This document shows, piece after piece, positions 1-64,000 of a DNA stretch of 64,000 bases (its first letter is position 1; every line of letters starts with the position of its first letter). The stretch is from Thermoplasmata archaeon (lineage in GTDB: Archaea; Thermoplasmatota; E2; DHVEG-1). Below the pieces are notes generated by a model. The model ran no database searches. It was given only the letters and a program-made list of their open reading frames with translations, and was not told the origin of the DNA. The stretch is taken from the NCBI GenBank assembly GCA_014894395.1, contig JADBLO010000094.1:346-64345 (forward strand), read 5' to 3'. The position numbers were made by a program, and so were the translations under genes.

Positions 1-1873
1 ATCGGTAAAGGAAATATAATCATCATCACCGTCAAATAAATAACAAGAACCAATTTTCCCATCAACAAGATTTGATATTGTCATGCTACCATGAGGAACC
101 CCATTATTGCTGTTCCCTGTGTTATCCTGAACCACACCGGTTGGTGCCTTGGAGAGGTGATACACTGCTTCGAATCCATCCCAAACTTTCTCTGGATACG
201 CCATGTAAAGAGATGATGGATTATCATAATACATGAATATCACAGTATCAATAGTTGAAGAAAGCAAAGGTATTTTAACCCAGGTCACAACCTTTCCTGT
301 TGATTGATTAAATAGGTCGATATCATGGTAAAGTTTGGAGGCAACACCGATATTATTCATAAAAAGGATATCACCGCCATCAGCACGTGCTTTCATTAAA
401 TCTGCATCGATTGTGCTAATAAGTATTGGGAAATTATTTTGATTACTTATCAGTTGCGTATGATCAATAATAATTTGTTTTCGATACTGCCAGCCGAAGT
501 TAAAAGGATCAAATTGAGAGGGATATCCGGTCTCAAAGTTGAAGACTTTGCGCGTCCAATATGTTCCATCGGTGACGTTCACAAACCAGCAATATGAATC
601 ACCATACGTTAGACTACTCACCGGAACAGTATAGGTTCCATCATGAACACCTACTTCATGTTTGGAACCAATATTTGGTGTTGTTTCCACGCTGTATTCC
701 ATCGCGTCACCTTGATAATCTTTAAGAGTAAACTGCAGGGATGGAATGTCCATGGGCACATCTTTTTCTCCGTTTGCTGGTATCGGATTTGTTAGGATAG
801 GTGCTACCGGTTCTGTCGTAAATGTCATGGTTTTTTCTATACTGTCTTTCCCATCGGTCACCTGGATATACCAGGTATACTGGACGAGACTTTCCAAACC
901 ACTGATAGGAACCGAGTAAGTCCCATCTGGCTTTAGGCCACCGCTCCCTGATCCGATATCAGGCTCGGTGGTCACATTATAACTCATGAGGTCACCATTT
1001 GCATCGTTTATTTCAAAGCGCAATTCTGTCGTCGATATCGGAACCATCTGTTGTCCATCAGCAGGATCTGTCTGAGTGATTTCTGGTGAGCAGTTCGGTG
1101 GGTAGAACTCAAATTCCTCAGCAGTGACTCTGGTATAGAGCGCGTATCCGAATATCCCGTATGACCGGATCGGAGGGAGGAAAATGCTAAATCCGATGCC
1201 CCAGAAGCCTAGTGCGATACCCTTTTGTTGTCCACCAGCAAGAAAACCGGTGCCAGAAATCAAACCACCAACAGAGGTAATGCCCTCTGGTGTTGACCAC
1301 CAGATGAAAGCCCTGGGAATCGGGGTGAGAAGGAATGGTATGAACCGAGGGAGGATGATGATGGGAAACGCAGACCCAGATCCAAATGTCGCGAAATTAC
1401 AGAACCATTCTGATGCCTTGCTTTGAAAAGGTTGGATGTTTGTACGGAGACGCAGTGATGGCATACTAGAGGGTTGTGTAAGAGAGTTAAGTTGATCCTT
1501 TGACATCGTTGTTGGGAGTGCATGGTTTTCTATAAGAAGATCAAAAAATTCTTGTTGTACTCGCTGGGTTTTTTGGTCATACGGATTGAGTGTGGTTTCT
1601 TTTTTTAATTCTTGATATTTTTCGTAGATTTTCAAGACATCGGAGATAGGGAGCATCGTCTCTTGTTTTTCCAAACCATTTTTTCCTATCACATAGAAAG
1701 TAAAAGTTGAGGTTTTTTCAGTCGCTGGAACTGACGCTGCAATCTTGTTTTGTTGTGCTATCAATGCATTTGTTTGCCCTATACTACTTGGAACAATGCT
1801 AGTTAAGAGCAACAGTATGATAATTACTAAAATGATCCCTTCTTTAAAAATATAATTTTTTATTTCTTTCACC
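1..1873 (-). CDS. Secreted/membrane DUF2341 + LamG (concanavalin A-like) domain protein, paralog 1. Start at 1873; the C-terminal part lies beyond the window edge.
   Basis: Reverse complement of 1873 gives ATG GTG AAA GAA ATA AAA..., i.e. MVKEIKNYIFKEGIILVIIILLLLTSIVPSSIGQ, a signal peptide. The protein is near-identical in organisation to the 4340..6688 gene (about 85-88% nt identity in sampled stretches). AGGAG lies upstream of the ATG. The frame stays open to position 1. Confidence 0.75.
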
Positions 1874-1968
1874 ATAGATGATACTCAACTCCTATACATT
1901 TTTTTCATATTGTATTTTTTTCCTTCCCTCTCTTAAAAGAGGCGGCAACTTGATTATTTTTATTGAGT

Positions 1969-4314
1969 TTATAATCCTGGTACTTCCGGCCCGATATTTA
2001 AGAAATCTGCCGGATCGTTTTGATTATAATAGGAAACGTTAATCCATGCAGAGGATCGAGCTATTTTCGAGAAACGCAGCTCATCAATAGTTCCATACCA
2101 CCTATATGCTGAAGACGAACTTACGCATGCTCGTCCGATGTATACCGTAAAATCCCCGGCAGTTGGATTTGCTTGTGTTGTAGTAATCGGTGTCCCTTTT
2201 ACTCCATTTTTATAGACGGTACTTTCCCCACCTAAACCAGTGAACACGCCGACTGCATGTGTCCAAACATCAACAGAAAAAGCATCTGTGACACTACATA
2301 AATCATAATTATTTGTGAACAAATCTAATCGATCATTATACTGATACAATAAAATAGTATTTTTATTGCTTTGTACACTCCTATCAAATATCCTATGTTC
2401 CCCACTTATGCTTTTTGGGATTGCCCATGCTTCAATGGTATATGAGATTATACCACCAAATGCTGACTGAGTACCAACGTATATTTCACTATTTGTCATA
2501 TCAAAATATCTTCCTTTTCCTATGCGTCCAGTTGTGACGGGGGTATAGGTATTCGCTGTTGCATTGAAGTGATTTGACGTACTGTCTGCAACTTTTGTTC
2601 CTGATGTTTCCCCGAAATGCCATACAGCCACATAATTTGAATCCCAGGTTTTTTCAGGATATGCTTGATCGATACAGCTTGGGTTACCATAATACATGTA
2701 AAAAACCGTATCATTACTTGAGGAAAGAGCGGGGATATTCACCCATGTGATAAGTGTACCAGATGATGCATCGTAGGATTCAAGGTCATGATATACTCGT
2801 GTTGATATCCCAGCATCGTTCATGAACAAGATATCGCCTCCGTCCACTTGTGCTTTCTGGGAAAGATCGGTATCACTCGTACTGATAAGCACTGGGAAAT
2901 TCGTCAGATCATCAGCGACTTGTGTATGGTCGATGGTAATCTGTTTTCGGTACTGCCAGCCGAATTCAAAAGGATTAAATTGGGAGGGATACCCTGTTTC
3001 AAAACTAAATACCTTCCTCGTCCAGTGTGTCCCATCGGTCGCATTCACATACCAAAGATAGGTTGCTCCATATGTTAAACCGCTCACCGGAACCGTATAG
3101 GTTCCATCATGAACACCATTCTGCTGCCCGGAGCCAATGTTTGGTGATGTTTCTACAGTATAGTCCATTGCATCCCCCTGATAATCTTTTAAGGTGAACT
3201 GCAGGGATGGGATATCCATGGGTACATCTCGTTCCCCATCGGCTGGTATGGGATTCGAGATGATTGGTGCTATTGCTTCTGTGGTAAACGTCATGGTTTC
3301 TTCTGTCGTATCTTTCCCATCCGTCACCTGAATATGCCAGGTATATTTTGTCAGATCCACCAGTCCTGACACAGGAACCGTGTACACCCCGAAGGGTTTG
3401 AGATTTCCACTAGCAGACCCGATGTCAGGTTCGGTGGTGACCGTGTAACTCATGAGATCGCCGTCAGCATCCTGTATCCGAAATTGTAACTCTGAAATTG
3501 AAAGTGGGATATTTTGTCCTCCATCAGCAGGAAGAACATCAGAAATTTCTGGTGCTCTATTGGGTGGATAATGTTCGACATATTCTGCGGTTGTAGACGC
3601 TAGTAATGCATATCCGATGAATCCGTATAGAGTGTAACCTGGTAGTGCGTAGGAGATGCCAATTCCCATGAAACCGAATGCGAACCCTGTTTGTGCACCT
3701 TCTGCAACATAGCCTTTGCTGGTGAGCAGGTTTGCTGCAGTGGAGAGGCCAGTGCCTAGCCACAGCATCGCTATACGAGGTCTTGGGAGAAGAAATAACG
3801 GAATTAGTATTCCTGATCCCTCCCCGCCCATGCTGCAGAGCGCACAGGTTCCTCGGTTGGCAAATGGTTGTGGTAAGGATGCTGTGTTTCCTGTCTTTTG
3901 TAGTCGCTCTACCCATCTGGGATTGAGTAAGGAAAGATAGGCTTCTTTTGATACACCTTGCGGGATTAATCCTTTTTCATCGAGCAGATCGACAAACGCT
4001 ATTTTTAAGGATTGAGTCTTCTCACTATAAGGATGTTGCGTCATCTCAGATTTCAGCTCTTTCAATTTATCAAAAATCATGGTCGCATCATCTTGTGCCA
4101 GATTGACATTTTGTTTATTATCGCGAGTTTTTCCAAACGCAACACAGGTGACTACCGTTTTTTCCGCGGTTTCGTCTGTCCCTTCTGTGGGAGAGCTGGG
4201 CTGATTTCTTTTTATGATAGACGTGCCTGTAAGACCTGGTACAAAAGATCCACATACAAAAAGAAGTACAATCCCAACAATGGCTCCTTTTATGAAAAAT
4301 TTCTTTTTACTCAT
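1969..4314 (-). CDS. Secreted/membrane DUF2341 + LamG domain protein, paralog 2 (more divergent).
   Basis: 781-aa ORF with N-terminal signal peptide and a Gly/aromatic-rich hydrophobic segment. It carries a DUF2341-like block (ITIDHTQV..NFPVLI..DILF..WVNI..YMYYGN) and a C-terminal LamG-like block (WHF..GTIDELRFS). GGAGG RBS lies 5 nt upstream. Confidence 0.8.
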   Translation of the reverse strand: MSKKKFFIKGAIVGIVLLFVCGSFVPGLTGTSIIKRNQPSSPTEGTDETAEKTVVTCVAFGKTRDNKQNVNLAQDDATMIFDKLKELKSEMTQHPYSEKTQSLKIAFVDLLDEKGLIPQGVSKEAYLSLLNPRWVERLQKTGNTASLPQPFANRGTCALCSMGGEGSGILIPLFLLPRPRIAMLWLGTGLSTAANLLTSKGYVAEGAQTGFAFGFMGIGISYALPGYTLYGFIGYALLASTTAEYVEHYPPNRAPEISDVLPADGGQNIPLSISELQFRIQDADGDLMSYTVTTEPDIGSASGNLKPFGVYTVPVSGLVDLTKYTWHIQVTDGKDTTEETMTFTTEAIAPIISNPIPADGERDVPMDIPSLQFTLKDYQGDAMDYTVETSPNIGSGQQNGVHDGTYTVPVSGLTYGATYLWYVNATDGTHWTRKVFSFETGYPSQFNPFEFGWQYRKQITIDHTQVADDLTNFPVLISTSDTDLSQKAQVDGGDILFMNDAGISTRVYHDLESYDASSGTLITWVNIPALSSSNDTVFYMYYGNPSCIDQAYPEKTWDSNYVAVWHFGETSGTKVADSTSNHFNATANTYTPVTTGRIGKGRYFDMTNSEIYVGTQSAFGGIISYTIEAWAIPKSISGEHRIFDRSVQSNKNTILLYQYNDRLDLFTNNYDLCSVTDAFSVDVWTHAVGVFTGLGGESTVYKNGVKGTPITTTQANPTAGDFTVYIGRACVSSSSAYRWYGTIDELRFSKIARSSAWINVSYYNQNDPADFLNIGPEVPGL

Positions 4315-4339
4315 GTTGTTTCCTCCATTTACAATATTA

Positions 4340-6688
4340 TTATGGACTTGGTTCTTCAGGTCCTAAAAAAATAAAACCAGCAGGGTTGATCTGATTCTCA
4401 TAACTTGTTTTAATCCAATTCATATCTCGATCACTATTAGATATTCTTACTTCATCGATGGTCCCATAAAAATAATCTGTTCCAATACGGTTATCTCCAA
4501 TGTAAAAAGGATATGCATTGGATGAAGTGCCACTCCAGGGAACATTTCCTTCCACGACGTTATCAACATATAAGATAAGTTGAGAACCGGTGGCGACTAA
4601 CGAAACGTAATGCCAGTTGGTATCTCTAAAAGTATCAATGCTTTCAATTTTTTGGGTACCATCAGCATAAACATAATATTTTTCATCATGGTAACGAAAA
4701 ACAGAGGGGTCGTTTTTGTGGATACTCATAAACACATCACCACCAGTAGATGGGTCTGCTTCATCAGTACTAAAAGCAACCCAGCATTCCAGGGTGAATT
4801 TCGACATGCTATCTGTGTTTGAGTAGGTAGAAATGCTGTCTGTCCTTGCATCATAGACTTCGCCGCCATCTATTTTCGCAGAGGTGGTATGCGTAGTTCC
4901 TGAGGTAGTACAATCCTTTCCGTTGCTTGTAGAATCGTATCGTGTTTCATATGATTCTTTCAAATGCCAAACTCCCCAAAAGTTCGCATCCCATGTTTTC
5001 TCTGGATACTGCTGCGGAAGACACGTTGGATTTCCATAATACATGTAAAACGTCGTGTCCTCATTTGATGAAACATGCGTGAGGTTCACCCAGGCAATCA
5101 ATGCCCCGGTCTCATGATTAAAGGATTCGATTTCATAATTAAACCGTGTTGAGACACCAGCGCTATGCATGAAAAGAATGTCCTCGCCATTTTCTCGTGC
5201 CTTTTGACTCAGATCAGCGTCAACGATGCTGAGGAGGACTGGAAAGTTCTCTACGTCACCAGCGACATTTGTATGATCGATTGTGATCTGCTTCCGGTAC
5301 AACCAGCCGTACTCAAATGGGTTAAATTGTGCAGGAAATCCGGTTACAAAGCTGAATGTTTTACTGACCGGATGTGCCCCATCGGTGACATTCACAAACC
5401 AACGATACGCGGTGTCCTGTGCAAGGCCACTCACGGGAACAGTATAGGTACCATCGTGGACGCCATTCACATGCGCGGAACCAACATTTGGTGACGTTTC
5501 TACCGTATAATCCATTGCATCTCCCTGGAAATCCATTATAGTGAATTTCAGCACAGCGAGATCAGAAGGCACCTGACGTTCTCCATCTGCTGGTGACGGA
5601 TTTGAAATCAATGGAGCAACATTTTCTGTCATAAACGTCATGGTTTTTTCTATGGCATCTTTCCCATCGGTGACCTGGATACGCCAGGTGTACTGGGTAA
5701 GACTTTCTAACCCAGAAATAGAGATTGAATAGACACCATTTGATTTCAAACCTCCACTCCCTGACCCAATATCAGGATATGTTGTCACATTGTAACTCAT
5801 GAGGTCACCATCTTCATCGTTAATTTCAAAGCGCAAATTAGCAGTAGACAGGGGGATCATTTGTTGTCCATCGACAGGGTCAGTTTGACTGATTTCTGGT
5901 GGGTTGTTCGGCGGGTAGAATTGAAATTCCTCAGCAGTGACTCTGGTAAATACTGCATATCCGAAGATCCCATACGACATGATCGGTGGGAGGAAAATGC
6001 TAAATCCTATGCCCCAGAAACCAAGTGCGATACCTTTTTGTTGTCCTCCTGCGAGAAAACCGGTGCGGGAAATCAAACCACCCACAGAGGTGATACCTGA
6101 TGGTGTTGACCACCATACGAATGCTCGGGGGATAGGTGTGAGAAGGAATGGTATTAATCGTGGGAGGATGATAATCGGAAACGCTGATCCTTCTCCAAAT
6201 GTCGCGAAATTACAGAACCATTCTGAGGCTTTATTTGGAAAAGGTTGGATGCCGGTGCGGAGATGCGTTGGTGGTATAACCGGGGGTTGTGTAAGAGAGA
6301 TAAGTTGGTCTTTAGACATCCCTGTCGGGAGAGCATGGTTTTCTTCGAGAAGATCAAAAAATTCTTGTTTTACGCGCTGGGTTTTATCACTATACGGATT
6401 GGATGTCATTTCTTTTTTTAATTCTTGATACTTTTCATAGATTTTCAAGGTATTTGAAGCAGAGAGTATCTTCTCCTGTTTTTCTAAGCCATTTTTTCCA
6501 ATGACATACAATGTAAAAGATGAGGTTTTTTCAGTCGATGGAAGTGAGGTTTTAGTAATATTTTGTTGTTGTGTCGATGCGTGTGTTTGCCCTATGCTAC
6601 TTGGGACAATGCTTGTCATGAGTAATAGAACAAAAATTCCAAAAATTAATCCGCTTTTAAATTTTATATTTTTCATCTCTTTCCCCAA
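4340..6688 (-). CDS. Secreted/membrane DUF2341 + LamG domain protein, paralog 3.
   Basis: 782-aa ORF with the same architecture as paralogs 1 and 2: signal peptide, hydrophobic hairpin at about aa 160-255, Fn3-like repeats, DUF2341 motifs and a LamG-like C-terminus (GTIDEVRISN). Confidence 0.8.
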   Translation of the reverse strand: MGKEMKNIKFKSGLIFGIFVLLLMTSIVPSSIGQTHASTQQQNITKTSLPSTEKTSSFTLYVIGKNGLEKQEKILSASNTLKIYEKYQELKKEMTSNPYSDKTQRVKQEFFDLLEENHALPTGMSKDQLISLTQPPVIPPTHLRTGIQPFPNKASEWFCNFATFGEGSAFPIIILPRLIPFLLTPIPRAFVWWSTPSGITSVGGLISRTGFLAGGQQKGIALGFWGIGFSIFLPPIMSYGIFGYAVFTRVTAEEFQFYPPNNPPEISQTDPVDGQQMIPLSTANLRFEINDEDGDLMSYNVTTYPDIGSGSGGLKSNGVYSISISGLESLTQYTWRIQVTDGKDAIEKTMTFMTENVAPLISNPSPADGERQVPSDLAVLKFTIMDFQGDAMDYTVETSPNVGSAHVNGVHDGTYTVPVSGLAQDTAYRWFVNVTDGAHPVSKTFSFVTGFPAQFNPFEYGWLYRKQITIDHTNVAGDVENFPVLLSIVDADLSQKARENGEDILFMHSAGVSTRFNYEIESFNHETGALIAWVNLTHVSSNEDTTFYMYYGNPTCLPQQYPEKTWDANFWGVWHLKESYETRYDSTSNGKDCTTSGTTHTTSAKIDGGEVYDARTDSISTYSNTDSMSKFTLECWVAFSTDEADPSTGGDVFMSIHKNDPSVFRYHDEKYYVYADGTQKIESIDTFRDTNWHYVSLVATGSQLILYVDNVVEGNVPWSGTSSNAYPFYIGDNRIGTDYFYGTIDEVRISNSDRDMNWIKTSYENQINPAGFIFLGPEEPSP

Positions 6689-6732
6689 GATACATTAATC
6701 ACACTCTGTATATTAACCTTATTAGAAATATT

Positions 6733-6750
6733 AATATATTAACAAGGGTG
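6733..6750 (-). promoter_or_regulatory. Putative archaeal TATA-like element upstream of the 4340..6688 gene.
   Basis: AT-rich ttaatatattaatattt about 45-60 nt upstream of the ATG on the minus strand, in a divergent intergenic region. Sequence only. Confidence 0.2.
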
Positions 6751-7055
6751 GTAATGTGAGAACCAGACGACATAATGCTAAGTACAGTCATTTATCCCGA
6801 TTTCTCTTCATCCTTGGTAATTTGAGTTTGTATCGAAGACATCTCGTGCGTATAACAGTTCACAAGCCCCCCATTTCCCTAGTGCGATGTACGTCTTATT
6901 TGAACACATGACTCCCCCCAGCCCCATACATCCCATCTGTTCGTTTTCCCCTGTTTGTACCCATACGGTGCAGATCCCCTTATTAAAGGCGCTGGTGAAA
7001 TCAGCAAAGGAAAAAAGTCAAATAAAGAACCGGACATTATGGTACTGTGAAAATA

Positions 7056-8249
7056 ATGACAAAAAAAGCGGTCATTTTAGCGGCTGGCGAAGGAAAACGG
7101 CTCAGGCCGTTCACCGAGACCATGCCCAAAGTCATGCTCCCTGTTGCCAACAAACCATTGCTCGAATACGTGTTTGACGCGACCAGAAAAAGCGGGATTG
7201 ACGAAATCGTCGTTGTCGTCGGCTACAAAAAAGAAGTCATCATGGAGTATTTCAAAGACTATAAGGATGTCAAGATAACCTACGTCATTCAAGACAGACA
7301 ACTCGGAACCGCCCATGCACTCCTTCAAGCAAAGAAACACATCAAAGACTCGTTCATCGTCCTTGCTGGAGACAACATCATCGACCCAGGCAGCATCGCA
7401 AAGCTCCTAAAAGACCAGTCAGAATATTCACTGCTTATCAAAGAACACCCGCATCCTTCAAAATATGGGGTCGTGTTTATCGAAAATCGCAGTATCAGAC
7501 GAATCGTGGAAAAACCAAAAGAAGACGTCGGCAAATACATCTCTACCGGCATCTACAAACTTCCTCGCTCGGTGTTCACTGATATTGAACAATGCACCTC
7601 GGAAGGTGCTCACGCGCTTTCATCCATCATTCAATCCCTGGTCGACAAAGGAAAACACATCAACACGGTTCTTGCGAAATCATGGATGGATATCGTCTAC
7701 CCCTGGGACCTTATCTCCGTCAACGAAGTGATGATCCAAGGAACGGCGGCATCCACCAGCGGTGTCATCGAAAAAGGCGTCACCCTGAAAGGCCTGGTAT
7801 CGGTAGGAAAAGACACTAAAATCTACTCAGGCTGCTACATCGTCGGACCAGTCGTCATCGGCGACAGCTGCGAAATAGGACCTCATGCGTGCATCTTCCC
7901 CTCCACCAGCATCGGGAACAACACTGTGGTTCACCCGTTCAGCGAAATACGAAGCAGCGTAATTATGGATGATGTACATATTGCATCAAACTCACATATC
8001 TCACGCTCCGTCATCGGGAAAGGATGCATTATTGGGGATAACTTCTCCACTATCACCGCCAAGGTCACCATTGAGATCGATGACGAATTAAAGAAAATTG
8101 ATACACCAATAGGAGCAATGATCGGAGAAGATTGCATCATTGAAAGTCACGTCGTGGTTGATCCTGGAAAAATCATCGGCAGGAAATGCAAAATCAGCCC
8201 CATGAAACATATCATAAAAAATATTCCGAGCGAAAGCAAAGTGATGTAA
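7056..8249 (+). CDS. glmU: Bifunctional sugar-1-phosphate nucleotidyltransferase / acetyltransferase, archaeal GlmU-like (N-terminal NTP-transferase plus C-terminal left-handed beta-helix).
   Basis: MTKKAVILAAGEGKRLRPFTETMPKVMLPV is a nucleotidyltransferase G-rich loop, and the C-terminal half carries hexapeptide repeats. The ORF track start at 7047 is GTG; the first ATG is at 7056. Confidence 0.85.
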   Translation: MTKKAVILAAGEGKRLRPFTETMPKVMLPVANKPLLEYVFDATRKSGIDEIVVVVGYKKEVIMEYFKDYKDVKITYVIQDRQLGTAHALLQAKKHIKDSFIVLAGDNIIDPGSIAKLLKDQSEYSLLIKEHPHPSKYGVVFIENRSIRRIVEKPKEDVGKYISTGIYKLPRSVFTDIEQCTSEGAHALSSIIQSLVDKGKHINTVLAKSWMDIVYPWDLISVNEVMIQGTAASTSGVIEKGVTLKGLVSVGKDTKIYSGCYIVGPVVIGDSCEIGPHACIFPSTSIGNNTVVHPFSEIRSSVIMDDVHIASNSHISRSVIGKGCIIGDNFSTITAKVTIEIDDELKKIDTPIGAMIGEDCIIESHVVVDPGKIIGRKCKISPMKHIIKNIPSESKVM

Positions 8250-8250
8250 C

Positions 8251-10065
8251 GTGTGTGGAATCATAGGGTATGCAGGATTTCGAGACGCGCGAACCGTCTT
8301 ACTCGAATCATTGAAACGACTTGATTACCGAGGGTACGATTCAGCTGGCGTCGCCATTATCGATAAAAAACTAAAAGTCTACAAGGAAGTCGGTGAGATT
8401 GCAAACGTTGAACGCTTAATACCCAAAATCAAAGGGACAACTGGGATTGGCCACACTCGATGGGCGACCCATGGGGGTGTGACGAAAGAAAACGCACATC
8501 CGCACGTCAGTTGCGATAAAAAAATTGCGATCGTCCATAATGGGATCATTGAGAACTTCAGCAAGCTCAAAGAAGAACTAAAAAAGAAAGGGCATACATT
8601 CCTCTCCCAAACAGATTCAGAGGTCATCGCTCATCTCATCGATGATGCATACAAAGGAAACCTGGAGGATGCGGTAGTCGCAGCGGTAAAAAAGATCCAA
8701 GGATCCTATTCGATAGTCGCCGTCAGTGAAGACGAGCCTGAAAAAATCGTAGGTGTACGAAAAGAAAGCCCGCTTGTCATCGGTGTTGGAGATAGTGAAA
8801 ACTTCCTCGCCTCCGACATCACCGCATTTCTAAAATACACAAAACGGGTGATATTCCTCAACGATGGAGAACTCTGTGTGCTCACAAAGAACACCATCAA
8901 TGTTGTTGATAAGAACAGAAAGTCGATCAAAAAGAAAGAAGAACTTATCACCTGGAATGTGAAAGACGCGGAGAAATCAGGGTTTGCGCATTTCATGCTT
9001 AAGGAAATCTATGAGCAACCTGATACCGTCCATCACGTTCTCAGAGGACGTATCTCAGAAATCGAAGAAACCATCACGTTCCCTGAAAACGTCGAAAAGC
9101 TCCTGAGCAATGAGATCAACTCCGTTCACATCGTTGCTTGCGGCACTTCATTTTATGCTGGTCTTGTTGGTAAATACCTGATCGAACAACTGACGAACAT
9201 CCCGGTTTTCGTAGAGCTTGCCTCAGAGTATCGATATTTTGGGGTACGAAATGAATCTTCGCTTGTTATTGCCATCACACAATCCGGGGAAACCGCTGAT
9301 ACACTTGCTGCATTACGCGAGGCACAGATGTCAGGGTGTAAAACACTGGTGGTGACCAACGTCATCGGGAGCACAGCAACCCGTATCTCTGATGGATATA
9401 TCTTGCAGCAATCAGGCCCCGAGATCGGTGTTGCTGCGACCAAGACATTCACCTCTCAAATCATTGTTCTGTTCCTCATTGCCCTCAAGATTGCATTGCT
9501 TCAGAAGAAGCTTGGGTCTAATGAGCTGTACAACTACATCTTCCATCTAAAAGAACTCCCTCGGCACGTCCGAGACGTCCTGGAGCGAAGCAATGACATC
9601 ATTGCTATCGCAAAACATCTCAAAGATGCAAAATCAGTGTTTTTTATTGGAAGGGGCATCAACTACCCGCTCTCCCTTGAAGGAGCGTTGAAGTTGAAAG
9701 AAATCTCATATATACATGCAGAAGGGTTTGCTGCTGGTGAACTGAAACATGGACCGTTCGCACTCCTGACAAAAGACACCCCGGTTGTCGCCATCGTCAC
9801 ACAAGACGAAACCTATGAAAAGATCCTTGCAAACATCGGTGAAATCAAAGCACGAGGATCTACTGTTATTGCGATCGCAGAAGACAAAGATACCGAAATC
9901 GAAAACCATGCTGACTTTGTGCTCCGCTTCCCCGCAAGCTCTCATGTGCTCCCTTGTATTGCTATCACCGTTGTTCTTCAGTTACTTGCCTATCATGTTG
10001 CTCATCTCCGGAAATGCCCGATTGATAAACCACGGAACCTTGCAAAATCAGTAACCGTTGAGTAA
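8251..10065 (+). CDS. glmS: Glutamine--fructose-6-phosphate aminotransferase (isomerising).
   Basis: N-terminal MCGIIGY (Cys nucleophile glutaminase domain) and two SIS domains. 604 aa. GTG start. Confidence 0.92.
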   Translation: MCGIIGYAGFRDARTVLLESLKRLDYRGYDSAGVAIIDKKLKVYKEVGEIANVERLIPKIKGTTGIGHTRWATHGGVTKENAHPHVSCDKKIAIVHNGIIENFSKLKEELKKKGHTFLSQTDSEVIAHLIDDAYKGNLEDAVVAAVKKIQGSYSIVAVSEDEPEKIVGVRKESPLVIGVGDSENFLASDITAFLKYTKRVIFLNDGELCVLTKNTINVVDKNRKSIKKKEELITWNVKDAEKSGFAHFMLKEIYEQPDTVHHVLRGRISEIEETITFPENVEKLLSNEINSVHIVACGTSFYAGLVGKYLIEQLTNIPVFVELASEYRYFGVRNESSLVIAITQSGETADTLAALREAQMSGCKTLVVTNVIGSTATRISDGYILQQSGPEIGVAATKTFTSQIIVLFLIALKIALLQKKLGSNELYNYIFHLKELPRHVRDVLERSNDIIAIAKHLKDAKSVFFIGRGINYPLSLEGALKLKEISYIHAEGFAAGELKHGPFALLTKDTPVVAIVTQDETYEKILANIGEIKARGSTVIAIAEDKDTEIENHADFVLRFPASSHVLPCIAITVVLQLLAYHVAHLRKCPIDKPRNLAKSVTVE

Positions 10066-10078
10066 GGAGAAAAGAACC

Positions 10079-11284
10079 ATGAAATGTGTGATTCTTGCTG
10101 CAGGTGAAGGAAATCGGATGCATCCTCTCACCTATACAAGACCAAAGGTAATGCTTCCTATTGCAGGTAAACCAATCCTTGAATGGAACCTGTTGAATGT
10201 TCGTGCTGCCGGTTTGAAAGAGTTCATTTTTGTCGTGAGTTATAAAAGCGAGATGGTACGAGAATATTTTGGCGACGGGAAGCCATGGAACGTTAAGATA
10301 AACTATGTAAATCAAGGGAAAGCCATGGGAACTGCACATGCTATCGGAACAGTCGAGCCGTTCGTGAGCGACTGCATCGTTCTCTGTGGCGATACGATTT
10401 TTGGCACCAACGACATCAAACAAATCGCAAAGAAAGGTACCAAGATAGGATTAGTAAAGATTGACAATGCAACAGAGTACGGTATTGTGGAACTCAAGGG
10501 AAAACATGTGGTTAAAATCTACGAGAAAATGGAACATCCATTATCCAACGTCATCAACGCAGGCATCTACCATTTCAACAAACATATCTTTGACGCTATT
10601 CGAAAGACGGGAAAATCACCGCGAGGCGAATTTGAAATTACTGATTCTATCAATACGCTGGTGAGTAAAGAACCAATGGAAGGCGTATTCCTCAAAGAAT
10701 GGCGAGACGTTGTCTACCCGTGGCATCTGCTTGATGCAAATGAGGAGCTATTAAAGAAGTTGAAGACAAAAATCCAGGGAACTGTTGAAAAGAACGTAAC
10801 AGTGAAAGGAATCGTTGTGGTGGGGAAAGGTACGGTGATTCGTTCAGGTACCTATATCGAAGGTCCGGTAGTAATCGGTAATAATAGTAAAATCGGCCCA
10901 AATTGTTACCTTAGACCGTTTACCACTATTGGGAATAACTGTCATGTCGGAAACGCCTGCGAAGTGAAAAACTCAATCATTATGGACTATAGTAACGTCC
11001 CACATCTGAATTATGTTGGTGACTCCATCATTGGACAGCACTGTAATCTTGGAGCAGGAACCACGGTTGCAAACCTCAGGCTTGATAAAAATAATATTAT
11101 TGTTACATTGAACGGAAAGAAAATCGATTCCAAACGACGGAAACTCGGGATGGTCATGGGAGATAATGTACAAACCGGGATTAACTCAATTATCAACGTT
11201 GGCACCATGATTGGCAACAATGTGTTCATTGGTCTTGGAGCTATGGCAAAAGGGGAAATAAAACCAGATACAAGGATACTATAA
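10079..11284 (+). CDS. Second bifunctional sugar-1-phosphate nucleotidyltransferase / LbH acetyltransferase, a GlmU-like paralog.
   Basis: MKCVILAAGEGNRMHPLTYTRPKVMLPIAGKPILE, with LbH repeats in the C-terminal half. GGAG RBS lies right after the glmS stop. The track start at 10058 is a TTG extension. Confidence 0.85.
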   Translation: MKCVILAAGEGNRMHPLTYTRPKVMLPIAGKPILEWNLLNVRAAGLKEFIFVVSYKSEMVREYFGDGKPWNVKINYVNQGKAMGTAHAIGTVEPFVSDCIVLCGDTIFGTNDIKQIAKKGTKIGLVKIDNATEYGIVELKGKHVVKIYEKMEHPLSNVINAGIYHFNKHIFDAIRKTGKSPRGEFEITDSINTLVSKEPMEGVFLKEWRDVVYPWHLLDANEELLKKLKTKIQGTVEKNVTVKGIVVVGKGTVIRSGTYIEGPVVIGNNSKIGPNCYLRPFTTIGNNCHVGNACEVKNSIIMDYSNVPHLNYVGDSIIGQHCNLGAGTTVANLRLDKNNIIVTLNGKKIDSKRRKLGMVMGDNVQTGINSIINVGTMIGNNVFIGLGAMAKGEIKPDTRIL

Positions 11285-11344
11285 TGAGACCTGTTTATCG
11301 TCGTGCATTATCTATTTAAGATAAATATCTAATTCACCAAGCGA

Positions 11345-12970
11345 ATGATTGCACGAAAATCCATGCTTATTGTCATCGCTCAGTTCCTTACTAGATCTCT
11401 TGGTTGGGTAGGATTAGTTGTACTAGCAAAACTATGGGGAGGATTTGCACCTGAGGCTCTTGGTGTCATTGGTTTTGCCATGTCATTTGTTGGAGTATTT
11501 TACATCGTTGCTGATCTTGGTTTTGGTCAGGCTCATATAAAGAGAATATCTGAAGGAAAAGATCTCGGTACATGCATTGGGACTTTTTTTACAATCAAAA
11601 TGATCCTCACTAGCGCAATGGCAGGCATTGTACTTCTGGCCATGTTTCTCTTGGAAAATGTGCTTCATCAAGGCTTCCGTGATGCGACAAAACAATCAGT
11701 TGTTCTCGTCTTTCTTATTTATTACGTATTACTCAGTATTCAACAGATAGCATCGTATACGTTTAATGGCAAAGGCGAAATAGCGAAAATGCAAATCACC
11801 TCTATTTTTGAAAATATCGTAAAAGTACCTCTGATGATTCTTGTCGCCCTTGCAGGGGTTGGTCTAGTAGGTCTTGCTCCGGTCATAGAGTGGCCTGCGT
11901 TTCTTCGTCCGGCTCAACAATTTGTCGCAGGTCATCCAATCGGGTCTTTAGCGATGGCGTACGTATTTGGGATAGCGACAACGGTGCTCGTCGGGTTTTG
12001 GTTGATGAAAAAATATCCTTGGAAAAAACCAGACCGGGAGCTTGGTAAAAATTATCTTTCCTTTGCAATGCCGATGTTTCTTTTTACAATTATCTCAACG
12101 ATCTCTGGAAATATCGATAAACTCATGATTGGGTATTTTTGGACAGCAACAGAAGTTGGATATTATTTTTCTGTACAACAGATATTACAGATTATCTTAG
12201 TTATTTTTGTCGCATTTAATACTGTTCTATTTCCTGAATTTTCCGTATACAATGCGAAAAAAGATTTTGAAAAAATAAATAAAACAACTCGCACCGCGGA
12301 AAGATATATCTCTATGATTATTATTCCCCCCGCGGTAGTAATTATACTATTTGTAAATCAGGTGATTAGTATAATGCTGAATAGCGCTTTTTTGCCAGCG
12401 GCATCAACTCTCATCGTATTAACCGTATACGCACTCCTTATAAGCCTTATGGCACCATATTATTCATTAATAGCCGGTCTAAACAAACCTAGTATTTATG
12501 CAAAAATTGGTTTGGTGATATGTCTTATAAATATCACCTTGAACTTATTGTTCATTCCGCAATGGGGGTTACTGTCACCGTTAGGAATTAATGGACCCAC
12601 AGGTGCGGCAGTTGCTATGGTATTATCTATTATGGTTGGTTTTATCTGGGTACGATTTTCAGCTAAAAAGTTAACAGGTATTCATCTGTTACAGACGCAT
12701 ACACCACGCCATATTATCGCTGGTGTGGTGATGGGGCTCTTTTTGTATCTCTTTGCGTTTCACACGACATTTTTCTCCGCCATTCATTGGTATCATCTCC
12801 TGTTTTTTTCAGGACTTGGCTTAGTGATTTATCTTGGAGTATTATTTGTATTACGAGAGTTTACTAAAAAAGACCTCCATTTTTTCTTGGATTTACTTCA
12901 GCCTAAAAAAATGCTAAGCTACATTAAATCTGAATTAAAAGAGCAAAAAGAGGATATTAAAAATAAATAA
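11345..12970 (+). CDS. Polysaccharide/oligosaccharide flippase of the MOP superfamily (Wzx/AglR-like).
   Basis: 541 aa, polytopic with about 12-14 predicted TM helices, in the polysaccharide-biosynthesis-protein family. Confidence 0.8.
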   Translation: MIARKSMLIVIAQFLTRSLGWVGLVVLAKLWGGFAPEALGVIGFAMSFVGVFYIVADLGFGQAHIKRISEGKDLGTCIGTFFTIKMILTSAMAGIVLLAMFLLENVLHQGFRDATKQSVVLVFLIYYVLLSIQQIASYTFNGKGEIAKMQITSIFENIVKVPLMILVALAGVGLVGLAPVIEWPAFLRPAQQFVAGHPIGSLAMAYVFGIATTVLVGFWLMKKYPWKKPDRELGKNYLSFAMPMFLFTIISTISGNIDKLMIGYFWTATEVGYYFSVQQILQIILVIFVAFNTVLFPEFSVYNAKKDFEKINKTTRTAERYISMIIIPPAVVIILFVNQVISIMLNSAFLPAASTLIVLTVYALLISLMAPYYSLIAGLNKPSIYAKIGLVICLINITLNLLFIPQWGLLSPLGINGPTGAAVAMVLSIMVGFIWVRFSAKKLTGIHLLQTHTPRHIIAGVVMGLFLYLFAFHTTFFSAIHWYHLLFFSGLGLVIYLGVLFVLREFTKKDLHFFLDLLQPKKMLSYIKSELKEQKEDIKNK

Positions 12971-13009
12971 ATTAAGAGGGCTTTTTGTAGCATATACTAC
13001 TTACATTTT

Positions 13010-14098
13010 TCATACATTTTTTTCCATAAATTCAACTATTTCCTTTAACTGATTAAAGTCTACATGAACTCCTTCTTTTTGTATGTTTTGAGCCTCTTCC
13101 ATTATTGGCTTCCAACTATGATTTATACGTGCTAAATGTATTTTTTGTTTTAACTTTTCAGGAACGAACTGCATTATTTGGTCACGTAAGGTTGCCACTG
13201 AAAAAAGAAGGCGCCTATTTTTACAGTAATCCAGGTATGCTTCAACAGCTAATTTAAAATCTTCTAGAACTATTTCTTTGTCGGCCCCATCAATCCTAGA
13301 TAATTCAGTTGTCATGCTCTCATAAAAAAGATTCACTTCTTTTCGATAACGAGGATCTTTTAGCCATGTGTCGAACTGTAATTTTCTGTTATGTTCTTTA
13401 AAATCTATTGGTTTATTTTCTTTGTTCCTCAGCCACATCAGATCTTCAATCACTATTGATTTTCCCTGATAGCATGTTGCTAACTCGAATATAAGTTCTT
13501 CAATGTATGGTGATGAAAATTTTTCTTTTGTGAGTATTGTCATGCTTTTTTTCCATACTTCAGAACGTTGCACTGCGTATATGGTCGAACAAACATATGG
13601 GTTCATGTGCTCAATCATTCTTTCTCTGGTTGTTCCTTCAAAACACCTATAGCCTTTCATTTCATTGTACATTGATGTTGCCATTATTCCGCTTTTTGTA
13701 GTATAAAATCCTATGCACCTTCCAATACATGCTACAATGTCTTTGTTATTTTTCAAATATTCCATACATTTTTCAAGTGAACTTGGAATAAAAAACTCAT
13801 CATCGCACAACATTGCTGTGTATGCTGTATCTATCAATTCCAATGATTTTCTTATCCGGTCATGGAGGTATTTTGGAATATGATAATAATGCACATTATC
13901 CCCAAGGCCTTTGAGGCCCTCAGTGTTTATTGGTGTACTCGTTCCGTCCAATACATATAGTGTCACTGGTGAATCAGACCAAAAATGCATCTGTCTTAGT
14001 GCATAGTGTTGACGATTGTATGTTGGCACAACAAGTGTAAGTTCCGAAAGATTTGGCATTTCGTTCCAGTCAATTTTAATCATTTCCTGCCTGCTCAT
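13010..14098 (-). CDS. Glycosyltransferase, GT2-like.
   Basis: N-terminal LTLVVPTYNRQHY (GT2 VVPTYN motif), followed by LCDDE. 362 aa. Confidence 0.6.
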   Translation of the reverse strand: MSRQEMIKIDWNEMPNLSELTLVVPTYNRQHYALRQMHFWSDSPVTLYVLDGTSTPINTEGLKGLGDNVHYYHIPKYLHDRIRKSLELIDTAYTAMLCDDEFFIPSSLEKCMEYLKNNKDIVACIGRCIGFYTTKSGIMATSMYNEMKGYRCFEGTTRERMIEHMNPYVCSTIYAVQRSEVWKKSMTILTKEKFSSPYIEELIFELATCYQGKSIVIEDLMWLRNKENKPIDFKEHNRKLQFDTWLKDPRYRKEVNLFYESMTTELSRIDGADKEIVLEDFKLAVEAYLDYCKNRRLLFSVATLRDQIMQFVPEKLKQKIHLARINHSWKPIMEEAQNIQKEGVHVDFNQLKEIVEFMEKNV

Positions 14099-14115
14099 TT
14101 ATTTCAATTTCATTT

Positions 14116-14877
14116 TTATTTCGTCTTTTTTAGATATCCATCTGGTGCAACTGTAATTAATAATTTGTTTTCTATATTTTTATCAATTTCGAATTCAGGA
14201 TGCGATTTCAAATATTCCCAAACTGCGGTTTTCGGATTATTTCCATTTCCCCAGGGCCGATCTGCAAATAAATTATCGTTCAAATCTTCAATGACAGTAT
14301 CAAATACCACACAATAACTTCCTTTTGAAACGAGTGGCCCATATGCATTCAGTTCAGCCAATACATGTGCATGCGTATGATTTGAATCCAAACAAACCAA
14401 AATATTGTTGTAGTTCTGTGCAAAATCATGAACCTGCTTGACTATGTTTTTGTCAATTGAAGATCCCTGCAGCATTTCTATTTTTTCTGATAGCGGATGT
14501 TTTTCTATCTCAACCCTGTTATGTGCTCTTATATCGATATCGATCCCGAGCACCTTGCCTCTTTTAATTGCTTTTGATGCTTCTAGCAATGTAATCATGG
14601 AAGCACTTAAGATCAGTGAACCTCCATGGGCAATACCCGTTTCAATAATGAGATCTGGCTTTACGGCCCAAATCAGTTCCTGCATTGCAATGATGTCTTG
14701 TGGATACTGAATTATCGGCCTGCCAAGCCATGAAAAATTATAGGTATACTTGGATACTGACGAAGCGTTCATGAAGTTATGGGCGCAGGATTTCATCTCT
14801 TCGTTTTGACCATTTGCATCAATTCTTTCTCTTACTTCTTTTTCAAAGTTCATGGTGATCCACCTGTATGCAATCAA
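14116..14877 (-). CDS. CmcI/cephalosporin-hydroxylase-family class I SAM-dependent methyltransferase, likely a sugar O-methyltransferase.
   Basis: LIIETGIAHGGSLIL and overall PF04989-like pattern. 253 aa. Confidence 0.75.
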   Translation of the reverse strand: MIAYRWITMNFEKEVRERIDANGQNEEMKSCAHNFMNASSVSKYTYNFSWLGRPIIQYPQDIIAMQELIWAVKPDLIIETGIAHGGSLILSASMITLLEASKAIKRGKVLGIDIDIRAHNRVEIEKHPLSEKIEMLQGSSIDKNIVKQVHDFAQNYNNILVCLDSNHTHAHVLAELNAYGPLVSKGSYCVVFDTVIEDLNDNLFADRPWGNGNNPKTAVWEYLKSHPEFEIDKNIENKLLITVAPDGYLKKTK

Positions 14878-14952
14878 ATTGGTTGTTCGATTGTACCACT
14901 TTGGAATGAAAATTGGTAATAATAACTCATGCTATACCTGATATGAGTAAAT

Positions 14953-14968
14953 ACTCATCTTTACCTTT
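14953..14968 (-). promoter_or_regulatory. Putative TATA-like box for the transcription unit starting at 14877.
   Basis: The reverse complement of cctttatatatctaaa contains atatataaag, about 80 nt upstream of the start codon, in a 122-nt intergenic gap. Confidence 0.2.
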
Positions 14969-14999
14969 ATATATCTAAATTTATCTCATTTTTATCCTG

Positions 15000-15908
15000 C
15001 TACTCTGATTGCTTCAATAATTCCGTTGTGTAGTTCCTTATTTTTTCCGGTGTCAACCCATATTTGTCAGCAAAATAATTCTTGTCTCCGACGGTTCTTT
15101 CAAACCCATCAGGAGGGGCAAGAGAATATAACTCCGTTGTATACAATTTTGATTCTACGAGAAACTGGCTCAGTATATTATAAAGTCCAGAACTGGCAAC
15201 ATGGTCCTCAACAACCAATATTTTAGGATATTGCAGGAAAACCCTAGACATTTCGTCCTTTTCAAATGGTTTAATTTTATTCATACAATAAACAGAAAAT
15301 GCACCATCTGTACCTGCAGCCTTCAGACAATTCTCCAGCATCGTCCCATGGGTTATAACCAGGAGACGGGAGCCGCGATTTTCGGTAACCATATGATTAA
15401 GACCTATTTGTTCAGAAGGGAGATCGAGACAACCTTTTCCAATCCTTACATAGGAAGGATTCTTATGCTTGAATATATCCTCAAAAACAATACGAACTGA
15501 TGCCATTGTGGAAGGGGAATAAATATTCATATAGGGAAATACTTTGATACAACCTATGTCGTCAATTACCTGATGTGTAGGACCAAGGCCGCCATTGTCA
15601 TAGCCTGTCGATGTCCCCACAAGAACTACAGGATAATTATGTAGACAGATGTCGTTTCTTATCTGTTCATAACATCTCTGAATCAGGAAATTTGAAATCG
15701 TGTAACAGACCGGACGAAATCCCACATTGCATAGTCCAGCACTTATTCCTATCATATTCTGCTCTGCAATACCGACATTAATAAACCGTTCTGGGAATTC
15801 TTTTTGGATCGGATCCACCAAACCAAGCCCCATATCGGCCACAACTAGGAAGATGGTCTTATCCTTGCACATCTGTTCAATGAGTTGTGTAAAAAATACG
15901 TTCCTCAT
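15000..15908 (-). CDS. Transketolase, C-terminal (pyrimidine-binding) subunit of a split transketolase.
   Basis: Pyr/TK-C domain motifs (GPTHQ, ISNF). The start overlaps the upstream TPP-subunit stop by 4 nt. Confidence 0.88.
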   Translation of the reverse strand: MRNVFFTQLIEQMCKDKTIFLVVADMGLGLVDPIQKEFPERFINVGIAEQNMIGISAGLCNVGFRPVCYTISNFLIQRCYEQIRNDICLHNYPVVLVGTSTGYDNGGLGPTHQVIDDIGCIKVFPYMNIYSPSTMASVRIVFEDIFKHKNPSYVRIGKGCLDLPSEQIGLNHMVTENRGSRLLVITHGTMLENCLKAAGTDGAFSVYCMNKIKPFEKDEMSRVFLQYPKILVVEDHVASSGLYNILSQFLVESKLYTTELYSLAPPDGFERTVGDKNYFADKYGLTPEKIRNYTTELLKQSE

Positions 15909-16756
15909 GTCTGCCGCCTCTTTGACAGTTCAATAGATGCTTTTTTATATTCTTCATCATTCGGTGGTCTGTAATGCCAGACATTATTATTTTCCATAAA
16001 TGAAACGCCTTTGCCTTTGATCGTATGGCAGATAATCGCGCCAGGGGTCTCTGATTCCTTCAGCCTTTGAATTGTTTGACAGATTTGTTCTTCATCATGT
16101 CCGTCAACCTCAAATGTTTTAAAACAAAAGCTTTCGAGTTTGTCTTTTAGGGAGTTAAATGAACAATAGGAATTGATGTCTTTGGTGCCGCCTAAACCAT
16201 TCATGTCTACCAGGACGCAAAGGTTATCAAGTTTCAGATGTCCTGCGAGAAGAAGTGCCTCCCAGTTAGACCCCTCATGGAGTTCTCCATCGCCGACAAT
16301 TACATATACTCTTGAATCAAGTCCTTTCGATTTCAAGCCGATTCCTATCCCAACCGCAACCGAAAGTCCATGTCCGAGAGCTCCCGTAGAGTGTTCTACA
16401 TATGGGACAAAGTGGCTCGCATGGCCACTTAGTATCGACCCGTTCTTATAGTATGTCATAAGCTCTTCATCGGATAACAGGCCTAAATGGTTTAATATAA
16501 CGTAAAGGGCTGCCGCCGAATGCCCTTTGCTGAGAATGACACGGTCTCTGTCGTCTCTTTTATCCTTTATTTTTTTGATATCAATACCCCTATACACTGC
16601 AGATAGAATTTCAATAACCGAAAAAGAGGATCCAATATGAGACGCCTTGGATTGGTAAATAATATCCAATACTCGTTTTCGTAGTAGATCTGTCTTCTGC
16701 GTCTCTTTTCGGCTGTCAATACTACTTCGTCCCATTGTTAATTCCCTTTCCTTCAT
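15905..16756 (-). CDS. Transketolase, N-terminal thiamine-diphosphate-binding subunit.
   Basis: GDGELHEGSNWEALLLAGHLKLDNLCVLVDMNG TPP-binding motif, plus HSTGALGHGLS. Confidence 0.88.
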   Translation of the reverse strand: MKERELTMGRSSIDSRKETQKTDLLRKRVLDIIYQSKASHIGSSFSVIEILSAVYRGIDIKKIKDKRDDRDRVILSKGHSAAALYVILNHLGLLSDEELMTYYKNGSILSGHASHFVPYVEHSTGALGHGLSVAVGIGIGLKSKGLDSRVYVIVGDGELHEGSNWEALLLAGHLKLDNLCVLVDMNGLGGTKDINSYCSFNSLKDKLESFCFKTFEVDGHDEEQICQTIQRLKESETPGAIICHTIKGKGVSFMENNNVWHYRPPNDEEYKKASIELSKRRQT

Positions 16757-17544
16757 CCTGTAATATCTTTCTTCTTCCTGGAGGGATGGTCGATTTTTAC
16801 AATACCAGTTCTGGCCTTAAGCCCCGATTTACCGTTATCCGTAATGATTAAAGGATAAAGTTTCTTCTCAACACAGAAACTGTAAAAGCCATTGGACCAA
16901 TCGAGGTCGTCAGCCATAATTAGGGCATTTGAATTCAATTTTTCCCATACTAACGTCATTTCTTGTTTTATAAAAGCAAACGAATGGTCACTATCATGGT
17001 TATACAGATCAATCTTCTCATTCAACCTTGGAATCTCTTCAAGACTATTTCCCCGTATGAGTGTCCACCGCTCTTTCTGGGCAGGATGAACGATAAAACC
17101 AATATCCAGTCCTTGGGGTATGTCCTCGGAATCACCCACTAAATAATGCCTCGACATTTTGTCATCCGAATTTCTTGGAAGATCAATGGAAATCAACTTA
17201 CCAAAATGATTCCTTCTTAATGCATTCAGAATAAAACAGGTTGTTCCTCCATAAAACACTCCGGTCTCAAGGCAGACGGAAGGTCGATTGAGTCTGACGA
17301 GAATGTATAAGATAATCCTTTGTATCGCAAACCAATCTACTGATTCCAGGTTGCTATGTCTGAATATACCCTTTTGATACGTGAGCCTTACCTTTTGAAT
17401 CTGTTCATTTATCTCGTCCAAAAACTGTTGATCTCCCAATAATTCCTTGTACAGCTGATCTATCTTTGTAAACTCTACATTGAGATAATCAGCTAAGAGT
17501 TCGAGACTCATTGTATTAAGCGAACGGCATAATGCTGGGTCCAT
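16753..17544 (-). CDS. Class I SAM-dependent O-methyltransferase (TylF/Methyltransf_24-like). The probable true start is Met12 at 17511.
   Basis: SVCLETGVFYGGTTCFI and LIMADDLDW motifs. An ATG at 17509-17511 sits 4 nt after the stop of the small upstream ORF. Confidence 0.7.
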   Translation of the reverse strand: MDPALCRSLNTMSLELLADYLNVEFTKIDQLYKELLGDQQFLDEINEQIQKVRLTYQKGIFRHSNLESVDWFAIQRIILYILVRLNRPSVCLETGVFYGGTTCFILNALRRNHFGKLISIDLPRNSDDKMSRHYLVGDSEDIPQGLDIGFIVHPAQKERWTLIRGNSLEEIPRLNEKIDLYNHDSDHSFAFIKQEMTLVWEKLNSNALIMADDLDWSNGFYSFCVEKKLYPLIITDNGKSGLKARTGIVKIDHPSRKKKDITG

Positions 17545-17719
17545 TTTTTGTTTCCCTCTTTACAAGAAATTCTCTTCTTTCCCTTAATCTCTCTTCGTTG
17601 CCTATGCGAACGCCCTTCGCTGTCCACACAGCCTGGTTAAAAGGGCCGTAAGCATTTACTATCTCAATCTGGTCGGCTGAGATTCTCTCATCCACTTTGC
17701 TAGAGAGGTGTACCATCAT
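17516..17719 (-). CDS. Small hypothetical protein (67 aa).
   Basis: ATGATGA overlap with the stop of the upstream epimerase gene, giving translational-coupling geometry. The ORF ends 4 nt before the Met12 start of the downstream methyltransferase. No recognisable domain. Confidence 0.3.
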   Translation of the reverse strand: MMVHLSSKVDERISADQIEIVNAYGPFNQAVWTAKGVRIGNEERLRERREFLVKRETKNGPSIMPFA

Positions 17720-18627
17720 TGGTCACCCAGAAAAGCATTCAAGTCACGTAAGCCCTGCTCGAGGTTGATTTTCGGCCCCCAATGGAGAAGCTCTTTTGCT
17801 TTCTTGTTTGAGACTGGTCTGATGCTTATGTTATTAGGAGTTGTCTCAACAATCTCGGGATTCTTATTCAAGATTTTCTTTGAAGTCTCAATTACTTCAC
17901 CGAGTCTTAAAAGCCTGTTGCCCTCAAGGTTTATTATATTGAAGCCAGGCAAGCCAATTGACTTAACAATGCCCTCAACGATGTCAGAAACATTGATAAA
18001 GCACCTTCCGGTCCGAAGGGATCCGACAGTAATCTTGTCCTGCGTCCTGACCTGGTTGAAAAGAGACTCAACAGCTGACCAATTGTCTTTCCTGCTGCCA
18101 TAGATTATGCCGAATCTCAGGATAGCCACAGGGCAGAAGCCGTGCTTTGAATTCTGGCGGAGATTTCCCTCTGAGACTAGCTTTGAAAGGGCATACTCAG
18201 AGGTATGGTTGGCGATATTGATAATTGAATCCTCTGTCTTTTCCTCCCCTTCAACAAAATTGTCATAAACCCATTCTGTTGATGCGAAAATAAACTGTTT
18301 GACATTCCTCTGCTCTGCTGCTTGCATCAAGTTCAGCGTTCCCATCACATTGATAGTGAAACATTCATATGCCTTGTTCTTGCAATCAGAGTCCCTTGAC
18401 AAGGCTGCGAGGTGGATGATTGCATCAGCGCCGTCTGGAATGAGCTCTGCAATCTCCGGCTTGTTTATGTCAGCTGAGAAATATTCTGACCGCTGTACCT
18501 TTGGCAAATCCACACAGACAGTCTTGTAGCCAAGCGAATGACATTTTTTCACAAGTTCCTTGCCAACAAATCCTTCTGAGCCGGTTATGAAAATTGTTTT
18601 CGGACGATGTGCCTTGTTTTCTTGCAT
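17716..18627 (-). CDS. NAD-dependent sugar epimerase/dehydratase/reductase (extended SDR).
   Basis: TIFITGSEGFVGKELV Rossmann motif plus a YxxxK region. The first ATG gives MQENKAH; the track start at 18639 is a TTG extension. Confidence 0.8.
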   Translation of the reverse strand: MQENKAHRPKTIFITGSEGFVGKELVKKCHSLGYKTVCVDLPKVQRSEYFSADINKPEIAELIPDGADAIIHLAALSRDSDCKNKAYECFTINVMGTLNLMQAAEQRNVKQFIFASTEWVYDNFVEGEEKTEDSIINIANHTSEYALSKLVSEGNLRQNSKHGFCPVAILRFGIIYGSRKDNWSAVESLFNQVRTQDKITVGSLRTGRCFINVSDIVEGIVKSIGLPGFNIINLEGNRLLRLGEVIETSKKILNKNPEIVETTPNNISIRPVSNKKAKELLHWGPKINLEQGLRDLNAFLGDQ

Positions 18628-18808
18628 TTTTATCACCAACAGCTGAATGTATTTTATTGGCCTTTAATCACATTTCATCTTCTGTCAACTTTCTGAGGTT
18701 TCCTTTGGGATTTGATGTAACCATGAGACGCGTATTTTTTTCATCAACCCTGAATTCAAGAGTGATTTTTATGAAATCCTTAATGGCGTCAAGTGTATTG
18801 GCATGACC

Positions 18809-19714
18809 TTAATGTATTTTTCTGAAGTATTCAATAGTTTTTTCAATCCCTTTTTCAATGCTAAACTTTGGTTTCCATCCTACATCTGCTTTAATCCTTG
18901 AAATATCTGCCCAGAAATCCATGAGGGGAGAATCCGCAGGTTTTCCACTTTCTGAAACATACCTTTCGTTTAAATTATATAAGCGATAGACCGTGTTAAT
19001 GATATGTAGAATCTCCGTGGAATACCCTGAACCAATATTGTATACTTCTCCCTTCATCTCCTTAGTGATTAGCAGGGAAATCGCTTCGGCCACATCTTCG
19101 ACGTATACGAAATCATTTCGAGAATGAGGGGTTTTAATGTTCGGATGATCACCTGAACGAATAGAGGTAATAATATGCGGGATAAGAGAATGACCTTTCT
19201 GCTCTGGCCCATATACGTAAAACAGTCGTGTCCAGATAAATTCCATGTGATTTTCCCGAGCGATTTCTCGCCCCATTAAATGTAATGCATGTTTTGCCGC
19301 GGTGAACGCGCTCGATGGCTTTACCACTGAATCTTCATCAAGTTTGCCAGATTTCTGTCCGTATTCCCAACAACTTCCAGTACAAAGAACACGTTTGCAA
19401 CCAATCTCAGCTAACATTACAATCAAATTCAAACCATAGATCAGATTTTTCATGCTGGTTTTATAATCATAGTTTGGAATGTCCCCCCATGCCATGTGAA
19501 TAGTTACATCAGGTTGAAATTTTTTAACCACATCTTTCCACGCATCGATATTTGAAAGATCTCCCACGAATGCCGTTATTTTTTTATGATAATCAGTAAA
19601 AGACGGTTTTTCAGATTCTTGAATCAATAAAAGTAAATCGTGTTCTTCCTCCATCAACTTTCTTACTACATGAGTACCAATGAAACCTGTTCCTCCAGTA
19701 ACGAAAATTCTCAT
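18809..19714 (-). CDS. NAD-dependent sugar epimerase/reductase (extended SDR).
   Basis: MRIFVTGGTGFIGTHVV. 301 aa. Overlaps the upstream cupin-gene stop by 4 nt. Confidence 0.8.
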   Translation of the reverse strand: MRIFVTGGTGFIGTHVVRKLMEEEHDLLLLIQESEKPSFTDYHKKITAFVGDLSNIDAWKDVVKKFQPDVTIHMAWGDIPNYDYKTSMKNLIYGLNLIVMLAEIGCKRVLCTGSCWEYGQKSGKLDEDSVVKPSSAFTAAKHALHLMGREIARENHMEFIWTRLFYVYGPEQKGHSLIPHIITSIRSGDHPNIKTPHSRNDFVYVEDVAEAISLLITKEMKGEVYNIGSGYSTEILHIINTVYRLYNLNERYVSESGKPADSPLMDFWADISRIKADVGWKPKFSIEKGIEKTIEYFRKIH

Positions 19715-20253
19715 TCTATTTCCAAACCCCTAAATTTTTCGACAAACTCTTTGAAGCTTTGCGCTTTCGAATCCTTCTCCGATAAGAGGGGATTAGACAC
19801 CGGCCATTTTATTCCAAGATCAGAGTCATTCCATTTAATAGTACCCTGACTTGTAGGATTATAGTAATTACTCATTTTGTACAGTAACGTGCAATCATTG
19901 GTTAAGGTGCACATGCCAAGTGCAAGACCTTTTGGAACGTACAGCATGTTTTTATTCTGTTCAGAGAGAATCGCGCTATCCCAGCAACCAAACATTGAGG
20001 AGTTTTTCCGTATATCAACAAACACCATAAAAATCTCCCCATGGACTGCTCTCACGAGTTTTGTTTCCGTGTTCGGTGGAAATTGAAAATGAAGCCCTCG
20101 TATCGTCCCTTTTTGCTTTGAATAGGAATGATTCTCTTGAACCCACCGCTGTTCTAAACCATGGTCTTGAAATAACGTATCATCATAGGTTCTCATAAAA
20201 AATCCCCTATGATCTTCGTGAACCTCTAATTCGATTTCAAAGACTCCCTTCAT
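19711..20253 (-). CDS. NDP-4-keto-6-deoxy-sugar 3,5-epimerase (RmlC-like cupin).
   Basis: MKGVFEIELEVHEDHRGFFMRTY is the typical RmlC N-terminus. The probable start is the Met at 20253, preceded by AAAGAAAG; the track start at 20289 is an extension. Confidence 0.85.
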   Translation of the reverse strand: MKGVFEIELEVHEDHRGFFMRTYDDTLFQDHGLEQRWVQENHSYSKQKGTIRGLHFQFPPNTETKLVRAVHGEIFMVFVDIRKNSSMFGCWDSAILSEQNKNMLYVPKGLALGMCTLTNDCTLLYKMSNYYNPTSQGTIKWNDSDLGIKWPVSNPLLSEKDSKAQSFKEFVEKFRGLEIE

Positions 20254-21511
20254 TTTTCTTTCTTTTATCTGCATTGTAGTCACAAACACTCATCATTGCT
20301 GGGGTATTCGGTAATGGGATGATACAGGTACCCGTATAATTAAACCTCTTTTTTAAAATCGTGATGATTTCGTCTGTGAAATTCCACGCTAAAATAAATA
20401 CACACTTCGGGTTTTTACTCATGACCTGTTCTGGGCTGTCAATAGGGATATGGGTTCCTGCGGTGTACCGTTTATGTTTCAAGGGATTCTGATCAGCGAT
20501 GAGAGAAATATATTGCGTGTCAATCCCACAATAATTCAGTAAGGTGGAACTTCGTGCTGATGCGCCATACCCAACAAGGGGTCCACTTGCATCAGTTACT
20601 TCTTTCATCATCTTTAATAATTGTTCACGATGAACATGAACTCGCCGTGAAAAATCTTGCCAGCTACTCAAATCATTAAGTTTCTTTTTCTGTTCGGTAT
20701 CTCGATATGATTGAACGGTGTGCGCCTCTGCTTCCTTGTTTTTTTTCACATATAAAATCAATGATCCACCACTAATCGGACTCTCATTGATATCAACCAC
20801 AAATAGTCCGAATCGATGCAACAACGCTTCAACACTTTTCAAGGTAAAATAACATAAATGCTCATGATAGATCGAATCATAATGCAACTCATCATAGATT
20901 CTTCCTGCATAGTGGACCTCCAACGCAAGTAAACCATCTGTTTCTAAAACTCGGGAAAGCCCGTCTACAAAATCATGAAGATGCGCCACGTGCGGAAGAA
21001 CATTCCGTGCGATCACCACTTTCGCCGGACCATGCTGCTTCAGTATTTCCTCTGCGACTTGAACTCCAAAAAAGCTGCATTTCGTTGGAATACCCTGTGC
21101 AATAGCTATCTTGACAATGTTCTCTGCAGGATCAACTCCAAGAACCAGATACTTGTTTTTCACAAAGGGCTGTAGAAATGTCCCGTCGTTACTCGCAACT
21201 TCGAGGACATATCCTTTATTCAAATCGTGAACGCGAGTGACAATTTCTCGATAAAACATCTGTGCATGGTCTTGAGCTGTATGAGACGTACCGGTAACCC
21301 AAACGTAATTTGAAAATAACTTCTTTGGATCGACCGTGTAATTTAACTGAACCAGATTACATTCTGGACACCAACTTAATGAAAGAGGATACAACGGCTC
21401 TTTTTCGGTTGCAGTTTTCAGTAGAGAATTGGCTGGGGGTTGGTTCCCAAGGTCGAGAAATTCGACGATATGTTTGTTTTCACAGACTCGGCAACATTTG
21501 ATGTGTGTCAT
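20237..21511 (-). CDS. NDP-hexose C-methyltransferase (TylCIII-like) with an N-terminal zinc ribbon.
   Basis: CRVCENKHIVEFLDLGNQPPANSLL, where the C4 ribbon is completed by CPECN, plus a class I methyltransferase core. 424 aa. Confidence 0.8.
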   Translation of the reverse strand: MTHIKCCRVCENKHIVEFLDLGNQPPANSLLKTATEKEPLYPLSLSWCPECNLVQLNYTVDPKKLFSNYVWVTGTSHTAQDHAQMFYREIVTRVHDLNKGYVLEVASNDGTFLQPFVKNKYLVLGVDPAENIVKIAIAQGIPTKCSFFGVQVAEEILKQHGPAKVVIARNVLPHVAHLHDFVDGLSRVLETDGLLALEVHYAGRIYDELHYDSIYHEHLCYFTLKSVEALLHRFGLFVVDINESPISGGSLILYVKKNKEAEAHTVQSYRDTEQKKKLNDLSSWQDFSRRVHVHREQLLKMMKEVTDASGPLVGYGASARSSTLLNYCGIDTQYISLIADQNPLKHKRYTAGTHIPIDSPEQVMSKNPKCVFILAWNFTDEIITILKKRFNYTGTCIIPLPNTPAMMSVCDYNADKRKKNEGSL

Positions 21512-21540
21512 GCGTATGTCCTCAAGGTATTGTTTTATCT

Positions 21541-23367
21541 TTAAGTGAAATCGGATTCGTTCATCGTATAAATTGCATCAGCATAATCTTTTGTTTTTTT
21601 AATGATAGGTACTTCGTCTATTTCTCGAGACTTAATGATTTTTTCGGTCTGTTTTGTAGAGCATTTCTTGTAGTCAATATAAAACTCTTTGAGTCGCTGA
21701 ATTCGCACCGTGTCGTTGATATCGACGTAAATATGGTAATCAGAGAGGTTTCGGACGTCTTCGATATCTAATGAGACAATTCCATCGATGATACCGATGC
21801 CATGCTCTTCGATATATAATGGGGTAGAATTTTTCTTTTGGGTGACCTGTCGTGTTTGTGAGTCATACACCGGAGGGTAGATTTTCTCCCCGTGTTTAAG
21901 GCGGGTGATTGTCTCCGATATTTTTGTATATTGATACCGCTCACGCACTGTTTCATTTCCTTTTCGTTCGTTGAGTCCAAGCAGCCAATTATCAAGAGGA
22001 ATAATAGTACTTGGGATTTTTTTCCCTTTGAGATCTTCTTGTATTTTTTTTGCAAGGATTGTTTTCCCGGACCTGCTGCACCCTGCGATTGAGACGATAA
22101 ATCTTGTTTTGTCTGACTTCATATAGGTTTCAAGTAAGGATTCAAATAAAGTATAATACGTATCAATTCGTTTGTTGGCTGTTGATCCAAGGAGTGAATG
22201 AACCACCTGTAGCAGATTTTTCTCTGGTGTCACTAGTATGGTCTTGACACCAGCAGCATTCCCTGCTTGCAGATCACGTTCATCATCACCGATAAAAACT
22301 GTTTTTGAAAGATCTAATTGATGATCCCGGGCAGCTTGGAAGAACATTCCGGGTTTTGGTTTCCTACATTCACAGTTTTCATCCCACCCATGAGGACAAT
22401 AGTAGATGCCATCGATCTTCGCCTTATTGTTGTGTAATTCTCTCTGAAGATGTTCATGGATACTGCGGAGATCCGACTCAGTCATTACACCCCGAGCAAT
22501 CCCTGCTTGGTTCGTGATAAGATAGACGTGATATCCATTTTTTGTGAGAAGTTCCAATGCTTCTATGGCCCCTGGTAGGAATTCGAATTCATTCCACTTC
22601 TTCACATACTCTGCTTTAGGTGGTTTTTTATTAATGACGCCATCCCTATCCAAGAAAATCACTTTCTTTGGCTGGAGGAATCTTTCTGTCAGTGGCAAAC
22701 GCTCTAATGACCCAATGCTATAATATCTATAATCCACCAAATATCCGGATAACTGATGATTTTCGATGAGTTTTGGAATGATGACATTCTGAAAAGAAAA
22801 ATTCTCACCAGGCATCCATTCTGTTATCTTCTTACTGAGAATGAAAAAACCGACATCTACCCCGTTGAGATCTTTCGCTTGCCTTGTTCGATCGTAGGTT
22901 ATGACATATCCTTTCTCATCCACAAACACATTATTTTTCGTTATTTTGTCTTTGTTCGTATATATCGTAACGCTTGCCATAGTCTTTTGTTTTTCATGGA
23001 ATTCCACAAGTTTCTTTAGATCCAACGGGAGATAATTATCGCAATACGTCAAGAGGAAAAACTCCTGGAGGAGCTCCTCTGCTTTTTTTATTCGTGTTCC
23101 GGTCTCATCTGAAAGATCACTTATCGAATATTTTATTTTCACTCCGAATCTTGAACCATCTCCGAAATACTCCGTGATTTTTTCAGGAAGATACCCGAGC
23201 AAGAGCACGATTTCACAGATTCCGTTTTCTTTCAACAGGCCTATGAGATATTCGAGAAATGGTTTCCCATTCATTAAAATCATTGGCTTTGGTACTGTAT
23301 CGGTCAGCGGTTGTAGTCTTGTTCCTCGTCCTCCAGCAAGGATTACAGCTTGTTTAACTGAAAGCAT
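21541..23367 (-). CDS. Tri-domain fusion: heptose-1-P nucleotidyltransferase (HddC-like), D,D-heptose-1,7-bisphosphate phosphatase (GmhB-like HAD), and a uridine-kinase/phosphoribulokinase-family P-loop kinase domain.
   Basis: N-terminus MLSVKQAVILAGGRGTRLQPLTD is the NTP-transferase domain. The middle has VIFLDRDGVIN...CECRKPKPGMF...FIGDDERD, the GmhB HAD motifs with a Cys/zinc loop. The C-terminus has IVSIAGCSRSGKTILAKKI...IPLDNW...KHGEKIYPPVYD...GIIDGIVSL...YHIYVDINDTVRIQRLKEF...KDYADAIY, which aligns motif-for-motif with Udk/PRK. Confidence 0.8.
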   Translation of the reverse strand: MLSVKQAVILAGGRGTRLQPLTDTVPKPMILMNGKPFLEYLIGLLKENGICEIVLLLGYLPEKITEYFGDGSRFGVKIKYSISDLSDETGTRIKKAEELLQEFFLLTYCDNYLPLDLKKLVEFHEKQKTMASVTIYTNKDKITKNNVFVDEKGYVITYDRTRQAKDLNGVDVGFFILSKKITEWMPGENFSFQNVIIPKLIENHQLSGYLVDYRYYSIGSLERLPLTERFLQPKKVIFLDRDGVINKKPPKAEYVKKWNEFEFLPGAIEALELLTKNGYHVYLITNQAGIARGVMTESDLRSIHEHLQRELHNNKAKIDGIYYCPHGWDENCECRKPKPGMFFQAARDHQLDLSKTVFIGDDERDLQAGNAAGVKTILVTPEKNLLQVVHSLLGSTANKRIDTYYTLFESLLETYMKSDKTRFIVSIAGCSRSGKTILAKKIQEDLKGKKIPSTIIPLDNWLLGLNERKGNETVRERYQYTKISETITRLKHGEKIYPPVYDSQTRQVTQKKNSTPLYIEEHGIGIIDGIVSLDIEDVRNLSDYHIYVDINDTVRIQRLKEFYIDYKKCSTKQTEKIIKSREIDEVPIIKKTKDYADAIYTMNESDFT

Positions 23368-23373
23368 GTGTTC

Positions 23374-24423
23374 TCACGTCATCCAGTACATCTTCTTGTT
23401 TACCTTTTTTTCATTCATCAGGTATTTCAATTGCAATGTGCGATTGCATTGTCTTCCCCGAAACATAGCTTCCGTGAAATGTATTTCATCAAAAAAAGAA
23501 ACAATCTCATTTCCGCCCCGAAAGAGATCCCACTCTGGTTTGTAATACTCTTTTAATACGGAAAGTATCTTTACAAACGAAACTCGGTATGTTCTGGCAT
23601 CTGATCCATGTTCGCCCGTATAAATTATAGTTGATCCCTTCACAACATTTTGTGCAGCTTCTGCGAGTTGTTTTACTGTAAAATTACCATCATTAATACC
23701 AACATTAAATGATTCATTTGAGATTAGTTTTTCTGGTGCTTCAATACCTGCAATAAATGCATTTGATACATCCCTGATATGGACGACGGGTCGCCATGGT
23801 GACCCATCGCTTTTTACTTCTATTTTCCCTGTTGTATAAGCACTAGCGATAAAGTTATTGTAAACGATGTCACATCGCAACCTTGGGCTTACCCCGAAAA
23901 CGGTCGATGGGCGAAAACATACAACGGTAAAATCATCATCCCCTAGCTTCTTCAATTCACATTCCGCATCCCATTTCGTTTTTGCGTACATCGTAATAGG
24001 ATTCTTTTCACTTGTATCCTCATCTAGTTCTTCATCTGTCTTTGCCACCCCGTACATACTTTGAGATGAAGAATATACAAAACGCTTAATTCCAATTTCT
24101 TTTGCCAATGTAGCCAATCTGATCGTTGCAACATAATTGATATCATATGTTAATTTTTGATTGAGTTCGCCCAATGGATCATTAGACAGAGCTGCAAGAT
24201 GAATGATGGCATCAATACCCTTCAGATCTGCTTTTGAGACCTTTCGGATATCTTTGTTAATTTGCTGTATATTAGTATCTAACTTCTTCAATTCGCAACC
24301 TTTGTAATAATCCGTGTCAAAACCTTTTACGGTATAGCCTCGATCTAAAAGGAGTTTTGTCAATATGCATCCGATATATCCTCTGTTCCCAGTTACAAGA
24401 ATATTCACAATATCCCTCCACAT
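23374..24423 (-). CDS. NAD-dependent sugar epimerase/dehydratase (extended SDR), a candidate GDP-heptose-modifying enzyme.
   Basis: NILVTGNRGYIGCIL Rossmann motif, SSSQSMYG, YAKTK. 349 aa. Confidence 0.8.
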   Translation of the reverse strand: MWRDIVNILVTGNRGYIGCILTKLLLDRGYTVKGFDTDYYKGCELKKLDTNIQQINKDIRKVSKADLKGIDAIIHLAALSNDPLGELNQKLTYDINYVATIRLATLAKEIGIKRFVYSSSQSMYGVAKTDEELDEDTSEKNPITMYAKTKWDAECELKKLGDDDFTVVCFRPSTVFGVSPRLRCDIVYNNFIASAYTTGKIEVKSDGSPWRPVVHIRDVSNAFIAGIEAPEKLISNESFNVGINDGNFTVKQLAEAAQNVVKGSTIIYTGEHGSDARTYRVSFVKILSVLKEYYKPEWDLFRGGNEIVSFFDEIHFTEAMFRGRQCNRTLQLKYLMNEKKVNKKMYWMT

Positions 24424-24428
24424 ACATT

Positions 24429-25022
24429 TTATTTCTTTTGTCTTTGTTGCTCTTCTCTGATTAATGATGTTAAAAGATGCTCAAGAAGCAGGTGAATGTC
24501 CTCTACGCGCTGCATATAATTACTCGGTGCATGGATGTTCTCTTGGGCGCATCTGAGTAATGCGCCTCCATCATATCCAGAAATACCTATAGTTATCCCT
24601 CTGTTTTCGTTTGCATATTTTATGGCTTTAACCACATTCGCCGAATTCCCACTGCCACTAATACCGATTATGACATCGCCAGGTTCCATTAAATTCTTCA
24701 ATTGTTCGACAAAAATATCATCATAGCTTGCATCATTTGCCCATGCCAGCATGGTTGGAATATTATCAGTGAGTGCAATCGCTTTAAACCTGGGAAATCC
24801 ATCGACAATGGTTCCTTTTGAAAGATCACTTACAAAATGAGATGCTGTTGAGGCACTACCCCCATTTCCCATTATAAAAATCGTTTTTCGTTCAGTTCGT
24901 GCTTTCAACAAAATAGTCGCAATAGTGTCCATTTTTTTTACAAGATCTCGCTCCATTACATTTAATATTGTGTGTATTTCCTTTAAATAATCCTTCGTAA
25001 ATTTTTCCCTGAAGTTATCCAT
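24429..25022 (-). CDS. gmhA: Sedoheptulose-7-phosphate isomerase (phosphoheptose isomerase, SIS domain).
   Basis: IFIMGNGGSASTASHFVSDLSK SIS motif. 197 aa. Confidence 0.85.
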   Translation of the reverse strand: MDNFREKFTKDYLKEIHTILNVMERDLVKKMDTIATILLKARTERKTIFIMGNGGSASTASHFVSDLSKGTIVDGFPRFKAIALTDNIPTMLAWANDASYDDIFVEQLKNLMEPGDVIIGISGSGNSANVVKAIKYANENRGITIGISGYDGGALLRCAQENIHAPSNYMQRVEDIHLLLEHLLTSLIREEQQRQKK

Positions 25023-25024
25023 AC

Positions 25025-26005
25025 TTAATCACTCACGTAGATAATTCTGCTTCCAGATGCCTCGAATGCAAATGTTACATCTTTCAAATCATGAAGTGCT
25101 TTTCTTACAAAATCTTGCTTTTCTTTTTCACAGTAGAACAACAAAAAACCGCCTCCTCCAGAACCCAAAATTTTCCCCCCGATTGCTCCAGCTTTTCGGG
25201 CTTTTTCATAATATGAATTGATAATAGGATTTGAGATTTTACTTGCGAGTTGTTGTTTGTACATCCATCCTTGATGAAGTATTTCTCCGAATCTCGTGAG
25301 ATCGTTGTTTCTTAATGCCTCTTGAAGTTCGCGAACCTGCTCAACCATTTTATCATAAATATGGAGTTTGTCTTCTGTTTTTTTAATTTGTTCCGTTAAA
25401 ATATCTCCTGATGTGATCTGTTTTCCCATATAAAACATAAGTAAATTTTCTTTTAATTTTTCTTTAATTTCTTTCTTGAAAATAATCGGATTCACTATGA
25501 CACTTTCATCTGCATTAAATTGTATATAGTTAAATCCCCCATATGCTGCTGCATATTGATCCTGTTTTCCGATTGGGTGTCCTAGTATGTCGATTTCAAT
25601 TCTACATGATTCCTGAGCCAATGTTTCAGCTGAGACATGTTCCCCTTTAAATGCATGAAGTGCGTGTAACGTTCCTACAACAATACTACTCGAAGCACCT
25701 AATCCGGATCCCTCCTGCGCTGGTAGAAGATCTGACATGTAAACGATTTCCAGTCCCTTCGTAATACCAGTCATTTTTAATGCATCCCGAACAAGATTAT
25801 GCTCGATCTCATCGACAGTTTTAACATATTCTATTTTTGAGTAGGCTACACGAATATTATCTGTGAATCTTTTATTCACGGTGATATATACATATTTGTT
25901 AATTGCAGTACTGATCACCGCACCGTGTCCATGTTGATAATATGCACGAATATCTGATCCACCGCCTACAAAACTCATTCGTAATGGTGTTCTTGAGATA
26001 ATCAT
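25025..26005 (-). CDS. hddA: GHMP-family sugar kinase, HddA-like D-glycero-alpha-D-manno-heptose-7-phosphate kinase.
   Basis: ISRTPLRMSFVGGGSDI N-terminus, the GHMP ATP motif PAQEGSGLGASSS, and a GGGGFLLF C-terminal motif. Confidence 0.8.
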   Translation of the reverse strand: MIISRTPLRMSFVGGGSDIRAYYQHGHGAVISTAINKYVYITVNKRFTDNIRVAYSKIEYVKTVDEIEHNLVRDALKMTGITKGLEIVYMSDLLPAQEGSGLGASSSIVVGTLHALHAFKGEHVSAETLAQESCRIEIDILGHPIGKQDQYAAAYGGFNYIQFNADESVIVNPIIFKKEIKEKLKENLLMFYMGKQITSGDILTEQIKKTEDKLHIYDKMVEQVRELQEALRNNDLTRFGEILHQGWMYKQQLASKISNPIINSYYEKARKAGAIGGKILGSGGGGFLLFYCEKEKQDFVRKALHDLKDVTFAFEASGSRIIYVSD

Positions 26006-26294
26006 GCTTTTTCCATCCTTTTTTCTTCATTTCTCAATATGTCTCAAATTGTAGACGCTTACTCCTTTATTCATACGGATGAGACTACTAGTGATAAGCG
26101 CCCTTGTATTTAACTTTTTTATAGGAGACCAAAGCAAAGATTTGAGACCGGCACAGAGTATTGATAATCCCATAAGTAACCAGACTACACTGTTCAGACC
26201 ATATTTGTAAGAGAGACAATAATTCATGAAATATTTAAATCATATACATATTTTTCCTTTAACCGTGAACATTAAATCTTTAAAAGTCTCCATT

Positions 26295-27350
26295 TTATGA
26301 AAATAATAATCGTTTTATTTCTTCTTTTGAAATCGGTTTGACATCTCTTGACGAGTATCGACCTAAGCTACAATGCCGTGCATTGGGATAATCTGAGATT
26401 CCAAAACTAAGACTAGGCATCTCAAGCTGCGGAGGAATTATCAACATATCATCAGTCTCAAATCCTACTGCTGCTTCCGATTCGGTCATTAACTCTTCAA
26501 ACATTTTCTCGCCAGGCCGTAGTCCGATGATTCTTTTTTCAATGGTTTCTTTTTTATGATGATATTTTTCCGCGTATGCTTCAATGATAACGTCAACAAG
26601 ATCTCCTAGTCTGACGACCGGCATTTTCAGGATGAAGACTTCTCCTCCTTTTGCCAAGACTGTTGCTTTGAATACCAACTCAATAGTATCAGAGACCAAC
26701 ATCATGAATCGTGTCATTTCCGGGTTTGTAATCGTGATTGGTTTTTTTTGTCGAATCTGTTCTTCGAAAAGGGGGATAACTGATCCTCGTGAGAATGAGA
26801 CATTCCCGAAACGTACTGAAGAAAAAATCGTTGGTTTGACTCCTTTTCCCTCATTAGCATCGATAATAAGTTTCTCAGCAAGGAGTTTTGTTGCACCCAT
26901 AGTATTTACTGGGTTTACTGCTTTATCAGTGCTAATGTTAATGACTCGATTTACACCCGATGCAAGAGCTGCTTCAATAACATTTTTTGTCCCGAGAACA
27001 TTAGTTTTAATTGCTTCGAATGGATTGTATTCACAGAGTGGAACATGTTTGAGCGCAGCTGCATGGTAGACAATATCGATATCCTCCATGGCAAGTAAAA
27101 CTCGTTCTTTATCACGGATGTCCCCTATTAAGAATCTTCTGTCAGAGATTTCATGCATCATCTTAGGTCCGCTATTGTCTATCTCATGCATCATTCGAAA
27201 CGTATTATCTTCGTCATTACTGAAGATTCGTACGACCTCTGGTTTGTATTTTAATACGCTTCGTACGATTTCACTTCCGATGCAACCAGTTCCACCAGTG
27301 ACTAAGATTTTTTTTCCTCGAAAGATGTTTTCTAATTGTTTTTGCATCAT
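26295..27350 (-). CDS. UDP-N-acetylglucosamine 4,6-dehydratase (PglF/PseB/CapD family, Polysacc_synt_2).
   Basis: ILVTGGTGCIGSEIV, then HAAALKHV, then GATKLLAEKL. Confidence 0.85.
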   Translation of the reverse strand: MMQKQLENIFRGKKILVTGGTGCIGSEIVRSVLKYKPEVVRIFSNDEDNTFRMMHEIDNSGPKMMHEISDRRFLIGDIRDKERVLLAMEDIDIVYHAAALKHVPLCEYNPFEAIKTNVLGTKNVIEAALASGVNRVINISTDKAVNPVNTMGATKLLAEKLIIDANEGKGVKPTIFSSVRFGNVSFSRGSVIPLFEEQIRQKKPITITNPEMTRFMMLVSDTIELVFKATVLAKGGEVFILKMPVVRLGDLVDVIIEAYAEKYHHKKETIEKRIIGLRPGEKMFEELMTESEAAVGFETDDMLIIPPQLEMPSLSFGISDYPNARHCSLGRYSSRDVKPISKEEIKRLLFS

Positions 27351-28498
27351 GTTCCTCTACATCCTTTTTCAATCACAGAAATAATGTAATCCATTTCCTT
27401 TTTTGTTAAGGATGGATAGAGTGGGAGTGTAAGTACTTTTTCTGCTATTTCTTCAGTGACTGGCAAATCACTTTTTTTGTAGTTAAATTCTTTTATGTAG
27501 AATGTTTTCAGGTGAATCGGCTCGAAGTAGACTTTCGTCATGATCCCTGCCTTGGTGAGGTGTTGCTGCAAATGGTCCCTGGTTTTTTTATCAGGTAGTT
27601 CGATGGTGTAGAGCTGGTAGACATGATACTCACCTTTGGATTCAGCCGGTGTTCGTATATCCTTTATCTTTGAGAGTTTTTTTGTATAATACGCTGCTTT
27701 TTCTCTGCGCATTTGTATGATTCTGTTAAATTTCTTGAATTGTGAAAGCACGAGTGCTGCATTGATACTTGGCAGTCGGTAATTATAGCCTGCTTGGATG
27801 TAATCTAACTCTCGGGTGGTCGCGAAATATCCCTCTTTACTTTCGACACGACCATGAGAGCGAATCAGCTGGAGTTTTTCAGTAATAGCTTTTGAATCGG
27901 TGACAACGATGCCGCCTTCCCCTGCGGTAATGACCTTGTTTTGGCAGAAGCTGAACATCGCAGCATCACTGAAAGTTCCTACACGTCTGTTATGTATTTT
28001 TGCTCCCAGTGATTCTGCAGCATCCTCGATAAGTACGAGGTGATGATCTTTTGCGATTTCTTGTAACGCTTTGATATTTTTACAAGGTCCTCCGCCATAA
28101 TGAATAGGGATGATCGCTTTGGTTTTACTGGTTATTTTTTCTTTAACATCTTCAGGGTCAAGAGCATAGGATTGCTTCTCGATGTCAGCAAACACAGGCG
28201 TCGCACCTGTAAGGACGACGACGTTTGCGGTGGCGATAAAGGTAAATGACGGGACAATAACTTCATTTCCGTGTTTGATATCATAGGCCAGAAGTGTTGC
28301 ATGAAGCGCTGATGTCCCTGAGTTAAACGAAACTCCGAATTTTTTCCCAATAAAACCAGCGATGTTGTCTTCCAATGTCTGTATTTCGGGACCCATGGTC
28401 CAGTAACTTCCCCGTTTGATGACCTTGGTGACTGCGACGACATCTTGTGTATCCCAGTACATCTTGAAGAGAGGAATTTTCCAATTCATTTTTTTCAT
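27347..28498 (-). CDS. DegT/DnrJ/EryC1-family PLP-dependent nucleotide-sugar 4-aminotransferase (PglE/PseC-like).
   Basis: 383-aa DegT family with a PLP-lysine region. Overlaps the upstream gene by 4 nt. Confidence 0.88.
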   Translation of the reverse strand: MKKMNWKIPLFKMYWDTQDVVAVTKVIKRGSYWTMGPEIQTLEDNIAGFIGKKFGVSFNSGTSALHATLLAYDIKHGNEVIVPSFTFIATANVVVLTGATPVFADIEKQSYALDPEDVKEKITSKTKAIIPIHYGGGPCKNIKALQEIAKDHHLVLIEDAAESLGAKIHNRRVGTFSDAAMFSFCQNKVITAGEGGIVVTDSKAITEKLQLIRSHGRVESKEGYFATTRELDYIQAGYNYRLPSINAALVLSQFKKFNRIIQMRREKAAYYTKKLSKIKDIRTPAESKGEYHVYQLYTIELPDKKTRDHLQQHLTKAGIMTKVYFEPIHLKTFYIKEFNYKKSDLPVTEEIAEKVLTLPLYPSLTKKEMDYIISVIEKGCRGT

Positions 28499-28617
28499 CC
28501 TTTTTCTGTTTGTTTTCTCGAGAGGGGATACCTTCAGCCTATGATCAGATGGTGCCTGTGTCGGTTTTGTTGTAAGGACATATCTTATATGTCTTCAGCT
28601 AGGGAGACCACAGGACA

Positions 28618-29763
28618 TTATATTTTGACTTCGTCGCCGTTTCGTAACGCCTGTTCTACGTTCTTTCTCAGTCGCCATATCCCATCTCGCTTCTCAACAA
28701 TATCTCTATTAGCAAATCTATCAACGACTTTCCAGAAATCCTCCTCTTTATAATTGATATAATTAAGGAAATCTTTTAACATTTTCTTATCTAACTTCCA
28801 ATCTTCTTCGAGTACTTTTTCTACGACTTTTTCACGAGAGATTCTACCTTCTCTAATCCAAAGACTTCCGACCTCGGTCACTCGCTGATGCCCAAACTTC
28901 GGGAACTTAAACCAGGTATGAGTAAGATACCCGACAGAGTCAATCTGATCATATTGCTCTAAATACCCATCCCTTTTCCATTCCCCTGTGTCATCCAATG
29001 TCTTAAATCCTCTCGTCCGAGCGAATTCCATGTTTTTATAGCCACTCCAAGGCATATAATAACTAAGAAACCTTGGGTCTAGTTTTACTTTATTTATCTG
29101 TTCAAGAGTTGGAAATATCGCAGGATTAACATCTTTCATCGTAATTTTATCATCTAACCAAACCTCCCAGGGTACGGGCTTTGCAACATCATTTGTTATT
29201 TGCTTAATCGCACTTGGAGTCTCTTCTGTATGAGGTCCACCGTATAAATAATTCGTATCTTCTCCATAGATGACTAAGGGAATATTCAATTTTACTGCTG
29301 TTGAATAGGGATAAGCATAAATCGCTCTATCAAAATACCATGTAGGAGAACCAAGTTTCTCAAGAGCCTTACGAAACAAGGTCTTACATACCTGTGGGTT
29401 CAAAGACATAATATGCGCATCTACTCCGAATTCTTTGAGGAGATTATTCCAGTTATGCTCACCTGTTTTTGTCCAGGTAAAATTATTTACACTTACAATA
29501 AGAGGGTTCATATGTAATTTTTCTTTAAAGACATGTACCTGGAAATAACTATCTTTTCCTGAACTCGCTGCAATTATACAATCGTAATAATCTCCGTTTA
29601 TTCCTCTGTATTGATCAGCGAGCATCTCAAGTTCTTTCCATCTTTTTTTCCAATCAATTTTTTTTAATTGTTCTGCGACTCTACAGGGATAACATATTCC
29701 TTCCTTGTCAAATTTCATATATGGCCGTGAGTCCGGCATGACACATTTCTTACAATATCTCAT
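28618..29763 (-). CDS. N-acetyl-sugar amidotransferase (PP-loop ATP pyrophosphatase, WbuX/PseA family), the acetamidino-forming enzyme.
   Basis: N-terminal zinc ribbon CKKCVMPDSRP...CYPCR followed by the PP-loop IIAASSGKDS. 381 aa. Confidence 0.8.
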   Translation of the reverse strand: MRYCKKCVMPDSRPYMKFDKEGICYPCRVAEQLKKIDWKKRWKELEMLADQYRGINGDYYDCIIAASSGKDSYFQVHVFKEKLHMNPLIVSVNNFTWTKTGEHNWNNLLKEFGVDAHIMSLNPQVCKTLFRKALEKLGSPTWYFDRAIYAYPYSTAVKLNIPLVIYGEDTNYLYGGPHTEETPSAIKQITNDVAKPVPWEVWLDDKITMKDVNPAIFPTLEQINKVKLDPRFLSYYMPWSGYKNMEFARTRGFKTLDDTGEWKRDGYLEQYDQIDSVGYLTHTWFKFPKFGHQRVTEVGSLWIREGRISREKVVEKVLEEDWKLDKKMLKDFLNYINYKEEDFWKVVDRFANRDIVEKRDGIWRLRKNVEQALRNGDEVKI

Positions 29764-30197
29764 TTGATCACCTTGTATAATTCTTCAATTTCTTTTTTTG
29801 TTAGTTTTCTTATAGCTTTAGCTGGAACGCCGTAGGCTACAGTATTATCCGGTATATCAGTAATTACAAAGCTGAATGCACCGATAATCGCGTTTTCTCC
29901 AATGGTAACATCAGGCATGACTACGGAATGTGTTCCCACACGGCAATTCTTTTTCAGGGTGATGTTCCCTTCTTTATTGTCGATTGTGGAAATCGAATAA
30001 AGGGAGCAGTGAGACCCGATTTGAACGTAGTCTTCCAGGGTAACACCTTTTTTTGCGTTAATGTAGGTAAAGGCACCGATGTCCACACGTTTACCTAGTT
30101 TTAGGTTCTTATGATGCTGGCACATCCAATTCCATTTTGTCGTATCGTTTTTATCGAAGGTGGGTTGTTTCCATTTTGTAAATCGTTTCTTGGTCAT
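29760..30197 (-). CDS. Hexapeptide-repeat (LbH) N-acetyltransferase (PglD/NeuD/LegH-like).
   Basis: Hexapeptide repeats IGSHCSL...VGTHSVV...IGENAIIGAFSFV. 145 aa. Confidence 0.75.
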   Translation of the reverse strand: MTKKRFTKWKQPTFDKNDTTKWNWMCQHHKNLKLGKRVDIGAFTYINAKKGVTLEDYVQIGSHCSLYSISTIDNKEGNITLKKNCRVGTHSVVMPDVTIGENAIIGAFSFVITDIPDNTVAYGVPAKAIRKLTKKEIEELYKVIK

Positions 30198-30208
30198 ATG
30201 CTTTCAAC

Positions 30209-31360
30209 TCAATACGTTATTTGTTTTTGAATGAGTCCTTCATCAAGAGGTATCTCTTTAAAGATTTTTATCATATGTTGTGCAGCGTTCCCGTCACCAA
30301 ACTGATTCTTACAGGTATCAACCTTTCGTTGGAATTCTTTATTGTGAAGAGCAAAATCGATAGCGTTGATAATACTGTTTTTTTCTGGCGGGATATCAAG
30401 GATGTTTGCAGATCGTCCTCGTCCTTGCTGTCGGCTTCCGATATTGATCACCGGGATTTTAAACGAAGGCGCCTCGATGATCCCACTACTGGAATTCCCA
30501 AGCATTAGATCAACTGATTTCATGATACTGAGATACTCTTCATGCGGTATATTTTTAAAGGCATGAAGATATGGTTTTTTTTCATATGTTGTTATCAGAT
30601 CAATGAATTTTTTCCCACCTGCATCACAGTTTGGATACAGGAGAACAGTCTGTTCTTTCAACGAATCAAGCGCCAGGAATAATTCTTTGAGTTGAGAGTA
30701 ACCTCGGTCTTTTAACGTTGTAATCGGATGTTGAACGACCAGAAACGCTGTTTTATTTGGATTAAGATGATGTTTTTTGAAGGTTTCTTCCTTTGAAGCT
30801 AGCTTCGTATGCATGATAGTATCAAGGGTGAGTGCCCCCGTGACAAAAATTCTTTTTTTCTCCTCGCCCATCTTTTCTACGCGTTCAGCATTTTCTTTGG
30901 TATGAACAAGGTGGATATGGGCAATTTTTGTGATCGCGTGTCGGATGGATTCATCGATGGTCGTGCCGCTGACGTCCCCACCGTTGATATGCGCTATCGG
31001 TATGTTCAGATAGGCGGCCGCGAGTGCGGCTGCGAGTGATTCACTTCGATCCCCAAGGACCACAAGAATGTCAGGGTGATTTTTATCAAGAAATGTTGCG
31101 AAATTGTTGATACCAGATGCAAGATATTCCGCCATGTGTTTGAGTTGATCTCCTTTCAGCGTCATGCGGATTTTTTTTGCGGACGGAAAATCTTTTTTAA
31201 CGATTTTGTAGGTATTCCCAAATTGAGACAGCAGATGCATCCCGGTGATTATCGGCAGTAATTTTAGATCTTTTTCTTGTTGGATTGCGTGCATGAGAGG
31301 TTTGAGATATCCGTATTCTGCACGGGTACCGGTAACGACTGCAATCGTTCTCATAATCAT
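30209..31360 (-). CDS. UDP-N-acetylglucosamine 2-epimerase, hydrolysing type (NeuC/LegG-like).
   Basis: RTIAVVTGTRAEYGYLKPLM in the NeuC family. 383 aa. Confidence 0.85.
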   Translation of the reverse strand: MIMRTIAVVTGTRAEYGYLKPLMHAIQQEKDLKLLPIITGMHLLSQFGNTYKIVKKDFPSAKKIRMTLKGDQLKHMAEYLASGINNFATFLDKNHPDILVVLGDRSESLAAALAAAYLNIPIAHINGGDVSGTTIDESIRHAITKIAHIHLVHTKENAERVEKMGEEKKRIFVTGALTLDTIMHTKLASKEETFKKHHLNPNKTAFLVVQHPITTLKDRGYSQLKELFLALDSLKEQTVLLYPNCDAGGKKFIDLITTYEKKPYLHAFKNIPHEEYLSIMKSVDLMLGNSSSGIIEAPSFKIPVINIGSRQQGRGRSANILDIPPEKNSIINAIDFALHNKEFQRKVDTCKNQFGDGNAAQHMIKIFKEIPLDEGLIQKQITY

Positions 31361-32409
31361 TCTACCATATTCAGACGAATAAGCTCATCTTTTGTTATAG
31401 ATTTTTTTGTTTTCTTCCCCAGGATTTGTTCTATTTGGGTTGGTGAAAGACCAATCCCAGGTCGTTTGACAGCAAGCATGTTTTTATGGATAATTGCACC
31501 TTTTTTGATGTTTTGGTTCGCGACAATGCTTTTTCTGACCAGCTTCATAATTTCTTTTTCAGAGGGTGTTGGTTTTTTCGCGTAACTCCCCAGGGTTGTT
31601 TCGACGTTTCTGATCGCAGTAACCATCTGTTTGAGTTCCTCTGGTTCAAGCGATGCTTTATGGTCAGGACCTGACAGTGTCTTGTCAAGAGTGAAATGCT
31701 TCTCGATAACTACGGCTCCAAGAGTTGCCGCCATAATCGGAACGATCATGCCCAGTGTATGATCCGAGTATCCAACCAGACAGCCCAGGGTGTTTTGCAT
31801 GGTCAGCATAGCACGCAGGTTTACTTCCGCTAGCGGGCAGGGGTAATTGGTAGTACAGTGAAGGGCGATAATCTGATGGTTCCCAGTTGCATGAATCGTT
31901 CGAATAGCAGCACGTACTTCATTAAGGGTGGCCATGCCGGTTCCCAGGATGAGTGGTTTGTGTTTCCGTGCTGCATATTGCAGCGCAGGTGTATTGGTGA
32001 GATCCCCGGAGCCAAACTTATATGCTAAAACAAGGTCCTCTAAGAAATCAATAGCATCAAATGAATGAGGTGTGGATAAAAACAATATCTTTTTTTGATC
32101 GCAATATTTTTTCAGTTGTTTGAATTCATCATAAGTTAGTTCGTAGCGTTTGATCATCTCGAGTTGTTTGAGGTTTTTCCCGATGTTCTTCTTGGCGTAT
32201 GATGCGATTCCTACATCGTCGGTGACGACTCCTTCTGCTTTGAAGGTCTGGAACTTTACTGCATCCGCGTTAGCAGAGACAGCTGCGTCTACGAGTTTCT
32301 TTGCAACGCTAAGTTTTCCGTTGTGGTTCACGCCTGCTTCAGCTATGATAAAACAAGGGTAACCCTCGCCGATATGTCTATCTCCAATCGTTATGTTTTT
32401 TCTCATCAT
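31357..32409 (-). CDS. Nonulosonic acid synthase (NeuB/LegI/PseI family) with a C-terminal SAF domain.
   Basis: YPCFIIAEAGVNHNGKLSVAKKLVDAA...ADAVKFQTF, with a C-terminal antifreeze-like (SAF) domain. Confidence 0.9.
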   Translation of the reverse strand: MMRKNITIGDRHIGEGYPCFIIAEAGVNHNGKLSVAKKLVDAAVSANADAVKFQTFKAEGVVTDDVGIASYAKKNIGKNLKQLEMIKRYELTYDEFKQLKKYCDQKKILFLSTPHSFDAIDFLEDLVLAYKFGSGDLTNTPALQYAARKHKPLILGTGMATLNEVRAAIRTIHATGNHQIIALHCTTNYPCPLAEVNLRAMLTMQNTLGCLVGYSDHTLGMIVPIMAATLGAVVIEKHFTLDKTLSGPDHKASLEPEELKQMVTAIRNVETTLGSYAKKPTPSEKEIMKLVRKSIVANQNIKKGAIIHKNMLAVKRPGIGLSPTQIEQILGKKTKKSITKDELIRLNMVE

Positions 32410-32415
32410 GTTGAG

Positions 32416-33267
32416 CTACCAAATTGTGAATCCACCATCAACAACAAGGTTATGTCCCGTCACATATGAGGAGGCATCGGACGCAAGAAAAATAATACTC
32501 CCGTTAATCTCATCAAGATTTGCTTTTCGCCCAAGAGGTGTTCGTTCAGAATAGTTCTTCAGAAAAATCTTATCTTCTTTCTCATGATAAATCCCACCCG
32601 GCGAGATACAATTTATTCGGATATTATATCCTCCATAGTACGCAGCAAGGTATCTTGTAAAATTAATAAGACCGCCTTTTGCTGCATTATACGAACCATG
32701 AGAGTAAATTCTTTCAAGATCTGGAGATTTCTTCACGTAAATCTCATGGAGATTTGTTCCAACGTACATTCGTTGGTCGTTCCCCACAATACCATACACT
32801 GAGGAGATATTGATGATGGAGCCTTTTCGTTGTTTTTTCATTATTGGGATAAATGTTTGAATCGTTAGAAACGGTATTGTAAGATTTCCTAATAAACCGA
32901 CATTCCAACTTTCCAAGCTAACATCCTCGAATGGTAAATAAAAATCATCGCTTTTTGCACTTGTTGAATTTATTAATATGTCAATTGTTTTTTCTTTCTC
33001 AAGGATTTTTTCTTTTAGTTGTAACAAGTCATTTTTATCTGTAGCATTGACGTTCATCATCTCAAATTTTTCAGAGTAATTTTTTTTAAGCATTGTTATT
33101 TCTTTTGATTCGTCTGTATTACTATCGCAACAATACACTGTCGCATTATTTTCCAATAATGCTTTACAAAATTCTTTGCCCAGATAGCCGTTTCCCCCAA
33201 AGACTAAAGCAACTTTATTTTTTAAATCAAAAAGTTCCATTTTCATAACCCCACTTGTTCTATACAA
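32416..33267 (-). CDS. Short-chain dehydrogenase/reductase (classical SDR).
   Basis: KVALVFGGNGYLGKEF Rossmann motif and a YNAAK catalytic motif. Confidence 0.75.
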   Translation of the reverse strand: MYRTSGVMKMELFDLKNKVALVFGGNGYLGKEFCKALLENNATVYCCDSNTDESKEITMLKKNYSEKFEMMNVNATDKNDLLQLKEKILEKEKTIDILINSTSAKSDDFYLPFEDVSLESWNVGLLGNLTIPFLTIQTFIPIMKKQRKGSIINISSVYGIVGNDQRMYVGTNLHEIYVKKSPDLERIYSHGSYNAAKGGLINFTRYLAAYYGGYNIRINCISPGGIYHEKEDKIFLKNYSERTPLGRKANLDEINGSIIFLASDASSYVTGHNLVVDGGFTIW

Positions 33268-34243
33268 TCTTCTGCCATGATTTTAATGTACTAGAGAGTT
33301 CAGCTTTCTCAATGACGTTCATAACCTCCACGCCATCGTGAAATGTTGATTTTGGTATTTTTCCATTTGATATACATGCAATGAAATCTTCCATTTCTTG
33401 TTGATATGTTTTTTCCCAATCTTGCTTTTCTTTTTTGTATAATACATTGGCATTACCTGTATTATCAGTAAACGTGATTTCTGGTTTTGAATACGTATAT
33501 TCCAGAATTCCTTGAGAACCAAACACAACTCCGTTTCTAATATTTTTCGGATTTAAATAATCTAACTCAATTGTAATAAGTGCATTGTTCTTCAATCTAC
33601 AGATTAAATAGGCGTTGTCGTCGACATCAATTTCTAAAGAAGATATCTTTCCAACTACGGCTAGTAACTCTTTTGGAACACCAAAAAGATAATGCATGAT
33701 ATCAATCTCATGGGATAATGTCCGAATGACACCCCCGCCCAGTTCTTTTCTTGCATAATATTCTTTTCTGTAATCAGCATAAGGATGCCAAAGTGGGAGA
33801 TATTGCCCGCAATAAAGATGCGCTTTATAGACTTCTCCGAGTTTTTTTGAATCAAGAAAATTTTTTACGGTATTGATAACATCATCATATCGTAATGTAA
33901 AACCAACGAGCACTTTTGAAAGATCATACTGTTTCAGTTCTTTTATATCAGAAAGATGATTTGCCAAGGGTTTTTCTACAAAAACCGGTATTTTGTTTTC
34001 AAGCGCTTTTTTCATTGTTTTAATATGGAACGAGGTTGGATTTGCGATAATCACTCCATCAAGACAAAGGTCGTAGAACTCATCCTGATTGTAAATTTCT
34101 TTAATAGTTTGCAAATCAGGAGGTAATTTAGTTAATGCCCCTTTTTTAGTTCGGAGCGCATAAATATCTGTAATTCCTAGTTTGAAAAGACTTCTTGCAT
34201 GTCGTTGCCCGATTGATCCTAACCCAATGATACCAATCTTCAT
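33260..34243 (-). CDS. Gfo/Idh/MocA-family NAD(P)-dependent oxidoreductase.
   Basis: MKIGIIGLGSIGQRHA. 327 aa. Confidence 0.8.
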   Translation of the reverse strand: MKIGIIGLGSIGQRHARSLFKLGITDIYALRTKKGALTKLPPDLQTIKEIYNQDEFYDLCLDGVIIANPTSFHIKTMKKALENKIPVFVEKPLANHLSDIKELKQYDLSKVLVGFTLRYDDVINTVKNFLDSKKLGEVYKAHLYCGQYLPLWHPYADYRKEYYARKELGGGVIRTLSHEIDIMHYLFGVPKELLAVVGKISSLEIDVDDNAYLICRLKNNALITIELDYLNPKNIRNGVVFGSQGILEYTYSKPEITFTDNTGNANVLYKKEKQDWEKTYQQEMEDFIACISNGKIPKSTFHDGVEVMNVIEKAELSSTLKSWQKIV

Positions 34244-35010
34244 TTTTGTTCACTTTTTGTTTTTAATTTTATTGATTTTTTCTGGGAAGAAAACCGTGCT
34301 TTGAACAGTTCTGCGCAATGTTGATTAATTTTTACTATTTCAGGGTGTAAATCGAGGAATTTAATGATTTCAGCTGTCGACTTCTTGTAGGTGTCTTTCC
34401 CAAGTGCTTCAAACAAAGCTAAAAAAAATTCATAATCCTCTGGATAATCAAGGGTTAATCGATAGTTTTCTCGTATTAGTTCTTTTGGAGTACTCATTTT
34501 GATGACGATAAACCTTTCTGGTGTAAAATAATCTCCCCAGATTTCCGTGTCTTTTTCTTCTTTTATTTCAAGAACCTTTTTTAAAGCTTCTACCTTAATA
34601 CCATAAAAGTAAAAACCGTGTGGCAAATCGAAAGTTCGTATTAAATCAGCACCTGTTTTTTGATATTCTTTAATCATATCATCAATGAAATCATATCCAA
34701 CCAATGGACAGTCTGCCGTGACATTAATAATATAATCAATTTTGTAGTATTGAGCAGCCATATACAGACGTTCTAAAACATCAGCTTCACTACCTCTGAA
34801 GCATTTCACGTGTTCTCTTTTAGCGATTTGACAAAGAACATCATCTTGGGAATTTGTAGAAGTAGCAATAATAATCTCATCAACACTGCTGCACAGTTTT
34901 AACCTATCGATCATCAGCGCTATTATCTCTCTATTATGTATTTTAAGGGTGAGCTTGAGAGGTAATCGGGTTGATTTCATCCTAGCGGTTATTAAAAAAC
35001 CTATTTTCAT
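34240..35010 (-). CDS. CMP-nonulosonic acid synthetase (acylneuraminate cytidylyltransferase, NeuA/LegF-like).
   Basis: MKIGFLITARMKSTRLPLK. 256 aa. Confidence 0.85.
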   Translation of the reverse strand: MKIGFLITARMKSTRLPLKLTLKIHNREIIALMIDRLKLCSSVDEIIIATSTNSQDDVLCQIAKREHVKCFRGSEADVLERLYMAAQYYKIDYIINVTADCPLVGYDFIDDMIKEYQKTGADLIRTFDLPHGFYFYGIKVEALKKVLEIKEEKDTEIWGDYFTPERFIVIKMSTPKELIRENYRLTLDYPEDYEFFLALFEALGKDTYKKSTAEIIKFLDLHPEIVKINQHCAELFKARFSSQKKSIKLKTKSEQK

Positions 35011-35031
35011 GATTGTTCACGAGTATCCGTA

Positions 35032-36093
35032 TTATATGTTTGTGAAGGTATCCAGATTCAATGTTTTAAACTTATACTCAATTTTAGTGAAATCAATCAC
35101 TTCGTCTTTTTTAATATCGACTTTCGCTTTAGAACCTAAGAGATATAAGAACTGTTTTTGTTGAATCGTGCTTTCTTCCGGCGTTCGTTTGAACCAGAGA
35201 TTCAAAGTGGAGAGTTTTTCACCTTTTTTAATATCCCGCTTTGCGACTATTGCTTTTTTCATAGGTCCAACATTCCCATATGCTTTTTCGGGTTCACTAA
35301 GTGTTATTTGTCCACTGCCATGGATTTCGAGTGCTACTTTCATAAGATCACGGATGCAGCTCATGTGTTTCTTACCAACAGCAGCATGGTAGTCGATGCG
35401 TTCTTTTCCAGGATATGGTGTGTAATGTTTCTCTAGTATAGGGAAACCCATGAAAGCGGCTGCAACACTGATTCCTGCGTTATTCGGGTCGTCGAATCCG
35501 GTGTGGTCAGCGTACCCAACTGGAAGATGAAACAGGTTCTGGATAGCATGCATTTTTGCCAGATTGATATCTGAATAGTCCGTTGGATAACTCTGAAACC
35601 CGTACATGAGCAGAATATCGTGTTTCTCCTTATGTTTCAAGAAATCAACTGCATAGGAGATATCGTTGATGGAAGAGCCCCCAATCCCAAGGATAATACG
35701 ACCATCAAACTTAGCTATCTCTGAAAGCATAAAATGATCGTTAAGACTTGTTGCATGAAGTTCTATAGCGTGAACCTTTTTTTTCTTACGGATGATGTAC
35801 TGGATGCTTTCTACATCATCGCATAGCACGATAATCTCAAGCTTTTTTTTGGCGGTATAAGATAAGATGTCATTCCATTGATTTTCTGTAAAAATCCAAT
35901 GTTTCATCGTCTGATATAAAGGATGTGTTTTTTTTATATAACTATCAAGGTTTAATAAAAGATGGAATTTAATTGCATTCAGCCTTAATGAGGCAATCTC
36001 CTCGATCATTTGATAAAGGTATTTGATGTCTCCTTCATGATTATATGCGGTTTCAGCGATGATATAGGGATTAAGAGTATAGTTCTGTATCAT
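35032..36093 (-). CDS. Second NeuB-family nonulosonic/ulosonic acid synthase paralog with a SAF domain.
   Basis: PYIIAETAYNHEGD, a NeuB TIM-barrel plus a C-terminal SAF domain. 353 aa. Clearly distinct from the 31357..32409 copy. Confidence 0.85.
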   Translation of the reverse strand: MIQNYTLNPYIIAETAYNHEGDIKYLYQMIEEIASLRLNAIKFHLLLNLDSYIKKTHPLYQTMKHWIFTENQWNDILSYTAKKKLEIIVLCDDVESIQYIIRKKKKVHAIELHATSLNDHFMLSEIAKFDGRIILGIGGSSINDISYAVDFLKHKEKHDILLMYGFQSYPTDYSDINLAKMHAIQNLFHLPVGYADHTGFDDPNNAGISVAAAFMGFPILEKHYTPYPGKERIDYHAAVGKKHMSCIRDLMKVALEIHGSGQITLSEPEKAYGNVGPMKKAIVAKRDIKKGEKLSTLNLWFKRTPEESTIQQKQFLYLLGSKAKVDIKKDEVIDFTKIEYKFKTLNLDTFTNI

Positions 36094-36158
36094 TGATTAT
36101 TCCTCCATCGGATAGAAACGAGCCACTTATCTGCCGTTTTGTAGTGGCAAATCAGAAA

Positions 36159-37745
36159 TTACCTATAAACCTTTTCCCTTACAGAAATTTTTTGGTTAAT
36201 GCCAAGGTCAGTGAAGAATTTCTCAAAGTGTTTTTCTGGATTCTTTGTGAAAAAAAGATCTGCGATAGCTTTGGCCTCGACAATCGAATCTTGATAATGA
36301 GACAAGATTGTTTTTACGGTATTAACAAACTGTGCAGGGGTTGTCGTGATATATGAGGTTCTGTTGTCCTTTGTCAAAGAGTAGATGTCAATGAAGATAT
36401 TAGGCGTCCCAAACGCCATTGCCTCCAGTCCGCTGGTGGAGTACACCGTGGAGTGGATGTCAGCGATGTTGAATAGTGTGAAGATATCATCATATTTATC
36501 AATCAGGATGATGTGTTTATTTTGTTTTAATCCAGAGTAGTCGTTTTTGTCATAGGGGTGAGGTTTGAAAAGGATGCCGACATCCATGTTGTGTTTTGCG
36601 AATTGTTCTGCTACTTTGAGGATATAACCTTGAATGTCTTTGGCAATAATCCATTGGGAAGTGAATAATATATTATGAGGAAATGGTGAGAATGATTGTT
36701 TCAGAGCAGGGAGTGTTTTTCTCTCCATCAGGGTGCGTTGAAGGTACGGGTATCCTGTTGAGATAACCTTGTCTGCATCGAAGAGGTTACCGTTTCGTAC
36801 CATTTCTGCGTAGATTTCACCATGTGTGAGGAGATACTCGGGAATGCAATCTTTGTTTGTTGTAGGGGTCGCCCGTCGGTACGCGGGGAGGTATGCGGTG
36901 ATGAGACCATGTTGGAGTTCTATCGGCGGAATTCCAAGTTCTCTGCATGCTTGGGAAAGTGCCATGGGGAATCTGCCGTATCCGCATCGGATGAGGACTG
37001 CTTTTGGTTTTATCTTTTTAAGGATGTTGTAGAGGAAGTGTTTGATGTGGGTAAAGACTGTTATGAAGTCGTAGATGTCGCTTGTGAGTTTGTCTTTATC
37101 GACAGAGGCAGTGGTGCTGATGTATTCGATGATATCCTGGAGGACATCTTCAGATTCTAGCGTAATGTTTTTGCGACCGGTAAATCTATTGAAGAGCAGA
37201 TTCCAGAAGGTTTTTGACCAGAGTGGAACGTGCATGGGGACATGATATCGTGAGAATATTGGATGGTCATATTTTCTTCGGTATCCGCTGGTTTCTGGCC
37301 ATTCGAAGACAGCGAGGTTGTCTCCCAGGATCTCATAGAGTGGATCTAGGTAGATATCGTAATAGGTGTCTTTGTAGAGTTTTCTGCTTTCGCCGCTGGA
37401 AAAACCACAGACGGTTATGTTTTTTGGAAGACGGAGGGGAATAAAACTTTCTTTGAAAAGAGAAATAACGGATTTGATGCTGGTTTTGCTGAGTTTTTTA
37501 TTTATGGTTTGTTCGCCGAGTTTCTGGAAATTTGAATACAGGAAGACACGCATGAGGTTCCAAATTTTGGTTCCGTCAGAAAGACGTAGTGAGTCGGTTT
37601 TGAATTTTTGTTCGATGGTTTCAATGAGTTGGTACGCGGTTTGGTCGTTGATTTTTCCTGCGATCCTAAGGTCGTATTCGTTGTAGAATGCCATGATTTC
37701 AGAGGCGAGTTGTTCCGGTGTAATTTTTTTCATAGACAACGTCAC
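36159..37745 (-). CDS. HP-motif GT-B glycosyl/glycerophosphotransferase (TagF/capsule-polymerase/NeuS-like), a candidate nonulosonic-acid transferase.
   Basis: C-terminal ILFKPHP...DIHSTVYSTSGLEAMAFGTPNIFID matches the Glyphos_transf / HP-motif family. 528 aa. Confidence 0.5.
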   Translation of the reverse strand: MTLSMKKITPEQLASEIMAFYNEYDLRIAGKINDQTAYQLIETIEQKFKTDSLRLSDGTKIWNLMRVFLYSNFQKLGEQTINKKLSKTSIKSVISLFKESFIPLRLPKNITVCGFSSGESRKLYKDTYYDIYLDPLYEILGDNLAVFEWPETSGYRRKYDHPIFSRYHVPMHVPLWSKTFWNLLFNRFTGRKNITLESEDVLQDIIEYISTTASVDKDKLTSDIYDFITVFTHIKHFLYNILKKIKPKAVLIRCGYGRFPMALSQACRELGIPPIELQHGLITAYLPAYRRATPTTNKDCIPEYLLTHGEIYAEMVRNGNLFDADKVISTGYPYLQRTLMERKTLPALKQSFSPFPHNILFTSQWIIAKDIQGYILKVAEQFAKHNMDVGILFKPHPYDKNDYSGLKQNKHIILIDKYDDIFTLFNIADIHSTVYSTSGLEAMAFGTPNIFIDIYSLTKDNRTSYITTTPAQFVNTVKTILSHYQDSIVEAKAIADLFFTKNPEKHFEKFFTDLGINQKISVREKVYR

Positions 37746-37806
37746 TTTTCTTGTTTACAGGGTAGTGTGATTAATATTAAATACGTTCTGCCGTTTTCCT
37801 GAAGGG

Positions 37807-38802
37807 ATGGTAGAGTCTTACCCGAAGGTTTCATTTTTAATACCAGTCTTAAACGAAGAAAAAACCCTGGCGCAGTCATTAGACTCCTTGCTTGCGGTGG
37901 AGTACCCAGCAGAAAAGATGGAGATTTTACTTGCGATAGGGAAATGTAATGATAACACGCGGGTGATTGCTGAGGAGTATGCGAAAAAATATCCGAACAT
38001 ACGAATCCTTGAGAATCCGACAGGAAATACATCGATCGGTCGGAACATATGTATTAAACAATCGACCGGTGAGATGCTGATGAATTACTCTGGTCACGTG
38101 GTCACCGAGAAAAACCTGCTTAAGGAGCTTGCGTTGAGGTTGCAGAGCTTGCCTGCTGATGTTGTCGCGGTTGGTTGTTCGAATCTTTCACCAGGGAAGC
38201 AGAATTTTGTTGGGGAGGTGTCTGGCGCTGCGTTTTTGAGTTTTATGGGTGGTCGGAGTTTCTTTTCTCAGAACGCGGTGTTTCCAGAAGAAAAGTACAC
38301 GGATCATTTGTCGTTTTCGTGTTATCGAAAAGAGGCTGTGGAAAAAGTCGGTGGTTTTGATCCTGTTTTTTGGTGTGGTCAGGATTATGAACTTGATATC
38401 AGGCTTCGGAAGGTAGGATACAAGATTTTGTATACACCGAAAACAAAGGTGTATCATTTTAAGCGGGATTCAATTCGGTCGTTGTGGCGTCAGATGTATC
38501 GGTATGGGATTGCTCGTGCGAAGATGGTAAAAAAGCATCCTGATACCTTGAAGTTTTTCCATTTGCTCGGGCCAGGGTTCATCCTTGGTGGCATTCTTGT
38601 GGTGTTGTTGACCGTATTAGGTTTGCTACCGTTATGGGTGATTCCTTGCCTCGTCGTAGCATATATATTGATGTCATTGGTCAGTACACTTCAGATTACA
38701 CGAAAACCGAGCGTGGTCGTGAGTAGTATCTTGTTTTATTTGTTGATCCATATCGGGTATGGCGCTGGTTTTCTTAGAGGAGTAATGTATAGTAAACTTT
38801 AG
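37807..38802 (+). CDS. Glycosyltransferase family 2 with a C-terminal membrane anchor.
   Basis: VSFLIPVLNEE GT2 N-terminus, a DxD region, and 2-3 C-terminal TM helices. 331 aa. Confidence 0.8.
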   Translation: MVESYPKVSFLIPVLNEEKTLAQSLDSLLAVEYPAEKMEILLAIGKCNDNTRVIAEEYAKKYPNIRILENPTGNTSIGRNICIKQSTGEMLMNYSGHVVTEKNLLKELALRLQSLPADVVAVGCSNLSPGKQNFVGEVSGAAFLSFMGGRSFFSQNAVFPEEKYTDHLSFSCYRKEAVEKVGGFDPVFWCGQDYELDIRLRKVGYKILYTPKTKVYHFKRDSIRSLWRQMYRYGIARAKMVKKHPDTLKFFHLLGPGFILGGILVVLLTVLGLLPLWVIPCLVVAYILMSLVSTLQITRKPSVVVSSILFYLLIHIGYGAGFLRGVMYSKL

Positions 38803-38887
38803 AAAGTAGGGCTGTTATTCTTAAATAGGGGAGACGAATTATCGGTAGTGTCGCCACGTTTTTTCTCGTGGGAAAAGAGAGGCAGAT

Positions 38888-39910
38888 ATGAAAAAGTTGA
38901 ACATCGCAGTGGTCGGTGTTGGTCATATTGGTTCCCAGCATGCAAAGCATGCAAGCAGCCTGGGTAGTTTAGTGGCTGTCTGTGATATCAAACAAGAACG
39001 GGCGAAAACAGTCGCAGCGCAGTACCAGTGTAAATCGTTTTTTTCCCTTGATGAGTTGTTAGCAGGTGAGAAGAACCTAGATCTGGTTGCAGTGTGTACT
39101 CCAAATGGGTTACATGCGGAACATAGCATAAAAGCGTTGAAAGCAGGCTGTAACGTGTTGTGTGAGAAGCCGATGGCGACAACGGTACGTGATTGTGAAC
39201 GGATGATTCATACTGCTGAGGAGACAAACAAACGATTGTTTATCGTGAAGCAGAATCGGTTTAACCCTCCAGTCAAGGCATTAAAAAAAGTAATTGACGA
39301 AGGAAAACTAGGCAGGATTCTCAACGTGCAGGTGAATTGTTTCTGGAATAGGAATCAGGAGTATTATACCTCGTCTGATTGGCGTGGGAAGTTGACAATG
39401 GACGGTGGGACTCTGTTTACACAGTACAGTCATTTCATTGATTTGTTGTATTGGTTTGTTGGTGACGTTGAGGAAGTCCGCGCGTTTACCGAAAATTTTT
39501 TACATAAGGGTGTCGTGGAGTTTGAGGATACCGGTGTGGTGGTGTTGAAGTTTGCGAATGGTGCTCTGGGGACGATTAATTTTACGATTGATAGTTTTGG
39601 GAAGAACATGGAAGGTTCCATTACTTTGTTTGGGGAGAAAGGGACCGTAAAAGTTGGTGGTCAGTATCTGAACCTCTTGGAGTACCAGTCCATCGATGGG
39701 TATGAGATCACCGGGTTGGAACCAGGGAACCCCCCAAATACGTATGGCGCAAATAAGGGATCAATGTCAAATCATGATAAGGTCTATCAGAACGTGATTG
39801 ACGTGTTGGTCCATGGGGGGAGCATTGCGACTGATCTGTTAGATGGATTAAAGACCGTGCAGATTATTGAGAAGATCTACAAGGCTGCAATAAAAGGTCA
39901 TGGTCATTGA
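38888..39910 (+). CDS. UDP-N-acetylglucosamine(uronate) 3-dehydrogenase-like Gfo/Idh/MocA oxidoreductase (WbpB-like).
   Basis: LNIAVVGVGHIGSQHA. 340 aa. Clustered with the WbpD- and WbpE-like genes. Confidence 0.8.
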   Translation: MKKLNIAVVGVGHIGSQHAKHASSLGSLVAVCDIKQERAKTVAAQYQCKSFFSLDELLAGEKNLDLVAVCTPNGLHAEHSIKALKAGCNVLCEKPMATTVRDCERMIHTAEETNKRLFIVKQNRFNPPVKALKKVIDEGKLGRILNVQVNCFWNRNQEYYTSSDWRGKLTMDGGTLFTQYSHFIDLLYWFVGDVEEVRAFTENFLHKGVVEFEDTGVVVLKFANGALGTINFTIDSFGKNMEGSITLFGEKGTVKVGGQYLNLLEYQSIDGYEITGLEPGNPPNTYGANKGSMSNHDKVYQNVIDVLVHGGSIATDLLDGLKTVQIIEKIYKAAIKGHGH

Positions 39911-39920
39911 GGGATAGGTT

Positions 39921-40388
39921 ATGAGGAATAAACCGACGATTAAGAAAGCACAAATAAAGGATGTGACGTTCGGGAAGAATGTCACTGTTGTTGAGCCGGT
40001 GAATCTCTATGAATGTGAGATCGGCGATGATTGTTTCATTGGCCCGTTTGTGGAAATCCAGCGGAACGTGAAGATTGGGAATAATTGTCGCATCCAGTCG
40101 CATGCGTTTATCTGTGAGCTTGTTTCTATCGGTGATTTCTGTTTTATTTCTCATGGTGTGAAGTTTGTGAATGATTTGTTTTCCGTAGGCAAGCCAGCTG
40201 GCGGGGATCGGTCGTTGTGGAGACCGACGAAGGTTGGTAGCTACGTGTCGATTGGGACGAACGCGACGATTCTTCCAGTGACGATTACGGATAACGTGGT
40301 GATTGGCGCTGGCTCTGTGGTAACCAAAGATATCCGTGAGCCTGGGGTGTATGCGGGGAACCCTGCTCGGAAGTTGCGATCACTGTAG
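39921..40388 (+). CDS. LbH 3-amino-sugar N-acetyltransferase (WbpD-like).
   Basis: Hexapeptide repeats. 155 aa. Confidence 0.8.
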   Translation: MRNKPTIKKAQIKDVTFGKNVTVVEPVNLYECEIGDDCFIGPFVEIQRNVKIGNNCRIQSHAFICELVSIGDFCFISHGVKFVNDLFSVGKPAGGDRSLWRPTKVGSYVSIGTNATILPVTITDNVVIGAGSVVTKDIREPGVYAGNPARKLRSL

Positions 40389-40400
40389 GAGTAATGCAGT

Positions 40401-41501
40401 ATGAATATTCCTCTTGTTGATTTGAAGGCAAATTACCTTTCCATTAAAAACGAGATTGATAGCGCTATTCAGGATGTGTTGAACAGTAGTTCGTTTATCA
40501 TGGGACCGTTTGTAAAACGATTTGAGGAGAATTTCGCGCGGTTCTGTCAAGTGAAGCATGCTGTCGGGTGTGCGAATGGGACTGCTGCGGTTCATCTTGC
40601 GTTACTGGTCGCTGGAGTAAAGAATGGTGATGAGGTTCTGACGGTCCCCAATACGTTTATTGCGACGACGGAGTGTATCTCGTATGTTGGCGGTAAAATC
40701 AAGTTTGTTGATGTTGCGCCACAGACCGCACTCATTAATATTGACGCTCTTGAGAAAGCGATCACAAAAAAGACAAAAGCACTTATTGTCGTGGACTTGT
40801 ACGGACAGATGCCTGATATGCAAAGAATTCGAGAGATTGCAATTAAGCATGACTTGTTTTTGATTGAGGATGCGGCACAGGCACATGCCGCGGAGTGGAA
40901 CGGTCATCAACCAGGGTATTACGGTGATATCGCGTGTTTCAGTTTCTTCCCTGCGAAGAACCTTGGGTGTTATGGCGATGGCGGCGCGGTGACGACCAAC
41001 TATGATGAGCTTGCGGAGAAATTACGGTTGTTAATGAACCATGGACGGACGACGAAGTATGAACATACGATTGAAGGGTATAATTATCGACTCGATGCGC
41101 TACAAGCGGCAATACTTGATGTGAAGCTTACTCATCTGTTAAAATGGACAGATTTACGCAGGGAGCATGCGCGCTTCTATGATAGGAATCTGCCTTCGAA
41201 TGTTGGTAGGATTATTGAGGCCAAGGGAGCAAAGCATGTGTATTACATGTATGAGATACGTGTAAAACCGCGTGATGAGCTTATAGCATATCTGAAACAG
41301 CAGGGGATCGAGTGTGGGATTCATTATCCGCTTCCGTTGCATCTGCAGCCAGCATATGCTTCGTTGGGATTTAGAAAAGGTCAGTTTCCGGTTTCAGAGC
41401 AGCTTGCTCAAGAGATCATTTCCATTCCGATCTATCCTGAGCTAAGCAGTGAACAGCGTGATTGCATCGTCGATCATATAAAAAAATTCGTTCATAAATA
41501 A
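40401..41501 (+). CDS. DegT-family PLP-dependent 3-aminotransferase (WbpE-like).
   Basis: DegT/DnrJ/EryC1 family. 366 aa. Confidence 0.88.
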   Translation: MNIPLVDLKANYLSIKNEIDSAIQDVLNSSSFIMGPFVKRFEENFARFCQVKHAVGCANGTAAVHLALLVAGVKNGDEVLTVPNTFIATTECISYVGGKIKFVDVAPQTALINIDALEKAITKKTKALIVVDLYGQMPDMQRIREIAIKHDLFLIEDAAQAHAAEWNGHQPGYYGDIACFSFFPAKNLGCYGDGGAVTTNYDELAEKLRLLMNHGRTTKYEHTIEGYNYRLDALQAAILDVKLTHLLKWTDLRREHARFYDRNLPSNVGRIIEAKGAKHVYYMYEIRVKPRDELIAYLKQQGIECGIHYPLPLHLQPAYASLGFRKGQFPVSEQLAQEIISIPIYPELSSEQRDCIVDHIKKFVHK

Positions 41502-41512
41502 TGTCTTTTTCT

Positions 41513-42397
41513 TCAGATAGGTTCCTGTTTGTTCAGGTTTTTTATATACGCTGAAACCCCGGATTTGAGTTCATCGTTTTTCAGCGCGAAATCAATGATT
41601 GCTTGGATGTAGCCGAGTTTGTCACCGATGTCGTATCGTTTTCCTTTGAATGCACAGGCGTATACCTTTTGAGATTCACAGAGGAGATTAATAGAGTCTG
41701 CAATTTGAAGTTCGTTATTGACACCAGGCTGTGTGCGTTTCATAGCATCAAATATCTCAGGAGTGAACACGTATCGTCCGACTGCAGCTAGTGTTGATGG
41801 TGCTTCTTCGATTTTTGGTTTTTCGACGATATGTTCGACGAGATACAGCTCATGCGCACTCGTGTTTATTTTGGTTGCTTTCACGGCCCCGTACCTGTTG
41901 ATTTTTTCTCGTGGGACGTCTTGAACCGCAATGACTGAAGAATGGTAGGTACTGTAGACATCGATGAGTTGTTTGGTGCAGGGTGTCTCAGAAAGGATGA
42001 TGTCGTCGCCTAAGAGGACGGCGAAGGGTTCATTACCGATGTGCTTTTCTGCGGCAAGGATAGCATCGGGTAATCCTTTTGGGTCTTTCTGTCTGATGTA
42101 ATGAACGTTAGCCATAGAGGAAATCTCTTTAATTGTTTTCAAGAGATCGTCTTTTTTATGTTTTGCAAGATGCATTTCCATTTCTGGTGATTCATCAAAA
42201 TAATCCTCGACTGCGCGCTTTCCTCGCCCGGTGATGATGATGATATCGTCCAGGCCTGCGTCGACTGCTTCTTTGACGACGTAGTGAATCGCCGGTGTGT
42301 CAATGATAGGGAGCATTTCTTTTGGCATTGATTTTGTCACTGGGAGAAATCTGGTTCCTAGTCCTGCTGCGGGGATCACTGCTTTTTTAATGTTCAT
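41513..42397 (-). CDS. UTP--glucose-1-phosphate uridylyltransferase (GalU/AglF-like).
   Basis: MNIKKAVIPAAGLGTRFLPVTKSMPKEMLPI. The ATG is at 42395-42397; the track start at 42457 is probably an extension. Confidence 0.85.
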   Translation of the reverse strand: MNIKKAVIPAAGLGTRFLPVTKSMPKEMLPIIDTPAIHYVVKEAVDAGLDDIIIITGRGKRAVEDYFDESPEMEMHLAKHKKDDLLKTIKEISSMANVHYIRQKDPKGLPDAILAAEKHIGNEPFAVLLGDDIILSETPCTKQLIDVYSTYHSSVIAVQDVPREKINRYGAVKATKINTSAHELYLVEHIVEKPKIEEAPSTLAAVGRYVFTPEIFDAMKRTQPGVNNELQIADSINLLCESQKVYACAFKGKRYDIGDKLGYIQAIIDFALKNDELKSGVSAYIKNLNKQEPI

Positions 42398-42398
42398 T

Positions 42399-43664
42399 TT
42401 ACCAACATACTCCTTCATAGATTTTCGCGTTTTTTGCTTGTTCGAGTCTTCTTCCATCGATAACGATTTTTCCCTGGTAATCTAAGGTGGTGAATTCTTT
42501 CCATTTTGTGGTGATAAGGATCGCGTCTGCGGTAAGGACCTCTGAAGCGGATGAACAGTATTGTATCTGGGGGTAGAGTGTCTTAAAATTATCCATTGCT
42601 TGGGGGTCGTATGCTTTGATATGCGCCCCGTTTCTGAGCAGTTCTTTGATGATTGGTATCGCCTTGCTGTCTCTGATGTCATCGGTGTTTGGTTTGAAGG
42701 CAAGTCCGAGGACGCCGATGGTTTTTCCTTTCAGCTTAGGGATATGTTTCTTGAGGATTTCGACGAGCCGGAGTGGTTGGTCAGTGTTGACAGCTTTGGC
42801 GCTTTCAATGATACGTGCGTGTTCTTTGATTTCTTTTGCCCAGGCGATGAGCGCGTCAACGTCCTTGGGGAAACAGGAGCCGCCCCAGCCTATTCCTGAG
42901 TCAAGGAATGGTCTGCCGATTCGTTTATCAAGTCCCATTCCTGTAGCAACGTCGTAGGTGTCAATACCGAGTTTTTTACAGAGGTTTCCGATTTCGTTGA
43001 TGAAGGATATTTTTGTGGCAAGGAACGCGTTGCTTGCGTATTTGATCATCTCTGCTGCGGACAACGACGTCTCTATGATAGGGCAGGAGAAGTTCTTGTA
43101 GAGGTCTCGCACGGCGACCCTGCTTCTTTCATCGTTGAAACCAATGACAATGCGGTCTGGTTCAAGGAAGTCTTGTATGGCGACTCCTTCTTTGAGGAAC
43201 TCTGGGTTCATGGCTAGTCCGATGTCTGTGCCGACTTTTTTGCCTGAGTATTGTTCGAGAAGAGGTAACACGATGTTGTGTGTGGTTCCTGGGAGTACGG
43301 TGCTTTTCACGACGACGAGATGCCAAGAATTTTTTTTCTTCAGGATAGTTGCTATCTGTTTTGTTGCTTCTTTCACATACGATAAATCGATGGTGCCGTT
43401 TTTCATTGATGGTGTGCCGACGCAGATGAACGTAATGTCGGTGTTCATGAGTGCGGTCTGGTAGTCTATTGTTGCCGATATTTTGTCCTTATAGGTGAGC
43501 AGAAGGCTTTCTAATCCTTCTTCGTAGATAGGCGAGACGCCGTTGTTTATTTTGCGTACTTTCTCAGGGTTGATATCAACACAGGTGATCGTATGTCCTA
43601 GTTTTGCAAAACAGGCGCCGGTGATAAGTCCAACGTATCCAGTTCCAATGATGGAGAGATTCAT
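42399..43664 (-). CDS. Nucleotide-sugar 6-dehydrogenase (UDP-glucose/UDP-GlcNAc/UDP-ManNAc dehydrogenase family, WbpA/WecC-like).
   Basis: MNLSIIGTGYVGL, 421 aa, with a catalytic Cys region. Confidence 0.88.
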   Translation of the reverse strand: MNLSIIGTGYVGLITGACFAKLGHTITCVDINPEKVRKINNGVSPIYEEGLESLLLTYKDKISATIDYQTALMNTDITFICVGTPSMKNGTIDLSYVKEATKQIATILKKKNSWHLVVVKSTVLPGTTHNIVLPLLEQYSGKKVGTDIGLAMNPEFLKEGVAIQDFLEPDRIVIGFNDERSRVAVRDLYKNFSCPIIETSLSAAEMIKYASNAFLATKISFINEIGNLCKKLGIDTYDVATGMGLDKRIGRPFLDSGIGWGGSCFPKDVDALIAWAKEIKEHARIIESAKAVNTDQPLRLVEILKKHIPKLKGKTIGVLGLAFKPNTDDIRDSKAIPIIKELLRNGAHIKAYDPQAMDNFKTLYPQIQYCSSASEVLTADAILITTKWKEFTTLDYQGKIVIDGRRLEQAKNAKIYEGVCW

Positions 43665-43693
43665 AGTTGAGAATGGAAAACTTTCTTGTTCTT

Positions 43694-44635
43694 TTAAAGG
43701 TTGGCGTGAAGCACGTCTCTGATGGCTTTTCTGACCGCTTCATCTGAGGTGAGGGTTGCTTTCCAGCCAAGTGTGTTTATCTTCTGTGCGTCAAGTTGGA
43801 ATCGTGGGACGTCTCCTTTCCAGCCGCGTATTCCTCCGGTGTACTTGAATGATACATTTTTGAGTTTCATTTCCTCAGCTACCATTTCTGCGATGCGTGT
43901 CACGGTGGTGGTAGTGTCGCAGCTGAGGTTAAAGAGGTTCATTTTCTCTTGGGCATGTGTGAATCCGAAGAGGATGCCGTCGACGCAGTCGCTGACGTAG
44001 AGATAGGGTTTGCATTGTTTACCGTCTCCGAGGATTTCTAATTCTTTTGGGTTTTTCTTGAGTTTTTCTATGAAATCGACGATCACGCCGTGAGTACCCC
44101 GCGCACCGACGACGTTAGCGAATCGATAGATCCAGGTTTGGAAATCAAAGGTGCCGCAGAATGCGCTGATGAGCCCTTCTGCCCCAAGTTTCCCCGCACC
44201 GTACAGAGAGATAGGCAGGGTTGGCCCATACGTCTCTGAAAGGGAGGATTCTTGTGTTTCCCCATAGACAACGGAGCTTGAGGAAAACACGATTTTTTTG
44301 ATGCTGCTATGTCGCATTGCTTCCAGGATGTTGTAGGTTGCAACAATCCCTTGATTGAGATCCAGATCGGTTTGTTTTTCTCCGAGTCGTACGTGAGGGT
44401 TTGCAGCGAGATGGAATACGATGTCATGGCCTTGGATTTCTTTTTTTACTCGTTTGAGATCAAGTAAATCAGCTTTGATAAACGTAAAATTCTCTTGGTG
44501 TAGGTGGTGTTGTATGAATTGTTTGTCTCCTGAGCTGAGGTTGTCGTAGACGGTGACCGTATGTCCGTTTTCGATGAGTGAGTCGACGAGATGGCTGCCT
44601 ATGAATCCGGCGCCGCCAGAAACAAACGCTTTCAT
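43694..44635 (-). CDS. NAD-dependent nucleotide-sugar epimerase (UDP-glucose/UDP-glucuronate 4-epimerase-like).
   Basis: MKAFVSGGAGFIGSHLVD and YGAGK. 313 aa. Confidence 0.85.
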   Translation of the reverse strand: MKAFVSGGAGFIGSHLVDSLIENGHTVTVYDNLSSGDKQFIQHHLHQENFTFIKADLLDLKRVKKEIQGHDIVFHLAANPHVRLGEKQTDLDLNQGIVATYNILEAMRHSSIKKIVFSSSSVVYGETQESSLSETYGPTLPISLYGAGKLGAEGLISAFCGTFDFQTWIYRFANVVGARGTHGVIVDFIEKLKKNPKELEILGDGKQCKPYLYVSDCVDGILFGFTHAQEKMNLFNLSCDTTTTVTRIAEMVAEEMKLKNVSFKYTGGIRGWKGDVPRFQLDAQKINTLGWKATLTSDEAVRKAIRDVLHANL

Positions 44636-44749
44636 GGGGGAGGAATCCTCTACGTTGTTTATTTTCCCTTCGATGAGAGGCGCACTTGTATGAAACGAAA
44701 CATTTTATAAAGAACTACGACTTTCTTTACTACAGGCAGGAATGGATAT

Positions 44750-44932
44750 ATGAAACAACGGATTCATCGAAATAAACTCATGTTCCATTGGATCACGAAG
44801 CATCATGAGATCGTGGTCGGGTTTAAACAGGCACGATATGGCACCTGTCGTAAATGTGGGAAGAGCATCCCTGAAGGAGATTCTCTGTGTGACGCGTGTT
44901 TTTCCAAAGATAAGGATGTCAGTAAGAAATAA
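44750..44932 (+). CDS. Small zinc-ribbon protein (60 aa).
   Basis: CRKCGKSIPEGDSLCDAC is a C4 ribbon. Sits in isolated intergenic context; weak. Confidence 0.3.
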   Translation: MKQRIHRNKLMFHWITKHHEIVVGFKQARYGTCRKCGKSIPEGDSLCDACFSKDKDVSKK

Positions 44933-45042
44933 AAAAAGAAGTGAAAGGTTTTTTGTTTCTCTCTGTTGTTTGGTGAAATGCCATTTATGGGTGAGGAAAA
45001 AGAATTTTGAAGCGCTTTTGTTATTGGTAGGGGTAATTATTT

Positions 45043-45234
45043 CTAGCCTTTTTTGACGTTGACTGCTTTTAGTCCTCTGTCGCTGTCTTCAGTTTCGTAC
45101 TCAACTTTATCGCCTTCGTTCAGGTTTAATTCCGCTGGTACCGATGATCGGTGGAGAAATATATCTTTTCCATCTTCGCCAACGATGAACCCATAGCCCT
45201 TTCGCGTATTATACCATTTTATTGTTCCTTTCAT
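45043..45234 (-). CDS. csp: Cold-shock protein (CspA family, cold-shock domain).
   Basis: MKGTIKWYNTRKGYGFI...FLH contains the RNP1-like KGYGFI motif. 63 aa. Strong AGGAGG RBS. Confidence 0.85.
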   Translation of the reverse strand: MKGTIKWYNTRKGYGFIVGEDGKDIFLHRSSVPAELNLNEGDKVEYETEDSDRGLKAVNVKKG

Positions 45235-45493
45235 GGTGGTTATTCCTCCTTATTTATTTCGGAGTTTTTTACAAAAGAACTAAAACAAAATGTTTCAAAG
45301 GCTGAGCTATGAAACGGTCGTTTCTCGTCCTTTGTACGAATTGAAATTCTGCTATTCTTTTAAATAGGTTTCTATTGAAAAAAATTGAGGGGTGTTGTGG
45401 GAATGAAATCGGTCCAGTTTTCTTTTGTTTTATTTTTTTATATTTTATTTCTTAGAAAAAAATATATACCTTAGTACATATTCGCATGTCATG

Positions 45494-46345
45494 GGGAGGA
45501 AAAAGGTGAGTAGAAAAATTCTCCTGAAGAAAGGTGTAGCCGTTGCCATTATCCTCTTGTTTCTTGGAGTCGCTGTTGTACCTAGCATCAACATCAGCCT
45601 TGTCAAGGCAGCTACCGACAATGATCTTGTTGAGGTAACTACCGAGGCGTATGGTATCAAAGGCTTCGGGAATCATACCGTGAAGCTCACCAAACAGCAA
45701 TATCAGAATTTGGAGCTGTATCTGGTTGGTTTCAGAGATCGATTGAATACAACGACAACCAGGGAAGAAGCTGTCCCTCTTTTCAAGGAAGCAGTCGTGG
45801 AATTGAACAAGTACGGGTTGCTCCCAAAGGGGATGAGTGTTGAACACGCACAAAGACTGGTAACTGGATATTATCAAAATTCCAATAGCCTCCGTACGAT
45901 TCAAAATAATTTTCAGAGCATAGCGAAGATTAAACAGAAACAAAATCTGAATCCGAACATGAAGAATGCGTTTTGTTTACTTTTTGCTGCTGCTACGAAA
46001 ATCCCTGATTATTCTCCGAGCCCATTTATCATTCCGTTTGGTGTTTTGCTTGTTTTTGGGTTAATTCCGGCATTCTTAGTATCACTGATAGGAGCAGAGG
46101 AGTTAGCAAACGCCTTGGCAGAGATAGGAATTTTTATCTGGACACTGAATCCTTTTCGAGTATTCAACTTCGTGTTGTTTATGGGGTATGAGGTAGAGCT
46201 TCGTTCATTTGGTCTGAAAGGTCTCGTTCATGAGAATTTAAACAGTGGTGGTTTATTTATGGGCTATTCTGGCTTAATGCTGTCCCCATTCAGTGACAAA
46301 ACGTATTTCTTAGGGTTTACTTTAAGTGTGAATGGTCTTAGTTAG
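45494..46345 (+). CDS. Membrane protein sharing the N-terminal module of the DUF2341-family proteins but lacking their extracellular domains.
   Basis: The start MGRKK...VAIILLFLGVAVVPS is an N-terminal signal/anchor. The GLLPKGMSVEHAQRL motif aligns with HALPTGMSKDQLISL and GLIPQGVSKEAYLSL in the 4340..6688 and 1969..4314 proteins. A Gly/aromatic hydrophobic segment follows. The track start at 45425 is an AT-rich extension. Confidence 0.55.
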   Translation, partial: GRKKVSRKILLKKGVAVAIILLFLGVAVVPSINISLVKAATDNDLVEVTTEAYGIKGFGNHTVKLTKQQYQNLELYLVGFRDRLNTTTTREEAVPLFKEAVVELNKYGLLPKGMSVEHAQRLVTGYYQNSNSLRTIQNNFQSIAKIKQKQNLNPNMKNAFCLLFAAATKIPDYSPSPFIIPFGVLLVFGLIPAFLVSLIGAEELANALAEIGIFIWTLNPFRVFNFVLFMGYEVELRSFGLKGLVHENLNSGGLFMGYSGLMLSPFSDKTYFLGFTLSVNGLS

Positions 46346-46424
46346 CACCTCTTTTTACCAATAATTTTGCAAAAAAATATTAATATATGATATGCATTAG
46401 CATTGCATAAGGGGGAATGAAAGA

Positions 46425-47486
46425 TTGAATGGTAAAATATTATCTCTTATTGTTTGTACGCTGATGATTGTGAGCACTGTTGTACCTGTATCTGGAATTG
46501 TACTAATGGAAAAGACTTCTCATCCTTTAACAAAAGGGAACATTCTTTATGTTGGTGGAAGTGGTCCGAATAATTATACCAAGATCCAAGATGCCGTCAA
46601 TGCATCAAGTAATGGGGATACTGTGTTTGTGTATGATGATTCCTCGCCGTATGTAGAAAACATTGTGATTGATACCTCAATATCTTTAATTGGTGAGGAT
46701 AAAAATACTACCATCATTGATGGTGCAATCAATGGTCACGGTGTAAATATCACCGCAGATAACGTAACGGTAATTGGGTTCACTATCCAGAATTGTAGTA
46801 ATGGATCGGGAATTTGTATATCCTCAAATAATAACAGAATCACAGATAATATCATATTGAATAATAGGTTTGGCATCGGAACATATTATGGTAACCCATT
46901 TGAACTCCCAGCGTTTCCAGGCAGCGGGTATAACACGATTACAAATAATCTAATCATTCGTAATGAGGGGTGTGGTATTTTATTGAATGGTCAAAATAAC
47001 ACCGTTAATGGCAATATTATTTCTCAAACCGAGTATGGAATTATGTTAGCGGTAGCGGTGGCCAATAATATCTCAAATAATATTATCTCCGAGAATGAGA
47101 ATGGTATCTTTATTGCAGCTTCATATAATAATGTGATTTATCGGAATAATATATCGCATAATGAAAATCTCGGTGTTCTTACCTTTTGCACTTCCTCAGA
47201 TATCATCCTTCAGAATAATTTTATTGGGAATGGACAGAATGCATATTTTAATCAGCCGATACTTACACGGTTTCGGATTCTTAAAAACACTTTACATTTT
47301 CCAATTAGTCGAAGTGTTTGGGATCAGAATTATTGGGATAGACCAAGGATACTGCCCTATATGATTCCTGGATTGATCAGTTTAATTCGTGGACCTATTA
47401 CTGACACCCCATACATTTTTGATTATTTTCAGATTGATTGGCATCCTGTACAAGAACCATACGATATTCCTTTACAAGATGGGTGA
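46425..47486 (+). CDS. Secreted right-handed parallel beta-helix repeat (PbH1/NosD-like) protein.
   Basis: Signal peptide, then repeated NNxIxxN motifs (ITDNIILNN, ITNNLIIRN, VNGNIISQT, ISNNIISEN, IYRNNISHN). Confidence 0.7.
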   Translation: MNGKILSLIVCTLMIVSTVVPVSGIVLMEKTSHPLTKGNILYVGGSGPNNYTKIQDAVNASSNGDTVFVYDDSSPYVENIVIDTSISLIGEDKNTTIIDGAINGHGVNITADNVTVIGFTIQNCSNGSGICISSNNNRITDNIILNNRFGIGTYYGNPFELPAFPGSGYNTITNNLIIRNEGCGILLNGQNNTVNGNIISQTEYGIMLAVAVANNISNNIISENENGIFIAASYNNVIYRNNISHNENLGVLTFCTSSDIILQNNFIGNGQNAYFNQPILTRFRILKNTLHFPISRSVWDQNYWDRPRILPYMIPGLISLIRGPITDTPYIFDYFQIDWHPVQEPYDIPLQDG

Positions 47487-47492
47487 CACGAA

Positions 47493-47900
47493 ATGAAAAC
47501 AGGATATAGACTGGTAGGGTTGGTTGTTGCTATCTTCTGTTTGTTTCTCCTGAATTCTATGCCCATTGTGAACGCAAATACTGATCATTTTACCAATAGT
47601 GTAGTACTTGTCATAGGGAAATGCAATACGGTATCCACAACCGCGTTGTGGTTATTTGGTTTTAAGTTCGTCTATAACAAGGAAGTTATTATTCAAGCGA
47701 ATGGTGCAGAGGGGGAGAAGATAAATGCGCTGATATTACCTTCTAAAATTGGATTTTATTTTGGTCAGGAAAATATTTTCATACAGATGGAAGGGGCAAA
47801 AGGTCTCTTTTTTTGGGGGGAAAAATCCTTGTTCTTTCATAATGTCCCACCACGGATATTTGCATTTTGTAAAGCAGTAGATATCTGGGTGAGTTATTAG
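47493..47900 (+). CDS. Small secreted hypothetical protein.
   Basis: Signal-peptide-like N-terminus and no recognisable domain. 135 aa. Confidence 0.35.
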   Translation: MKTGYRLVGLVVAIFCLFLLNSMPIVNANTDHFTNSVVLVIGKCNTVSTTALWLFGFKFVYNKEVIIQANGAEGEKINALILPSKIGFYFGQENIFIQMEGAKGLFFWGEKSLFFHNVPPRIFAFCKAVDIWVSY

Positions 47901-48001
47901 GGATTTCGTTCGAGAAGAATACGATAAGTTTCGCTCCTTGCACCCTTATTTTTTTCATCAATTTTGTTATTCTGCCATCTAAAAAAAGCTCACATTCTCC
48001 A

Positions 48002-48529
48002 TTACTCGAGTAAAAGCAACCCATAGTAATTTTGAGGGCTGTGATAATCGTGAACCACTTCAATCGGATAACCCGCTGTCCTTGCAGTTTGGTACACATC
48101 GATGCCACAGGCTTCCATTGAAGGACGTGCTTCTTCCGGATGTGTACATCCTTTTTCCATATCGCATTTGTCACAGAGGGAACAGGGACCTGAGCCCATG
48201 CCAAATGCTTTGTAATAGCCGGAAAGAAACGCCTCACGCTCAAGGGTTGAGACAATGGTTTTTACATCCGTCCATTTCGAGGGACAATGAATCAAGAGAG
48301 CGGTTTTATATTCGTCGAGCATCCGTCTCGTTTCTTGCGGGGTTGGAGAAAAAGGTGGGCACGTGAGATGTTGACCGTATCCATCACAACCATACTGACA
48401 TTTCCGTCGTACCCATTCTGCGGTAAATACTTTTTTTGGAGAGATGATTGATGCTTTTTTTGCTCCTAACTTTCGAGCTCTTTGTATAAAATATGTTGGT
48501 AAAGGAAGAGACTTTTCACTCATCAACAC
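48002..48529 (-). CDS. DUF2284 family predicted metal-binding protein.
   Basis: Cys-rich motifs CQYGCDGYG...CPP...CSLCDKC...C. 175 aa. Confidence 0.7.
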   Translation of the reverse strand: MLMSEKSLPLPTYFIQRARKLGAKKASIISPKKVFTAEWVRRKCQYGCDGYGQHLTCPPFSPTPQETRRMLDEYKTALLIHCPSKWTDVKTIVSTLEREAFLSGYYKAFGMGSGPCSLCDKCDMEKGCTHPEEARPSMEACGIDVYQTARTAGYPIEVVHDYHSPQNYYGLLLLE

Positions 48530-48616
48530 TCATACATGATTATTTACCATTTAAATAATTCTGTTAAATAGTTGATTGAAACATTTTACGAATTAAAGAC
48601 GAGTTAAAATAGGAAA

Positions 48617-49077
48617 TTAATTTTTTGTACAAAATGAAGTTTTGACCACATGTTGTTTGGTTTTTCCATACTCATAGGTGGGGTTATACGGGCTTGTTTC
48701 ATCGCCGGGGATGCTTGTTACTGGGGCAATTGCCTCCGTCGAACTACTGTAAATGAAATGCTGTACACCGTGTTGAAGAGCGTCTCCTGCAATGGTCTGT
48801 GTCGCCTTCACATTATGGTTATACAATAAGTCCCAGGGGTCGTGAAACCGCATCAACCCCGCGAGATGAACGACGACATCAACATCTTTGGTAACGTCTT
48901 TAAGGGAACCTGGTTTGAGCAGATCTGCCTTTCTCATCTCGATTCCCTGTTTTTCATACATCAATACCTTTTCCGTATCTCTGAACGTCCCTACAAGATC
49001 ATAGCTCTTTTTTTCAGTAGCTCCTGTGCAAGATGAGCCCCAATAAAACCAGTTACTCCGGTGATTAACACGTTCAT
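48617..49077 (-). pseudogene. Frameshifted and C-terminally truncated NAD-dependent epimerase/dehydratase gene.
   Basis: The ATG at 49075-49077 gives MNVLITGVTGFIGAHLAQELLKK, then an in-frame stop. The rest of the homology (VDVVVHLAG, FIYSSS, YGKTK) continues in the +1 frame after an A7 homopolymer. The ORF ends at about 200 aa, with the C-terminal third missing and non-coding sequence after it. Confidence 0.6.
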
Positions 49078-49305
49078 GATAGTCTCCTACGCAACTCGCA
49101 TTTGGTAATACATTTGTTGATTTTATATCTGTTGACCAGTTCTTTATTGTTTTTGGATTGAGATAATTGTTATACGATGAGAGATAGAGTGTAGCGATGG
49201 GAATTGGATATCGATACGAATATATTATTAACAATCGTTAAGATTATATAGGGGATTGATGGTTATTTTTATTAGGAGTCTTAAGAATTTACCGAGGGTT
49301 ATCCG

Positions 49306-51348
49306 ATGAGCGATATAATGGTTTGGAAAAAATATGGATCATTACTTTTTGTAGTACTTCTTGCAAGTGTATCTGTACTACCATTCGTTGCAGATGCTGC
49401 AGATTCGACCACTTTTATTCAATCTCCAATCCACTATTTGAATGATCCAAGAGGGAATGATTGGTGGCCGATGTTCCGCCATGATGTAACACATAATGGT
49501 TTTTCAACGACAACCGCACCGGAAGATAATCAAGTGCTGTGGTCGTATCAGACGAATTATGTCATCTCATCGTCACCTGCAATGTCTCATGGGCGAGTCT
49601 ATATTGGTTCATGGGACTGGAACCTATACTGCTTAGATATGGATAGCGGGAGTCTCGTATGGAATTATTCAACAACGGGGGAGATTACTTCGTCTCCAGC
49701 AGTTGCAAATGGGAAAGTCTATGTCGGTTCACAGGATTCAAAGCTGTATTGTCTGAATGCGATTGATGGAACATTCCTCTGGAGTTATAAAACAGATTTT
49801 ATCATTGATACCTCACCGACCGTTATAGACGACAAAGTATTTTTTGGTTCTAGTGACGGTTCACTATACTGTTTAGACGCAGATGATGGATATCTCCTCT
49901 GGAAATATCAAACAGGGAGTGTTATCGTGTCATCTCCAGCAGTGACAGATGAAAAGGTCTATTTTGGTGTTACGAATGGTGATTTCTTATGTGTGGATAG
50001 TGATAATGGAGCTTTCATCTGGGAATATACCATGACCGATGGAACATACTCTTCGCCGACAGTATTTGATGGAAAGATTTACTTTGGATCAAATGACAAA
50101 AACGTGTATTGTTTGGATGCGGATGATGGGAGTCTGATGTGGAATTATAGCGCACTCAGCGAAGTCCATTCATCACCCGCAATCGCATATGATTATCTCT
50201 ATATCGGTACGAGCGATGGGAGGTTGCTCTGTCTAACCAGAGACACCGGTGGGTTTGTATGGAGCTATCAAATAAGCGGTAGTGTCGAATCATCACCTGC
50301 AGTTGCTGATGGCAAGGTCTATTTTGGTACAAATCCGTGTTGTGGTTTTTTAAGTTATTTCATCTGTCTTAATGCATTTAGTGGAACCAAGATTTGGGAG
50401 TATAATTTTAACCTACTAACAGGTTCAAAATCATCCGCTGCCCTTGCAGCAAGTAAGGTGTTTGTTGGTTCCGCAGACGGAAAAGTGTATGCATTCGGAG
50501 ACATAGAATTCCTCGCTGATGCAAACGGCCCCTATCACGGTGTTATCAACACGTCGGTTGATTTTATAGGATCGGCGTATGGAGGAGAACTAGGTTTTTC
50601 ATGGTACTGGGACTTTGGTGATAACGCGACATCAACAGATCAGAATCCAACACATGCCTATGCGTCTCTAGGGGAGTATACGGTGACGCTCACTGTGACA
50701 GATAACATTGGTGATGTGACAACGGATGAGACATCGGTATTTATTGAAATACCGAATACACCACCTGAAATACCAGTAATCGATGGTCCAACAACGGGAA
50801 AACCAGGAAAGTCCTATGAGTACACCTTCACTGCATCAGACTCAAATGGGGATAAGATCCTCTATTCTATTGATTGGGGAGATAACACGACGAGTGGATG
50901 GATAGGACCATTTCTCTCTGGAGTTGAGCTGAAACGAGAGCATACGTGGTCTGAAAAAGGGTCATATATAGTGAAAGCCAAAACAAAAGACAACCATGGC
51001 GCAGAGAGCAACTGGTCAGATCCCTTTGAAATGACGATTACTGCACCAACACTTGATATCGAAATAAAAGGTGGGTTTGGCGTCACAGTTACAATTATAA
51101 ACGATGGCGATGCTCCTGCGACGAATGTCTCCTGGAACATCACATTCGATAGCGGTTTTGTCTTCCCTGCGTTAAAAAATGGTATGATCCCTACGATTTC
51201 TGCAGGTGGACAAGCACCAATACAAGTGTTGGTGTTCGGCTTTGGTAAAACGACATTTACCGTCTCAGTGATGTGTAACGAGGAAATATCTGCCAAAAAA
51301 ATTGCACATGCATCGCTGTTGCTGTTCTTTGTTATCGGGGTAAAATAA
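49306..51348 (+). CDS. Secreted PQQ-like beta-propeller repeat protein with PKD domains and a C-terminal membrane anchor.
   Basis: Signal peptide, then repeated VYxGSxDxxLYCLDAxxGxxxWxY blades, then WDFGDNATSTDQNPTHAY...YTVTLTVTDN PKD motifs, then a hydrophobic C-terminus. 680 aa. Confidence 0.85.
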   Translation: MSDIMVWKKYGSLLFVVLLASVSVLPFVADAADSTTFIQSPIHYLNDPRGNDWWPMFRHDVTHNGFSTTTAPEDNQVLWSYQTNYVISSSPAMSHGRVYIGSWDWNLYCLDMDSGSLVWNYSTTGEITSSPAVANGKVYVGSQDSKLYCLNAIDGTFLWSYKTDFIIDTSPTVIDDKVFFGSSDGSLYCLDADDGYLLWKYQTGSVIVSSPAVTDEKVYFGVTNGDFLCVDSDNGAFIWEYTMTDGTYSSPTVFDGKIYFGSNDKNVYCLDADDGSLMWNYSALSEVHSSPAIAYDYLYIGTSDGRLLCLTRDTGGFVWSYQISGSVESSPAVADGKVYFGTNPCCGFLSYFICLNAFSGTKIWEYNFNLLTGSKSSAALAASKVFVGSADGKVYAFGDIEFLADANGPYHGVINTSVDFIGSAYGGELGFSWYWDFGDNATSTDQNPTHAYASLGEYTVTLTVTDNIGDVTTDETSVFIEIPNTPPEIPVIDGPTTGKPGKSYEYTFTASDSNGDKILYSIDWGDNTTSGWIGPFLSGVELKREHTWSEKGSYIVKAKTKDNHGAESNWSDPFEMTITAPTLDIEIKGGFGVTVTIINDGDAPATNVSWNITFDSGFVFPALKNGMIPTISAGGQAPIQVLVFGFGKTTFTVSVMCNEEISAKKIAHASLLLFFVIGVK

Positions 51349-51474
51349 TCCTCGTTCCGCTCCATTCTTTCCTTTTATTGTAAAGAGGAAATGTTGTTTC
51401 TTTAAGCATTACTGACCTTCATTTATATATTATTTTATGGACAATATCCTTTGATGTTTCTGAATAAAAGGAGG

Positions 51475-51491
51475 TTTTTTTTAAAAAAAAA
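51475..51491. terminator. Bidirectional oligo-T/oligo-A tract between convergent genes.
   Basis: aaaggagg-T8-A9-gag, so each convergent transcript meets a run of at least 8 U downstream of its stop, which is the archaeal oligo-T terminator type. Confidence 0.35.
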
Positions 51492-51507
51492 GAGAAAATG
51501 CGATGGT

Positions 51508-53994
51508 TTACTGGTAGCCACCGATTTTTAACGTAGGATCGCCGAGCAACACCCATTGTTGAACGGATTTTGGATGTCCCGCAGCAAGATCGGTCATGTC
51601 GAAGGTATTGACGTAGCTTGTCAGAGTCTGCTGGTATGCTTGCCCTAGGATATCGAGTCCTTCCGCTCCGTACTGTTTGAAGAATTCAATGGTGATCCAT
51701 CCGTCACCACCGCCTGTTGTGAGATCAATACCAGGCATACCATACCCAAGCCCTGTGTTTCCCATGGTAGCGATGGCACCGCCATGTGGGTTTCGAATCA
51801 GTCTCCAACTGAATGCTTCTGGAACCGGCGTCCCGTAACACCACATGTGTATTTTTGGGAAGTTCGGAAACACATAAATCATAGCATCAAGAAGCCCATA
51901 CACCATCGAGACATTGAACTGACTGTTATGACAACCACCAATCACTGCAATGGGGAGTTTCTCTTCATTTCGAATGGTATCCATCGGGAATATCGGCTTT
52001 GTAAAATATGGTGACCAAGGACGCAGCGTGGTTACTTCAAGCCCGGTGATGCTTCCATATTTACGATTTCCTGGAATACCAGGATAATGATCAGCCCACA
52101 CGTTTGGACTGCCGTGACCGGAAAGGAAAATAAAACCAGCACCTTCGTTCCATGCATTAATGACGTCCTGCTCTCCGGTGTATTTACCATTGGATGCCCA
52201 GATGATATCACGTTGGAACTCTTCCGGCATGTAATACAGAGCACCGCCTCTGCCAAGTAACGCCTGTTCACCAGTGGTATATTCTCCTTCGTAGTACATC
52301 TCTGTGTTATTTCGCCAGTCTTCAAACACGATATCATCGGTGCTATTTTTTATCCACACATGGATGCTGCTGAGATTCCCGTATGGTTTGGGGTCATAGC
52401 TTTTTCCCCGGATGGTAAGAACCTCATCAAGATAGCTCATGTTTGCCCAGAAGTAGAATTCGTTACAATAGGCTTCTCCATCATTGGGGACATAGGTAAA
52501 ATCGGTGTTGCCAAGAACATTTCCTTCTGAAACAGTCACGATTTCAGCGATGGGTAAACCTGGGTAATGGTTGATCCGTAAATTATCATTATGGTTGAAG
52601 GTGAGGTTGGTCTCTTTGATTTTGTCAACGGTGACATTGATTGTTTCAATGGGTCCGTATTCTGCAGAAGGGTTGCTGCTCTGCGCATAAATCGTGTATG
52701 CTCCTGTTGGGAGACCAGTTGTGTCCCATTGTATGTTTAAATCCTTTTGGTCAAGGAACCCGTCACCACTGATAACCGTCATTTTCTTGAACCACTCAGC
52801 CCCGTAGGTAGTAGTCTCATAGTTGATGATTTTTTTGACCACAGTTCGTACCTCAGCAACGCTTACGCAAGCAAGTCTGCCAAGAGCAACATCAGGGTAG
52901 AGATCAAGTCCTGTGTCATTTTCAACCCCTGGTTTTCCCCACGCAGCAAAAACCCCATCACCATTGGGATCCCAGCTTGAGAAATTTCCTCCGTTTTCGT
53001 AGATATCAGCATAGTATAAATCACTGATAACACCAGGGTCAAAATATGTTACTTCAGCGGTTAAGGGGAATTTCGGGTCGTCATAGAGATTGGTGTATCG
53101 AACAGGAACATTCCAGCCTTTGCTGCCTTGGTTAGCATCGTCTCTGGGTTTTGCACAAAACATGCTTTTCAGTCCACCGATGAGCAGGACTGAGGTTATC
53201 CCCTGGGTTTCTATAGCGTCTTTGATGAAGTATTTGATTTGTTCTGGTTTATCAACACCGACATACTCGGCATAAATATCCTCTGTGGTTTTCAAATATG
53301 TACTAACATTATAACTGTTTTTATGATCGATAAGTGGTTGAAGTGCGCTTTCAAATTTTTCTGGTGCAATGATGACTAGATCATATGCGCTGGTTGCTGG
53401 AAACGGGGAATGCGCTAAAGGTGTATAGGTAACACTGATGTCTGCGTTGTTTGCTATCTGTAAGGTTCCTGTTGCTGGTGTGTATCGAATCGGATAATAA
53501 TGAATAGAAAGGAAGGTAACATGTTGGTTGTTTTTGTTTAATCCGACGCCGGTTGTTGTGGTGTACCAGGTTGTTGGATATGGTGTTGTCATTGCATAAA
53601 TGGATTCATCTTTCATCGTGGTACCGGCAGCGATACTTTGATATTCTGGGGTGAGGGGAAGGAGCGCAGCTGCTGGTTTGATTTCTTGGTCGATATACTG
53701 AGTGGTGATGTCTTGTGGGGTAAGAGAAACACGAATATCGGTTGATCCAAATGGTAGTTCAATGATATGAACGAGTTCTGGAAGTCGTGGATGACCTGTG
53801 ATGGAGAGATACGTTGAAGACCCTGCGAGTTCAAGCATGATATAATCGTTGTTTGCTGATTGGATCTCCACCTGTGGTGTGGAGAGATGTTGAGATAGAG
53901 ACATGGTTGCCTGTTGGTTGGTTTTTATTCCTACGACTCCTAGTGTGGAGCCAACAAGAATTCCTACAATAAACAGTATTGCTATTTTTTTCAT
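51508..53994 (-). CDS. Secreted gingipain-like (peptidase C25 family) cysteine peptidase-domain protein.
   Basis: Signal peptide, then the C25-like N-terminal block LVIIAPEKFESALQPLIDHK...SVLLIGG. Candidate catalytic His (FLSGHGSP) and Cys (IGGCHNS) lie about 60 aa apart. 828 aa. Confidence 0.55.
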   Translation of the reverse strand: MKKIAILFIVGILVGSTLGVVGIKTNQQATMSLSQHLSTPQVEIQSANNDYIMLELAGSSTYLSITGHPRLPELVHIIELPFGSTDIRVSLTPQDITTQYIDQEIKPAAALLPLTPEYQSIAAGTTMKDESIYAMTTPYPTTWYTTTTGVGLNKNNQHVTFLSIHYYPIRYTPATGTLQIANNADISVTYTPLAHSPFPATSAYDLVIIAPEKFESALQPLIDHKNSYNVSTYLKTTEDIYAEYVGVDKPEQIKYFIKDAIETQGITSVLLIGGLKSMFCAKPRDDANQGSKGWNVPVRYTNLYDDPKFPLTAEVTYFDPGVISDLYYADIYENGGNFSSWDPNGDGVFAAWGKPGVENDTGLDLYPDVALGRLACVSVAEVRTVVKKIINYETTTYGAEWFKKMTVISGDGFLDQKDLNIQWDTTGLPTGAYTIYAQSSNPSAEYGPIETINVTVDKIKETNLTFNHNDNLRINHYPGLPIAEIVTVSEGNVLGNTDFTYVPNDGEAYCNEFYFWANMSYLDEVLTIRGKSYDPKPYGNLSSIHVWIKNSTDDIVFEDWRNNTEMYYEGEYTTGEQALLGRGGALYYMPEEFQRDIIWASNGKYTGEQDVINAWNEGAGFIFLSGHGSPNVWADHYPGIPGNRKYGSITGLEVTTLRPWSPYFTKPIFPMDTIRNEEKLPIAVIGGCHNSQFNVSMVYGLLDAMIYVFPNFPKIHMWCYGTPVPEAFSWRLIRNPHGGAIATMGNTGLGYGMPGIDLTTGGGDGWITIEFFKQYGAEGLDILGQAYQQTLTSYVNTFDMTDLAAGHPKSVQQWVLLGDPTLKIGGYQ

Positions 53995-54266
53995 ATTATT
54001 TAAGACCCCCTATTTTATTATTTTATATTATGGTTCAGTAGTAATTAAATATTTTGGTCATCCCTTCAACAGTACGATAGAGGTTATTCTCTCCTTTTAA
54101 TGGCAGTATATGTGCTATCACTTCGATTTTTCTTTATTAATTAGTTACTACAAAATAATGATGTAAATCATATGTTGTATTCGACTCATTTTTGGGGGTA
54201 CAACCGAAATATGTTGTATAGATTGGAGATCAAACATCGTGTGATCTTTCGTTTATGGTTATCGCA

Positions 54267-55409
54267 TTACTTGTTTTTGACTTCTTTAACACTAAGAAAT
54301 TCAGCGGCGTCCCCCTTGTAAATTGTTGGTGTCACAGTAATTTCCACTAACAACTCAGTATGTTCTTTGGTGAATAACACAGTTCTAAAAGAGTTTGAAG
54401 TAACACCTTTTAATCTATTGAGATAGTATTTTCTGGCATCCTCAAAGCCGTGAGGAGCGATAAAAACAAAAAAACTCTTCTGTAAAAGTTCATTACTTTC
54501 ATAACCGAGAAAATCAGCAAAGGAATTGCTAATTTGTTTGAAAATCCCTCTCTGTACGACCGCAACGACTTCATTCGTATCATCAATAATGAGACGATCC
54601 TCCATTTTTTCTTTCATAAAAATTTTGTCATCCGCGGGGATATTTCTTACGAGGTTTTTCTCATCAATCTGAATTTTTTCTTTTGATTCAAAATAAGGGA
54701 TAACGCGATCAGTAAACATTTTCTCCTGGTTTATAAGATTTCTTCGTCGCTCTTCGATATCGTTTTCCAATTTTTCAATTCGTACTGTTTTTCTTTCAAG
54801 GTCCTCTAACATGGTCTGCATTTTTTGAAGAATAGTATCTGACACTTTTTTTAGTTCAACCGTGCTCTCTGAGAGAAGAGACGTCTGAGGTTGCTGATTG
54901 ACGTTCGCATTTTTTGCAAAGAGAGACTTGACTCGCACAGAAGTAGGTTCCTTCTCCATAATTTTCATCGCTACCGGTTCTTTTTTACGGAGCATCGTCG
55001 GGGTTTCTACACCTTTTAAGACGTACTGATAATCGATGAGAACAACAAGGAGCAGACAACCAAACAGACCATAGTGATAGACATATGCTATATCCATTGG
55101 GCTAAACATAATGGTGAACCCCAAGCTCGATAACATCACAGAGGTCGGGAGGAAAGAGAGAAGTAAATTTCGTTTACCGGACCGTAGATGCAGATACATA
55201 TCGGCGAGTATAATCATCAAGGAAAGTAATCCCAGTTGCACGTTGCTCAATCCTGATAAAAGATAAAAGGGCGTGAGTTCAAAGATGAACTTTGGTTCAA
55301 AGGCGGCTCTGAAAAAGAAAATAAACACGAACTTCACCAAGAGATAAATTGAAAAAAATATGAATAGGCAACAGGGAAAAAGCCAAGAACGACGACTATA
55401 CTTTTTCAT
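54267..55409 (-). CDS. Membrane protein with N-terminal TM helices, a coiled coil and a C-terminal PAS-like domain.
   Basis: 4-5 hydrophobic helices, an LEDLERKTVRIEKLENDIEERRR coiled coil, and a PAS-like C-terminal fold. 380 aa. Confidence 0.5.
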   Translation of the reverse strand: MKKYSRRSWLFPCCLFIFFSIYLLVKFVFIFFFRAAFEPKFIFELTPFYLLSGLSNVQLGLLSLMIILADMYLHLRSGKRNLLLSFLPTSVMLSSLGFTIMFSPMDIAYVYHYGLFGCLLLVVLIDYQYVLKGVETPTMLRKKEPVAMKIMEKEPTSVRVKSLFAKNANVNQQPQTSLLSESTVELKKVSDTILQKMQTMLEDLERKTVRIEKLENDIEERRRNLINQEKMFTDRVIPYFESKEKIQIDEKNLVRNIPADDKIFMKEKMEDRLIIDDTNEVVAVVQRGIFKQISNSFADFLGYESNELLQKSFFVFIAPHGFEDARKYYLNRLKGVTSNSFRTVLFTKEHTELLVEITVTPTIYKGDAAEFLSVKEVKNK

Positions 55410-56088
55410 AGTTTCCTCGTCTTTTTTCTAGCATCCCTGTTTTTTTAAGATAATACACGACACCAATCGACCCGAGTACTATTGCGATTAAATCGACAAG
55501 ATACGGAGGGATATCGATAGTAATTCGTAAACCTATCCAAGGAATCACAATAGTATTGCCGCTTCTCATTGATTCTTCACTGTTGTAATAGATATATGCC
55601 TCTGCGGGGGTGGATCCCGCTCTATCATTTATCACAATGCTTAAGCCGGTAAAAAATGTTTTTTGAAAGACGAATCGTACTGCAATGTCGCAGCGTTCAT
55701 CGATGGTTTCTTTCTTGTTTGATTTTTCGAAAAAACACTTTTCGATAACCAATAAATGATTATTCTCAGGTGTTTCGCTGAATTCATTTATTTCAACATA
55801 GGAGTCCAAACTCGTATATTGTTGGAAAATAAACGTAGAGAGCCTTACGCCATAATTGTCGAGGGTCACACTCACATTATTGATATCAGCCCAGGAGTTA
55901 TAATCTGAAATATTGAGATACACTCGGATAAAATTATCCTGCTCCTCAACACGGATATACCCGTATTTTGGTGGGACGTTTATTACTCCTACACCTGCTT
56001 GCCCTGCGCTTGCGTTCAGCGGAACAAGTACTGAACAGAGGACGAGGGTTGTGAACATTAGTAGAAAGGGTAAAATGATTTTTCTCAT
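55396..56088 (-). CDS. Secreted hypothetical protein with a C-terminal TM anchor.
   Basis: Signal peptide, C-terminal hydrophobic helix plus a basic tail. Overlaps the downstream gene by 14 nt. Confidence 0.45.
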   Translation of the reverse strand: MRKIILPFLLMFTTLVLCSVLVPLNASAGQAGVGVINVPPKYGYIRVEEQDNFIRVYLNISDYNSWADINNVSVTLDNYGVRLSTFIFQQYTSLDSYVEINEFSETPENNHLLVIEKCFFEKSNKKETIDERCDIAVRFVFQKTFFTGLSIVINDRAGSTPAEAYIYYNSEESMRSGNTIVIPWIGLRITIDIPPYLVDLIAIVLGSIGVVYYLKKTGMLEKRRGNYEKV

Positions 56089-56098
56089 TTTTTCTCTG

Positions 56099-57493
56099 TT
56101 ACCTCATTCTATTTTTAACGTATGATAAAACCATATAGATAACAACAAGCAGAACGACGATGATGACAATGATCTGCACGATGAAACCAGGGTTCGCAGA
56201 TGTTCCTTTGTCAGGTGATGCTGGCGGTCCAATGGTTATTTGAGTTGTATAGGTTTTAATTACTTCATCACTGCTTACTTTATAGGTAAGGATACCTGTT
56301 TTTCCCTCACCGAGAGCTTCAACGGTCACGACTATAGTCCGTTCTGAAGTATTTGTGGAAGTAAAAGAAATCGGAGAACGTGTTTCAGTAATGCCATCAT
56401 ACAATTTTAGCGCACTAATGTTTTTTTCATCTGCTGATACGTCTACAGTTACTGCCCCGTTACCGGAAACATATACATTGATATCTCGGATTTCCCCCTC
56501 ATACATGTTTAATCTTTCTAAATACTGGAAGGTTATCCCTGTGCCTTGGATTTCATCTAGTCTATAGTTGCTATGCCCTACATAGATGACCAACTGAGGT
56601 ACGTCTATAATAAAGGAGGTGTACAAGGTAACGGTCGCATTTGTATCGACGAAATATGAGCGAGGATATGAGCCGTTTAATTGTACATCCATTCTTTTAA
56701 TCCCAGGCGGCCAACTTTTCGAATGGACTATAACATAATGAGTGATGATATCATCCGGTAAAAATTTTTTATTTAGATCTGTAATTTCGATATCGTTGTA
56801 TTTTTCGTAATCGATATTTACGTTCAGCGGAATATTACCAATATTTCCTATCTTAAAGAAATTATCACCTTGAGCATCCATGATGGTGAATGGATCAACA
56901 TAAAATATGATTGAAGATGGTTTGCTCAATGAGATACCGGTTTTTGGTTTTTCTACGACAATACTCTCAGAATGAACTGTAGTTCCATCTTTTGATACTT
57001 CAACAGTCCAGTTTTCAAAATAGTCTACAATGTTAGGCATTGCATCCTTTATTCCTATACAAAAACTGTACAGAGTAGTGTTATTATAACAAGAATCCTG
57101 TTTTATGTACTCAGGACCATACCCGCTTACATCGTTCCAGACTGTTATATTATTTTTATCGTATTTCCACTCATAATAATTTGTTTCATTTTTATTTCCA
57201 GTTGTGAGTGTTATTCCTTTATAGAACCTCAATGACAATTCATCGATTATCTGATTCATGGTAATATTCACATACTGCCAGACACCAGCGACAAACACAG
57301 GTTTGTTAAAACGAGTTTGTTGTTCACCCTGCAACATCTTAATGGATAGAGATACCTCATCAGCTGCTGCTGTTGCAACAGTTGATACCAAGGTGCATAA
57401 ACATATTATGAGTATAAAAAAAACGATACTATGTTTTCTTGTTTGTTTTCCCACTCTCCTCTCTCCTGTAGTAAATCTAGACTGCTGAGTCAC
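56099..57493 (-). CDS. Cell-surface protein with a PGF-CTERM-like anchor.
   Basis: Signal peptide. The C-terminus NPGFIVQIIVIIVVLLVVIYMVLSYVKNRMR is a PGF tripeptide, a TM helix and a basic tail. Confidence 0.5.
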   Translation of the reverse strand: MTQQSRFTTGERRVGKQTRKHSIVFFILIICLCTLVSTVATAAADEVSLSIKMLQGEQQTRFNKPVFVAGVWQYVNITMNQIIDELSLRFYKGITLTTGNKNETNYYEWKYDKNNITVWNDVSGYGPEYIKQDSCYNNTTLYSFCIGIKDAMPNIVDYFENWTVEVSKDGTTVHSESIVVEKPKTGISLSKPSSIIFYVDPFTIMDAQGDNFFKIGNIGNIPLNVNIDYEKYNDIEITDLNKKFLPDDIITHYVIVHSKSWPPGIKRMDVQLNGSYPRSYFVDTNATVTLYTSFIIDVPQLVIYVGHSNYRLDEIQGTGITFQYLERLNMYEGEIRDINVYVSGNGAVTVDVSADEKNISALKLYDGITETRSPISFTSTNTSERTIVVTVEALGEGKTGILTYKVSSDEVIKTYTTQITIGPPASPDKGTSANPGFIVQIIVIIVVLLVVIYMVLSYVKNRMR

Positions 57494-57654
57494 CCATCCA
57501 TACTTCTTATCTTTATTCGTATATTAAAGTCTTTCTTTGAAAAGATATTTTTTCGATAGTAATTAAGAGAGGAAGAGCATGACAAAATGACTTTACATTA
57601 CATACAAAAAATAAAATTTTTATTAAAAAAAAGGGGGGGATTGGTGTTGTATCA

Positions 57655-58827
57655 CTATGTTGTCGTCAGATGATATCGTATCGCGGCAACATAGTCACCA
57701 GCCATTTGACCTATGGGAATGTTACATTTATACTCAACATCATCGGTGGTCAGATTGGTACCATTAGCTTGTGCAAGATGGTATGTTCCAATAAGTCCGT
57801 AGAAATAGATCCCACTACCGCTCGCAGTGAAATTGTCGAAGATATCTAAATCGCCACCGCGTACCCAAATCCTCTCTCGAGAAATCGTTGCTCCTGGAAA
57901 CGTTCTATGAGTTAAATCCTCGACGTCGGTAGAGAGAGAATAATTCCCGTTCGACCGTGTCACGAGTGTTATATTACTGTTCGCAGTCGCATTTTCTCCT
58001 GGGTGACCAATAATAGTCGGCCATCCAGCACTGACGATCTCACTATACGAGTAAATACCGTACTCATCGTTTATCCAAATAGTGCTCGATTGTGGGGCAT
58101 CTTCACCACTATCAGTAACTGCTATTTTAAAATTCCAGGACTCAACATCATCCGTTGTATTGTAGGTATTGTTCCAGATCCCGTCACCAGGAGCATACCT
58201 CACCTGATAACCTGGAATAAACGAAAATGTTAGATTATGACATTCTGTATGACCAGCACTCCCATAAGGATCGAACCCGACTGTATCTGAATGTGTCCCT
58301 TCAGTAATCTCACCACCATGAGGCCATAGCATCCTCCAGACAGCAGTACCCGTAGTGTTCTTATATTGAAGGAATAGATTCCAATTTCCACCCGATGTTT
58401 GATTATAAGTGCTACCGTCGTTCCCTTGATCATACCAAGCGGTGATATTTATGAATTGAATATCATCCCAGCCCTGATCACTACTGATATTAACAATGAA
58501 TCTGTATTCTGCACTATCGTTTATATCATTCTGTGCATTGAGTCTGGATACCCAGGTTCCAGACTGTTTGTACTGAAAATCATACCAATTGATTCTCGGA
58601 GGAAAATGCAGGACTGTTACATTCAAAGTTGTTGAATTATGCCATATATCAGGGATATCACCAGGATCGGCTTTCCCAATCATGATGATTGGTCCAAAAA
58701 GAAAGATATTTACTACTAGAGAGACGATTATTGTTATTCCTATTATAGCAGAAAACAACTTTCTCTTTCGTTCCATCTCCATTTTTTTTACCTTCATCCA
58801 CTCCATTATCAAGTTACTTACCGACAT
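57655..58827 (-). CDS. Sequon-rich secreted protein, member of a three-gene paralogous family (WYDQGN...NLFLQY..TGTAVWRM motif family).
   Basis: N-terminal anchor/signal. About 17 N-x-S/T sequons in 390 aa. Conserved blocks are shared with 59019..60140 and the repeats of 60286..64000. Confidence 0.6.
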   Translation of the reverse strand: MSVSNLIMEWMKVKKMEMERKRKLFSAIIGITIIVSLVVNIFLFGPIIMIGKADPGDIPDIWHNSTTLNVTVLHFPPRINWYDFQYKQSGTWVSRLNAQNDINDSAEYRFIVNISSDQGWDDIQFINITAWYDQGNDGSTYNQTSGGNWNLFLQYKNTTGTAVWRMLWPHGGEITEGTHSDTVGFDPYGSAGHTECHNLTFSFIPGYQVRYAPGDGIWNNTYNTTDDVESWNFKIAVTDSGEDAPQSSTIWINDEYGIYSYSEIVSAGWPTIIGHPGENATANSNITLVTRSNGNYSLSTDVEDLTHRTFPGATISRERIWVRGGDLDIFDNFTASGSGIYFYGLIGTYHLAQANGTNLTTDDVEYKCNIPIGQMAGDYVAAIRYHLTTT

Positions 58828-59018
58828 GCTAACAAATGTCAGGTATACTTTTTGGGAGTCAACGTATATAAAGATTTTTTGTCAAAACGTCACTCTGTAA
58901 TAGAATCATTTTAAGATAATGTTTAGATAAAAATTGATGCGATTAAAAAAAACCAAAACCGAATAATGGGTTAATATCTGATTTCAAAATAGAGGGATTA
59001 CAGTGTGTTGATAAATTC

Positions 59019-60140
59019 CTATGTAGTTTTTAGATGATAACTTATAGGAGCTGTATACTCCCCCGAGATCTGACCGAGAGGGACATCACACGTATACTCA
59101 ATATCGCTCGTTGAAAAAATCGTTCCATTTGCTTGATTACGATGATATGTTCCAGCAGATCCATAGAGGTAGACTACATCATTAAAGGCGGTGAAATTAT
59201 TTGGTAGAGCCAAATCACCACCTCGCACCCAAATCCTTTTACGAGACATATTTGCAGTAGGATGTGTTCGATGAGTTAAGTTCCCTACATCTACAGAAAG
59301 CGAATAATTCCCGTTCGAACGAGTGATAAGGGTAATATTGCTTTCTGCTGTCGCATTTTGCCCAGGATATGCATAGATAACAGGCCATCCCGCACTTATC
59401 ATTTCAGTATACGAGTAAATCCCGAATTCATCTCGAACCCAAGAAACGTACCCTTGCTCATTTGAAGCGTAGATTTTAAAATTCCAAGATTCAGGATCAT
59501 TTGTAGCATTACGGGATGTATTCCAACTCCCATCCCCAGGAGCATATCGAAATTGATATCCGGGGACAAACGAAAATGTTAGATTATGACACTCGGTAAA
59601 TCTTGGACTACCAATGGGATCATGCACAACTCTCTCGGTATATTGACCCGCAGTAACCTCGCCACCATGAGGCCATACCATCCTCCAGACAGCGGTTCCT
59701 GTAATGTTTTCATACTGAAGGAACAAATTCATGTTCCCACCAAACGTCTGGTTATAGACGGTATTCTCATTTCCTTGGTCATACCAAGCGGTGATATTCA
59801 CATACGTGATATTTTCCCATTGATAATCACTACTAATATTGACAATAAATCTGTATTCTGCACTAGCGTTTACATCACTCGGTGTATTAAGTCTAGAGAT
59901 CCAAGTCCCAGACTGATTGTACTGAAAATCATACCAATTAATCCTTGGCTCTCTATAGAGAACCGTAACGTTTAAGGTCGTCGCGTTATACCATTCTTCG
60001 CTAATATTTCCAGGATTAGCTTGCGCATTTTTCACGACAAAAGGCTCAAGACAGAACATACCAGTGAATAATGATAATACCAACGCTGTTACAACGAGAA
60101 CCGAATATATGCTCTGCTTTCCCATCCTTCTAGCCCTCAC
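59019..60140 (-). CDS. Sequon-rich secreted protein, paralog of 57655..58827.
   Basis: Signal peptide and about 20 N-x-S/T sequons in 373 aa. Shared blocks NITAWYDQGN, NLFLQYENITGTAVWRMVWPHGGE and NLTFSFVPGYQFRYAPGDGSWN. Confidence 0.6.
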   Translation of the reverse strand: MRARRMGKQSIYSVLVVTALVLSLFTGMFCLEPFVVKNAQANPGNISEEWYNATTLNVTVLYREPRINWYDFQYNQSGTWISRLNTPSDVNASAEYRFIVNISSDYQWENITYVNITAWYDQGNENTVYNQTFGGNMNLFLQYENITGTAVWRMVWPHGGEVTAGQYTERVVHDPIGSPRFTECHNLTFSFVPGYQFRYAPGDGSWNTSRNATNDPESWNFKIYASNEQGYVSWVRDEFGIYSYTEMISAGWPVIYAYPGQNATAESNITLITRSNGNYSLSVDVGNLTHRTHPTANMSRKRIWVRGGDLALPNNFTAFNDVVYLYGSAGTYHRNQANGTIFSTSDIEYTCDVPLGQISGEYTAPISYHLKTT

Positions 60141-60285
60141 TAGTTTTTACCTAATATTTTGTAACATGATTATATGTTAGGGTGCATGTCACTAATTCAT
60201 TGTCCATGATATAAAACTTTGGGTCTTGAATTTCTTTATTTTTTTTCAAGGAATCGAATTACGTAGCAATGGGGTGATCTTAATT

Positions 60286-63200
60286 TTATTTCTGTTTTAT
60301 CTTCGTGGCTACATGAGCCGTATATTCTCCTTGGATGGTACCAAAGGGTATGTAGACATTGAACTGCACGTAAACGATTTGGCTTGTGTTGTTTTTATGA
60401 AAAATACCTGATATGTTGATTACGTCAATAGCATTTAATTCTCGGATGCCATTAAACATCATATCGGCAGTGATATCATCATTAGGATCTGCATTTGCAC
60501 AGATATAGACATTATTTGCGATGGGGATGATATCACCTGACGAAACATTCGTAAGATTCTCTTCAAAAAATATACTAATATTATAGTCGTAGTTTGAAGA
60601 ATAGGTGATGTTGACAACATTCGATGTCGCATTATACCCTGGTGCTGCTCGGACATCCACCCAGTTTTTTTCAGGCAAAATAGTAGCAAATTTGTAGACT
60701 CCATACTCATCCCTCTTCCATGATTTTAAGCCAGAAGCGCCTATAACGGTGATGTTAAAGTTCCATGAAAATGAATCGCTGGTAGTGTTTTTGGTAGTGT
60801 CCCAAGTGTTATTACTGCACGCCCACCTCGTTTGACTTAGAGGTTTGAAACTTATGTTGACAATCCTCGTGGTGCTATTGATAATGGTTTCGGAACAATT
60901 TCCACTGATGATTTGCGCTTCATTATCTGGCCAAAGCATTCTGAACTGCGCAGTTCCAGTGGTATTCCTATATTGCAGAAACATATTTAGATTGCTGCCT
61001 AAGGTTTGATTGTAACTGCTGGTCTCGTTACCATGGTCATACCAAGCCATGATATTGACGTATTGAATATCAACCCATCCATTTCTATCAGTGATGTTGA
61101 TAGTAAACAAATATTCATTGTTAACATCAAGAAGCCCGGTGATATTATTTAGTTTGGAAACAGTACTATTCCTTAGATCATAGAAGTTTATTATCGGTGA
61201 AGAAAGATTTGGAGTGTAAAAACACCTCGCATCAGCGTTCAGTGGTGCTGGTTCATCAGATGAACCAGCTTTCTTTCCTATGCTGTAGAACTCATAATAA
61301 CCTCTGCCATTTGGAAAATTAAAACTCCAGTTCCAAGGGACATTAGAATCAGGATTAGAGGCATTATTCCAGATCATCCAATCTATAAAAGTTGTTGCAT
61401 TGACCCATATCTGATCGATATAGACATCATCCTCATTATCTGATCCACTACATTCAAACATGATTTGTGCAGTAGCTGTGAGGTCGTAAGCAGACTCATT
61501 TATCCACACGGTTGTATGGTAGAACTGATCATTAACAAAATCATCATTTGCATCATAATCAGCCACAGTCACCCAGCCAGTTCCATCATTGTACTTCACC
61601 CAGAAATCTTCAATAATTTCCACTGTATAGAACCAGAACTCGACTTTAAGATAATTATATCCGGGGGTTTCAAGATCCATGGTATTGGTATGATAAAACG
61701 ATGACGCAACACCGCTGTTATCCTGAATATTCGCAGCACTACTTCCTTGATGTGCATATGTTCCACCAGTATATCGTGAACAATCGTCCCCGCCATCAGT
61801 ATAATTGCCCCACCCAAGTTCAAAGTCATCGTAGGTTAACGTATCCCACCCAGTAAAATTATGGTCACTCCAGCGGTAGTACAATGTAACATTATCGACA
61901 GCAGTATAATTAGAAGCAGTAATAATAAAAGGTGATGATGTGACATTGTATGGAGAGAACGGATCAACTGAAGTGTTAAGCGGCATCGTGGTAAAATGAA
62001 ATATGGCAGAGACATTATTTATACTATCATTGACTGCTACTTTCCAATAGTAAGTGATAGAGTAATTCTCGAATTGTGAAAAGACATAACTAACCGTGGA
62101 ATTCGCACTTATACTACTGTTCGTATTTCTTAAAATCCAAACTCCGGTTCTATTCTCATACCAATACACATCAAGTGCAGCTCCCTCAGTATCATTTGCC
62201 CAGATCTGACAAAGGGATTGGAGTTCAACAGTAGTAGTACCATTTGGTGCAGGGGATATGAGTTCAATAGTTGGAGCATTTCCTCTCGGGTTGTAATGAC
62301 ATCTCGCATCAGCATTCAGTGGTGCTGGTTCATCAGATGATCCTGCTTTCCGTCCTATGCTGTAGAATTCATAGTAACCGATACCATTGGAGAAGGTGAA
62401 GTTCCAACTCCAAGGACTGTTCTCATCTGGATTGCTTACATTGTTCCATTTTGTATATCCCTGTTCCTCACTGCCAAAACTATTCCAGGACGGTGGCGTT
62501 GCCCGATATTTTCTCACAAATACATTATCCACCAATACATAATTTGACGAATCCATACTTACCCCATGAACATGCGAAACTAGATAATCAGCGGTTGTTT
62601 TGGTAGAATCTGTTACCGAACGAGCGCTATCGCCAGCTGGAGCAGATGGTGTGATTTTTGCTGAATAATCAGCATCTGAAACATTTATTTTAACATGATA
62701 CCAGGTACCTGTTGAAACAACAGGAAAAGCAGTTCCTATCTGGGTCCAGTTTGTAGGCGCAAAAAATTCAAAAAAACCCCCATCAGCCGCTGAATTCTGT
62801 AACTGCCAACAATATCCATTAGTCCAAGATAAATCATTTACTCTCCAACCAAATTGATGAATAACTCTTGGGGTCCCAGCTAAATACACATCATATTCGA
62901 TAATGCCATTTAGTATCTTGTAGGTGGTACGAATCCTTGTGTCTTGATCGCTTCTATTAGCAGGTATTGAGTTGTCAGGATCATGTCTCAGCGCTGGAGC
63001 TGAATTCCCCTGACTCTGATTAATATAAATTGAATCGGTGTTCCACGAGTCCATTACCCATTTACTTAATCCATTTGAAAAATCATCAAAGAAATAAAAC
63101 GTGTTTGTCCCGTTGCTTGTTGTTGAGGCACTGCTATTTCCGTAGTACATCCAAATGTCTGTATCATTGAGTGAATTGTTTAACCAGAAAGTAGCTTGAG

Positions 63201-64000
63201 TATCGGTAGTATAGTTCTTAAGCCAATAGGATAGTTGTGTTGTATTATCTGAATAACTTATAAATCTAGTATCACCGAAATCACTTCGTGCATGACCATT
63301 GCAGGTAACGTTTCCGCCACTTGTATTTCCTACAATGATTTTCATCTGATAGCCCCCATTTTTTCCAGTTATGGACAACAGCTTTTTGTACGACCAGCAT
63401 GGATTCCACCATGCTGAATTTTGAGAGGAATAATAATACCAGATGGTCACATTTTTCACATCATCACTTGCTGTTGCACTGATCGATAATGGAGAGATCG
63501 TGACGTTGTACGGTGAAATGGAATTGACCTGGGAGGATGGCTTAGATGTGGAATATCCACATTGCGTATCATACTCTGGTGACGATGGTGGATCTTCTCT
63601 ATTGCCTGCCTGATCATACGCTATACTATAGAACCGATAGTGGCCTTCTCCGCTGGGGAAATTGAAATTCCAACTCCAAGGTGTATTTTCATCTCTGCTA
63701 AAAGAAGTCCAAGCATTCCAACTTGATGTGTTACCTGTCCTATATTGATAGTAAAGAGTGACATTTTTAATTCCGCTCAGTTCATCACTTGTATTGGTCA
63801 CACTAATCAGTAGTGGGTTTCCTGTGGCATTATGCCAATATGTGGTAATTGGGTCAACCTGCGAAGAAGGTTTTACAGTTTCATAACCACATGATGTGTC
63901 ATTGCCCGTAAAATACTCGGCATTACTATCATTATCTACAGCAATACTATAGAATCGATAGTATCCTTCTCCATTTGGAAATGTAAAAATCCATGAAATA
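60286..64000 (-). CDS. Giant sequon-rich surface protein with internal repeats; the 5' end lies beyond the window edge, so the gene is partial.
   Basis: The frame stays open upstream of the track start (63801 is an internal GTG) through position 64000. The module PWSWNFxFPNGxGYYEFYSIG.KAGSSDEPAPLNADARC.Y recurs at least 4 times. The C-terminal portion resembles the two smaller paralogs. Confidence 0.65.
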   Translation of the reverse strand, partial: ISWIFTFPNGEGYYRFYSIAVDNDSNAEYFTGNDTSCGYETVKPSSQVDPITTYWHNATGNPLLISVTNTSDELSGIKNVTLYYQYRTGNTSSWNAWTSFSRDENTPWSWNFNFPSGEGHYRFYSIAYDQAGNREDPPSSPEYDTQCGYSTSKPSSQVNSISPYNVTISPLSISATASDDVKNVTIWYYYSSQNSAWWNPCWSYKKLLSITGKNGGYQMKIIVGNTSGGNVTCNGHARSDFGDTRFISYSDNTTQLSYWLKNYTTDTQATFWLNNSLNDTDIWMYYGNSSASTTSNGTNTFYFFDDFSNGLSKWVMDSWNTDSIYINQSQGNSAPALRHDPDNSIPANRSDQDTRIRTTYKILNGIIEYDVYLAGTPRVIHQFGWRVNDLSWTNGYCWQLQNSAADGGFFEFFAPTNWTQIGTAFPVVSTGTWYHVKINVSDADYSAKITPSAPAGDSARSVTDSTKTTADYLVSHVHGVSMDSSNYVLVDNVFVRKYRATPPSWNSFGSEEQGYTKWNNVSNPDENSPWSWNFTFSNGIGYYEFYSIGRKAGSSDEPAPLNADARCHYNPRGNAPTIELISPAPNGTTTVELQSLCQIWANDTEGAALDVYWYENRTGVWILRNTNSSISANSTVSYVFSQFENYSITYYWKVAVNDSINNVSAIFHFTTMPLNTSVDPFSPYNVTSSPFIITASNYTAVDNVTLYYRWSDHNFTGWDTLTYDDFELGWGNYTDGGDDCSRYTGGTYAHQGSSAANIQDNSGVASSFYHTNTMDLETPGYNYLKVEFWFYTVEIIEDFWVKYNDGTGWVTVADYDANDDFVNDQFYHTTVWINESAYDLTATAQIMFECSGSDNEDDVYIDQIWVNATTFIDWMIWNNASNPDSNVPWNWSFNFPNGRGYYEFYSIGKKAGSSDEPAPLNADARCFYTPNLSSPIINFYDLRNSTVSKLNNITGLLDVNNEYLFTINITDRNGWVDIQYVNIMAWYDHGNETSSYNQTLGSNLNMFLQYRNTTGTAQFRMLWPDNEAQIISGNCSETIINSTTRIVNISFKPLSQTRWACSNNTWDTTKNTTSDSFSWNFNITVIGASGLKSWKRDEYGVYKFATILPEKNWVDVRAAPGYNATSNVVNITYSSNYDYNISIFFEENLTNVSSGDIIPIANNVYICANADPNDDITADMMFNGIRELNAIDVINISGIFHKNNTSQIVYVQFNVYIPFGTIQGEYTAHVATKIKQK
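61250..64000 (-). repeat. Intragenic nucleotide repeats, period roughly 1.1-1.3 kb, inside the giant surface-protein gene.
   Basis: Similar DNA blocks occur at about 61255-61380, 62335-62450, 63600-63725 and 63930-64000, all encoding the YYEFYSI...PWSWNF module. Confidence 0.5.

Follow-up and report, generated by a model that had tools for sequence, protein, structure and literature searches.

One of the genes in a 64,000-nucleotide stretch of Thermoplasmata archaeon DNA (GenBank assembly GCA_014894395.1, contig JADBLO010000094.1; the whole stretch is called here the window) codes for a protein, paralog A, that combines an N-terminal signal and a lectin-like C-terminus with an internal segment rich in glycine and aromatic residues. 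The initial annotation took this segment for a membrane-embedded module, coupled to an extracellular carbohydrate-binding domain and perhaps linked to MotA/TolQ/ExbB-like channels. The question that the locus raises is what kind of structure such a hydrophobic segment forms and what it may be doing in a surface protein.

Three tandem paralogs and their domain organization

The open reading frame concerned occupies 4340..6688 of the minus strand and amounts to 782 aa when read from a TTG, the likely true start being the ATG at 6676 (Table 1). The resulting product is identical to the NCBI entry MBE3122241.1, "DUF2341 domain-containing protein [Thermoplasmata archaeon]". Paralog A forms with B and A' a set of three tandem minus-strand genes, and A and the adjacent B are 46% identical over their full length. 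In all three the same order was found, i.e., signal or anchor, N-module, hydrophobic segment, two Fn3-like repeats, DUF2341 and LamG, which bears out the unusual domain layout that had been claimed. Both C-terminal domains are frequent in the full-length relatives, LamG being found in 48 and DUF2341 in 43 of the 54.

The C-terminal half was much as initially annotated, with DUF2341 and LamG above their Pfam cut-offs (Laminin_G_3 scored 48.4 bits in A and 58.6 in B against a cut-off of 27.6) and fn3 (PF00041) just under its own (23.7 bits against 25). The segment of the family HMM that covers the first Fn3-like repeat (A1 positions ~258-351) matches the second one at E 5e-27, and AF2 modelled the first repeat as all-beta (aa 265-354, pLDDT >90). 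The LamG domain is the least conserved region between paralogs.

At the other end of the protein A, B and A' all carry the signal peptide-like structure that had been noticed, with an n-region followed by an apolar h-region of 18-22 aa. In A, the c-region contains Pro plus small residues, the segment has an insertion dG19 of 0.0 on a Hessa-type scale, AF2 predicts a helix at aa 8-25, and a Ser/Thr/Gln-rich linker follows at aa 34-53 (pLDDT <50 for aa 27-51). Candidate cleavage sites lie between THA and S in A and between VKA and S in C. Because the h-region is long (19-22 aa), an uncleaved N-terminal anchor seems as likely as a cleaved Sec signal. A class III (prepilin) signal was rejected, the residue before the h-region being variable in the family alignments (G, S, E, K, T, I, C, W). 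A, B and A' have no C-terminal anchor, which proves little since other secreted proteins of the window likewise carry an N-terminal signal alone. N-glycosylation sequons were not enriched in A and B (4 observed against ~7 expected), so that heavy glycosylation of these two proteins is not claimed. Judging from their sequences, A, B and A' are probably exported and located at the cell surface, and the description of A as an extracellular lectin-like protein with an unusual, uncharacterised N-terminal region is supported.

Table 1. Features of the paralogs and of protein C in the window (nucleotide positions of the window; residue positions of paralog A follow the 782-aa numbering from the TTG).
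Feature	Position	Strand	Description
Paralog A	4340..6676	-	778 aa from ATG 6676; Pfam, identity to MBE3122241.1
Signal peptide or signal anchor	6590..6676	-	aa 5-33; KxxK n-region, 22-residue uncharged h-region
N-module	6290..6529	-	aa 54-133; ~80-aa alpha/beta: beta-hairpin plus three helices (AF2)
Hydrophobic beta-module (predicted)	5915..6232	-	aa 153-258; ~105 aa, Gly/Pro/aromatic-rich
Tip loop, first hairpin	6128..6178	-	aa 171-187, PIIILPRLIPFLLTPIP; Pro-rich, apolar; pLDDT 52-63
Second hairpin, distal half	5945..6034	-	aa 219-248, GIALGFWGIGFSIFLPPIMSYGIFGYAVFT; fully apolar
Two tandem Fn3-like repeats	5336..5899	-	aa 264-357 and 358-451
DUF2341 (PF10102)	4991..5191	-	aa 500-566; A 30.1, B 30.6 bits vs cut-off 23.4
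LamG / concanavalin-A-like lectin, Laminin_G_3 (PF13385)	4418..4843	-	aa 616-757
Paralog B	1969..4314	-	781 aa; A-like architecture; short LPRPR form of beta-module
Paralog A'	1..1875	-	N-terminal 624 aa; C-terminus cut by window start; A-type beta-module
Protein C	45491..46345	+	284 aa; start = ATG 45491, not 45494
N-module of C	45593-45880	+	about aa 35-130; homologous to A N-module
Helix-grade apolar segment of C	46037-46093	+	aa 183-201, dG -0.4

A predicted beta-sheet in place of membrane helices

The Gly/aromatic-rich hydrophobic segment was found practically where it had been placed (about 5920-6210), but not as the single hairpin expected there, the prediction being of four strands (aa 153-170, 188-204, 210-233 and 236-258), i.e., two hairpins. 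Two AF2 runs, carried out as monomer and on different alignments of only 24-31 sequences, gave the same four long strands with pLDDT of about 82-94 outside the tip loop. The placement of the N-module relative to the beta-module was uncertain in these models (pTM 0.46-0.53).

Conservation along the module has a period of 2 and not 3.6, as can be seen in the pattern A-x-G-x-Q-x-G-x-A-x-G at aa 213-223, and positions i+2 are conserved as strongly as i+4. The occupancy by charged residues alternates in the near half of the module, also with period 2, and the strand ends coincide exactly with near-invariant prolines. The distal half of the second hairpin corresponds to 30 consecutive alignment columns in which charged residues reach at most 8% across the family, while the first hairpin is charge-free apart from two near-invariant Arg. 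Two near-invariant motifs, P176-R177 and P187-R188, flank the tip loop of the latter, and the stretch of 9 residues that separates them is absent in 55% of 138 family members, as it is in paralog B. A mean-field DCA of 138 beta-module sequences, carried out for strand pairing, was swamped by this 9-residue indel and by gap artefacts and was discarded.

The membrane-embedded helical hairpin that had been proposed for A is not supported by these comparisons. Besides being predicted as strands, the segment has apolar runs of only 13-15 residues between Pro/Arg, and no 19-residue window inside it lies at or below +4 kcal/mol on what is a crude, position-independent Hessa-type insertion scale. On this crude scale no TM segment is placed there in the large proteins, the outcome that the initial annotation had named as refuting it, whereas protein C does have a helix-grade apolar segment (aa 183-201). 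The models depict the hydrophobic segment as a predicted four-stranded beta-sheet module and not as a membrane helix pair.

The N-module and the sister family of protein C

The N-module of A terminates in an LLPxGMS motif. The motif given in the initial annotation (xLPxGMSK/V..L.SL) is present and reads ALPTGMSKDQLISL in A, LIPQGVSKEAYLSL in B and LLPKGMSVEHAQRL in C, the protein located at 45.5 kb on the opposite strand. That A and C have this module in common was confirmed by profile-profile comparison, in which A aa 2-140 aligned to C aa 3-130 with an hhalign probability of 98.4% and E 7.5e-15; in addition, the C-type N-module HMM matches 110 of 175 A-family proteins. The further claim, that C repeats both the N-module and the hydrophobic segment, stood only for the former. 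When the hydrophobic regions of A and C were compared with three hhalign set-ups the P values were 0.12, 0.04 and 8e-4, i.e., no demonstrable homology, and the best of these alignments had a probability of 24% and spanned only the last ~33 columns. The two regions present a colinear order of motifs (FC, P-I-I-x-P, W and a terminal G-F-x-G...Y-x-x-G-x-A-L), which is suggestive of homology without proving it. Besides its helix-grade segment, protein C contains another apolar stretch and, at the C-terminus, Gly/aromatic strands.

Protein C belongs to a family of ~280-aa Thermoplasmata proteins with 740 hits in a 90%-identity protein database and no corresponding Pfam family (E up to 1). Like A, its members have a homologous signal or anchor and N-module and, after these, a hydrophobic region whose last strands read G-F-x-G...Y/F-x-x-G-x-A-L. 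However, the conserved part is the N-module in the C family and the hydrophobic region in A. In the C family the latter is variable in sequence and length and includes helix-grade segments, and there is no Fn3, DUF2341 or LamG.

Conservation, distribution and genomic context

The beta-module is the best-conserved region of the family (69% mean column identity versus 28% for the whole protein), which argues for its functional importance. It occurs in 149 clusters (50% identity), named only as Thermoplasmata or Thermoplasmatota MAGs, and its relatives always have the same architecture, with the module at about aa 140-260. No match to it was found in Pfam (E up to 10), NCBIfam, PDB or BFVD, and no viral relatives in IMG/VR; the glycine-zipper and MotA_ExbB Pfam domains gave no match even at E up to 10. 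By Foldseek there was no similarity to pore-formers (best E 0.025, TM no more than 0.17) and no PDB fold match, the pIV secretin reaching only E 0.12 and TM 0.11. One PDB profile match at E 4e-4, the sole one of its kind, was to the coiled-coil neck of DC-SIGNR and was not considered credible. Our best reading is that the family is lineage-specific and paralog-rich, and proper to uncultured Thermoplasmata/Thermoplasmatota.

In the window the family genes flank a 38-kb glycan-synthesis island, an arrangement that is repeated in L002 and L003. A MAG can contain up to about 10 copies of the family, which are frequently arranged in tandem and frequently decayed. A Pfam scan detected no MotA/TolQ/ExbB domain in A, B, C or any of roughly 50 window ORFs (the others being ORFs of at least 150 aa), and no pilus genes anywhere in the window. 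Across 46 genomic loci no conserved neighbour gene was found, the family itself being all that recurs; one further neighbour cluster turned out to be an antisense shadow ORF. The proposed connection to MotA/TolQ/ExbB, with no such domain in the proteins or the window and none recurrent near the 46 loci, is not supported. Neither is the idea of a multi-gene surface system; partner genes are absent and what remains is a stand-alone, paralog-rich family.

Possible role of the beta-module

We propose, at about even confidence, that the beta-module serves, close to the membrane, to anchor or oligomerise the members of a family of surface adhesins or lectins. Sec-exported A, B and A' would display as their binding part two Fn3-like spacers, DUF2341 and a LamG domain that diverges fast, all carried on an inner N-terminal cassette that stays fixed and comprises the signal or anchor, the N-module and the beta-module. 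The last of these would be a four-stranded meander of ~105 residues built of two long hairpins, amphipathic in its near half and apolar on both faces in the far half (in each strand, over ~15 residues for hairpin 2 and ~9-10 for hairpin 1), where Pro-Pro would cap one hairpin and the two near-invariant Pro-Arg motifs the other. Since such an apolar surface is incompatible with exposure to water, we infer that the far half lies hidden inside the cell membrane or within a homo-oligomer, or perhaps in both if the oligomer forms a closed sheet, and the buried module would keep the lectin arm attached to the cell surface. A membrane-proximal role is supported by the helix-grade apolar segment that sister family C has at the equivalent position, and also by the lack of a C-terminal anchor in A, B and A'. 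Several points go against this reading: the 22-residue h-region could anchor the protein alone, a very high identity of apolar residues is unusual at lipid-facing positions and fits a protein-protein core better than plain membrane insertion, and beta-structured membrane anchors are not known in archaeal cytoplasmic membranes. The more specific version, in which the two apolar hairpins would span the cytoplasmic membrane of the archaeon or sink deep into it, leave the Arg-Pro tip beyond it and close into an oligomeric beta-barrel, we consider improbable.

The beta-module could instead act purely as an oligomerisation core or stalk outside the cell, with the protomer sheets packed in a fibre- or prism-like manner and the uncleaved helix alone in the membrane, an alternative that we find somewhat unlikely. 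Conservation is extreme in the apolar residues and on one Gly/Ala face, as would be the case for tight protein-protein packing, the 22-residue uncharged h-region with its AF2 helix is available as anchor, the Ser/Thr/Gln-rich linker past the helix resembles a stalk, and other exported proteins of the window depend on their N-terminal segment alone. However, the two near-invariant Arg at the apolar hairpin tip and the richness in aromatic residues are also typical of membrane interfaces, and sister family C carries helix-grade membrane segments at the equivalent place.

An alpha-helical TM or re-entrant hairpin, glycine-zipper like and coupling the lectin to a channel of the MotA/TolQ/ExbB kind, might be read into the Kyte-Doolittle peaks of 1.64-1.72 at aa 167-190 and 219-248, the G-x3-G spacings in GQQKGIALGFWG and the fusion of DUF2341 to MotA/ExbB-type A subunits in some bacterial proteins (PMC12505986). 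It appears very unlikely in view of the strands in both AF2 runs, the short apolar runs bounded by conserved Pro/Arg, the conservation period, the insertion energies, the lack of glycine-zipper or MotA_ExbB matches, and the absence of a MotA/TolQ/ExbB gene from the window and of any recurrent one near the 46 homologous loci. Barely plausible, in our opinion, is a secreted lectin-guided pore-former, in which LamG would bind a target glycan and the beta-module, shielded beforehand by the N-module, would insert as an oligomeric barrel. The two hairpins per protomer with their apolar far half, the fast divergence of the lectin domain between paralogs, the many paralogs per genome and the lack of an evident dedicated anchor would all be in keeping with it, but in known beta-pore-formers the stem is amphipathic, one of its faces being polar, whereas here both faces are apolar, and Foldseek found no similarity to any of them. 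Moreover, the genes are in housekeeping surface-glycan contexts and not in toxin/immunity ones, and an immunity-like partner gene is absent.

Comparison with known surface proteins

By its C-terminal half, with both Pfam domains above threshold, A is a regular member of the DUF2341 plus LamG extracellular proteins of bacteria and archaea, which are regarded as surface adhesin-like. In methanococci, the DUF2341 proteins of the epd locus (type IV pilus) have been proposed as pilus-tip adhesins (PMC4858521), and one methanococcal DUF2341 protein was recovered in a screen for transformation genes (PMC10133366). In contrast to the epd proteins, A comes from a window without pilus genes and lacks the conserved Gly/Ala before the h-region (class III), and it differs from known DUF2341 proteins in the cassette of N-module plus beta-module, which has no Pfam, NCBIfam or PDB counterpart. 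DUF2341 is also carried by the A subunits of MotA/TolQ/ExbB-type "generic ion transporters" (PMC12505986). This domain is what they have in common with A, whose hydrophobic segment, unlike theirs, is predicted to be beta and not a helical channel.

Trimeric autotransporter anchors, secretins and the stems of MACPF/CDC proteins are oligomeric barrels with four strands per protomer. Paralog A resembles these anchors and stems (YadA-type, secretins, MACPF/CDC) in its two predicted long hairpins with apolar far parts, a functional analogy only. In A, however, the module is N-terminal and apolar on both faces and has no sequence or fold match to them, the host is an archaeon and the window gives no evidence of an outer membrane.

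To our knowledge, next to nothing has been established on the surface biology of uncultured Thermoplasmata from sediments. The family may supply these archaea with major adhesins or components of the envelope, because there are up to about ten paralogs per genome, a fixed cassette is combined with a diverging lectin, and the genes are neighbours of large glycan-synthesis islands. Beta-type integral membrane proteins have so far been tied to outer membranes and pore-forming toxins, and a beta-type membrane anchor would, if true, widen the known attachment modes of archaeal surface proteins; if the beta-module is only an oligomerisation core, the outcome would be a useful but ordinary annotation. 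The N-module, with its sister family of 740 hits, and the beta-module, with its 149 clusters, could be defined as new protein families.

A tandem family of DUF2341 proteins

The open reading frame 4340..6688 on the reverse strand (782 aa from a TTG, the numbering followed here for residues), singled out in the initial annotation, proved to be real. The gene, referred to as A, most likely extends only over 4340..6676, since M5 is almost invariant in relatives and the 778-aa product starting at the ATG is identical to GenBank MBE3122241.1, annotated as "DUF2341 domain-containing protein [Thermoplasmata archaeon]". Three co-directional paralogs (A, B and A', see Table) lie in tandem, with A as the first. 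Each has at its N-terminus a basic n-region and an uncharged h-region of 18–22 residues, followed in A by a Ser/Thr/Gln-rich stretch modeled at pLDDT <50 by AF2. The domains already listed for this protein, i.e., Fn3-like repeats, DUF2341 and LamG, were recovered by Pfam, a family HMM and AF2. The stretch of the family HMM that spans the first Fn3-like repeat picks up the second as well (E 5e-27), and the first is predicted as an all-beta domain with pLDDT >90.

Table. Features of gene A, its paralogs and the neighboring region (aa, residues of A)
Feature	Position	Strand	Remarks
A	4340..6676	-	ATG start at 6676
B	1969..4314	-	46% identity to A, full length
A'	1..1875	-	C-terminus cut off by window start
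N-module	aa 54-133	-	about 80 residues
Hydrophobic segment (beta-module)	aa 153-258, nt 5915-6232	-	
Two Fn3-like repeats	aa 264-357, 358-451	-	family HMM
fn3	aa 282-342	-	Pfam match, sub-threshold
DUF2341	aa 500-566	-	Pfam, above threshold in A and B
Laminin_G_3	aa 616-757	-	Pfam, above threshold in A and B
Glycan island	7047-44635		GlmS; four nucleotidyltransferases; two NeuB-type nonulosonic-acid synthases; cytidylyltransferase; dTDP-sugar enzymes including dTDP-4-dehydrorhamnose epimerase; several epimerases/dehydratases; two DegT aminotransferases; C- and O-methyltransferases; split transketolase; Wzx-like flippase; GT2 glycosyltransferases
C (small protein)	45491..46345	+	284 aa; ATG start at 45491, not 45494

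In their C-terminal half, A and B are unremarkable representatives of the DUF2341 plus LamG class. For archaea, the sole role discussed for DUF2341 proteins is that of putative adhesins of the pilus tip, encoded in type IV pilus loci of methanococci (PMC4858521), and one gene of this kind was recovered in a transformation screen (PMC10133366). In bacteria, DUF2341 is an appendage of MotA/ExbB-like subunits (PMC12505986). Neither the pilus nor the channel context applies here.

Neither the N-module nor the beta-module matched NCBIfam, or the PDB by profile; in Pfam both were without a match, the beta-module even with E allowed up to 10, and Foldseek searches of PDB and BFVD gave none either (best E 0.025 and 0.033, TM ≤0.17). 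A belongs to a lineage-restricted, uncharacterised family of putative surface proteins in which both the N-module and the beta-module are undescribed and worth defining as new families; we infer its function below.

Distribution and genomic context

Searching 1.84 billion representative proteins with the beta-module profile yielded 149 clusters, of which 124 reached E≤1e-10. In every match the module was located at about residues 140–260, always in proteins of 600–820 aa or fragments of such, and LamG and DUF2341 were present in 48 and 43, respectively, of the 54 full-length members; the architecture is therefore fixed. Among GTDB species representatives there were 46 loci, all in MAGs labelled Thermoplasmatota, Thermoplasmatales, Thermoplasmata or unclassified Euryarchaeota/Methanobacteriota, with up to about ten copies in one MAG, often in tandem. 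No member was found in viral contigs. Copies were often decayed: in two loci (L002, 10001-12014, and L003, 4578-6591) the second tandem copy is broken into four ORFs (306, 69, 116 and 106 aa), with matches to DUF2341 and LamG persisting in the second and fourth, and in another (L001, 10001-11552) only a 279-aa stump is left. Paralogs thus seem to be gained and lost rapidly.

In the window, a sugar-nucleotide and glycan biosynthesis island of roughly 38 kb is flanked by A, B and A' on one side and by C on the other. The same junction appears in L002 and L003, where a tandem A-like pair adjoins NTP-transferase, GlmS, NTP-transferase and flippase genes. Clustering of the ORFs flanking the 46 loci revealed no recurrent neighbor except the family itself, a C-family gene lay within 4 kb in only three of them, and the window contains no MotA/TolQ/ExbB, pilus or secretion-system genes. 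For these reasons we do not recognize a multi-gene system here, and the potential surface system suggested initially was not supported.

The N-module is shared with a larger family

AF2 predicts the N-module of A as a beta-hairpin plus three helices (pLDDT 81–96), closed by the LLPxGMS motif spotted before and separated from the hydrophobic segment by a variable, low-confidence linker. That this module also occurs in C was confirmed. Pairwise BLASTP of B against C was marginal (E 2e-4), and profile-profile comparison of A aa 2-140 with C aa 3-130 gave a probability of 98.4% (E 7.5e-15); an HMM of the C-type module matched 110 of 175 A-family proteins. The C family is much larger than the A family (740 matches at E≤0.01, mostly of about 280 aa and named only as Thermoplasmata MAG proteins), and Pfam detected no domain in it.

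The N-module is the conserved part of the C family, the hydrophobic region downstream differing in sequence and length. In C itself, aa 183-201 is as insertion-competent as the signal peptide, with a dG of -0.4 kcal/mol by a crude scale of the Hessa type and a Kyte-Doolittle value of 2.65. The hydrophobic stretches of A and C, described initially as the same segment, share the order of their motifs. Their homology was not established by hhalign in three set-ups (P = 0.12, 8e-4 and 0.04), the second match having a probability of 24% and covering only the last ~33 columns.

A predicted beta-module instead of a helical hairpin

The hydrophobic segment had been interpreted as a membrane-embedded hairpin; the evidence points to a conserved beta-module and not to transmembrane helices. 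Two AF2 runs (aa 1-355 on 31 sequences, aa 50-262 on 24) predicted the same four long strands, 153-170, 188-204, 210-233 and 236-258, with pLDDT 82–94 except for the loop 171-187 (52–63). Conservation has a period of two (A213-x-G-x-Q-x-G-x-A-x-G223), charged residues alternate in the near halves of strands 3 and 4 among 138 family members, and near-invariant prolines (P171, P176, P187, P234/P235, P259) mark the strand ends. Helix insertion scored poorly: all 19-residue windows within the segment exceeded +4 kcal/mol, compared with 0.0 for the N-terminal segment, and uninterrupted apolar runs are of only 13–15 residues.

This is the best-conserved part of the proteins (mean column identity 69% vs 28% for full-length relatives). 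In the far half of the second hairpin, over 30 alignment columns, charged residues do not exceed 8% on either face, and the first hairpin carries no charge apart from the near-invariant arginine of each of the two Pro-Arg motifs at its tip. Two forms exist: nine extra apolar residues (LIPILLTPI) separate the P-R motifs in 45% of the 138 members, and LPRPR is found in the remaining 55%. Both are side by side in the window, the former in A (nt 6128-6178) and A', the latter in B (about nt 3780-3800).

A 163-aa antisense ORF within gene A, opposite the beta-module (5937-6428, forward strand), recurs in six homologous loci. Rather than a gene, it is most probably a shadow ORF arising from the biased codons of the Gly/Pro-rich region.

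Possible roles of the beta-module

Because a stretch of 13–15 residues per strand is apolar on both faces, a four-stranded sheet of this kind could not face solvent and would need burial in lipid, within a homo-oligomer or by packing against another domain. We give an even chance to a membrane-proximal role in anchoring or assembly, favored by the position of the module directly after the membrane-proximal N-module, where the sister family has membrane-grade segments, by its richness in aromatics with arginines at the tip, and by the lack in the family of any anchor other than the N-terminal segment. A particular case of this role, a closed oligomeric sheet of beta-modules within the membrane, appears rather improbable. 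What favors the main rival, a purely extracellular oligomerisation core in a protein held by an uncleaved N-terminal helix, is that the apolar residues and the Gly/Ala face are conserved with unusual strictness; we regard it as a less probable but serious candidate. A helical hairpin working with an ExbB-like partner is quite unlikely, and a pore-former guided by its lectin domain seems very unlikely as well. The initial annotation stands largely as an observation, and its specific reading as transmembrane helices coupled to a channel is not supported.

Other genes of the window

Downstream of C there is a secreted NosD-like beta-helix protein (46425-47486), followed by a small secreted protein of 135 aa (47493-47900). 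Homologues of the latter immediately follow C homologues in L054/L055 (68% identity) and L017 (77% identity), and in L029 a NosD-like gene abuts a C-like one; the three genes may form a conserved pair or trio. Another large DUF2341 protein (60286-64000, reverse strand, >1171 aa, E 2.3e-16), with its N-terminus beyond the window end, has no LamG match, N-module or beta-module. An exported PQQ-like beta-propeller protein with PKD domains (49306-51348, forward strand), syntenic with L054, ends in a short apolar tail (aa 661-679, Kyte-Doolittle 1.65). Finally, an 828-aa exported peptidase of family C25 (gingipain-like) with an N-terminal signal (51508-53994, reverse strand) is consistent with a protein-degrading sediment archaeon.

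What the first reader, a model, noticed from the sequence alone, without database searches (positions are those of the whole stretch)
14116..17544. Split transketolase embedded between two sugar O-methyltransferases inside the glycan cluster
A TPP-binding half (15905..16756) and a C-terminal half (15000..15908) overlap by 4 nt. They are flanked by a CmcI-family and a TylF-like methyltransferase, in the same strand run as a GmhA/HddA/GmhB/HddC heptose pathway. Transketolase produces sedoheptulose-7-phosphate, the GmhA substrate. Many methanogens lack a conventional pentose-phosphate transketolase. A dedicated split transketolase could therefore supply S7P for heptose glycan synthesis. Alternatively it could act in two-carbon branch transfer on a keto-sugar, as split TK pairs do in some antibiotic-sugar pathways.
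Basis: inference. Interest (0 to 1): 0.55.

Follow-up and report, generated by a model that had tools for sequence, protein, structure and literature searches.

The report
Transketolase-like pair in heptose-sugar cassette
A two-gene look-alike of the enzyme transketolase sits inside a gene set, shared by an archaeon and many unrelated bacteria, that builds a heavily decorated seven-carbon surface sugar; it most likely adds a two-carbon branch to that sugar and does not run ordinary sugar-phosphate metabolism.

Summary
Minus-strand ORFs 16756..15905 (TK N-half) and 15908..15000 (TK C-half) overlap by ATGA. They lie between two methyltransferase genes in a 13-gene same-strand run with a GDP-heptose pathway. 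The source is a Thermoplasmata MAG, and nothing shows it is a methanogen.

The same cassette recurs in at least eight other loci, seven of them from named bacterial lineages. It comprises heptose activation, a probable Cj1427-like C4 dehydrogenase, a sugar 3-C-methyltransferase, an RmlC-like epimerase, SDRs, a COMT-fold methyltransferase, the TK pair and a CmcI-type methyltransferase. More distant relatives sit in operons of NTP-transferase, NDP-hexose 4,6-dehydratase, TK pair and SDR, with no heptose genes.

The N-half keeps every ThDP and donor residue. The C-half lacks the canonical acceptor/phosphate residues: His461→Ser, Asp469→Leu, Arg520→Lys (E. coli numbering). This holds in 144 of 144 best family representatives for His461. 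The family holds at least 641 clusters at 50% identity.

Best reading: a ThDP-dependent C2 (ketol) transferase acting on a GDP-keto-heptose, playing the part YerE plays in yersiniose synthesis. Such split TKs have so far only been proposed, in Streptomyces nucleoside antibiotics. No biochemistry exists, and the regiochemistry and donor are inferred.

The parts
25025..26005 (-). HddA-like GHMP kinase (heptose-7-P 1-kinase); first gene of the same-strand run
   Evidence: Pfam GHMP_kinases_N/C. NCBIfam best hit is HddA, 2.1e-44, below the equivalog cut-off.
24429..25022 (-). GmhA-like sedoheptulose-7-P isomerase
   Evidence: SIS_2/SIS. NCBIfam phosphoheptose isomerase 1.6e-33, below cut-off.
23374..24423 (-). 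SDR1: probable GDP-heptose C4 dehydrogenase that creates the 4-keto group
   Evidence: Best PDB relative is 6vo6, 1.5e-34. My recollection, not verified by a tool, is that 6vo6 is C. jejuni Cj1427. The Cj1427 function is from PMC10680097. The motif SSSQSMYG lacks the dehydratase acid; YAKTK is present.
21541..23367 (-). Fusion of HddC-like nucleotidyltransferase, GmhB phosphatase and a PRK/uridine-kinase-like domain
   Evidence: Pfam NTP_transferase, HAD and PRK. NCBIfam GmhB 1.7e-54, above cut-off; HddC 6.5e-28.
20237..21511 (-). NDP-sugar C-methyltransferase (TylC3/TcaB9/MtmC type)
   Evidence: Pfam Methyltransf_13/14. PDB: MtmC 4rv9 3e-66, KijD1, TcaB9.
19711..20289 (-). RmlC-like 3,5-epimerase (likely start 20253)
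   Evidence: PF00908 1.8e-63; TIGR01221 5.4e-58, above cut-off. The gene call is in L001.
18809..19714 (-). SDR2: extended SDR lacking the catalytic Tyr (FTAAK); homologue of the SDR that accompanies TK pairs in the wider family
17716..18639 (-). SDR3: extended SDR with intact YxxxK, next to or one gene from the TK/MT24 genes in nearly all cassette loci; candidate reductase of the new branch
   Evidence: Adjacency in L002, L004, L006, L008, L009, L071, L073.
16753..17544 (-). MT24: COMT-fold, probably metal-dependent O-methyltransferase, tightly linked to the TK pair
   Evidence: PF13578 7e-17. AF2 pLDDT 89.4. Foldseek: COMT and cation-dependent OMTs.
15905..16756 (-). TK-like N-half (ThDP/PP domain); alternative start at 16735
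15000..15908 (-). TK-like C-half (Pyr plus C domains) with a non-canonical acceptor site (S100, L108, K158)
14116..14877 (-). CmcI/rhamnosyl-O-methyltransferase-family methyltransferase (likely start 14853)
   Evidence: PF04989 7e-98. PDB CmcI only 2.6e-4.
13010..14098 (-). GT2-type glycosyltransferase ending the run; presumed user of the finished sugar
   Evidence: PF00535 4.8e-06; TIGR04440 3.8e-36, above cut-off.

Best explanation
The two ORFs encode the two halves of a ThDP-dependent, transketolase-fold carboligase. It belongs to a large, uncharacterised, glycan-cluster-associated family and does not work on free sugar phosphates.

Proposed pathway; every step is inferred:
1. [quoted passage not shown]
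2. SDR1 (probably Cj1427-like) oxidises C4.
3. The TylC3/TcaB9-type enzyme C-methylates next to the ketone, and the RmlC-like enzyme epimerises.
4. The TK pair forms a dihydroxyethyl-ThDP carbanion from a ketol donor (a ketose phosphate or hydroxypyruvate). It adds this to the sugar ketone, most likely C4, giving a tertiary alcohol with a hydroxyacetyl branch.
5. SDR3 reduces the branch carbonyl.
6. The two flanking methyltransferases O-methylate the product.
7. The GT2 transfers it to the surface glycan.

The logic matches yersiniose synthesis, with the TK pair in place of YerE and an SDR in place of YerF.
For: Shown:
- (a) The cassette is conserved across domains with the TK pair among tailoring genes: L002, L004, L006, L008, L009, L071, L072, L073.
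- (b) In the wider family, 37 of 56 loci have NDP-sugar genes within 5 kb. Typical operons are NTP-transferase, NDP-hexose 4,6-dehydratase (sometimes a DegT-type enzyme), TK-N, TK-C and SDR. Examples are Bradyrhizobium L054, Hyphomicrobium L050, Paenibacillus L034 and Methanosarcinales L015. In such operons the only available electrophile is the 4- or 3-keto group of the NDP-sugar.
- (c) The N-half keeps H26, H66, H100, D155, E160 and N185 in 66 of 66 members and H261 in 65 of 66. The C-half keeps R358, E411 and H473. It lacks H461 (Ser or Gly) and D469 (mostly Leu), and has Lys or Arg at 520. The E. coli TK and the C. hydrogenoformans split TK (deposited as a split-chain transketolase) have H, D, R.
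- (d) In an NJ tree without bootstrap support, the cassette clade is monophyletic and nested in the glycan-associated family, apart from canonical TK and DXS.
- (e) Scores are far below the NCBIfam transketolase equivalog cut-offs: 235.9 vs 488 and 94.9 vs 488.
- (f) A COMT-fold O-methyltransferase is tightly linked to the pair.

Established knowledge:
- In yeast and E. coli TK, R358, S385, H461 and R520 bind the substrate phosphate, and D469 binds the acceptor C2-OH.
- H100 and H473 contact the C1-OH of the dihydroxyethyl unit.
- ThDP-dependent branching of NDP-4-keto sugars is proven for YerE and E1-type enzymes and proposed for split TKs (PMC12247030).
Against: - There is no biochemical or glycan-structure evidence for any member of this family.
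- The acceptor carbon, the donor and the order of steps are inferred.
- A C-methyl group and a C2 branch on neighbouring carbons would give two adjacent quaternary centres, which I believe is uncommon (my own recollection).
- R358 and a basic residue at 520 are retained, so a phosphate-bearing substrate is still possible. That could be the donor, the GDP moiety, or a sugar phosphate.
- 19 of 56 wider-family loci showed no NDP-sugar gene with my queries. The three of these that I inspected had other glycan genes.
- I could not show that this genome has a separate housekeeping TK.
- The Streptomyces split TKs could not be compared because no sequences were available.
Confidence: 0.55

Rival explanations
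1. Same acceptor logic but DXS-like chemistry. The pair decarboxylates pyruvate and transfers a hydroxyethyl (acetyl) unit to the GDP-keto-heptose. After reduction this gives a 1-hydroxyethyl branch, as in yersiniose.
For: After the split TK, the C-half is next closest to DXS among solved structures: 2o1s 4e-23, against human TK 3.6e-12. NCBIfam ranks dxs first for the C-half. All proven sugar-branching ThDP enzymes use 2-oxo acids (PMC12247030).
Against: The N-half scores much better as Transketolase_N (2.4e-35) than as DXP_synthase_N (1.3e-11). It keeps His100, which contacts the donor C1-OH in TK and aligns with Phe in E. coli DXS.
Confidence: 0.15
2. The pair acts elsewhere on the heptose, not at C4. 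For example it extends an oxidised side chain (a C6 ketone or C7 aldehyde made by SDR3) to a higher-carbon sugar, or it cleaves a ketol.
For: There are three SDRs in the cassette, and SDR3 is next to or one gene from the TK/MT24 genes. Canonical TK acceptors are aldehydes. Heptose 6-epimerase-type SDRs oxidise C6 (established knowledge).
Against: Wider-family operons use 6-deoxy-4-keto-hexose precursors that have no such side chain. SDR2 lacks the catalytic Tyr. This fits a pathway with no C4 reduction, as expected if C4 is consumed by C-C bond formation.
Confidence: 0.12
3. One reading: a bona fide split transketolase, dedicated or housekeeping, that makes sedoheptulose-7-P for GmhA in an archaeon lacking another TK.
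For: It lies in the same strand run as GmhA, HddA, GmhB and HddC. All ThDP and donor residues are intact. R358 is kept. The archaeon must get S7P from somewhere, and no other TK lies in the 64-kb window.
Against: H461, D469 and R520 are replaced. The cassette also occurs in Pseudomonadota, Planctomycetota and Sericytochromatia MAGs, which I expect (not checked) to carry a conventional TK. The wider family includes Bradyrhizobium, Hyphomicrobium and Paenibacillus. The wider family occurs without any heptose genes. In L006 the halves are split by three tailoring genes, ~8 kb from gmhA and on the opposite strand. Scores are below the TK equivalog cut-offs.
Confidence: 0.08

Closest known systems
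Canonical transketolase (EC 2.2.1.1), including the split-gene TK of Carboxydothermus hydrogenoformans (PDB 6YAK/6YAJ)
   Same: Same fold and the same two-gene split. It is the best PDB hit for both halves, 1.9e-52 and 3.2e-30. All ThDP/Mg and donor-ketol residues are conserved.
   Different: The acceptor/phosphate residues His461, Asp469 and Arg520 are Ser, Leu and Lys here (Ser385 could not be aligned). Scores are below the NCBIfam TK cut-offs. The genomic context is NDP-sugar tailoring, not pentose-phosphate metabolism.
Split-gene TKs proposed for hydroxyacetyl branching in miharamycin and amipurimycin biosynthesis, plus 13 Streptomyces BGC homologues (PMC12247030, section 2.3)
   Same: A split TK is placed after an oxidoreductase that makes a keto-sugar. 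The proposed reaction, C2 ketol transfer to a ketone, is the one inferred here.
   Different: Those are in actinomycete nucleoside-antibiotic clusters and are not validated in vitro. This one is in a GDP-heptose surface-glycan cassette of an archaeon and many bacterial phyla. Sequence relatedness could not be tested because no sequences were available.
YerE/YerF of CDP-yersiniose A biosynthesis (and ErwE, MMAR_2332)
   Same: Same pathway logic: nucleotidyltransferase, then 4-keto formation, then ThDP-dependent C-C bond formation at the ketone, then SDR reduction of the branch. Both act in cell-surface glycans.
   Different: YerE belongs to the decarboxylase (acetolactate-synthase-like) ThDP superfamily and uses 2-oxo acids. 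It is not homologous at family level to this TK-fold heterodimer.
E1 alpha/beta-type (alpha-KADH2) sugar-branching enzymes (aldgarose AlmDI/DII, kibdelomycin KbDH-alpha/beta)
   Same: Two-subunit ThDP enzymes of the TK/E1 structural class that add C2 units to NDP-keto sugars.
   Different: They use pyruvate as donor and have E1_dh/Transket_pyr architecture. They are known from secondary-metabolite clusters. Here the N-half is Transketolase_N with TK-type His100.
Campylobacter jejuni GDP-heptose modification pathway (Cj1427 C4-dehydrogenase, Cj1430 epimerase, Cj1428 reductase; PMC10680097)
   Same: GDP-heptose activation genes, a probably Cj1427-like SDR and an RmlC-like epimerase.
   Different: The C. 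jejuni pathways contain no C-methyltransferase and no ThDP enzyme; PMC10680097 never mentions transketolase.
1-Deoxy-D-xylulose-5-phosphate synthase (DXS)
   Same: Related Pyr and C-terminal domains; DXS is the second-best structural family for the C-half.
   Different: Scores are far below the dxs cut-offs: 106.5 vs 465.95. The protein is split. The N-half is TK-like. DXS Asp427 and Arg478 equivalents are not kept.

Membership tests
Transketolase/DXS/E1 ThDP superfamily (fold level) | PP (ThDP-diphosphate) domain with the GDG...N metal motif, Pyr domain with the cofactor-activating Glu, and a TK C-terminal domain | tested here: met
   Pfam PF00456, PF02779 and PF02780 above gathering scores. 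GDG at 155-157, N186 and E49 (= Ec E411) are present.
Canonical transketolase EC 2.2.1.1 | Catalytic and donor histidines (Ec H26, H66, H100, H261, H473) | tested here: met
   H26, H66 and H100 are conserved in 66 of 66 N-halves and H261 in 65 of 66. H473 is conserved in all C-halves.
Canonical transketolase EC 2.2.1.1 | Sugar-phosphate acceptor site: R358, S385, H461, R520 (phosphate) and D469 (acceptor C2-OH) | tested here: not met
   R358 is kept, but H461->S100, D469->L108 and R520->K158. Ser385 fell in an alignment gap, also for the canonical split TK, so it is undetermined. Of the 144 best family representatives, 0 have His at 461 and 4 have Asp at 469.
Canonical transketolase EC 2.2.1.1 | Score above NCBIfam equivalog cut-offs | tested here: not met
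   N-half 235.9 bits vs 488 (NF004559). C-half 94.9 vs 488. A half-length protein cannot reach a full-length cut-off, so this test is weak on its own.
Canonical transketolase EC 2.2.1.1 | Xu5P/R5P to S7P/G3P activity | not testable with these tools
   Needs an enzyme assay.
MJ0679/MJ0681-type archaeal housekeeping split TK | Orthology (phylogenetic grouping) with the archaeal housekeeping pair, and being the only TK in the genome | not tested
The nearest relatives found are bacterial glycan-cluster proteins, 55-70% identical for the N-half.
DXS | Single about 620-aa chain, score above the dxs cut-off, GAP-binding Arg420/Arg478/Asp427 | tested here: not met
   Split genes. 106.5 vs 465.95 bits. 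Leu and Lys at the Asp427 and Arg478 columns.
ThDP-dependent NDP-keto-sugar branching enzymes (functional class: YerE, alpha-KADH2, proposed split TKs) | Encoded with a nucleotidyltransferase and an enzyme that generates a keto-sugar nucleotide | tested here: met
   Window: HddC fusion plus the probably Cj1427-like SDR1. Wider family: NTP-transferase plus 4,6-dehydratase.
ThDP-dependent NDP-keto-sugar branching enzymes (functional class: YerE, alpha-KADH2, proposed split TKs) | Partner reductase or other tailoring enzyme for the new branch | tested here: met
   SDR3 and MT24 are next to or one gene from the pair in cassette loci. An SDR adjoins the pair in many wider-family loci.
ThDP-dependent NDP-keto-sugar branching enzymes (functional class: YerE, alpha-KADH2, proposed split TKs) | Demonstrated C-C bond formation on a ketone acceptor, or a known branched sugar product | not testable with these tools
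   No glycan structure or assay exists for any cassette-bearing organism. No paper was found.

The most novel reading that the evidence does not exclude
A horizontally mobile cassette of about 12 genes is shared by Thermoplasmata archaea and at least six bacterial phyla. It builds a so-far undescribed, hyper-modified higher-carbon sugar: a heptose carrying a C-methyl group, a TK-installed C2 branch and O-methyl groups. The TK-like pair would be the first representative of a third large class of NDP-sugar-branching ThDP enzymes, with at least 640 clusters at 50% identity. This class would operate in primary cell-surface glycans and not only in Streptomyces antibiotics.
Probability: 0.45. Interest if true: 0.72.

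Novelty: new variant of a known kind. Interest (0 to 1): 0.6.

Why it matters
ThDP-dependent branching of nucleotide sugars is proven only for YerE-type and E1-type enzymes. TK-type branching is an untested proposal confined to two nucleoside antibiotics and 13 Streptomyces clusters (PMC12247030).

This locus and its relatives point to a large, phylogenetically broad family of transketolase-fold enzymes with a remodelled acceptor site, working in surface-glycan pathways of archaea, CPR bacteria, Planctomycetota, Pseudomonadota and others.

Three consequences follow:
- It predicts new branched higher-carbon sugars on microbial surfaces.
- It offers soluble candidates for the long-sought TK that accepts ketones and makes alpha-functionalised tertiary alcohols.
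- It warns that hundreds of 'transketolase' annotations in polysaccharide loci should not be counted as pentose-phosphate-pathway genes in metabolic reconstructions, including those of archaea where the presence of a TK is diagnostic.

Tried and rejected
- **Housekeeping or S7P-supplying TK:** rejected as the main reading on active-site and context grounds.
- **DXS:** rejected.
- **Glycolyl-ACP or lipoyl-delivering TK, as I recall from the quinocarcin/naphthyridinomycin pathways:** rejected because no ACP or E2 gene is in the window run or in the Pfam-annotated gene calls of the cassette loci fetched with them.
- **'TylF-like' for the upstream methyltransferase:** no sequence similarity to a TylF-family protein. 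It is a COMT-fold Methyltransf_24 protein.
- **Literature:** ten searches found no paper linking a transketolase to heptose or NDP-sugar glycan pathways. Krug et al. 2024, Romo et al. 2019 and the Cj1427 structure paper are not held. The identity 6VO6 = Cj1427 therefore rests on my memory.
- **GTDB genome scan with the C-half:** it did not return the window's own genome, so a second TK in this MAG could not be looked for.
- **tRNA scan:** found nothing.
- **Sigma-70 promoter/terminator scan:** not run, because the host is an archaeon. Co-transcription is inferred only from spacing: overlaps or gaps of 29 nt or less, except three gaps of 122 to 171 nt.
- **Assigning SDR1, SDR2 and SDR3 to specific steps from motifs:** inconclusive.

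Full report
**1. The observation**

ORF listing and domain scans confirm two adjacent minus-strand genes.
- 16756..15905 (283 aa) is a Transketolase_N/ThDP-binding half (PF00456, 2.4e-35).
- 15908..15000 (302 aa) is a Transket_pyr plus Transketolase_C half (8.9e-25 and 8.2e-08).
- The two share the sequence ATGA, read directly.
- The preceding methyltransferase gene (17544..16753) overlaps the N-half in the same way.
- NCBI's call for the identical protein starts at Met8 (16735). A purine-rich stretch lies upstream of that start.

The downstream gene 14877..14116 is a strong CmcI/rhamnosyl-O-methyltransferase family member (7e-98).

All thirteen genes from 26005 to 13010 are on the minus strand:
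- HddA-like kinase
- GmhA
- SDR1
- an HddC-GmhB-PRK fusion
- a sugar C-methyltransferase
- an RmlC-like epimerase
- SDR2
- SDR3
- the Methyltransf_24 methyltransferase (MT24)
- TK-N
- TK-C
- the CmcI-type methyltransferase
- a GT2

They overlap or lie 29 nt or less apart, except for three gaps of 122 to 171 nt.

The identical proteins are deposited as 'MAG... [Thermoplasmata archaeon]' on a 74,951-bp contig. The rest of the window is a surface-glycan island. It holds nonulosonic-acid genes, GlmS/GlmU-like genes, a flippase, UDP-glucose dehydrogenase and DUF2341/LamG surface proteins. It has no methanogenesis or pentose-phosphate genes and no second transketolase.

**2. The pair is part of a cassette conserved across domains**

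I looked up contigs that encode close homologues of the N-half (57-70% identical). These carry the tailoring core of the gene set, and most also carry heptose-activation genes:
- a JGI metagenome contig (L002)
- Candidatus Magnetomoraceae gMMP-1 (L004)
- a Sericytochromatia MAG (L006)
- an unassigned Logan contig (L071)
- a Proteobacteria MAG (L072), with nearly the window's gene order plus a Wzm/Wzt exporter
- a contig carrying the same protein as a Liptonbacteria (CPR) record (L073)

The scan of GTDB species representatives added an Omnitrophota locus (L008) and a Planctomycetota locus (L009).

The recurring core is SDR1, the C-methyltransferase, SDR3 and the TK pair, usually with SDR2. MT24, the CmcI-type methyltransferase and the RmlC-like gene are usually present too.

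In L006 the two TK halves are separated by SDR3, a TylF-type methyltransferase and MT24. They lie on the opposite strand from the heptose-activation genes. The pair therefore travels with the tailoring genes, not with gmhA.

MT24 homologues are 45-89% identical. Twenty-eight entries in the top-120 lists for MT24 and for TK-N share the same 'longest contig' length, which I use as a proxy for lying on the same contig.

**3. A much larger family shows the same context without heptose genes**

The GTDB scan returned 60 loci. Beyond the cassette clade, the C-half relatives are 25-38% identical.

I extracted ORFs and ran phmmer with the window proteins and with neighbours from three loci.
- 37 of 56 of these loci have an NDP-sugar gene within 5 kb of the pair: 19 have a 4,6-dehydratase, 17 an SDR, 15 a DegT-type enzyme and 10 a nucleotidyltransferase.
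- Pfam scans show compact operons of NTP-transferase, NDP-hexose 4,6-dehydratase, TK-N, TK-C and SDR in Bradyrhizobium sp. F1.4.3 and Hyphomicrobium sp. D-2, and NTP-transferase and 4,6-dehydratase genes close to the pair in Paenibacillus puldeungensis and a Methanosarcinales MAG.
- Three loci that gave no hit with my queries still carry GT9, GT1, radical-SAM, methyltransferase and SDR genes.

This is the gene logic of yersiniose synthesis (DdhA, DdhB, DdhC, then YerE, then YerF), with the TK pair in YerE's place.

An exhaustive phmmer search of 1.84 billion representatives found 641 clusters at E<=1e-30. That is a better score than the canonical split TK would reach.

**4. The active site says TK-type donor and non-TK acceptor**

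I aligned all family members with E. coli TktA, E. coli Dxs and the C. hydrogenoformans split TK. The E. coli numbering was verified.

*N-half.* H26, H66, H100, G114, L116, D155, E160 and N185 are kept in 66 of 66 members, and H261 in 65 of 66. In the window protein these are H40, H79, H112, D156, E161, N186 and H261.

*C-half.* R358 (R2), D381 (D25), E411 (E49), F437 (F74) and H473 (H112) are kept. Three positions differ:
- His461 is Ser100 in the cassette clade and Gly in the wider family.
- Asp469 is Leu108.
- Arg520 is Lys158, and Lys or Arg elsewhere in the family.

 These substitutions are anchored by the flanking GPTHQ motif.

Of the 144 best full-length representatives, none has His at 461 and four have Asp at 469. 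E. coli TK and the C. hydrogenoformans split TK have His, Asp and Arg.

From established TK structural work:
- R358, S385, H461 and R520 hold the substrate phosphate.
- D469 binds the acceptor 2-hydroxyl.
- H100 and H473 contact the hydroxymethyl of the dihydroxyethyl-ThDP intermediate.

The pattern therefore fits a TK-like C2 ketol donor half-reaction combined with a different acceptor. Retention of His100, which aligns with Phe in Dxs, mildly favours a glycolaldehyde unit over a pyruvate-derived one.

An NJ tree without bootstraps places the cassette clade as a monophyletic group inside the glycan-associated family. TK and Dxs fall outside.

**5. The neighbours**
- **SDR1.** Its best solved relative is 6vo6 (1.5e-34). 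[quoted passage not shown] Its function is described in PMC10680097. The PDB code assignment is from memory. SDR1 lacks the acidic residue typical of 4,6-dehydratases.
- **C-methyltransferase.** It is clearly of the MtmC/KijD1/TcaB9 sugar 3-C-methyltransferase type (3e-66). As I recall, those enzymes methylate next to a 4-keto group.
- **SDR2.** In the cassette clade it has Phe or Leu in place of the catalytic Tyr. The homologous SDR next to TK pairs in the wider family keeps the Tyr.
- **SDR3.** It keeps YxxxK and is next to or one gene from the TK/MT24 genes in nearly all cassette loci.
- **MT24.** It models confidently (pLDDT 89.4) as a COMT-like, cation-dependent O-methyltransferase. Its structural neighbours include the mycobacterial enzyme MeT1.

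A pathway that consumes the C4 ketone by C-C bond formation needs no C4 reductase. That would fit an inactivated SDR2 and an active SDR3 that reduces the branch carbonyl. This is inference only.

**6. Interpretation**

The best-supported reading (confidence 0.55) is a ThDP-dependent C2-ketol transferase that branches a GDP-keto-heptose. Reduction and O-methylation follow.

Rivals:
- The same reaction with a pyruvate-derived unit (0.15).
- Action on the heptose side chain or another carbonyl (0.12).

Against the S7P rival stand the remodelled acceptor site, the heptose-free relatives and the gene placement. In its favour, I could not check whether the MAG has another TK, and the archaeon must obtain S7P somehow.

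**7. Comparison with what is known**

A 2025 review (PMC12247030) states the following:
- TKs have only been proposed, and not shown in vitro, to transfer a hydroxyacetyl group to a keto sugar in miharamycin and amipurimycin biosynthesis.
- The 13 further candidates found by BGC mining are all split-gene TKs from Streptomycetes.

YerE-type and E1 alpha/beta-type enzymes are the proven sugar branchers. My ten searches found no paper connecting a transketolase with heptose or NDP-sugar glycan pathways. The comprehensive C. jejuni heptose paper has no ThDP enzyme.

The locus is therefore a new variant of a known or proposed kind: TK-type branching in a GDP-heptose surface-glycan cassette, in an archaeon, within a large and previously unremarked family.

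**8. Limits**
- Nothing here is biochemical.
- The tree has no support values.
- Context counts depend on my query set.
- The contig-length match is a proxy.
- MJ0679/MJ0681 and the Streptomyces TKs could not be included.
- Co-transcription is inferred from spacing only.

Noticed in passing
window 18809-19714 (-); orthologues L002 3782-4669, L004 5659-6582, L006 15290-16234, L008 3086-4249: The extended SDR 'SDR2' has Phe or Leu where the catalytic Tyr of YxxxK should be (AFTAAK, LFASFK, IFPAVK, YFSDAK, VLGAAK). Homologous SDRs beside TK pairs in the wider family keep the Tyr. It may be a non-redox or inactivated paralogue.
   Followed up: partly
window 21541-23367 (-), residues ~410-608; L004 2177-2797: The HddC nucleotidyltransferase and GmhB phosphatase are fused to a PRK/uridine-kinase-like P-loop kinase domain. 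In Magnetomoraceae the same domain is a separate adjacent gene, and other cassette loci lack it. Its role in a GDP-heptose pathway is unexplained.
   Followed up: no
L002 8952-9878; L073 14347-15267: Some cassette loci carry an additional E1_dh-like (ThDP alpha-subunit-type) gene near the TK pair. This hints at a second ThDP-dependent step in those versions.
   Followed up: no
L004 13131-17639; L072 12132-16337 and 16443-18678: Bacterial versions of the cassette add radical-SAM enzymes (MiaB-like, SPASM, B12-binding) and extra methyltransferases. L072 also has a Wzm/Wzt ABC exporter. These suggest even heavier decoration and O-antigen-type export.
   Followed up: no
window 26295-36093 (-): A nonulosonic-acid block sits directly upstream of the heptose cassette. 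It has a PseB/Polysacc_synt_2 dehydratase, a DegT aminotransferase, a 381-aa protein with no Pfam hit (28618-29763), an acetyltransferase, a NeuC-like 2-epimerase, two NeuB paralogues (31357-32409 and 35032-36093), a CMP-transferase and oxidoreductases.
   Followed up: partly
window 1969-4314, 4340-6688, 60286-63801 (-); 51508-53994 (-): Three large DUF2341 proteins, two of which also carry a Laminin_G_3 domain, and a C25-family peptidase flank the glycan island. They are probably secreted or surface proteins and may be glycosylation targets.
   Followed up: no
window ~17516-17719 (-): A 67-aa ORF was called by the source assembly's gene prediction in the 171-nt gap between SDR3 and MT24. In the Magnetomoraceae cassette (L004) SDR3 and MT24 abut directly, leaving no room for it. 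It may be spurious.
   Followed up: no
L030 9183-10930 and 16638-18514: A Microgenomates (CPR) contig carries two non-canonical TK-like pairs within 9 kb. One N-half has Asn in place of the His261 equivalent.
   Followed up: no
window 48617-49234 (-): A 205-aa ORF matches only part of the NAD-dependent epimerase/dehydratase domain (profile positions 11-150 of 240). It may be a truncated SDR or a gene remnant.
   Followed up: no

Follow-up and report, generated by a model that had tools for sequence, protein, structure and literature searches.

What does a locus make in which a C-methyltransferase, a cupin epimerase and two extended SDRs stand beside heptose genes? The question arises from a four-gene set within the window, by which we mean the whole 64,000-nucleotide stretch of DNA that was analyzed. 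A sequence-only reading had placed this set in an archaeon and proposed a C-branched, O-methylated 6-deoxyheptose or hexose as its product. The set exists as placed, with the coordinates of all four ORFs confirmed on the minus strand, and the host is indeed an archaeon, as identical copies of window proteins are on record for MAGs labelled 'Thermoplasmata archaeon'. The cassette is common to archaea and more than 10 bacterial phyla, and its product is most likely a seven-carbon surface sugar with an additional carbon-linked methyl group. The searchable literature yielded no account of a C-methyl heptose. The genes considered, in order of their reading direction, are the following.

25025..26005, minus strand: HddA-like GHMP kinase (heptose 7-phosphate 1-kinase; Pfam GHMP_kinases_N and _C)
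24429..25022, minus strand: GmhA-like sedoheptulose-7-phosphate isomerase, SIS domain (Pfam SIS_2, SIS)
23374..24423, minus strand: SDR349, Cj1427-like NDP-heptose C4-dehydrogenase (by best PDB match)
21541..23367, minus strand: fusion of a sugar-1-phosphate nucleotidyltransferase, a GmhB-type HAD phosphatase and a PRK/uridine-kinase-like P-loop domain (Pfam NTP_transferase, HAD families, PRK)
20237..21511, minus strand: C-methyltransferase, TylC3/TcaB9 family, heptose-linked clade (424 aa)
19711..20253, minus strand: RmlC-type cupin 3,5- (or 5-) epimerase
18809..19714, minus strand: SDR301, extended SDR of the core pathway (301 aa, GxxGxxG motif)
17716..18627, minus strand: SDR307, canonical NAD-type extended SDR (303 aa, GxxGxxG motif)
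16753..17544, minus strand: MT24, Methyltransf_24 (CmcI-related) methyltransferase (Pfam 7e-17)
15905..16756, minus strand: split transketolase, N-terminal (ThDP-binding) subunit (Pfam Transketolase_N 2e-35)
15000..15908, minus strand: split transketolase, C-terminal (Pyr and C domain) subunit (Pfam Transket_pyr, Transketolase_C)
14116..14853, minus strand: CmcI/rhamnosyl-O-methyltransferase-family methyltransferase (PF04989 7e-98)
13010..14083, minus strand: GT2-like glycosyltransferase (TIGR04440 domain, 3.8e-36, over cut-off)

Heptose linkage of the C-methyltransferase cassette

The scaffold had been read as a nucleotide-activated heptose made by the neighboring genes, and this is upheld by the fusion protein, whose HAD domain scores 184.1 bits against the NCBIfam GmhB model NF006506 (cut-off 178). 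Matches of the other precursor enzymes lie under the curated cut-offs: HddA for the kinase (best NCBIfam match, 2e-44, 152 bits, cut-off 600 bits), phosphoheptose isomerase models for the isomerase (up to 1.6e-33), and also those of the nucleotidyltransferase domain. The kinase domain of the fusion is similar to phosphoribulokinase (2e-10) and uridine kinase (3e-9).

We placed the C-methyltransferases of 85 loci in a neighbor-joining tree and counted heptose genes within 10 kb. Such genes were present at 41 of the 50 loci of the window's clade and at none of the 35 loci of the sister clade (Fisher p = 8e-16), and the clade is separate, with at most about 40% identity to the sampled non-heptose clade. 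The heptose link of this clade is strongly supported. Its flanking genes encode HddA, GmhA, the GmhB-nucleotidyltransferase and SDR349; orthologues of the HddA-like kinase (35-79% identity) occur in 34, and SDR349 in 33, of 39 heptose-type loci. At 50-70% identity, a Thermoplasmatales MAG and a Chloroflexi MAG have the same gene order, HddA-GmhA-SDR349-NT/HAD-CMT-RmlC-SDR301, and a Hodarchaeales contig has it minus the RmlC-type epimerase. Two closely related sister islands (L086, L087) keep this heptose cassette but have no C-methyltransferase, and methylation is therefore an added step, as had been suggested.

The C-methyltransferase gene starts 29 nt after the heptose nucleotidyltransferase and overlaps the epimerase gene. 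Its product matches Methyltransf_13 (zinc-binding, 5e-21), Methyltransf_23 and Methyltransf_14 (6e-45), and its closest solved relatives are TylC3 (4rv9, 3e-66) and TcaB9. Across 16 homologues there is no variation at C7, C10, C48, C51, Y69, H174, Y215, H216, E217 or H218; such strict conservation of the zinc Cys4 site and of the Y-H-E-H motif argues for a competent enzyme.

The epimerase ORF (19711-20289) probably begins with the ATG at position 20253, for a product of 180 aa, and the coding sequence overlaps genes on both sides. It matches PF00908 (2e-63) and TIGR01221 rmlC (195.7 bits, cut-off 155.75), and cassette orthologues keep H67 and K77 (31/32 each), Y137 (28/32) and D173 (29/32). 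The protein is closer to dTDP RmlC (about 7e-44) and to the noviose epimerase NovW (6e-29) than to the Campylobacter GDP-heptose epimerases (about 1e-17). Grouping with the dTDP-rhamnose enzymes had been named in advance as part of the evidence that would speak against a modified heptose; the epimerase does group in this way by sequence, and we judged gene context to be weightier.

Probable roles of the SDRs and the split transketolase

SDR349 had been described as 4,6-dehydratase-like. We rejected this function, as its alignment contains S/T...YxxxK but not the acid/base Asp/Glu pair, and its best PDB match, 6vo6 (1.5e-34), which we take to be the GDP-heptose C4-dehydrogenase Cj1427, is separated by 13 orders of magnitude from the second (6e-21). 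The motifs SSSQSMYG and Y-A-x-T-K are kept in 34 orthologues, and a GMD-type dehydratase motif was found nearby in just 3 of 40 loci. Since SDR349 lacks the dehydratase pair, the predicted 6-deoxy sugar is not expected.

SDR301 is encoded after the epimerase at 32 of the 39 loci, and likewise in the sister islands without the C-methyltransferase. Its AF2 model (pLDDT 91) has an ordinary extended-SDR fold, and F137, K141 and the motif S114-C115-W116-E117-Y118 are invariant. Phe occupies the position of the catalytic Tyr throughout the family, which makes redox competence uncertain, and Cys and Trp stand at the positions of the dehydratase Asp and Glu; the best NCBIfam match, dTDP-glucose 4,6-dehydratase (108 bits), is under cut-off. 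SDR301 is probably the C4 ketoreductase of the core pathway, a role suggested by the sister islands, where SDR349-NT/HAD/PRK-RmlC-SDR301 parallels the trio of dehydrogenase, epimerase and reductase in C. jejuni HS:2.

The earlier label 'two reductases' for SDR301 and SDR307 was an interpretation rather than an observation. The two are not an equivalent pair, because SDR301 has the Tyr-to-Phe replacement and SDR307 goes with a downstream ThDP enzyme. Upstream of the SDR307 ORF (17716-18639, likely start 18627) is an AT-rich gap of 170 nt that contains a TATA-like element, and 12 orthologues keep S/T-E-W-V-Y, YxxxK and Asp44 without exception. At 10 of 11 loci, and also in the window, SDR307 has a ThDP enzyme as its companion; in contexts chosen irrespective of the C-methyltransferase, this enzyme lay just downstream of SDR307 in four out of four, adjoining it in three and separated from it by an MT24 gene in the fourth. 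SDR307 is missing from 28 of the 39 heptose-type loci and from the sister islands.

A split transketolase (15000-16756) lies between the two downstream methyltransferases and is absent from the sequence-only reading. Its N-terminal subunit, whose gene overlaps that of MT24 by 4 nt, matches an NCBIfam transketolase model under cut-off (236 bits), and in 13 other loci an E1alpha/beta-like pair fills the same slot. Full-length orthologues of MT24 are confined to loci whose ThDP enzyme is of the transketolase type (L038, L043, L053, L088), and 16 of the 39 heptose-type loci have the CmcI-like methyltransferase. An SDR-TK trio is also found at a non-heptose C-methyltransferase locus (L057). On the Hodarchaeales contig the transketolase adjoins a transaldolase and a PfkB kinase, an arrangement that fits precursor supply and not branching. 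The co-oriented run ends with the GT2-like gene, a candidate transferase for the modified sugar.

SDR307 is probably a keto-introducing oxidoreductase or a branch reductase paired with the ThDP enzyme. This pairing matches the 'oxidise, then C-branch ketone' scheme put forward for certain actinomycete antibiotics, in which an oxidoreductase precedes a split transketolase or E1alpha/beta enzyme that branches the keto sugar (PMC12247030; PMC4753412), although ketone-accepting transketolases have never been demonstrated in vitro (PMC12247030).

Proposed pathway and alternatives

On balance, we favor two linked modules of a single pathway that tailors a nucleotide-activated heptose for a surface glycan. 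In the core module (26005 to 18809), SDR349 would oxidize C4 with retention of the 6-hydroxyl, the TylC3-like enzyme would use SAM to methylate an enolisable carbon beside the 4-keto group (C3 most likely, C5 possible), the cupin would epimerize the remaining acidic position, and SDR301 would reduce C4 to give an NDP-C-methyl-heptose with O6 kept. In the accessory module (18627 to 14116), SDR307 may introduce a keto group, or reduce one later, the split transketolase would attach a two-carbon unit to the SDR307-linked ketone, MT24 and the CmcI-like enzyme would add methyl groups, and the GT2-like enzyme would transfer the sugar. The two modules could also yield two separate sugars.

An ordinary 6-deoxyhexose branched-sugar set (mycarose or 3-C-methyl-rhamnose type) beside unrelated heptose genes, using a dTDP- or GDP-4-keto-6-deoxyhexose made elsewhere, appears very improbable. 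It would account for an epimerase above the rmlC equivalog cut-off with dTDP RmlC proteins as best PDB matches, for C-methyltransferase relatives that use dTDP sugars, and for the sub-cut-off dehydratase match of SDR301, but not for clade-specific heptose synteny that holds across domains, the close coupling of the C-methyltransferase gene to its two neighbors, or the Cys/Trp of SDR301; moreover, an RmlA/RmlB pair was not recognized among the window ORFs scanned. We give equally little credence to the route of the sequence-only reading, of DdahA/B/C type, in which SDR349 is a 4,6-dehydratase and SDR301 and SDR307 are C4 reductases leading to a C-methyl 6-deoxyheptose. Heptose genes, cupin epimerase and SDRs are all there, and 6-deoxyheptoses are the commonest Campylobacter products (PMC10680097), but SDR349 is nearest to a C4-dehydrogenase structure and lacks the dehydratase acid/base residues, and the patchy SDR307 is tied to the ThDP enzyme.

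It is also unlikely that the split transketolase only supplies sedoheptulose-7-phosphate to an archaeal host whose pentose-phosphate pathway is poor, with SDR307 as the true C4 reductase and SDR301 as an inactive or non-redox paralogue. The resemblance of the N-terminal subunit to ordinary transketolase, the Hodarchaeales gene neighbors and the canonical SDR307 beside a Tyr-less SDR301 would agree with this, but the E1alpha/beta-type enzyme that takes the slot in 13 loci is incapable of this synthesis, and the module is also found in Rheinheimera, a gammaproteobacterium expected to possess its own pentose-phosphate pathway, as well as at L057. Furthermore, minimal cassettes keep SDR301 and not SDR307, whose NAD-type Asp is typical of oxidising or cofactor-retaining SDRs. 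We attach some, though small, weight to methylation at C5, as by NovU in noviose biosynthesis, which would create a heptose with a quaternary C5: TylC3 and NovU are C3- and C5-methylating members of one family that requires a 4-keto group, and NovW is nearer to our epimerase than the GDP-heptose epimerases are. However, the solved relatives of the C-methyltransferase at 1e-55 to 1e-66 are all 3-C-methyltransferases acting on dTDP-deoxyhexoses, and the heptose C5, bearing the C6-C7 side chain, would be more crowded.

Comparison with known systems

For the two-module heptose pathway, the suggested likeness to Campylobacter heptose modification is supported in its general logic; the relevant route is that of HS:2 (Cj1427/Cj1430/Cj1428) and not DdahA/B/C. 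C. jejuni HS:2 makes GDP-D-glycero-L-gluco-heptose with the C4-dehydrogenase Cj1427, the C3/C5-epimerase Cj1430 and the C4-reductase Cj1428 (PMC10680097). Common to both are GDP-heptose-type precursor genes, C4 oxidation without 6-deoxygenation (predicted here from an SDR whose best PDB match is the HS:2 enzyme) and a cupin epimerase followed by an SDR. The archaeal locus differs in its host, in the SAM-dependent C-methyltransferase between activation and epimerisation, in the RmlC subfamily of its epimerase, in a putative reductase of another SDR subfamily with Phe for Tyr, and in the fusion of the nucleotidyltransferase to GmhB and a kinase-like domain.

With the 3-C-methyltransferases TylC3, TcaB9 and EvaC, the enzyme shares the three-domain architecture, the zinc Cys4 site, the Tyr/His/Glu/His active-site residues and the pairing with a cupin epimerase and an SDR ketoreductase. 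Those enzymes act on dTDP-2,6-dideoxy sugars in antibiotic deoxysugar clusters, whereas the predicted substrate here is a fully hydroxylated 4-keto-heptose nucleotide and the setting is cell-surface glycan loci.

The N-glycan of Thermoplasma acidophilum, from the same class as the host, contains D-glycero-D-galacto-heptose (Vinogradov 2012, cited in PMC12448462), so Thermoplasmata glycoproteins can bear a non-deoxy heptose. The comparison is one of glycan structure, and the structure as cited there is given without the C-methyl or two-carbon branch predicted here.

ThDP-dependent branching of keto sugars involves E1alpha/beta-type enzymes (AviB1/AviB2, Pau11/Pau12, KbDH), and split-gene transketolases have been proposed for miharamycin and amipurimycin (PMC12247030, PMC4753412). 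As in those systems, a nucleotide-sugar oxidoreductase is closely followed by a two-subunit ThDP enzyme (here with MT24 in between), transketolase and E1 types are interchangeable in one position, and methyltransferases come after. The known candidate branching transketolases, none of them characterised, all come from Streptomyces antibiotic clusters (PMC12247030), in contrast to the ThDP module described here, which is joined to a heptose cassette and lies in the surface-glycan loci of both an archaeon and many bacterial phyla.

Heptose genes around the C-methyltransferase

The genes considered here belong to a run of co-oriented genes on the minus strand of the window, extending from approx. 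position 36093 down to 13010. All four ORFs singled out by the sequence-only reading (a C-methyltransferase, an epimerase and two reductases) are present and belong to the families assigned to them, and the archaeal origin of the DNA also holds, because MAGs labelled 'Thermoplasmata archaeon' contain proteins identical to those encoded in the window. In order of transcription, with the first four genes lying 5′ of the C-methyltransferase (C-MT), the relevant part of the run comprises:

25025-26005, minus strand: HddA-like GHMP kinase
24429-25022, minus strand: GmhA-like SIS protein
23374-24423, minus strand: SDR349, a short-chain dehydrogenase/reductase family (SDR) protein of 349 aa
21541-23367, minus strand: fusion protein of 608 aa (nucleotidyltransferase, HAD phosphatase and PRK/uridine-kinase-like domains)
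20237-21511, minus strand: C-MT
19711-20289 (probable start 20253), minus strand: RmlC-type cupin epimerase
18809-19714, minus strand: SDR301, an extended SDR
17716-18639 (probable start 18627), minus strand: SDR307, an extended SDR
16753-17544, minus strand: MT24, a Methyltransf_24 protein
15905-16756 and 15000-15908, minus strand: split transketolase (two overlapping genes)
14116-14853, minus strand: CmcI-family methyltransferase

A GT2-like transferase also lies downstream of SDR307. Among the proteins encoded 5′ of the C-MT, the HAD domain of the fusion protein scored 184.1 bits, above the NCBIfam cut-off for GmhB (178). Heptose families were likewise top or near-top, at scores under the respective cut-offs, for the GmhA-like protein (110-116 bits; NCBIfam), the HddA-like kinase (152 bits; HddA cut-off, 600) and the nucleotidyltransferase domain (98 bits; HddC cut-off, 300). 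Together these proteins are candidates for the GmhA/HddA/GmhB/HddC set of the GDP-heptose (alpha) route. The kinase-like domain of the fusion protein matched phosphoribulokinase and uridine kinase alike in a PDB search. This P-loop domain (residues ~400-608) is also present in the related loci L002 and L086, and is encoded by a separate gene in L005 (Hodarchaeales), L087 and L088 (Magnetomoraceae); it is fused to, or placed beside, the nucleotidyltransferase-GmhB protein in the archaeal window, L002 and L005, as well as in L086, L087 and L088, and the other bacterial cassettes examined are without it.

The C-MT was placed in a survey in which one genome per species was scanned (tblastn, ORF clustering and a neighbour-joining tree), yielding 80 loci. 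The tree splits the C-MTs into two clades, that of the window (50 leaves) and a sister clade (35 leaves). Heptose genes were found within 10 kb of the C-MT in 41 of the 50 cases in the former versus 0 of the 35 in the latter (Fisher p = 8e-16), and the exceptions within the window's clade are mostly short contigs. The heptose linkage of this C-MT is no accident of position, and the heptose-modification context proposed from the sequence is supported.

Homologues of the C-MT (59-67% identity) occur in a Thermoplasmatales MAG, a Chloroflexi MAG and a Hodarchaeales contig, and the proteins encoded alongside them share 48-71% identity with their counterparts in the window. The order HddA, GmhA, SDR349, nucleotidyltransferase/HAD protein, C-MT, RmlC-type epimerase, SDR301 is found in both MAGs; the Hodarchaeales contig follows it as far as the C-MT, but there a small cupin takes the place of the RmlC-type epimerase, and SDR301 is encoded further downstream. 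The heptose-linked clade also includes Gammaproteobacteria (among them the cultured Rheinheimera texasensis DSM 17496 and Alteromonas nitratireducens), Saccharibacteria and other CPR, Nitrospirae, Omnitrophota, Acidobacteria, Verrucomicrobia, Desulfobacter, a Mycobacteriaceae MAG, Hodarchaeota and Thermoplasmatales. The cassette ranges over bacteria of at least ten phyla and archaea of two lineages, a wide distribution that had previously gone unnoticed.

The heptose genes form part of a larger glycan island. Upstream of them, at 26295-36093, lies a legionaminic/pseudaminic-type nonulosonate cluster, which encodes a PseB/LegB-like dehydratase, an aminotransferase, a WbuX-family amidotransferase, an acetyltransferase, NeuC, two NeuB paralogues, a CMP-transferase-like protein, a GFO/IDH/MocA oxidoreductase and an SDR. 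The genes at 38888-44635 (GFO/IDH/MocA oxidoreductase, hexapeptide acetyltransferase, DegT aminotransferase, nucleotidyltransferase, UDP-glucose/GDP-mannose dehydrogenase and SDR) look like a diacetamido-uronic-acid type pathway of the WbpB/D/E kind. The island is flanked by large putative surface proteins (1969-6688, 46425-53994 and 60286-63801) with DUF2341 and Laminin_G_3, NosD/beta-helix, PQQ beta-propeller with PKD, and Peptidase_C25 domains, which are possible targets of glycosylation. An ORF of 205 aa at 48617-49234 covers only the first ~150 of the 240 positions of the Epimerase (SDR) profile and may represent a truncated gene or pseudogene.

Enzymes of the core cassette

The SDR encoded at 23374-24423 had been read as 4,6-dehydratase-like, and a 6-deoxy sugar had been expected; the analysis supports neither claim. 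The best solved relative of SDR349 in a PDB sequence search is 6vo6 (1.5e-34; second-best match, 6e-21), which we take to be Cj1427, the PDB entry showing only the depositor's generic name; the literature searched for the codes 6VO6 and 6VO8 contained nothing relevant. When aligned to 6vo6, SDR349 retains the Ser/Thr and YxxxK residues (motifs SSSQSMYG and YAKTK), and the position of the dehydratase Asp-Glu or x-Glu pair is occupied by Gln-Ser in SDR349 and by Asn-Ser in 6vo6. The S-S-Q-S-M-Y-G motif is kept in 34 orthologues. SDR349 thus has the features of the Cj1427-type GDP-heptose C4-dehydrogenases, and is predicted to be a dehydrogenase and not a dehydratase.

The Thr-x-Glu or Asp-Glu motif of the DmhA/DdahA/WcbK-type dehydratases is absent from SDR349, SDR301 and SDR307. 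A GMD-type SDR was found nearby in only 3 of 40 related loci, and a dehydratase-motif regular expression applied to the non-heptose loci, which is a weak control, matched in 5 of 42. The product of Cj1427 is GDP-D-glycero-4-keto-D-lyxo-heptose, formed with a tightly bound NADH that is recycled via alpha-ketoglutarate (PMC10680097). Since SDR349 is Cj1427-like and this product is a 4-keto sugar, the intermediate predicted for the archaeal pathway would retain O6.

The C-MT contains the three domains of sugar C-methyltransferases (PF08421, PF13489 and PF08484, all above the Pfam cut-offs), arranged as an N-terminal Cys4 zinc-binding Methyltransf_13 domain, a class I SAM domain and a C-terminal Methyltransf_14 domain. 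Among solved structures it is closest to TylC3 (3e-66) and TcaB9. The cysteines C7, C10, C48 and C51 are invariant among the aligned homologues, as are Y69, H174, Y215, E217 and H218, each of which is numbered 7 lower than its counterpart in the active site of TcaB9 (Y76, H181, Y222, E224 and H225). The heptose-synthesis context with a C4-dehydrogenase, and the separation of this clade from the C-MTs without heptose genes, suggest that the substrate is probably not a dTDP-4-keto-(2,)6-deoxyhexose.

The adjacent cupin scored 195.7 bits (TIGR01221 rmlC cut-off, 155.75), and its H67, K77, Y137 and D173 are conserved in 31, 31, 28 and 29, respectively, of 32 cassette orthologues. Its neighbours are heptose genes, and the RmlA/RmlB/RmlD partnership of dTDP-rhamnose synthesis was not found, no RmlA/RmlB pair being recognised among the window ORFs scanned. 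Two Nitrospirae loci (L016 and L026) contain two cupins, a 155-aa FdtA/RmlC-like protein encoded directly after the C-MT and a full RmlC-type protein preceding an E1alpha/beta pair, which may mean that the core cassette and the accessory genes each have an epimerase or isomerase step of their own.

Three further islands were picked via homologues of SDR301 (70%, 63% and 54% identical), with the C-MT disregarded. All three are syntenic with the window (HddA, GmhA, SDR349, nucleotidyltransferase/HAD/PRK protein, RmlC-type epimerase, SDR301) and lack the C-MT, which in the window is inserted between the nucleotidyltransferase and the epimerase. C-methylation is thus an add-on to the heptose cassette, as the sequence-only reading had proposed. 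In the two of these islands with DNA available (L086 and L087), identity to the window amounts to 71-73% for GlmS, 67-70% for GlmU, 54-62% for the flippase and 74-79% for HddA. These two islands also carry (L086, 10995-14696; L087, 10987-13753) an SDR349 paralogue of ~360 aa, a GNAT acetyltransferase and a DegT aminotransferase in place of the window's C-MT and the block from SDR307 to the CmcI-family methyltransferase, which suggests that these islands are a version of the glycan locus for an acetamido-heptose.

The minimal cassette of the sister islands corresponds to the dehydrogenase/epimerase/reductase triad of the C. jejuni HS:2 pathway, and SDR301 is therefore argued to be the analogue of the C4 reductase. 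On this gene context we take it to be the probable C4 reductase, although it lacks the Ser/Tyr/Lys triad of the GFS-like C4 reductases Cj1428, DdahC and MlghC and is not closest to reductases of the GFS type. The Tyr of YxxxK is replaced by Phe in ~30 cassette orthologues and 24 database homologues; this residue, F137, is invariant in the alignment built from database homologues and lies opposite the catalytic Tyr of MoeE5, GalE and Rmd in a profile alignment. Lys141 and the motif S114-C115-W116-E117-Y118 are conserved in both alignments of the family (A2 and A3). In profile searches MoeE5, GalE and Rmd are the nearest relatives, with GFS at only ~1e-23. The AF2 model (pLDDT 91) has an ordinary extended-SDR fold, compatible with a reductase or an epimerase alike, and Foldseek returned generic extended SDRs (GalE, RmlB, Rmd and WbmG).

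SDR307 and the two-subunit ThDP enzymes

The 'two reductases' of the sequence-only reading are indeed both extended SDRs, but only SDR301 can be counted in the core set. The active site of SDR307 is canonical (S/T-E...YxxxK), and strand 2 ends with an invariant Asp of the NAD type. The protein is missing from the sister islands and from 28 of the 39 heptose-type loci, and belongs outside the core pathway. In 10 of the 11 loci that contain it, and in the window, it is accompanied by a two-subunit ThDP enzyme; the same slot is filled by a split transketolase in some loci and by an E1alpha/beta-like pair (Pfam E1_dh) in others. The association extends to all four SDR307 contexts that were picked with the C-MT disregarded, where a ThDP enzyme follows just downstream (three directly, one after an MT24 gene). 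One Magnetomoraceae locus has the block SDR307, MT24 and both transketolase genes as in the window, with the CmcI gene at its other end, and a non-heptose C-MT locus also carries an SDR-transketolase trio. Loci without SDR307 often have a ~360-aa SDR349 paralogue before the ThDP enzyme. Because this paralogue precedes either the ThDP enzyme or, in the sister islands, the GNAT and aminotransferase genes, a general scheme is suggested in which a sugar is oxidised and the ketone then functionalised.

A two-subunit ThDP enzyme beside a nucleotide-sugar oxidoreductase in a sugar-tailoring locus is the arrangement of keto-sugar C-branching modules. In antibiotic biosynthesis, the E1alpha/beta-type enzymes AviB1/B2, Pau11/12 and KbDH put acetyl branches on keto sugars (PMC12247030, PMC4753412). 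For miharamycin and amipurimycin, an unproven proposal has an oxidoreductase followed by hydroxyacetyl transfer by a split-gene transketolase; the 13 known candidate split transketolases are all from Streptomyces, and ketone carboligation has not been shown for them in vitro (PMC12247030). The window module resembles these systems in its oxidoreductase and two-subunit ThDP enzyme, the carboligation being predicted here from the genes. Alternatively, the split transketolase might merely supply sedoheptulose-7-phosphate. The sole context favouring such a role is the Hodarchaeales locus (L005, 17864-21230), in which a PfkB kinase, a split transketolase and a transaldolase are grouped at one end of the heptose/C-MT cassette; it is made less likely by the E1-type replacements in this slot and by the occurrence of the module in Rheinheimera. 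A lincosamide-like octose origin, with the transketolase as chain extender, was rejected, since the ThDP enzyme is an accessory component whose place E1-type enzymes can take.

PDB sequence searches returned only designed repeat proteins for MT24 and no match for the CmcI-like methyltransferase. An ORF of 67 codons at 17516-17719, overlapping the end of SDR307 and the start of MT24, was predicted by a gene caller on an identical Logan contig; none of the related loci contains a match to it, and it is probably not a gene.

Proposed pathway and relation to known systems

From the observed family assignments, conserved residues, synteny statistics and presence/absence pattern we infer a pathway, including its substrates, nucleotide, regiochemistry, order of steps and the roles of both SDRs. 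In the core cassette, (i) sedoheptulose-7-phosphate would be converted to an NDP-heptose, (ii) SDR349 would oxidise this to the 4-keto form, (iii) the C-MT would methylate it in a SAM-dependent reaction at C3, or possibly C5, and (iv) RmlC-type epimerisation would be followed by reduction at C4 by SDR301. In the accessory block, (v) SDR307 and the split transketolase would attach a two-carbon branch at a ketone, and (vi) methylations by MT24 and the CmcI-type enzyme would precede glycosyl transfer. That both modules act on one sugar, that the transketolase and E1-like proteins are ketone-accepting carboligases and that the SDR301 family are ketoreductases lacking the catalytic Tyr is a combination that we advance tentatively and consider rather unlikely. 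Were it correct, surface glycoproteins of this archaeon would bear a doubly C-branched, methylated heptose, with a C-methyl group and a transketolase-installed two-carbon (hydroxyacetyl-derived) branch, and split transketolase or E1-like carboligases, far from being confined to Streptomyces antibiotic pathways, would serve primary cell-surface glycans across Archaea and many bacterial phyla.

The cassette predicts a class of sugars, the C-methyl heptoses. In the literature searched we found neither a C-methyl or C-branched heptose, nor a pathway joining a TylC3-type enzyme to heptose, nor any O-antigen chemistry of R. texasensis; papers on the Kuenenia S-layer heptose and on cross-kingdom beta-heptose enzymes contained nothing bearing on C-methylation. 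Since the cassette is so widely distributed, such sugars may be common in uncultured organisms, unseen by glycan chemistry. The cultured carriers R. texasensis DSM 17496 and A. nitratireducens offer tests, and the sister islands with and without the C-MT constitute a natural experiment. The large uncharacterised set of ThDP enzymes may generate tertiary alcohols on sugars, a kind of reaction that is sought after in biocatalysis, and the SDR family without the catalytic Tyr is an enzymological question of its own.

A Thermoplasmata N-glycan is known to contain heptose (PMC12448462). In the literature searched, most of what is established on heptose tailoring comes from Campylobacter, and most on C-methyl branching from antibiotic deoxysugars. 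The nearest known system is the heptose pathway of Campylobacter HS:2, from which the archaeal cassette differs in its inserted C-MT, its epimerase of the RmlC subfamily, its SDR lacking the catalytic Tyr and its fused precursor enzyme.
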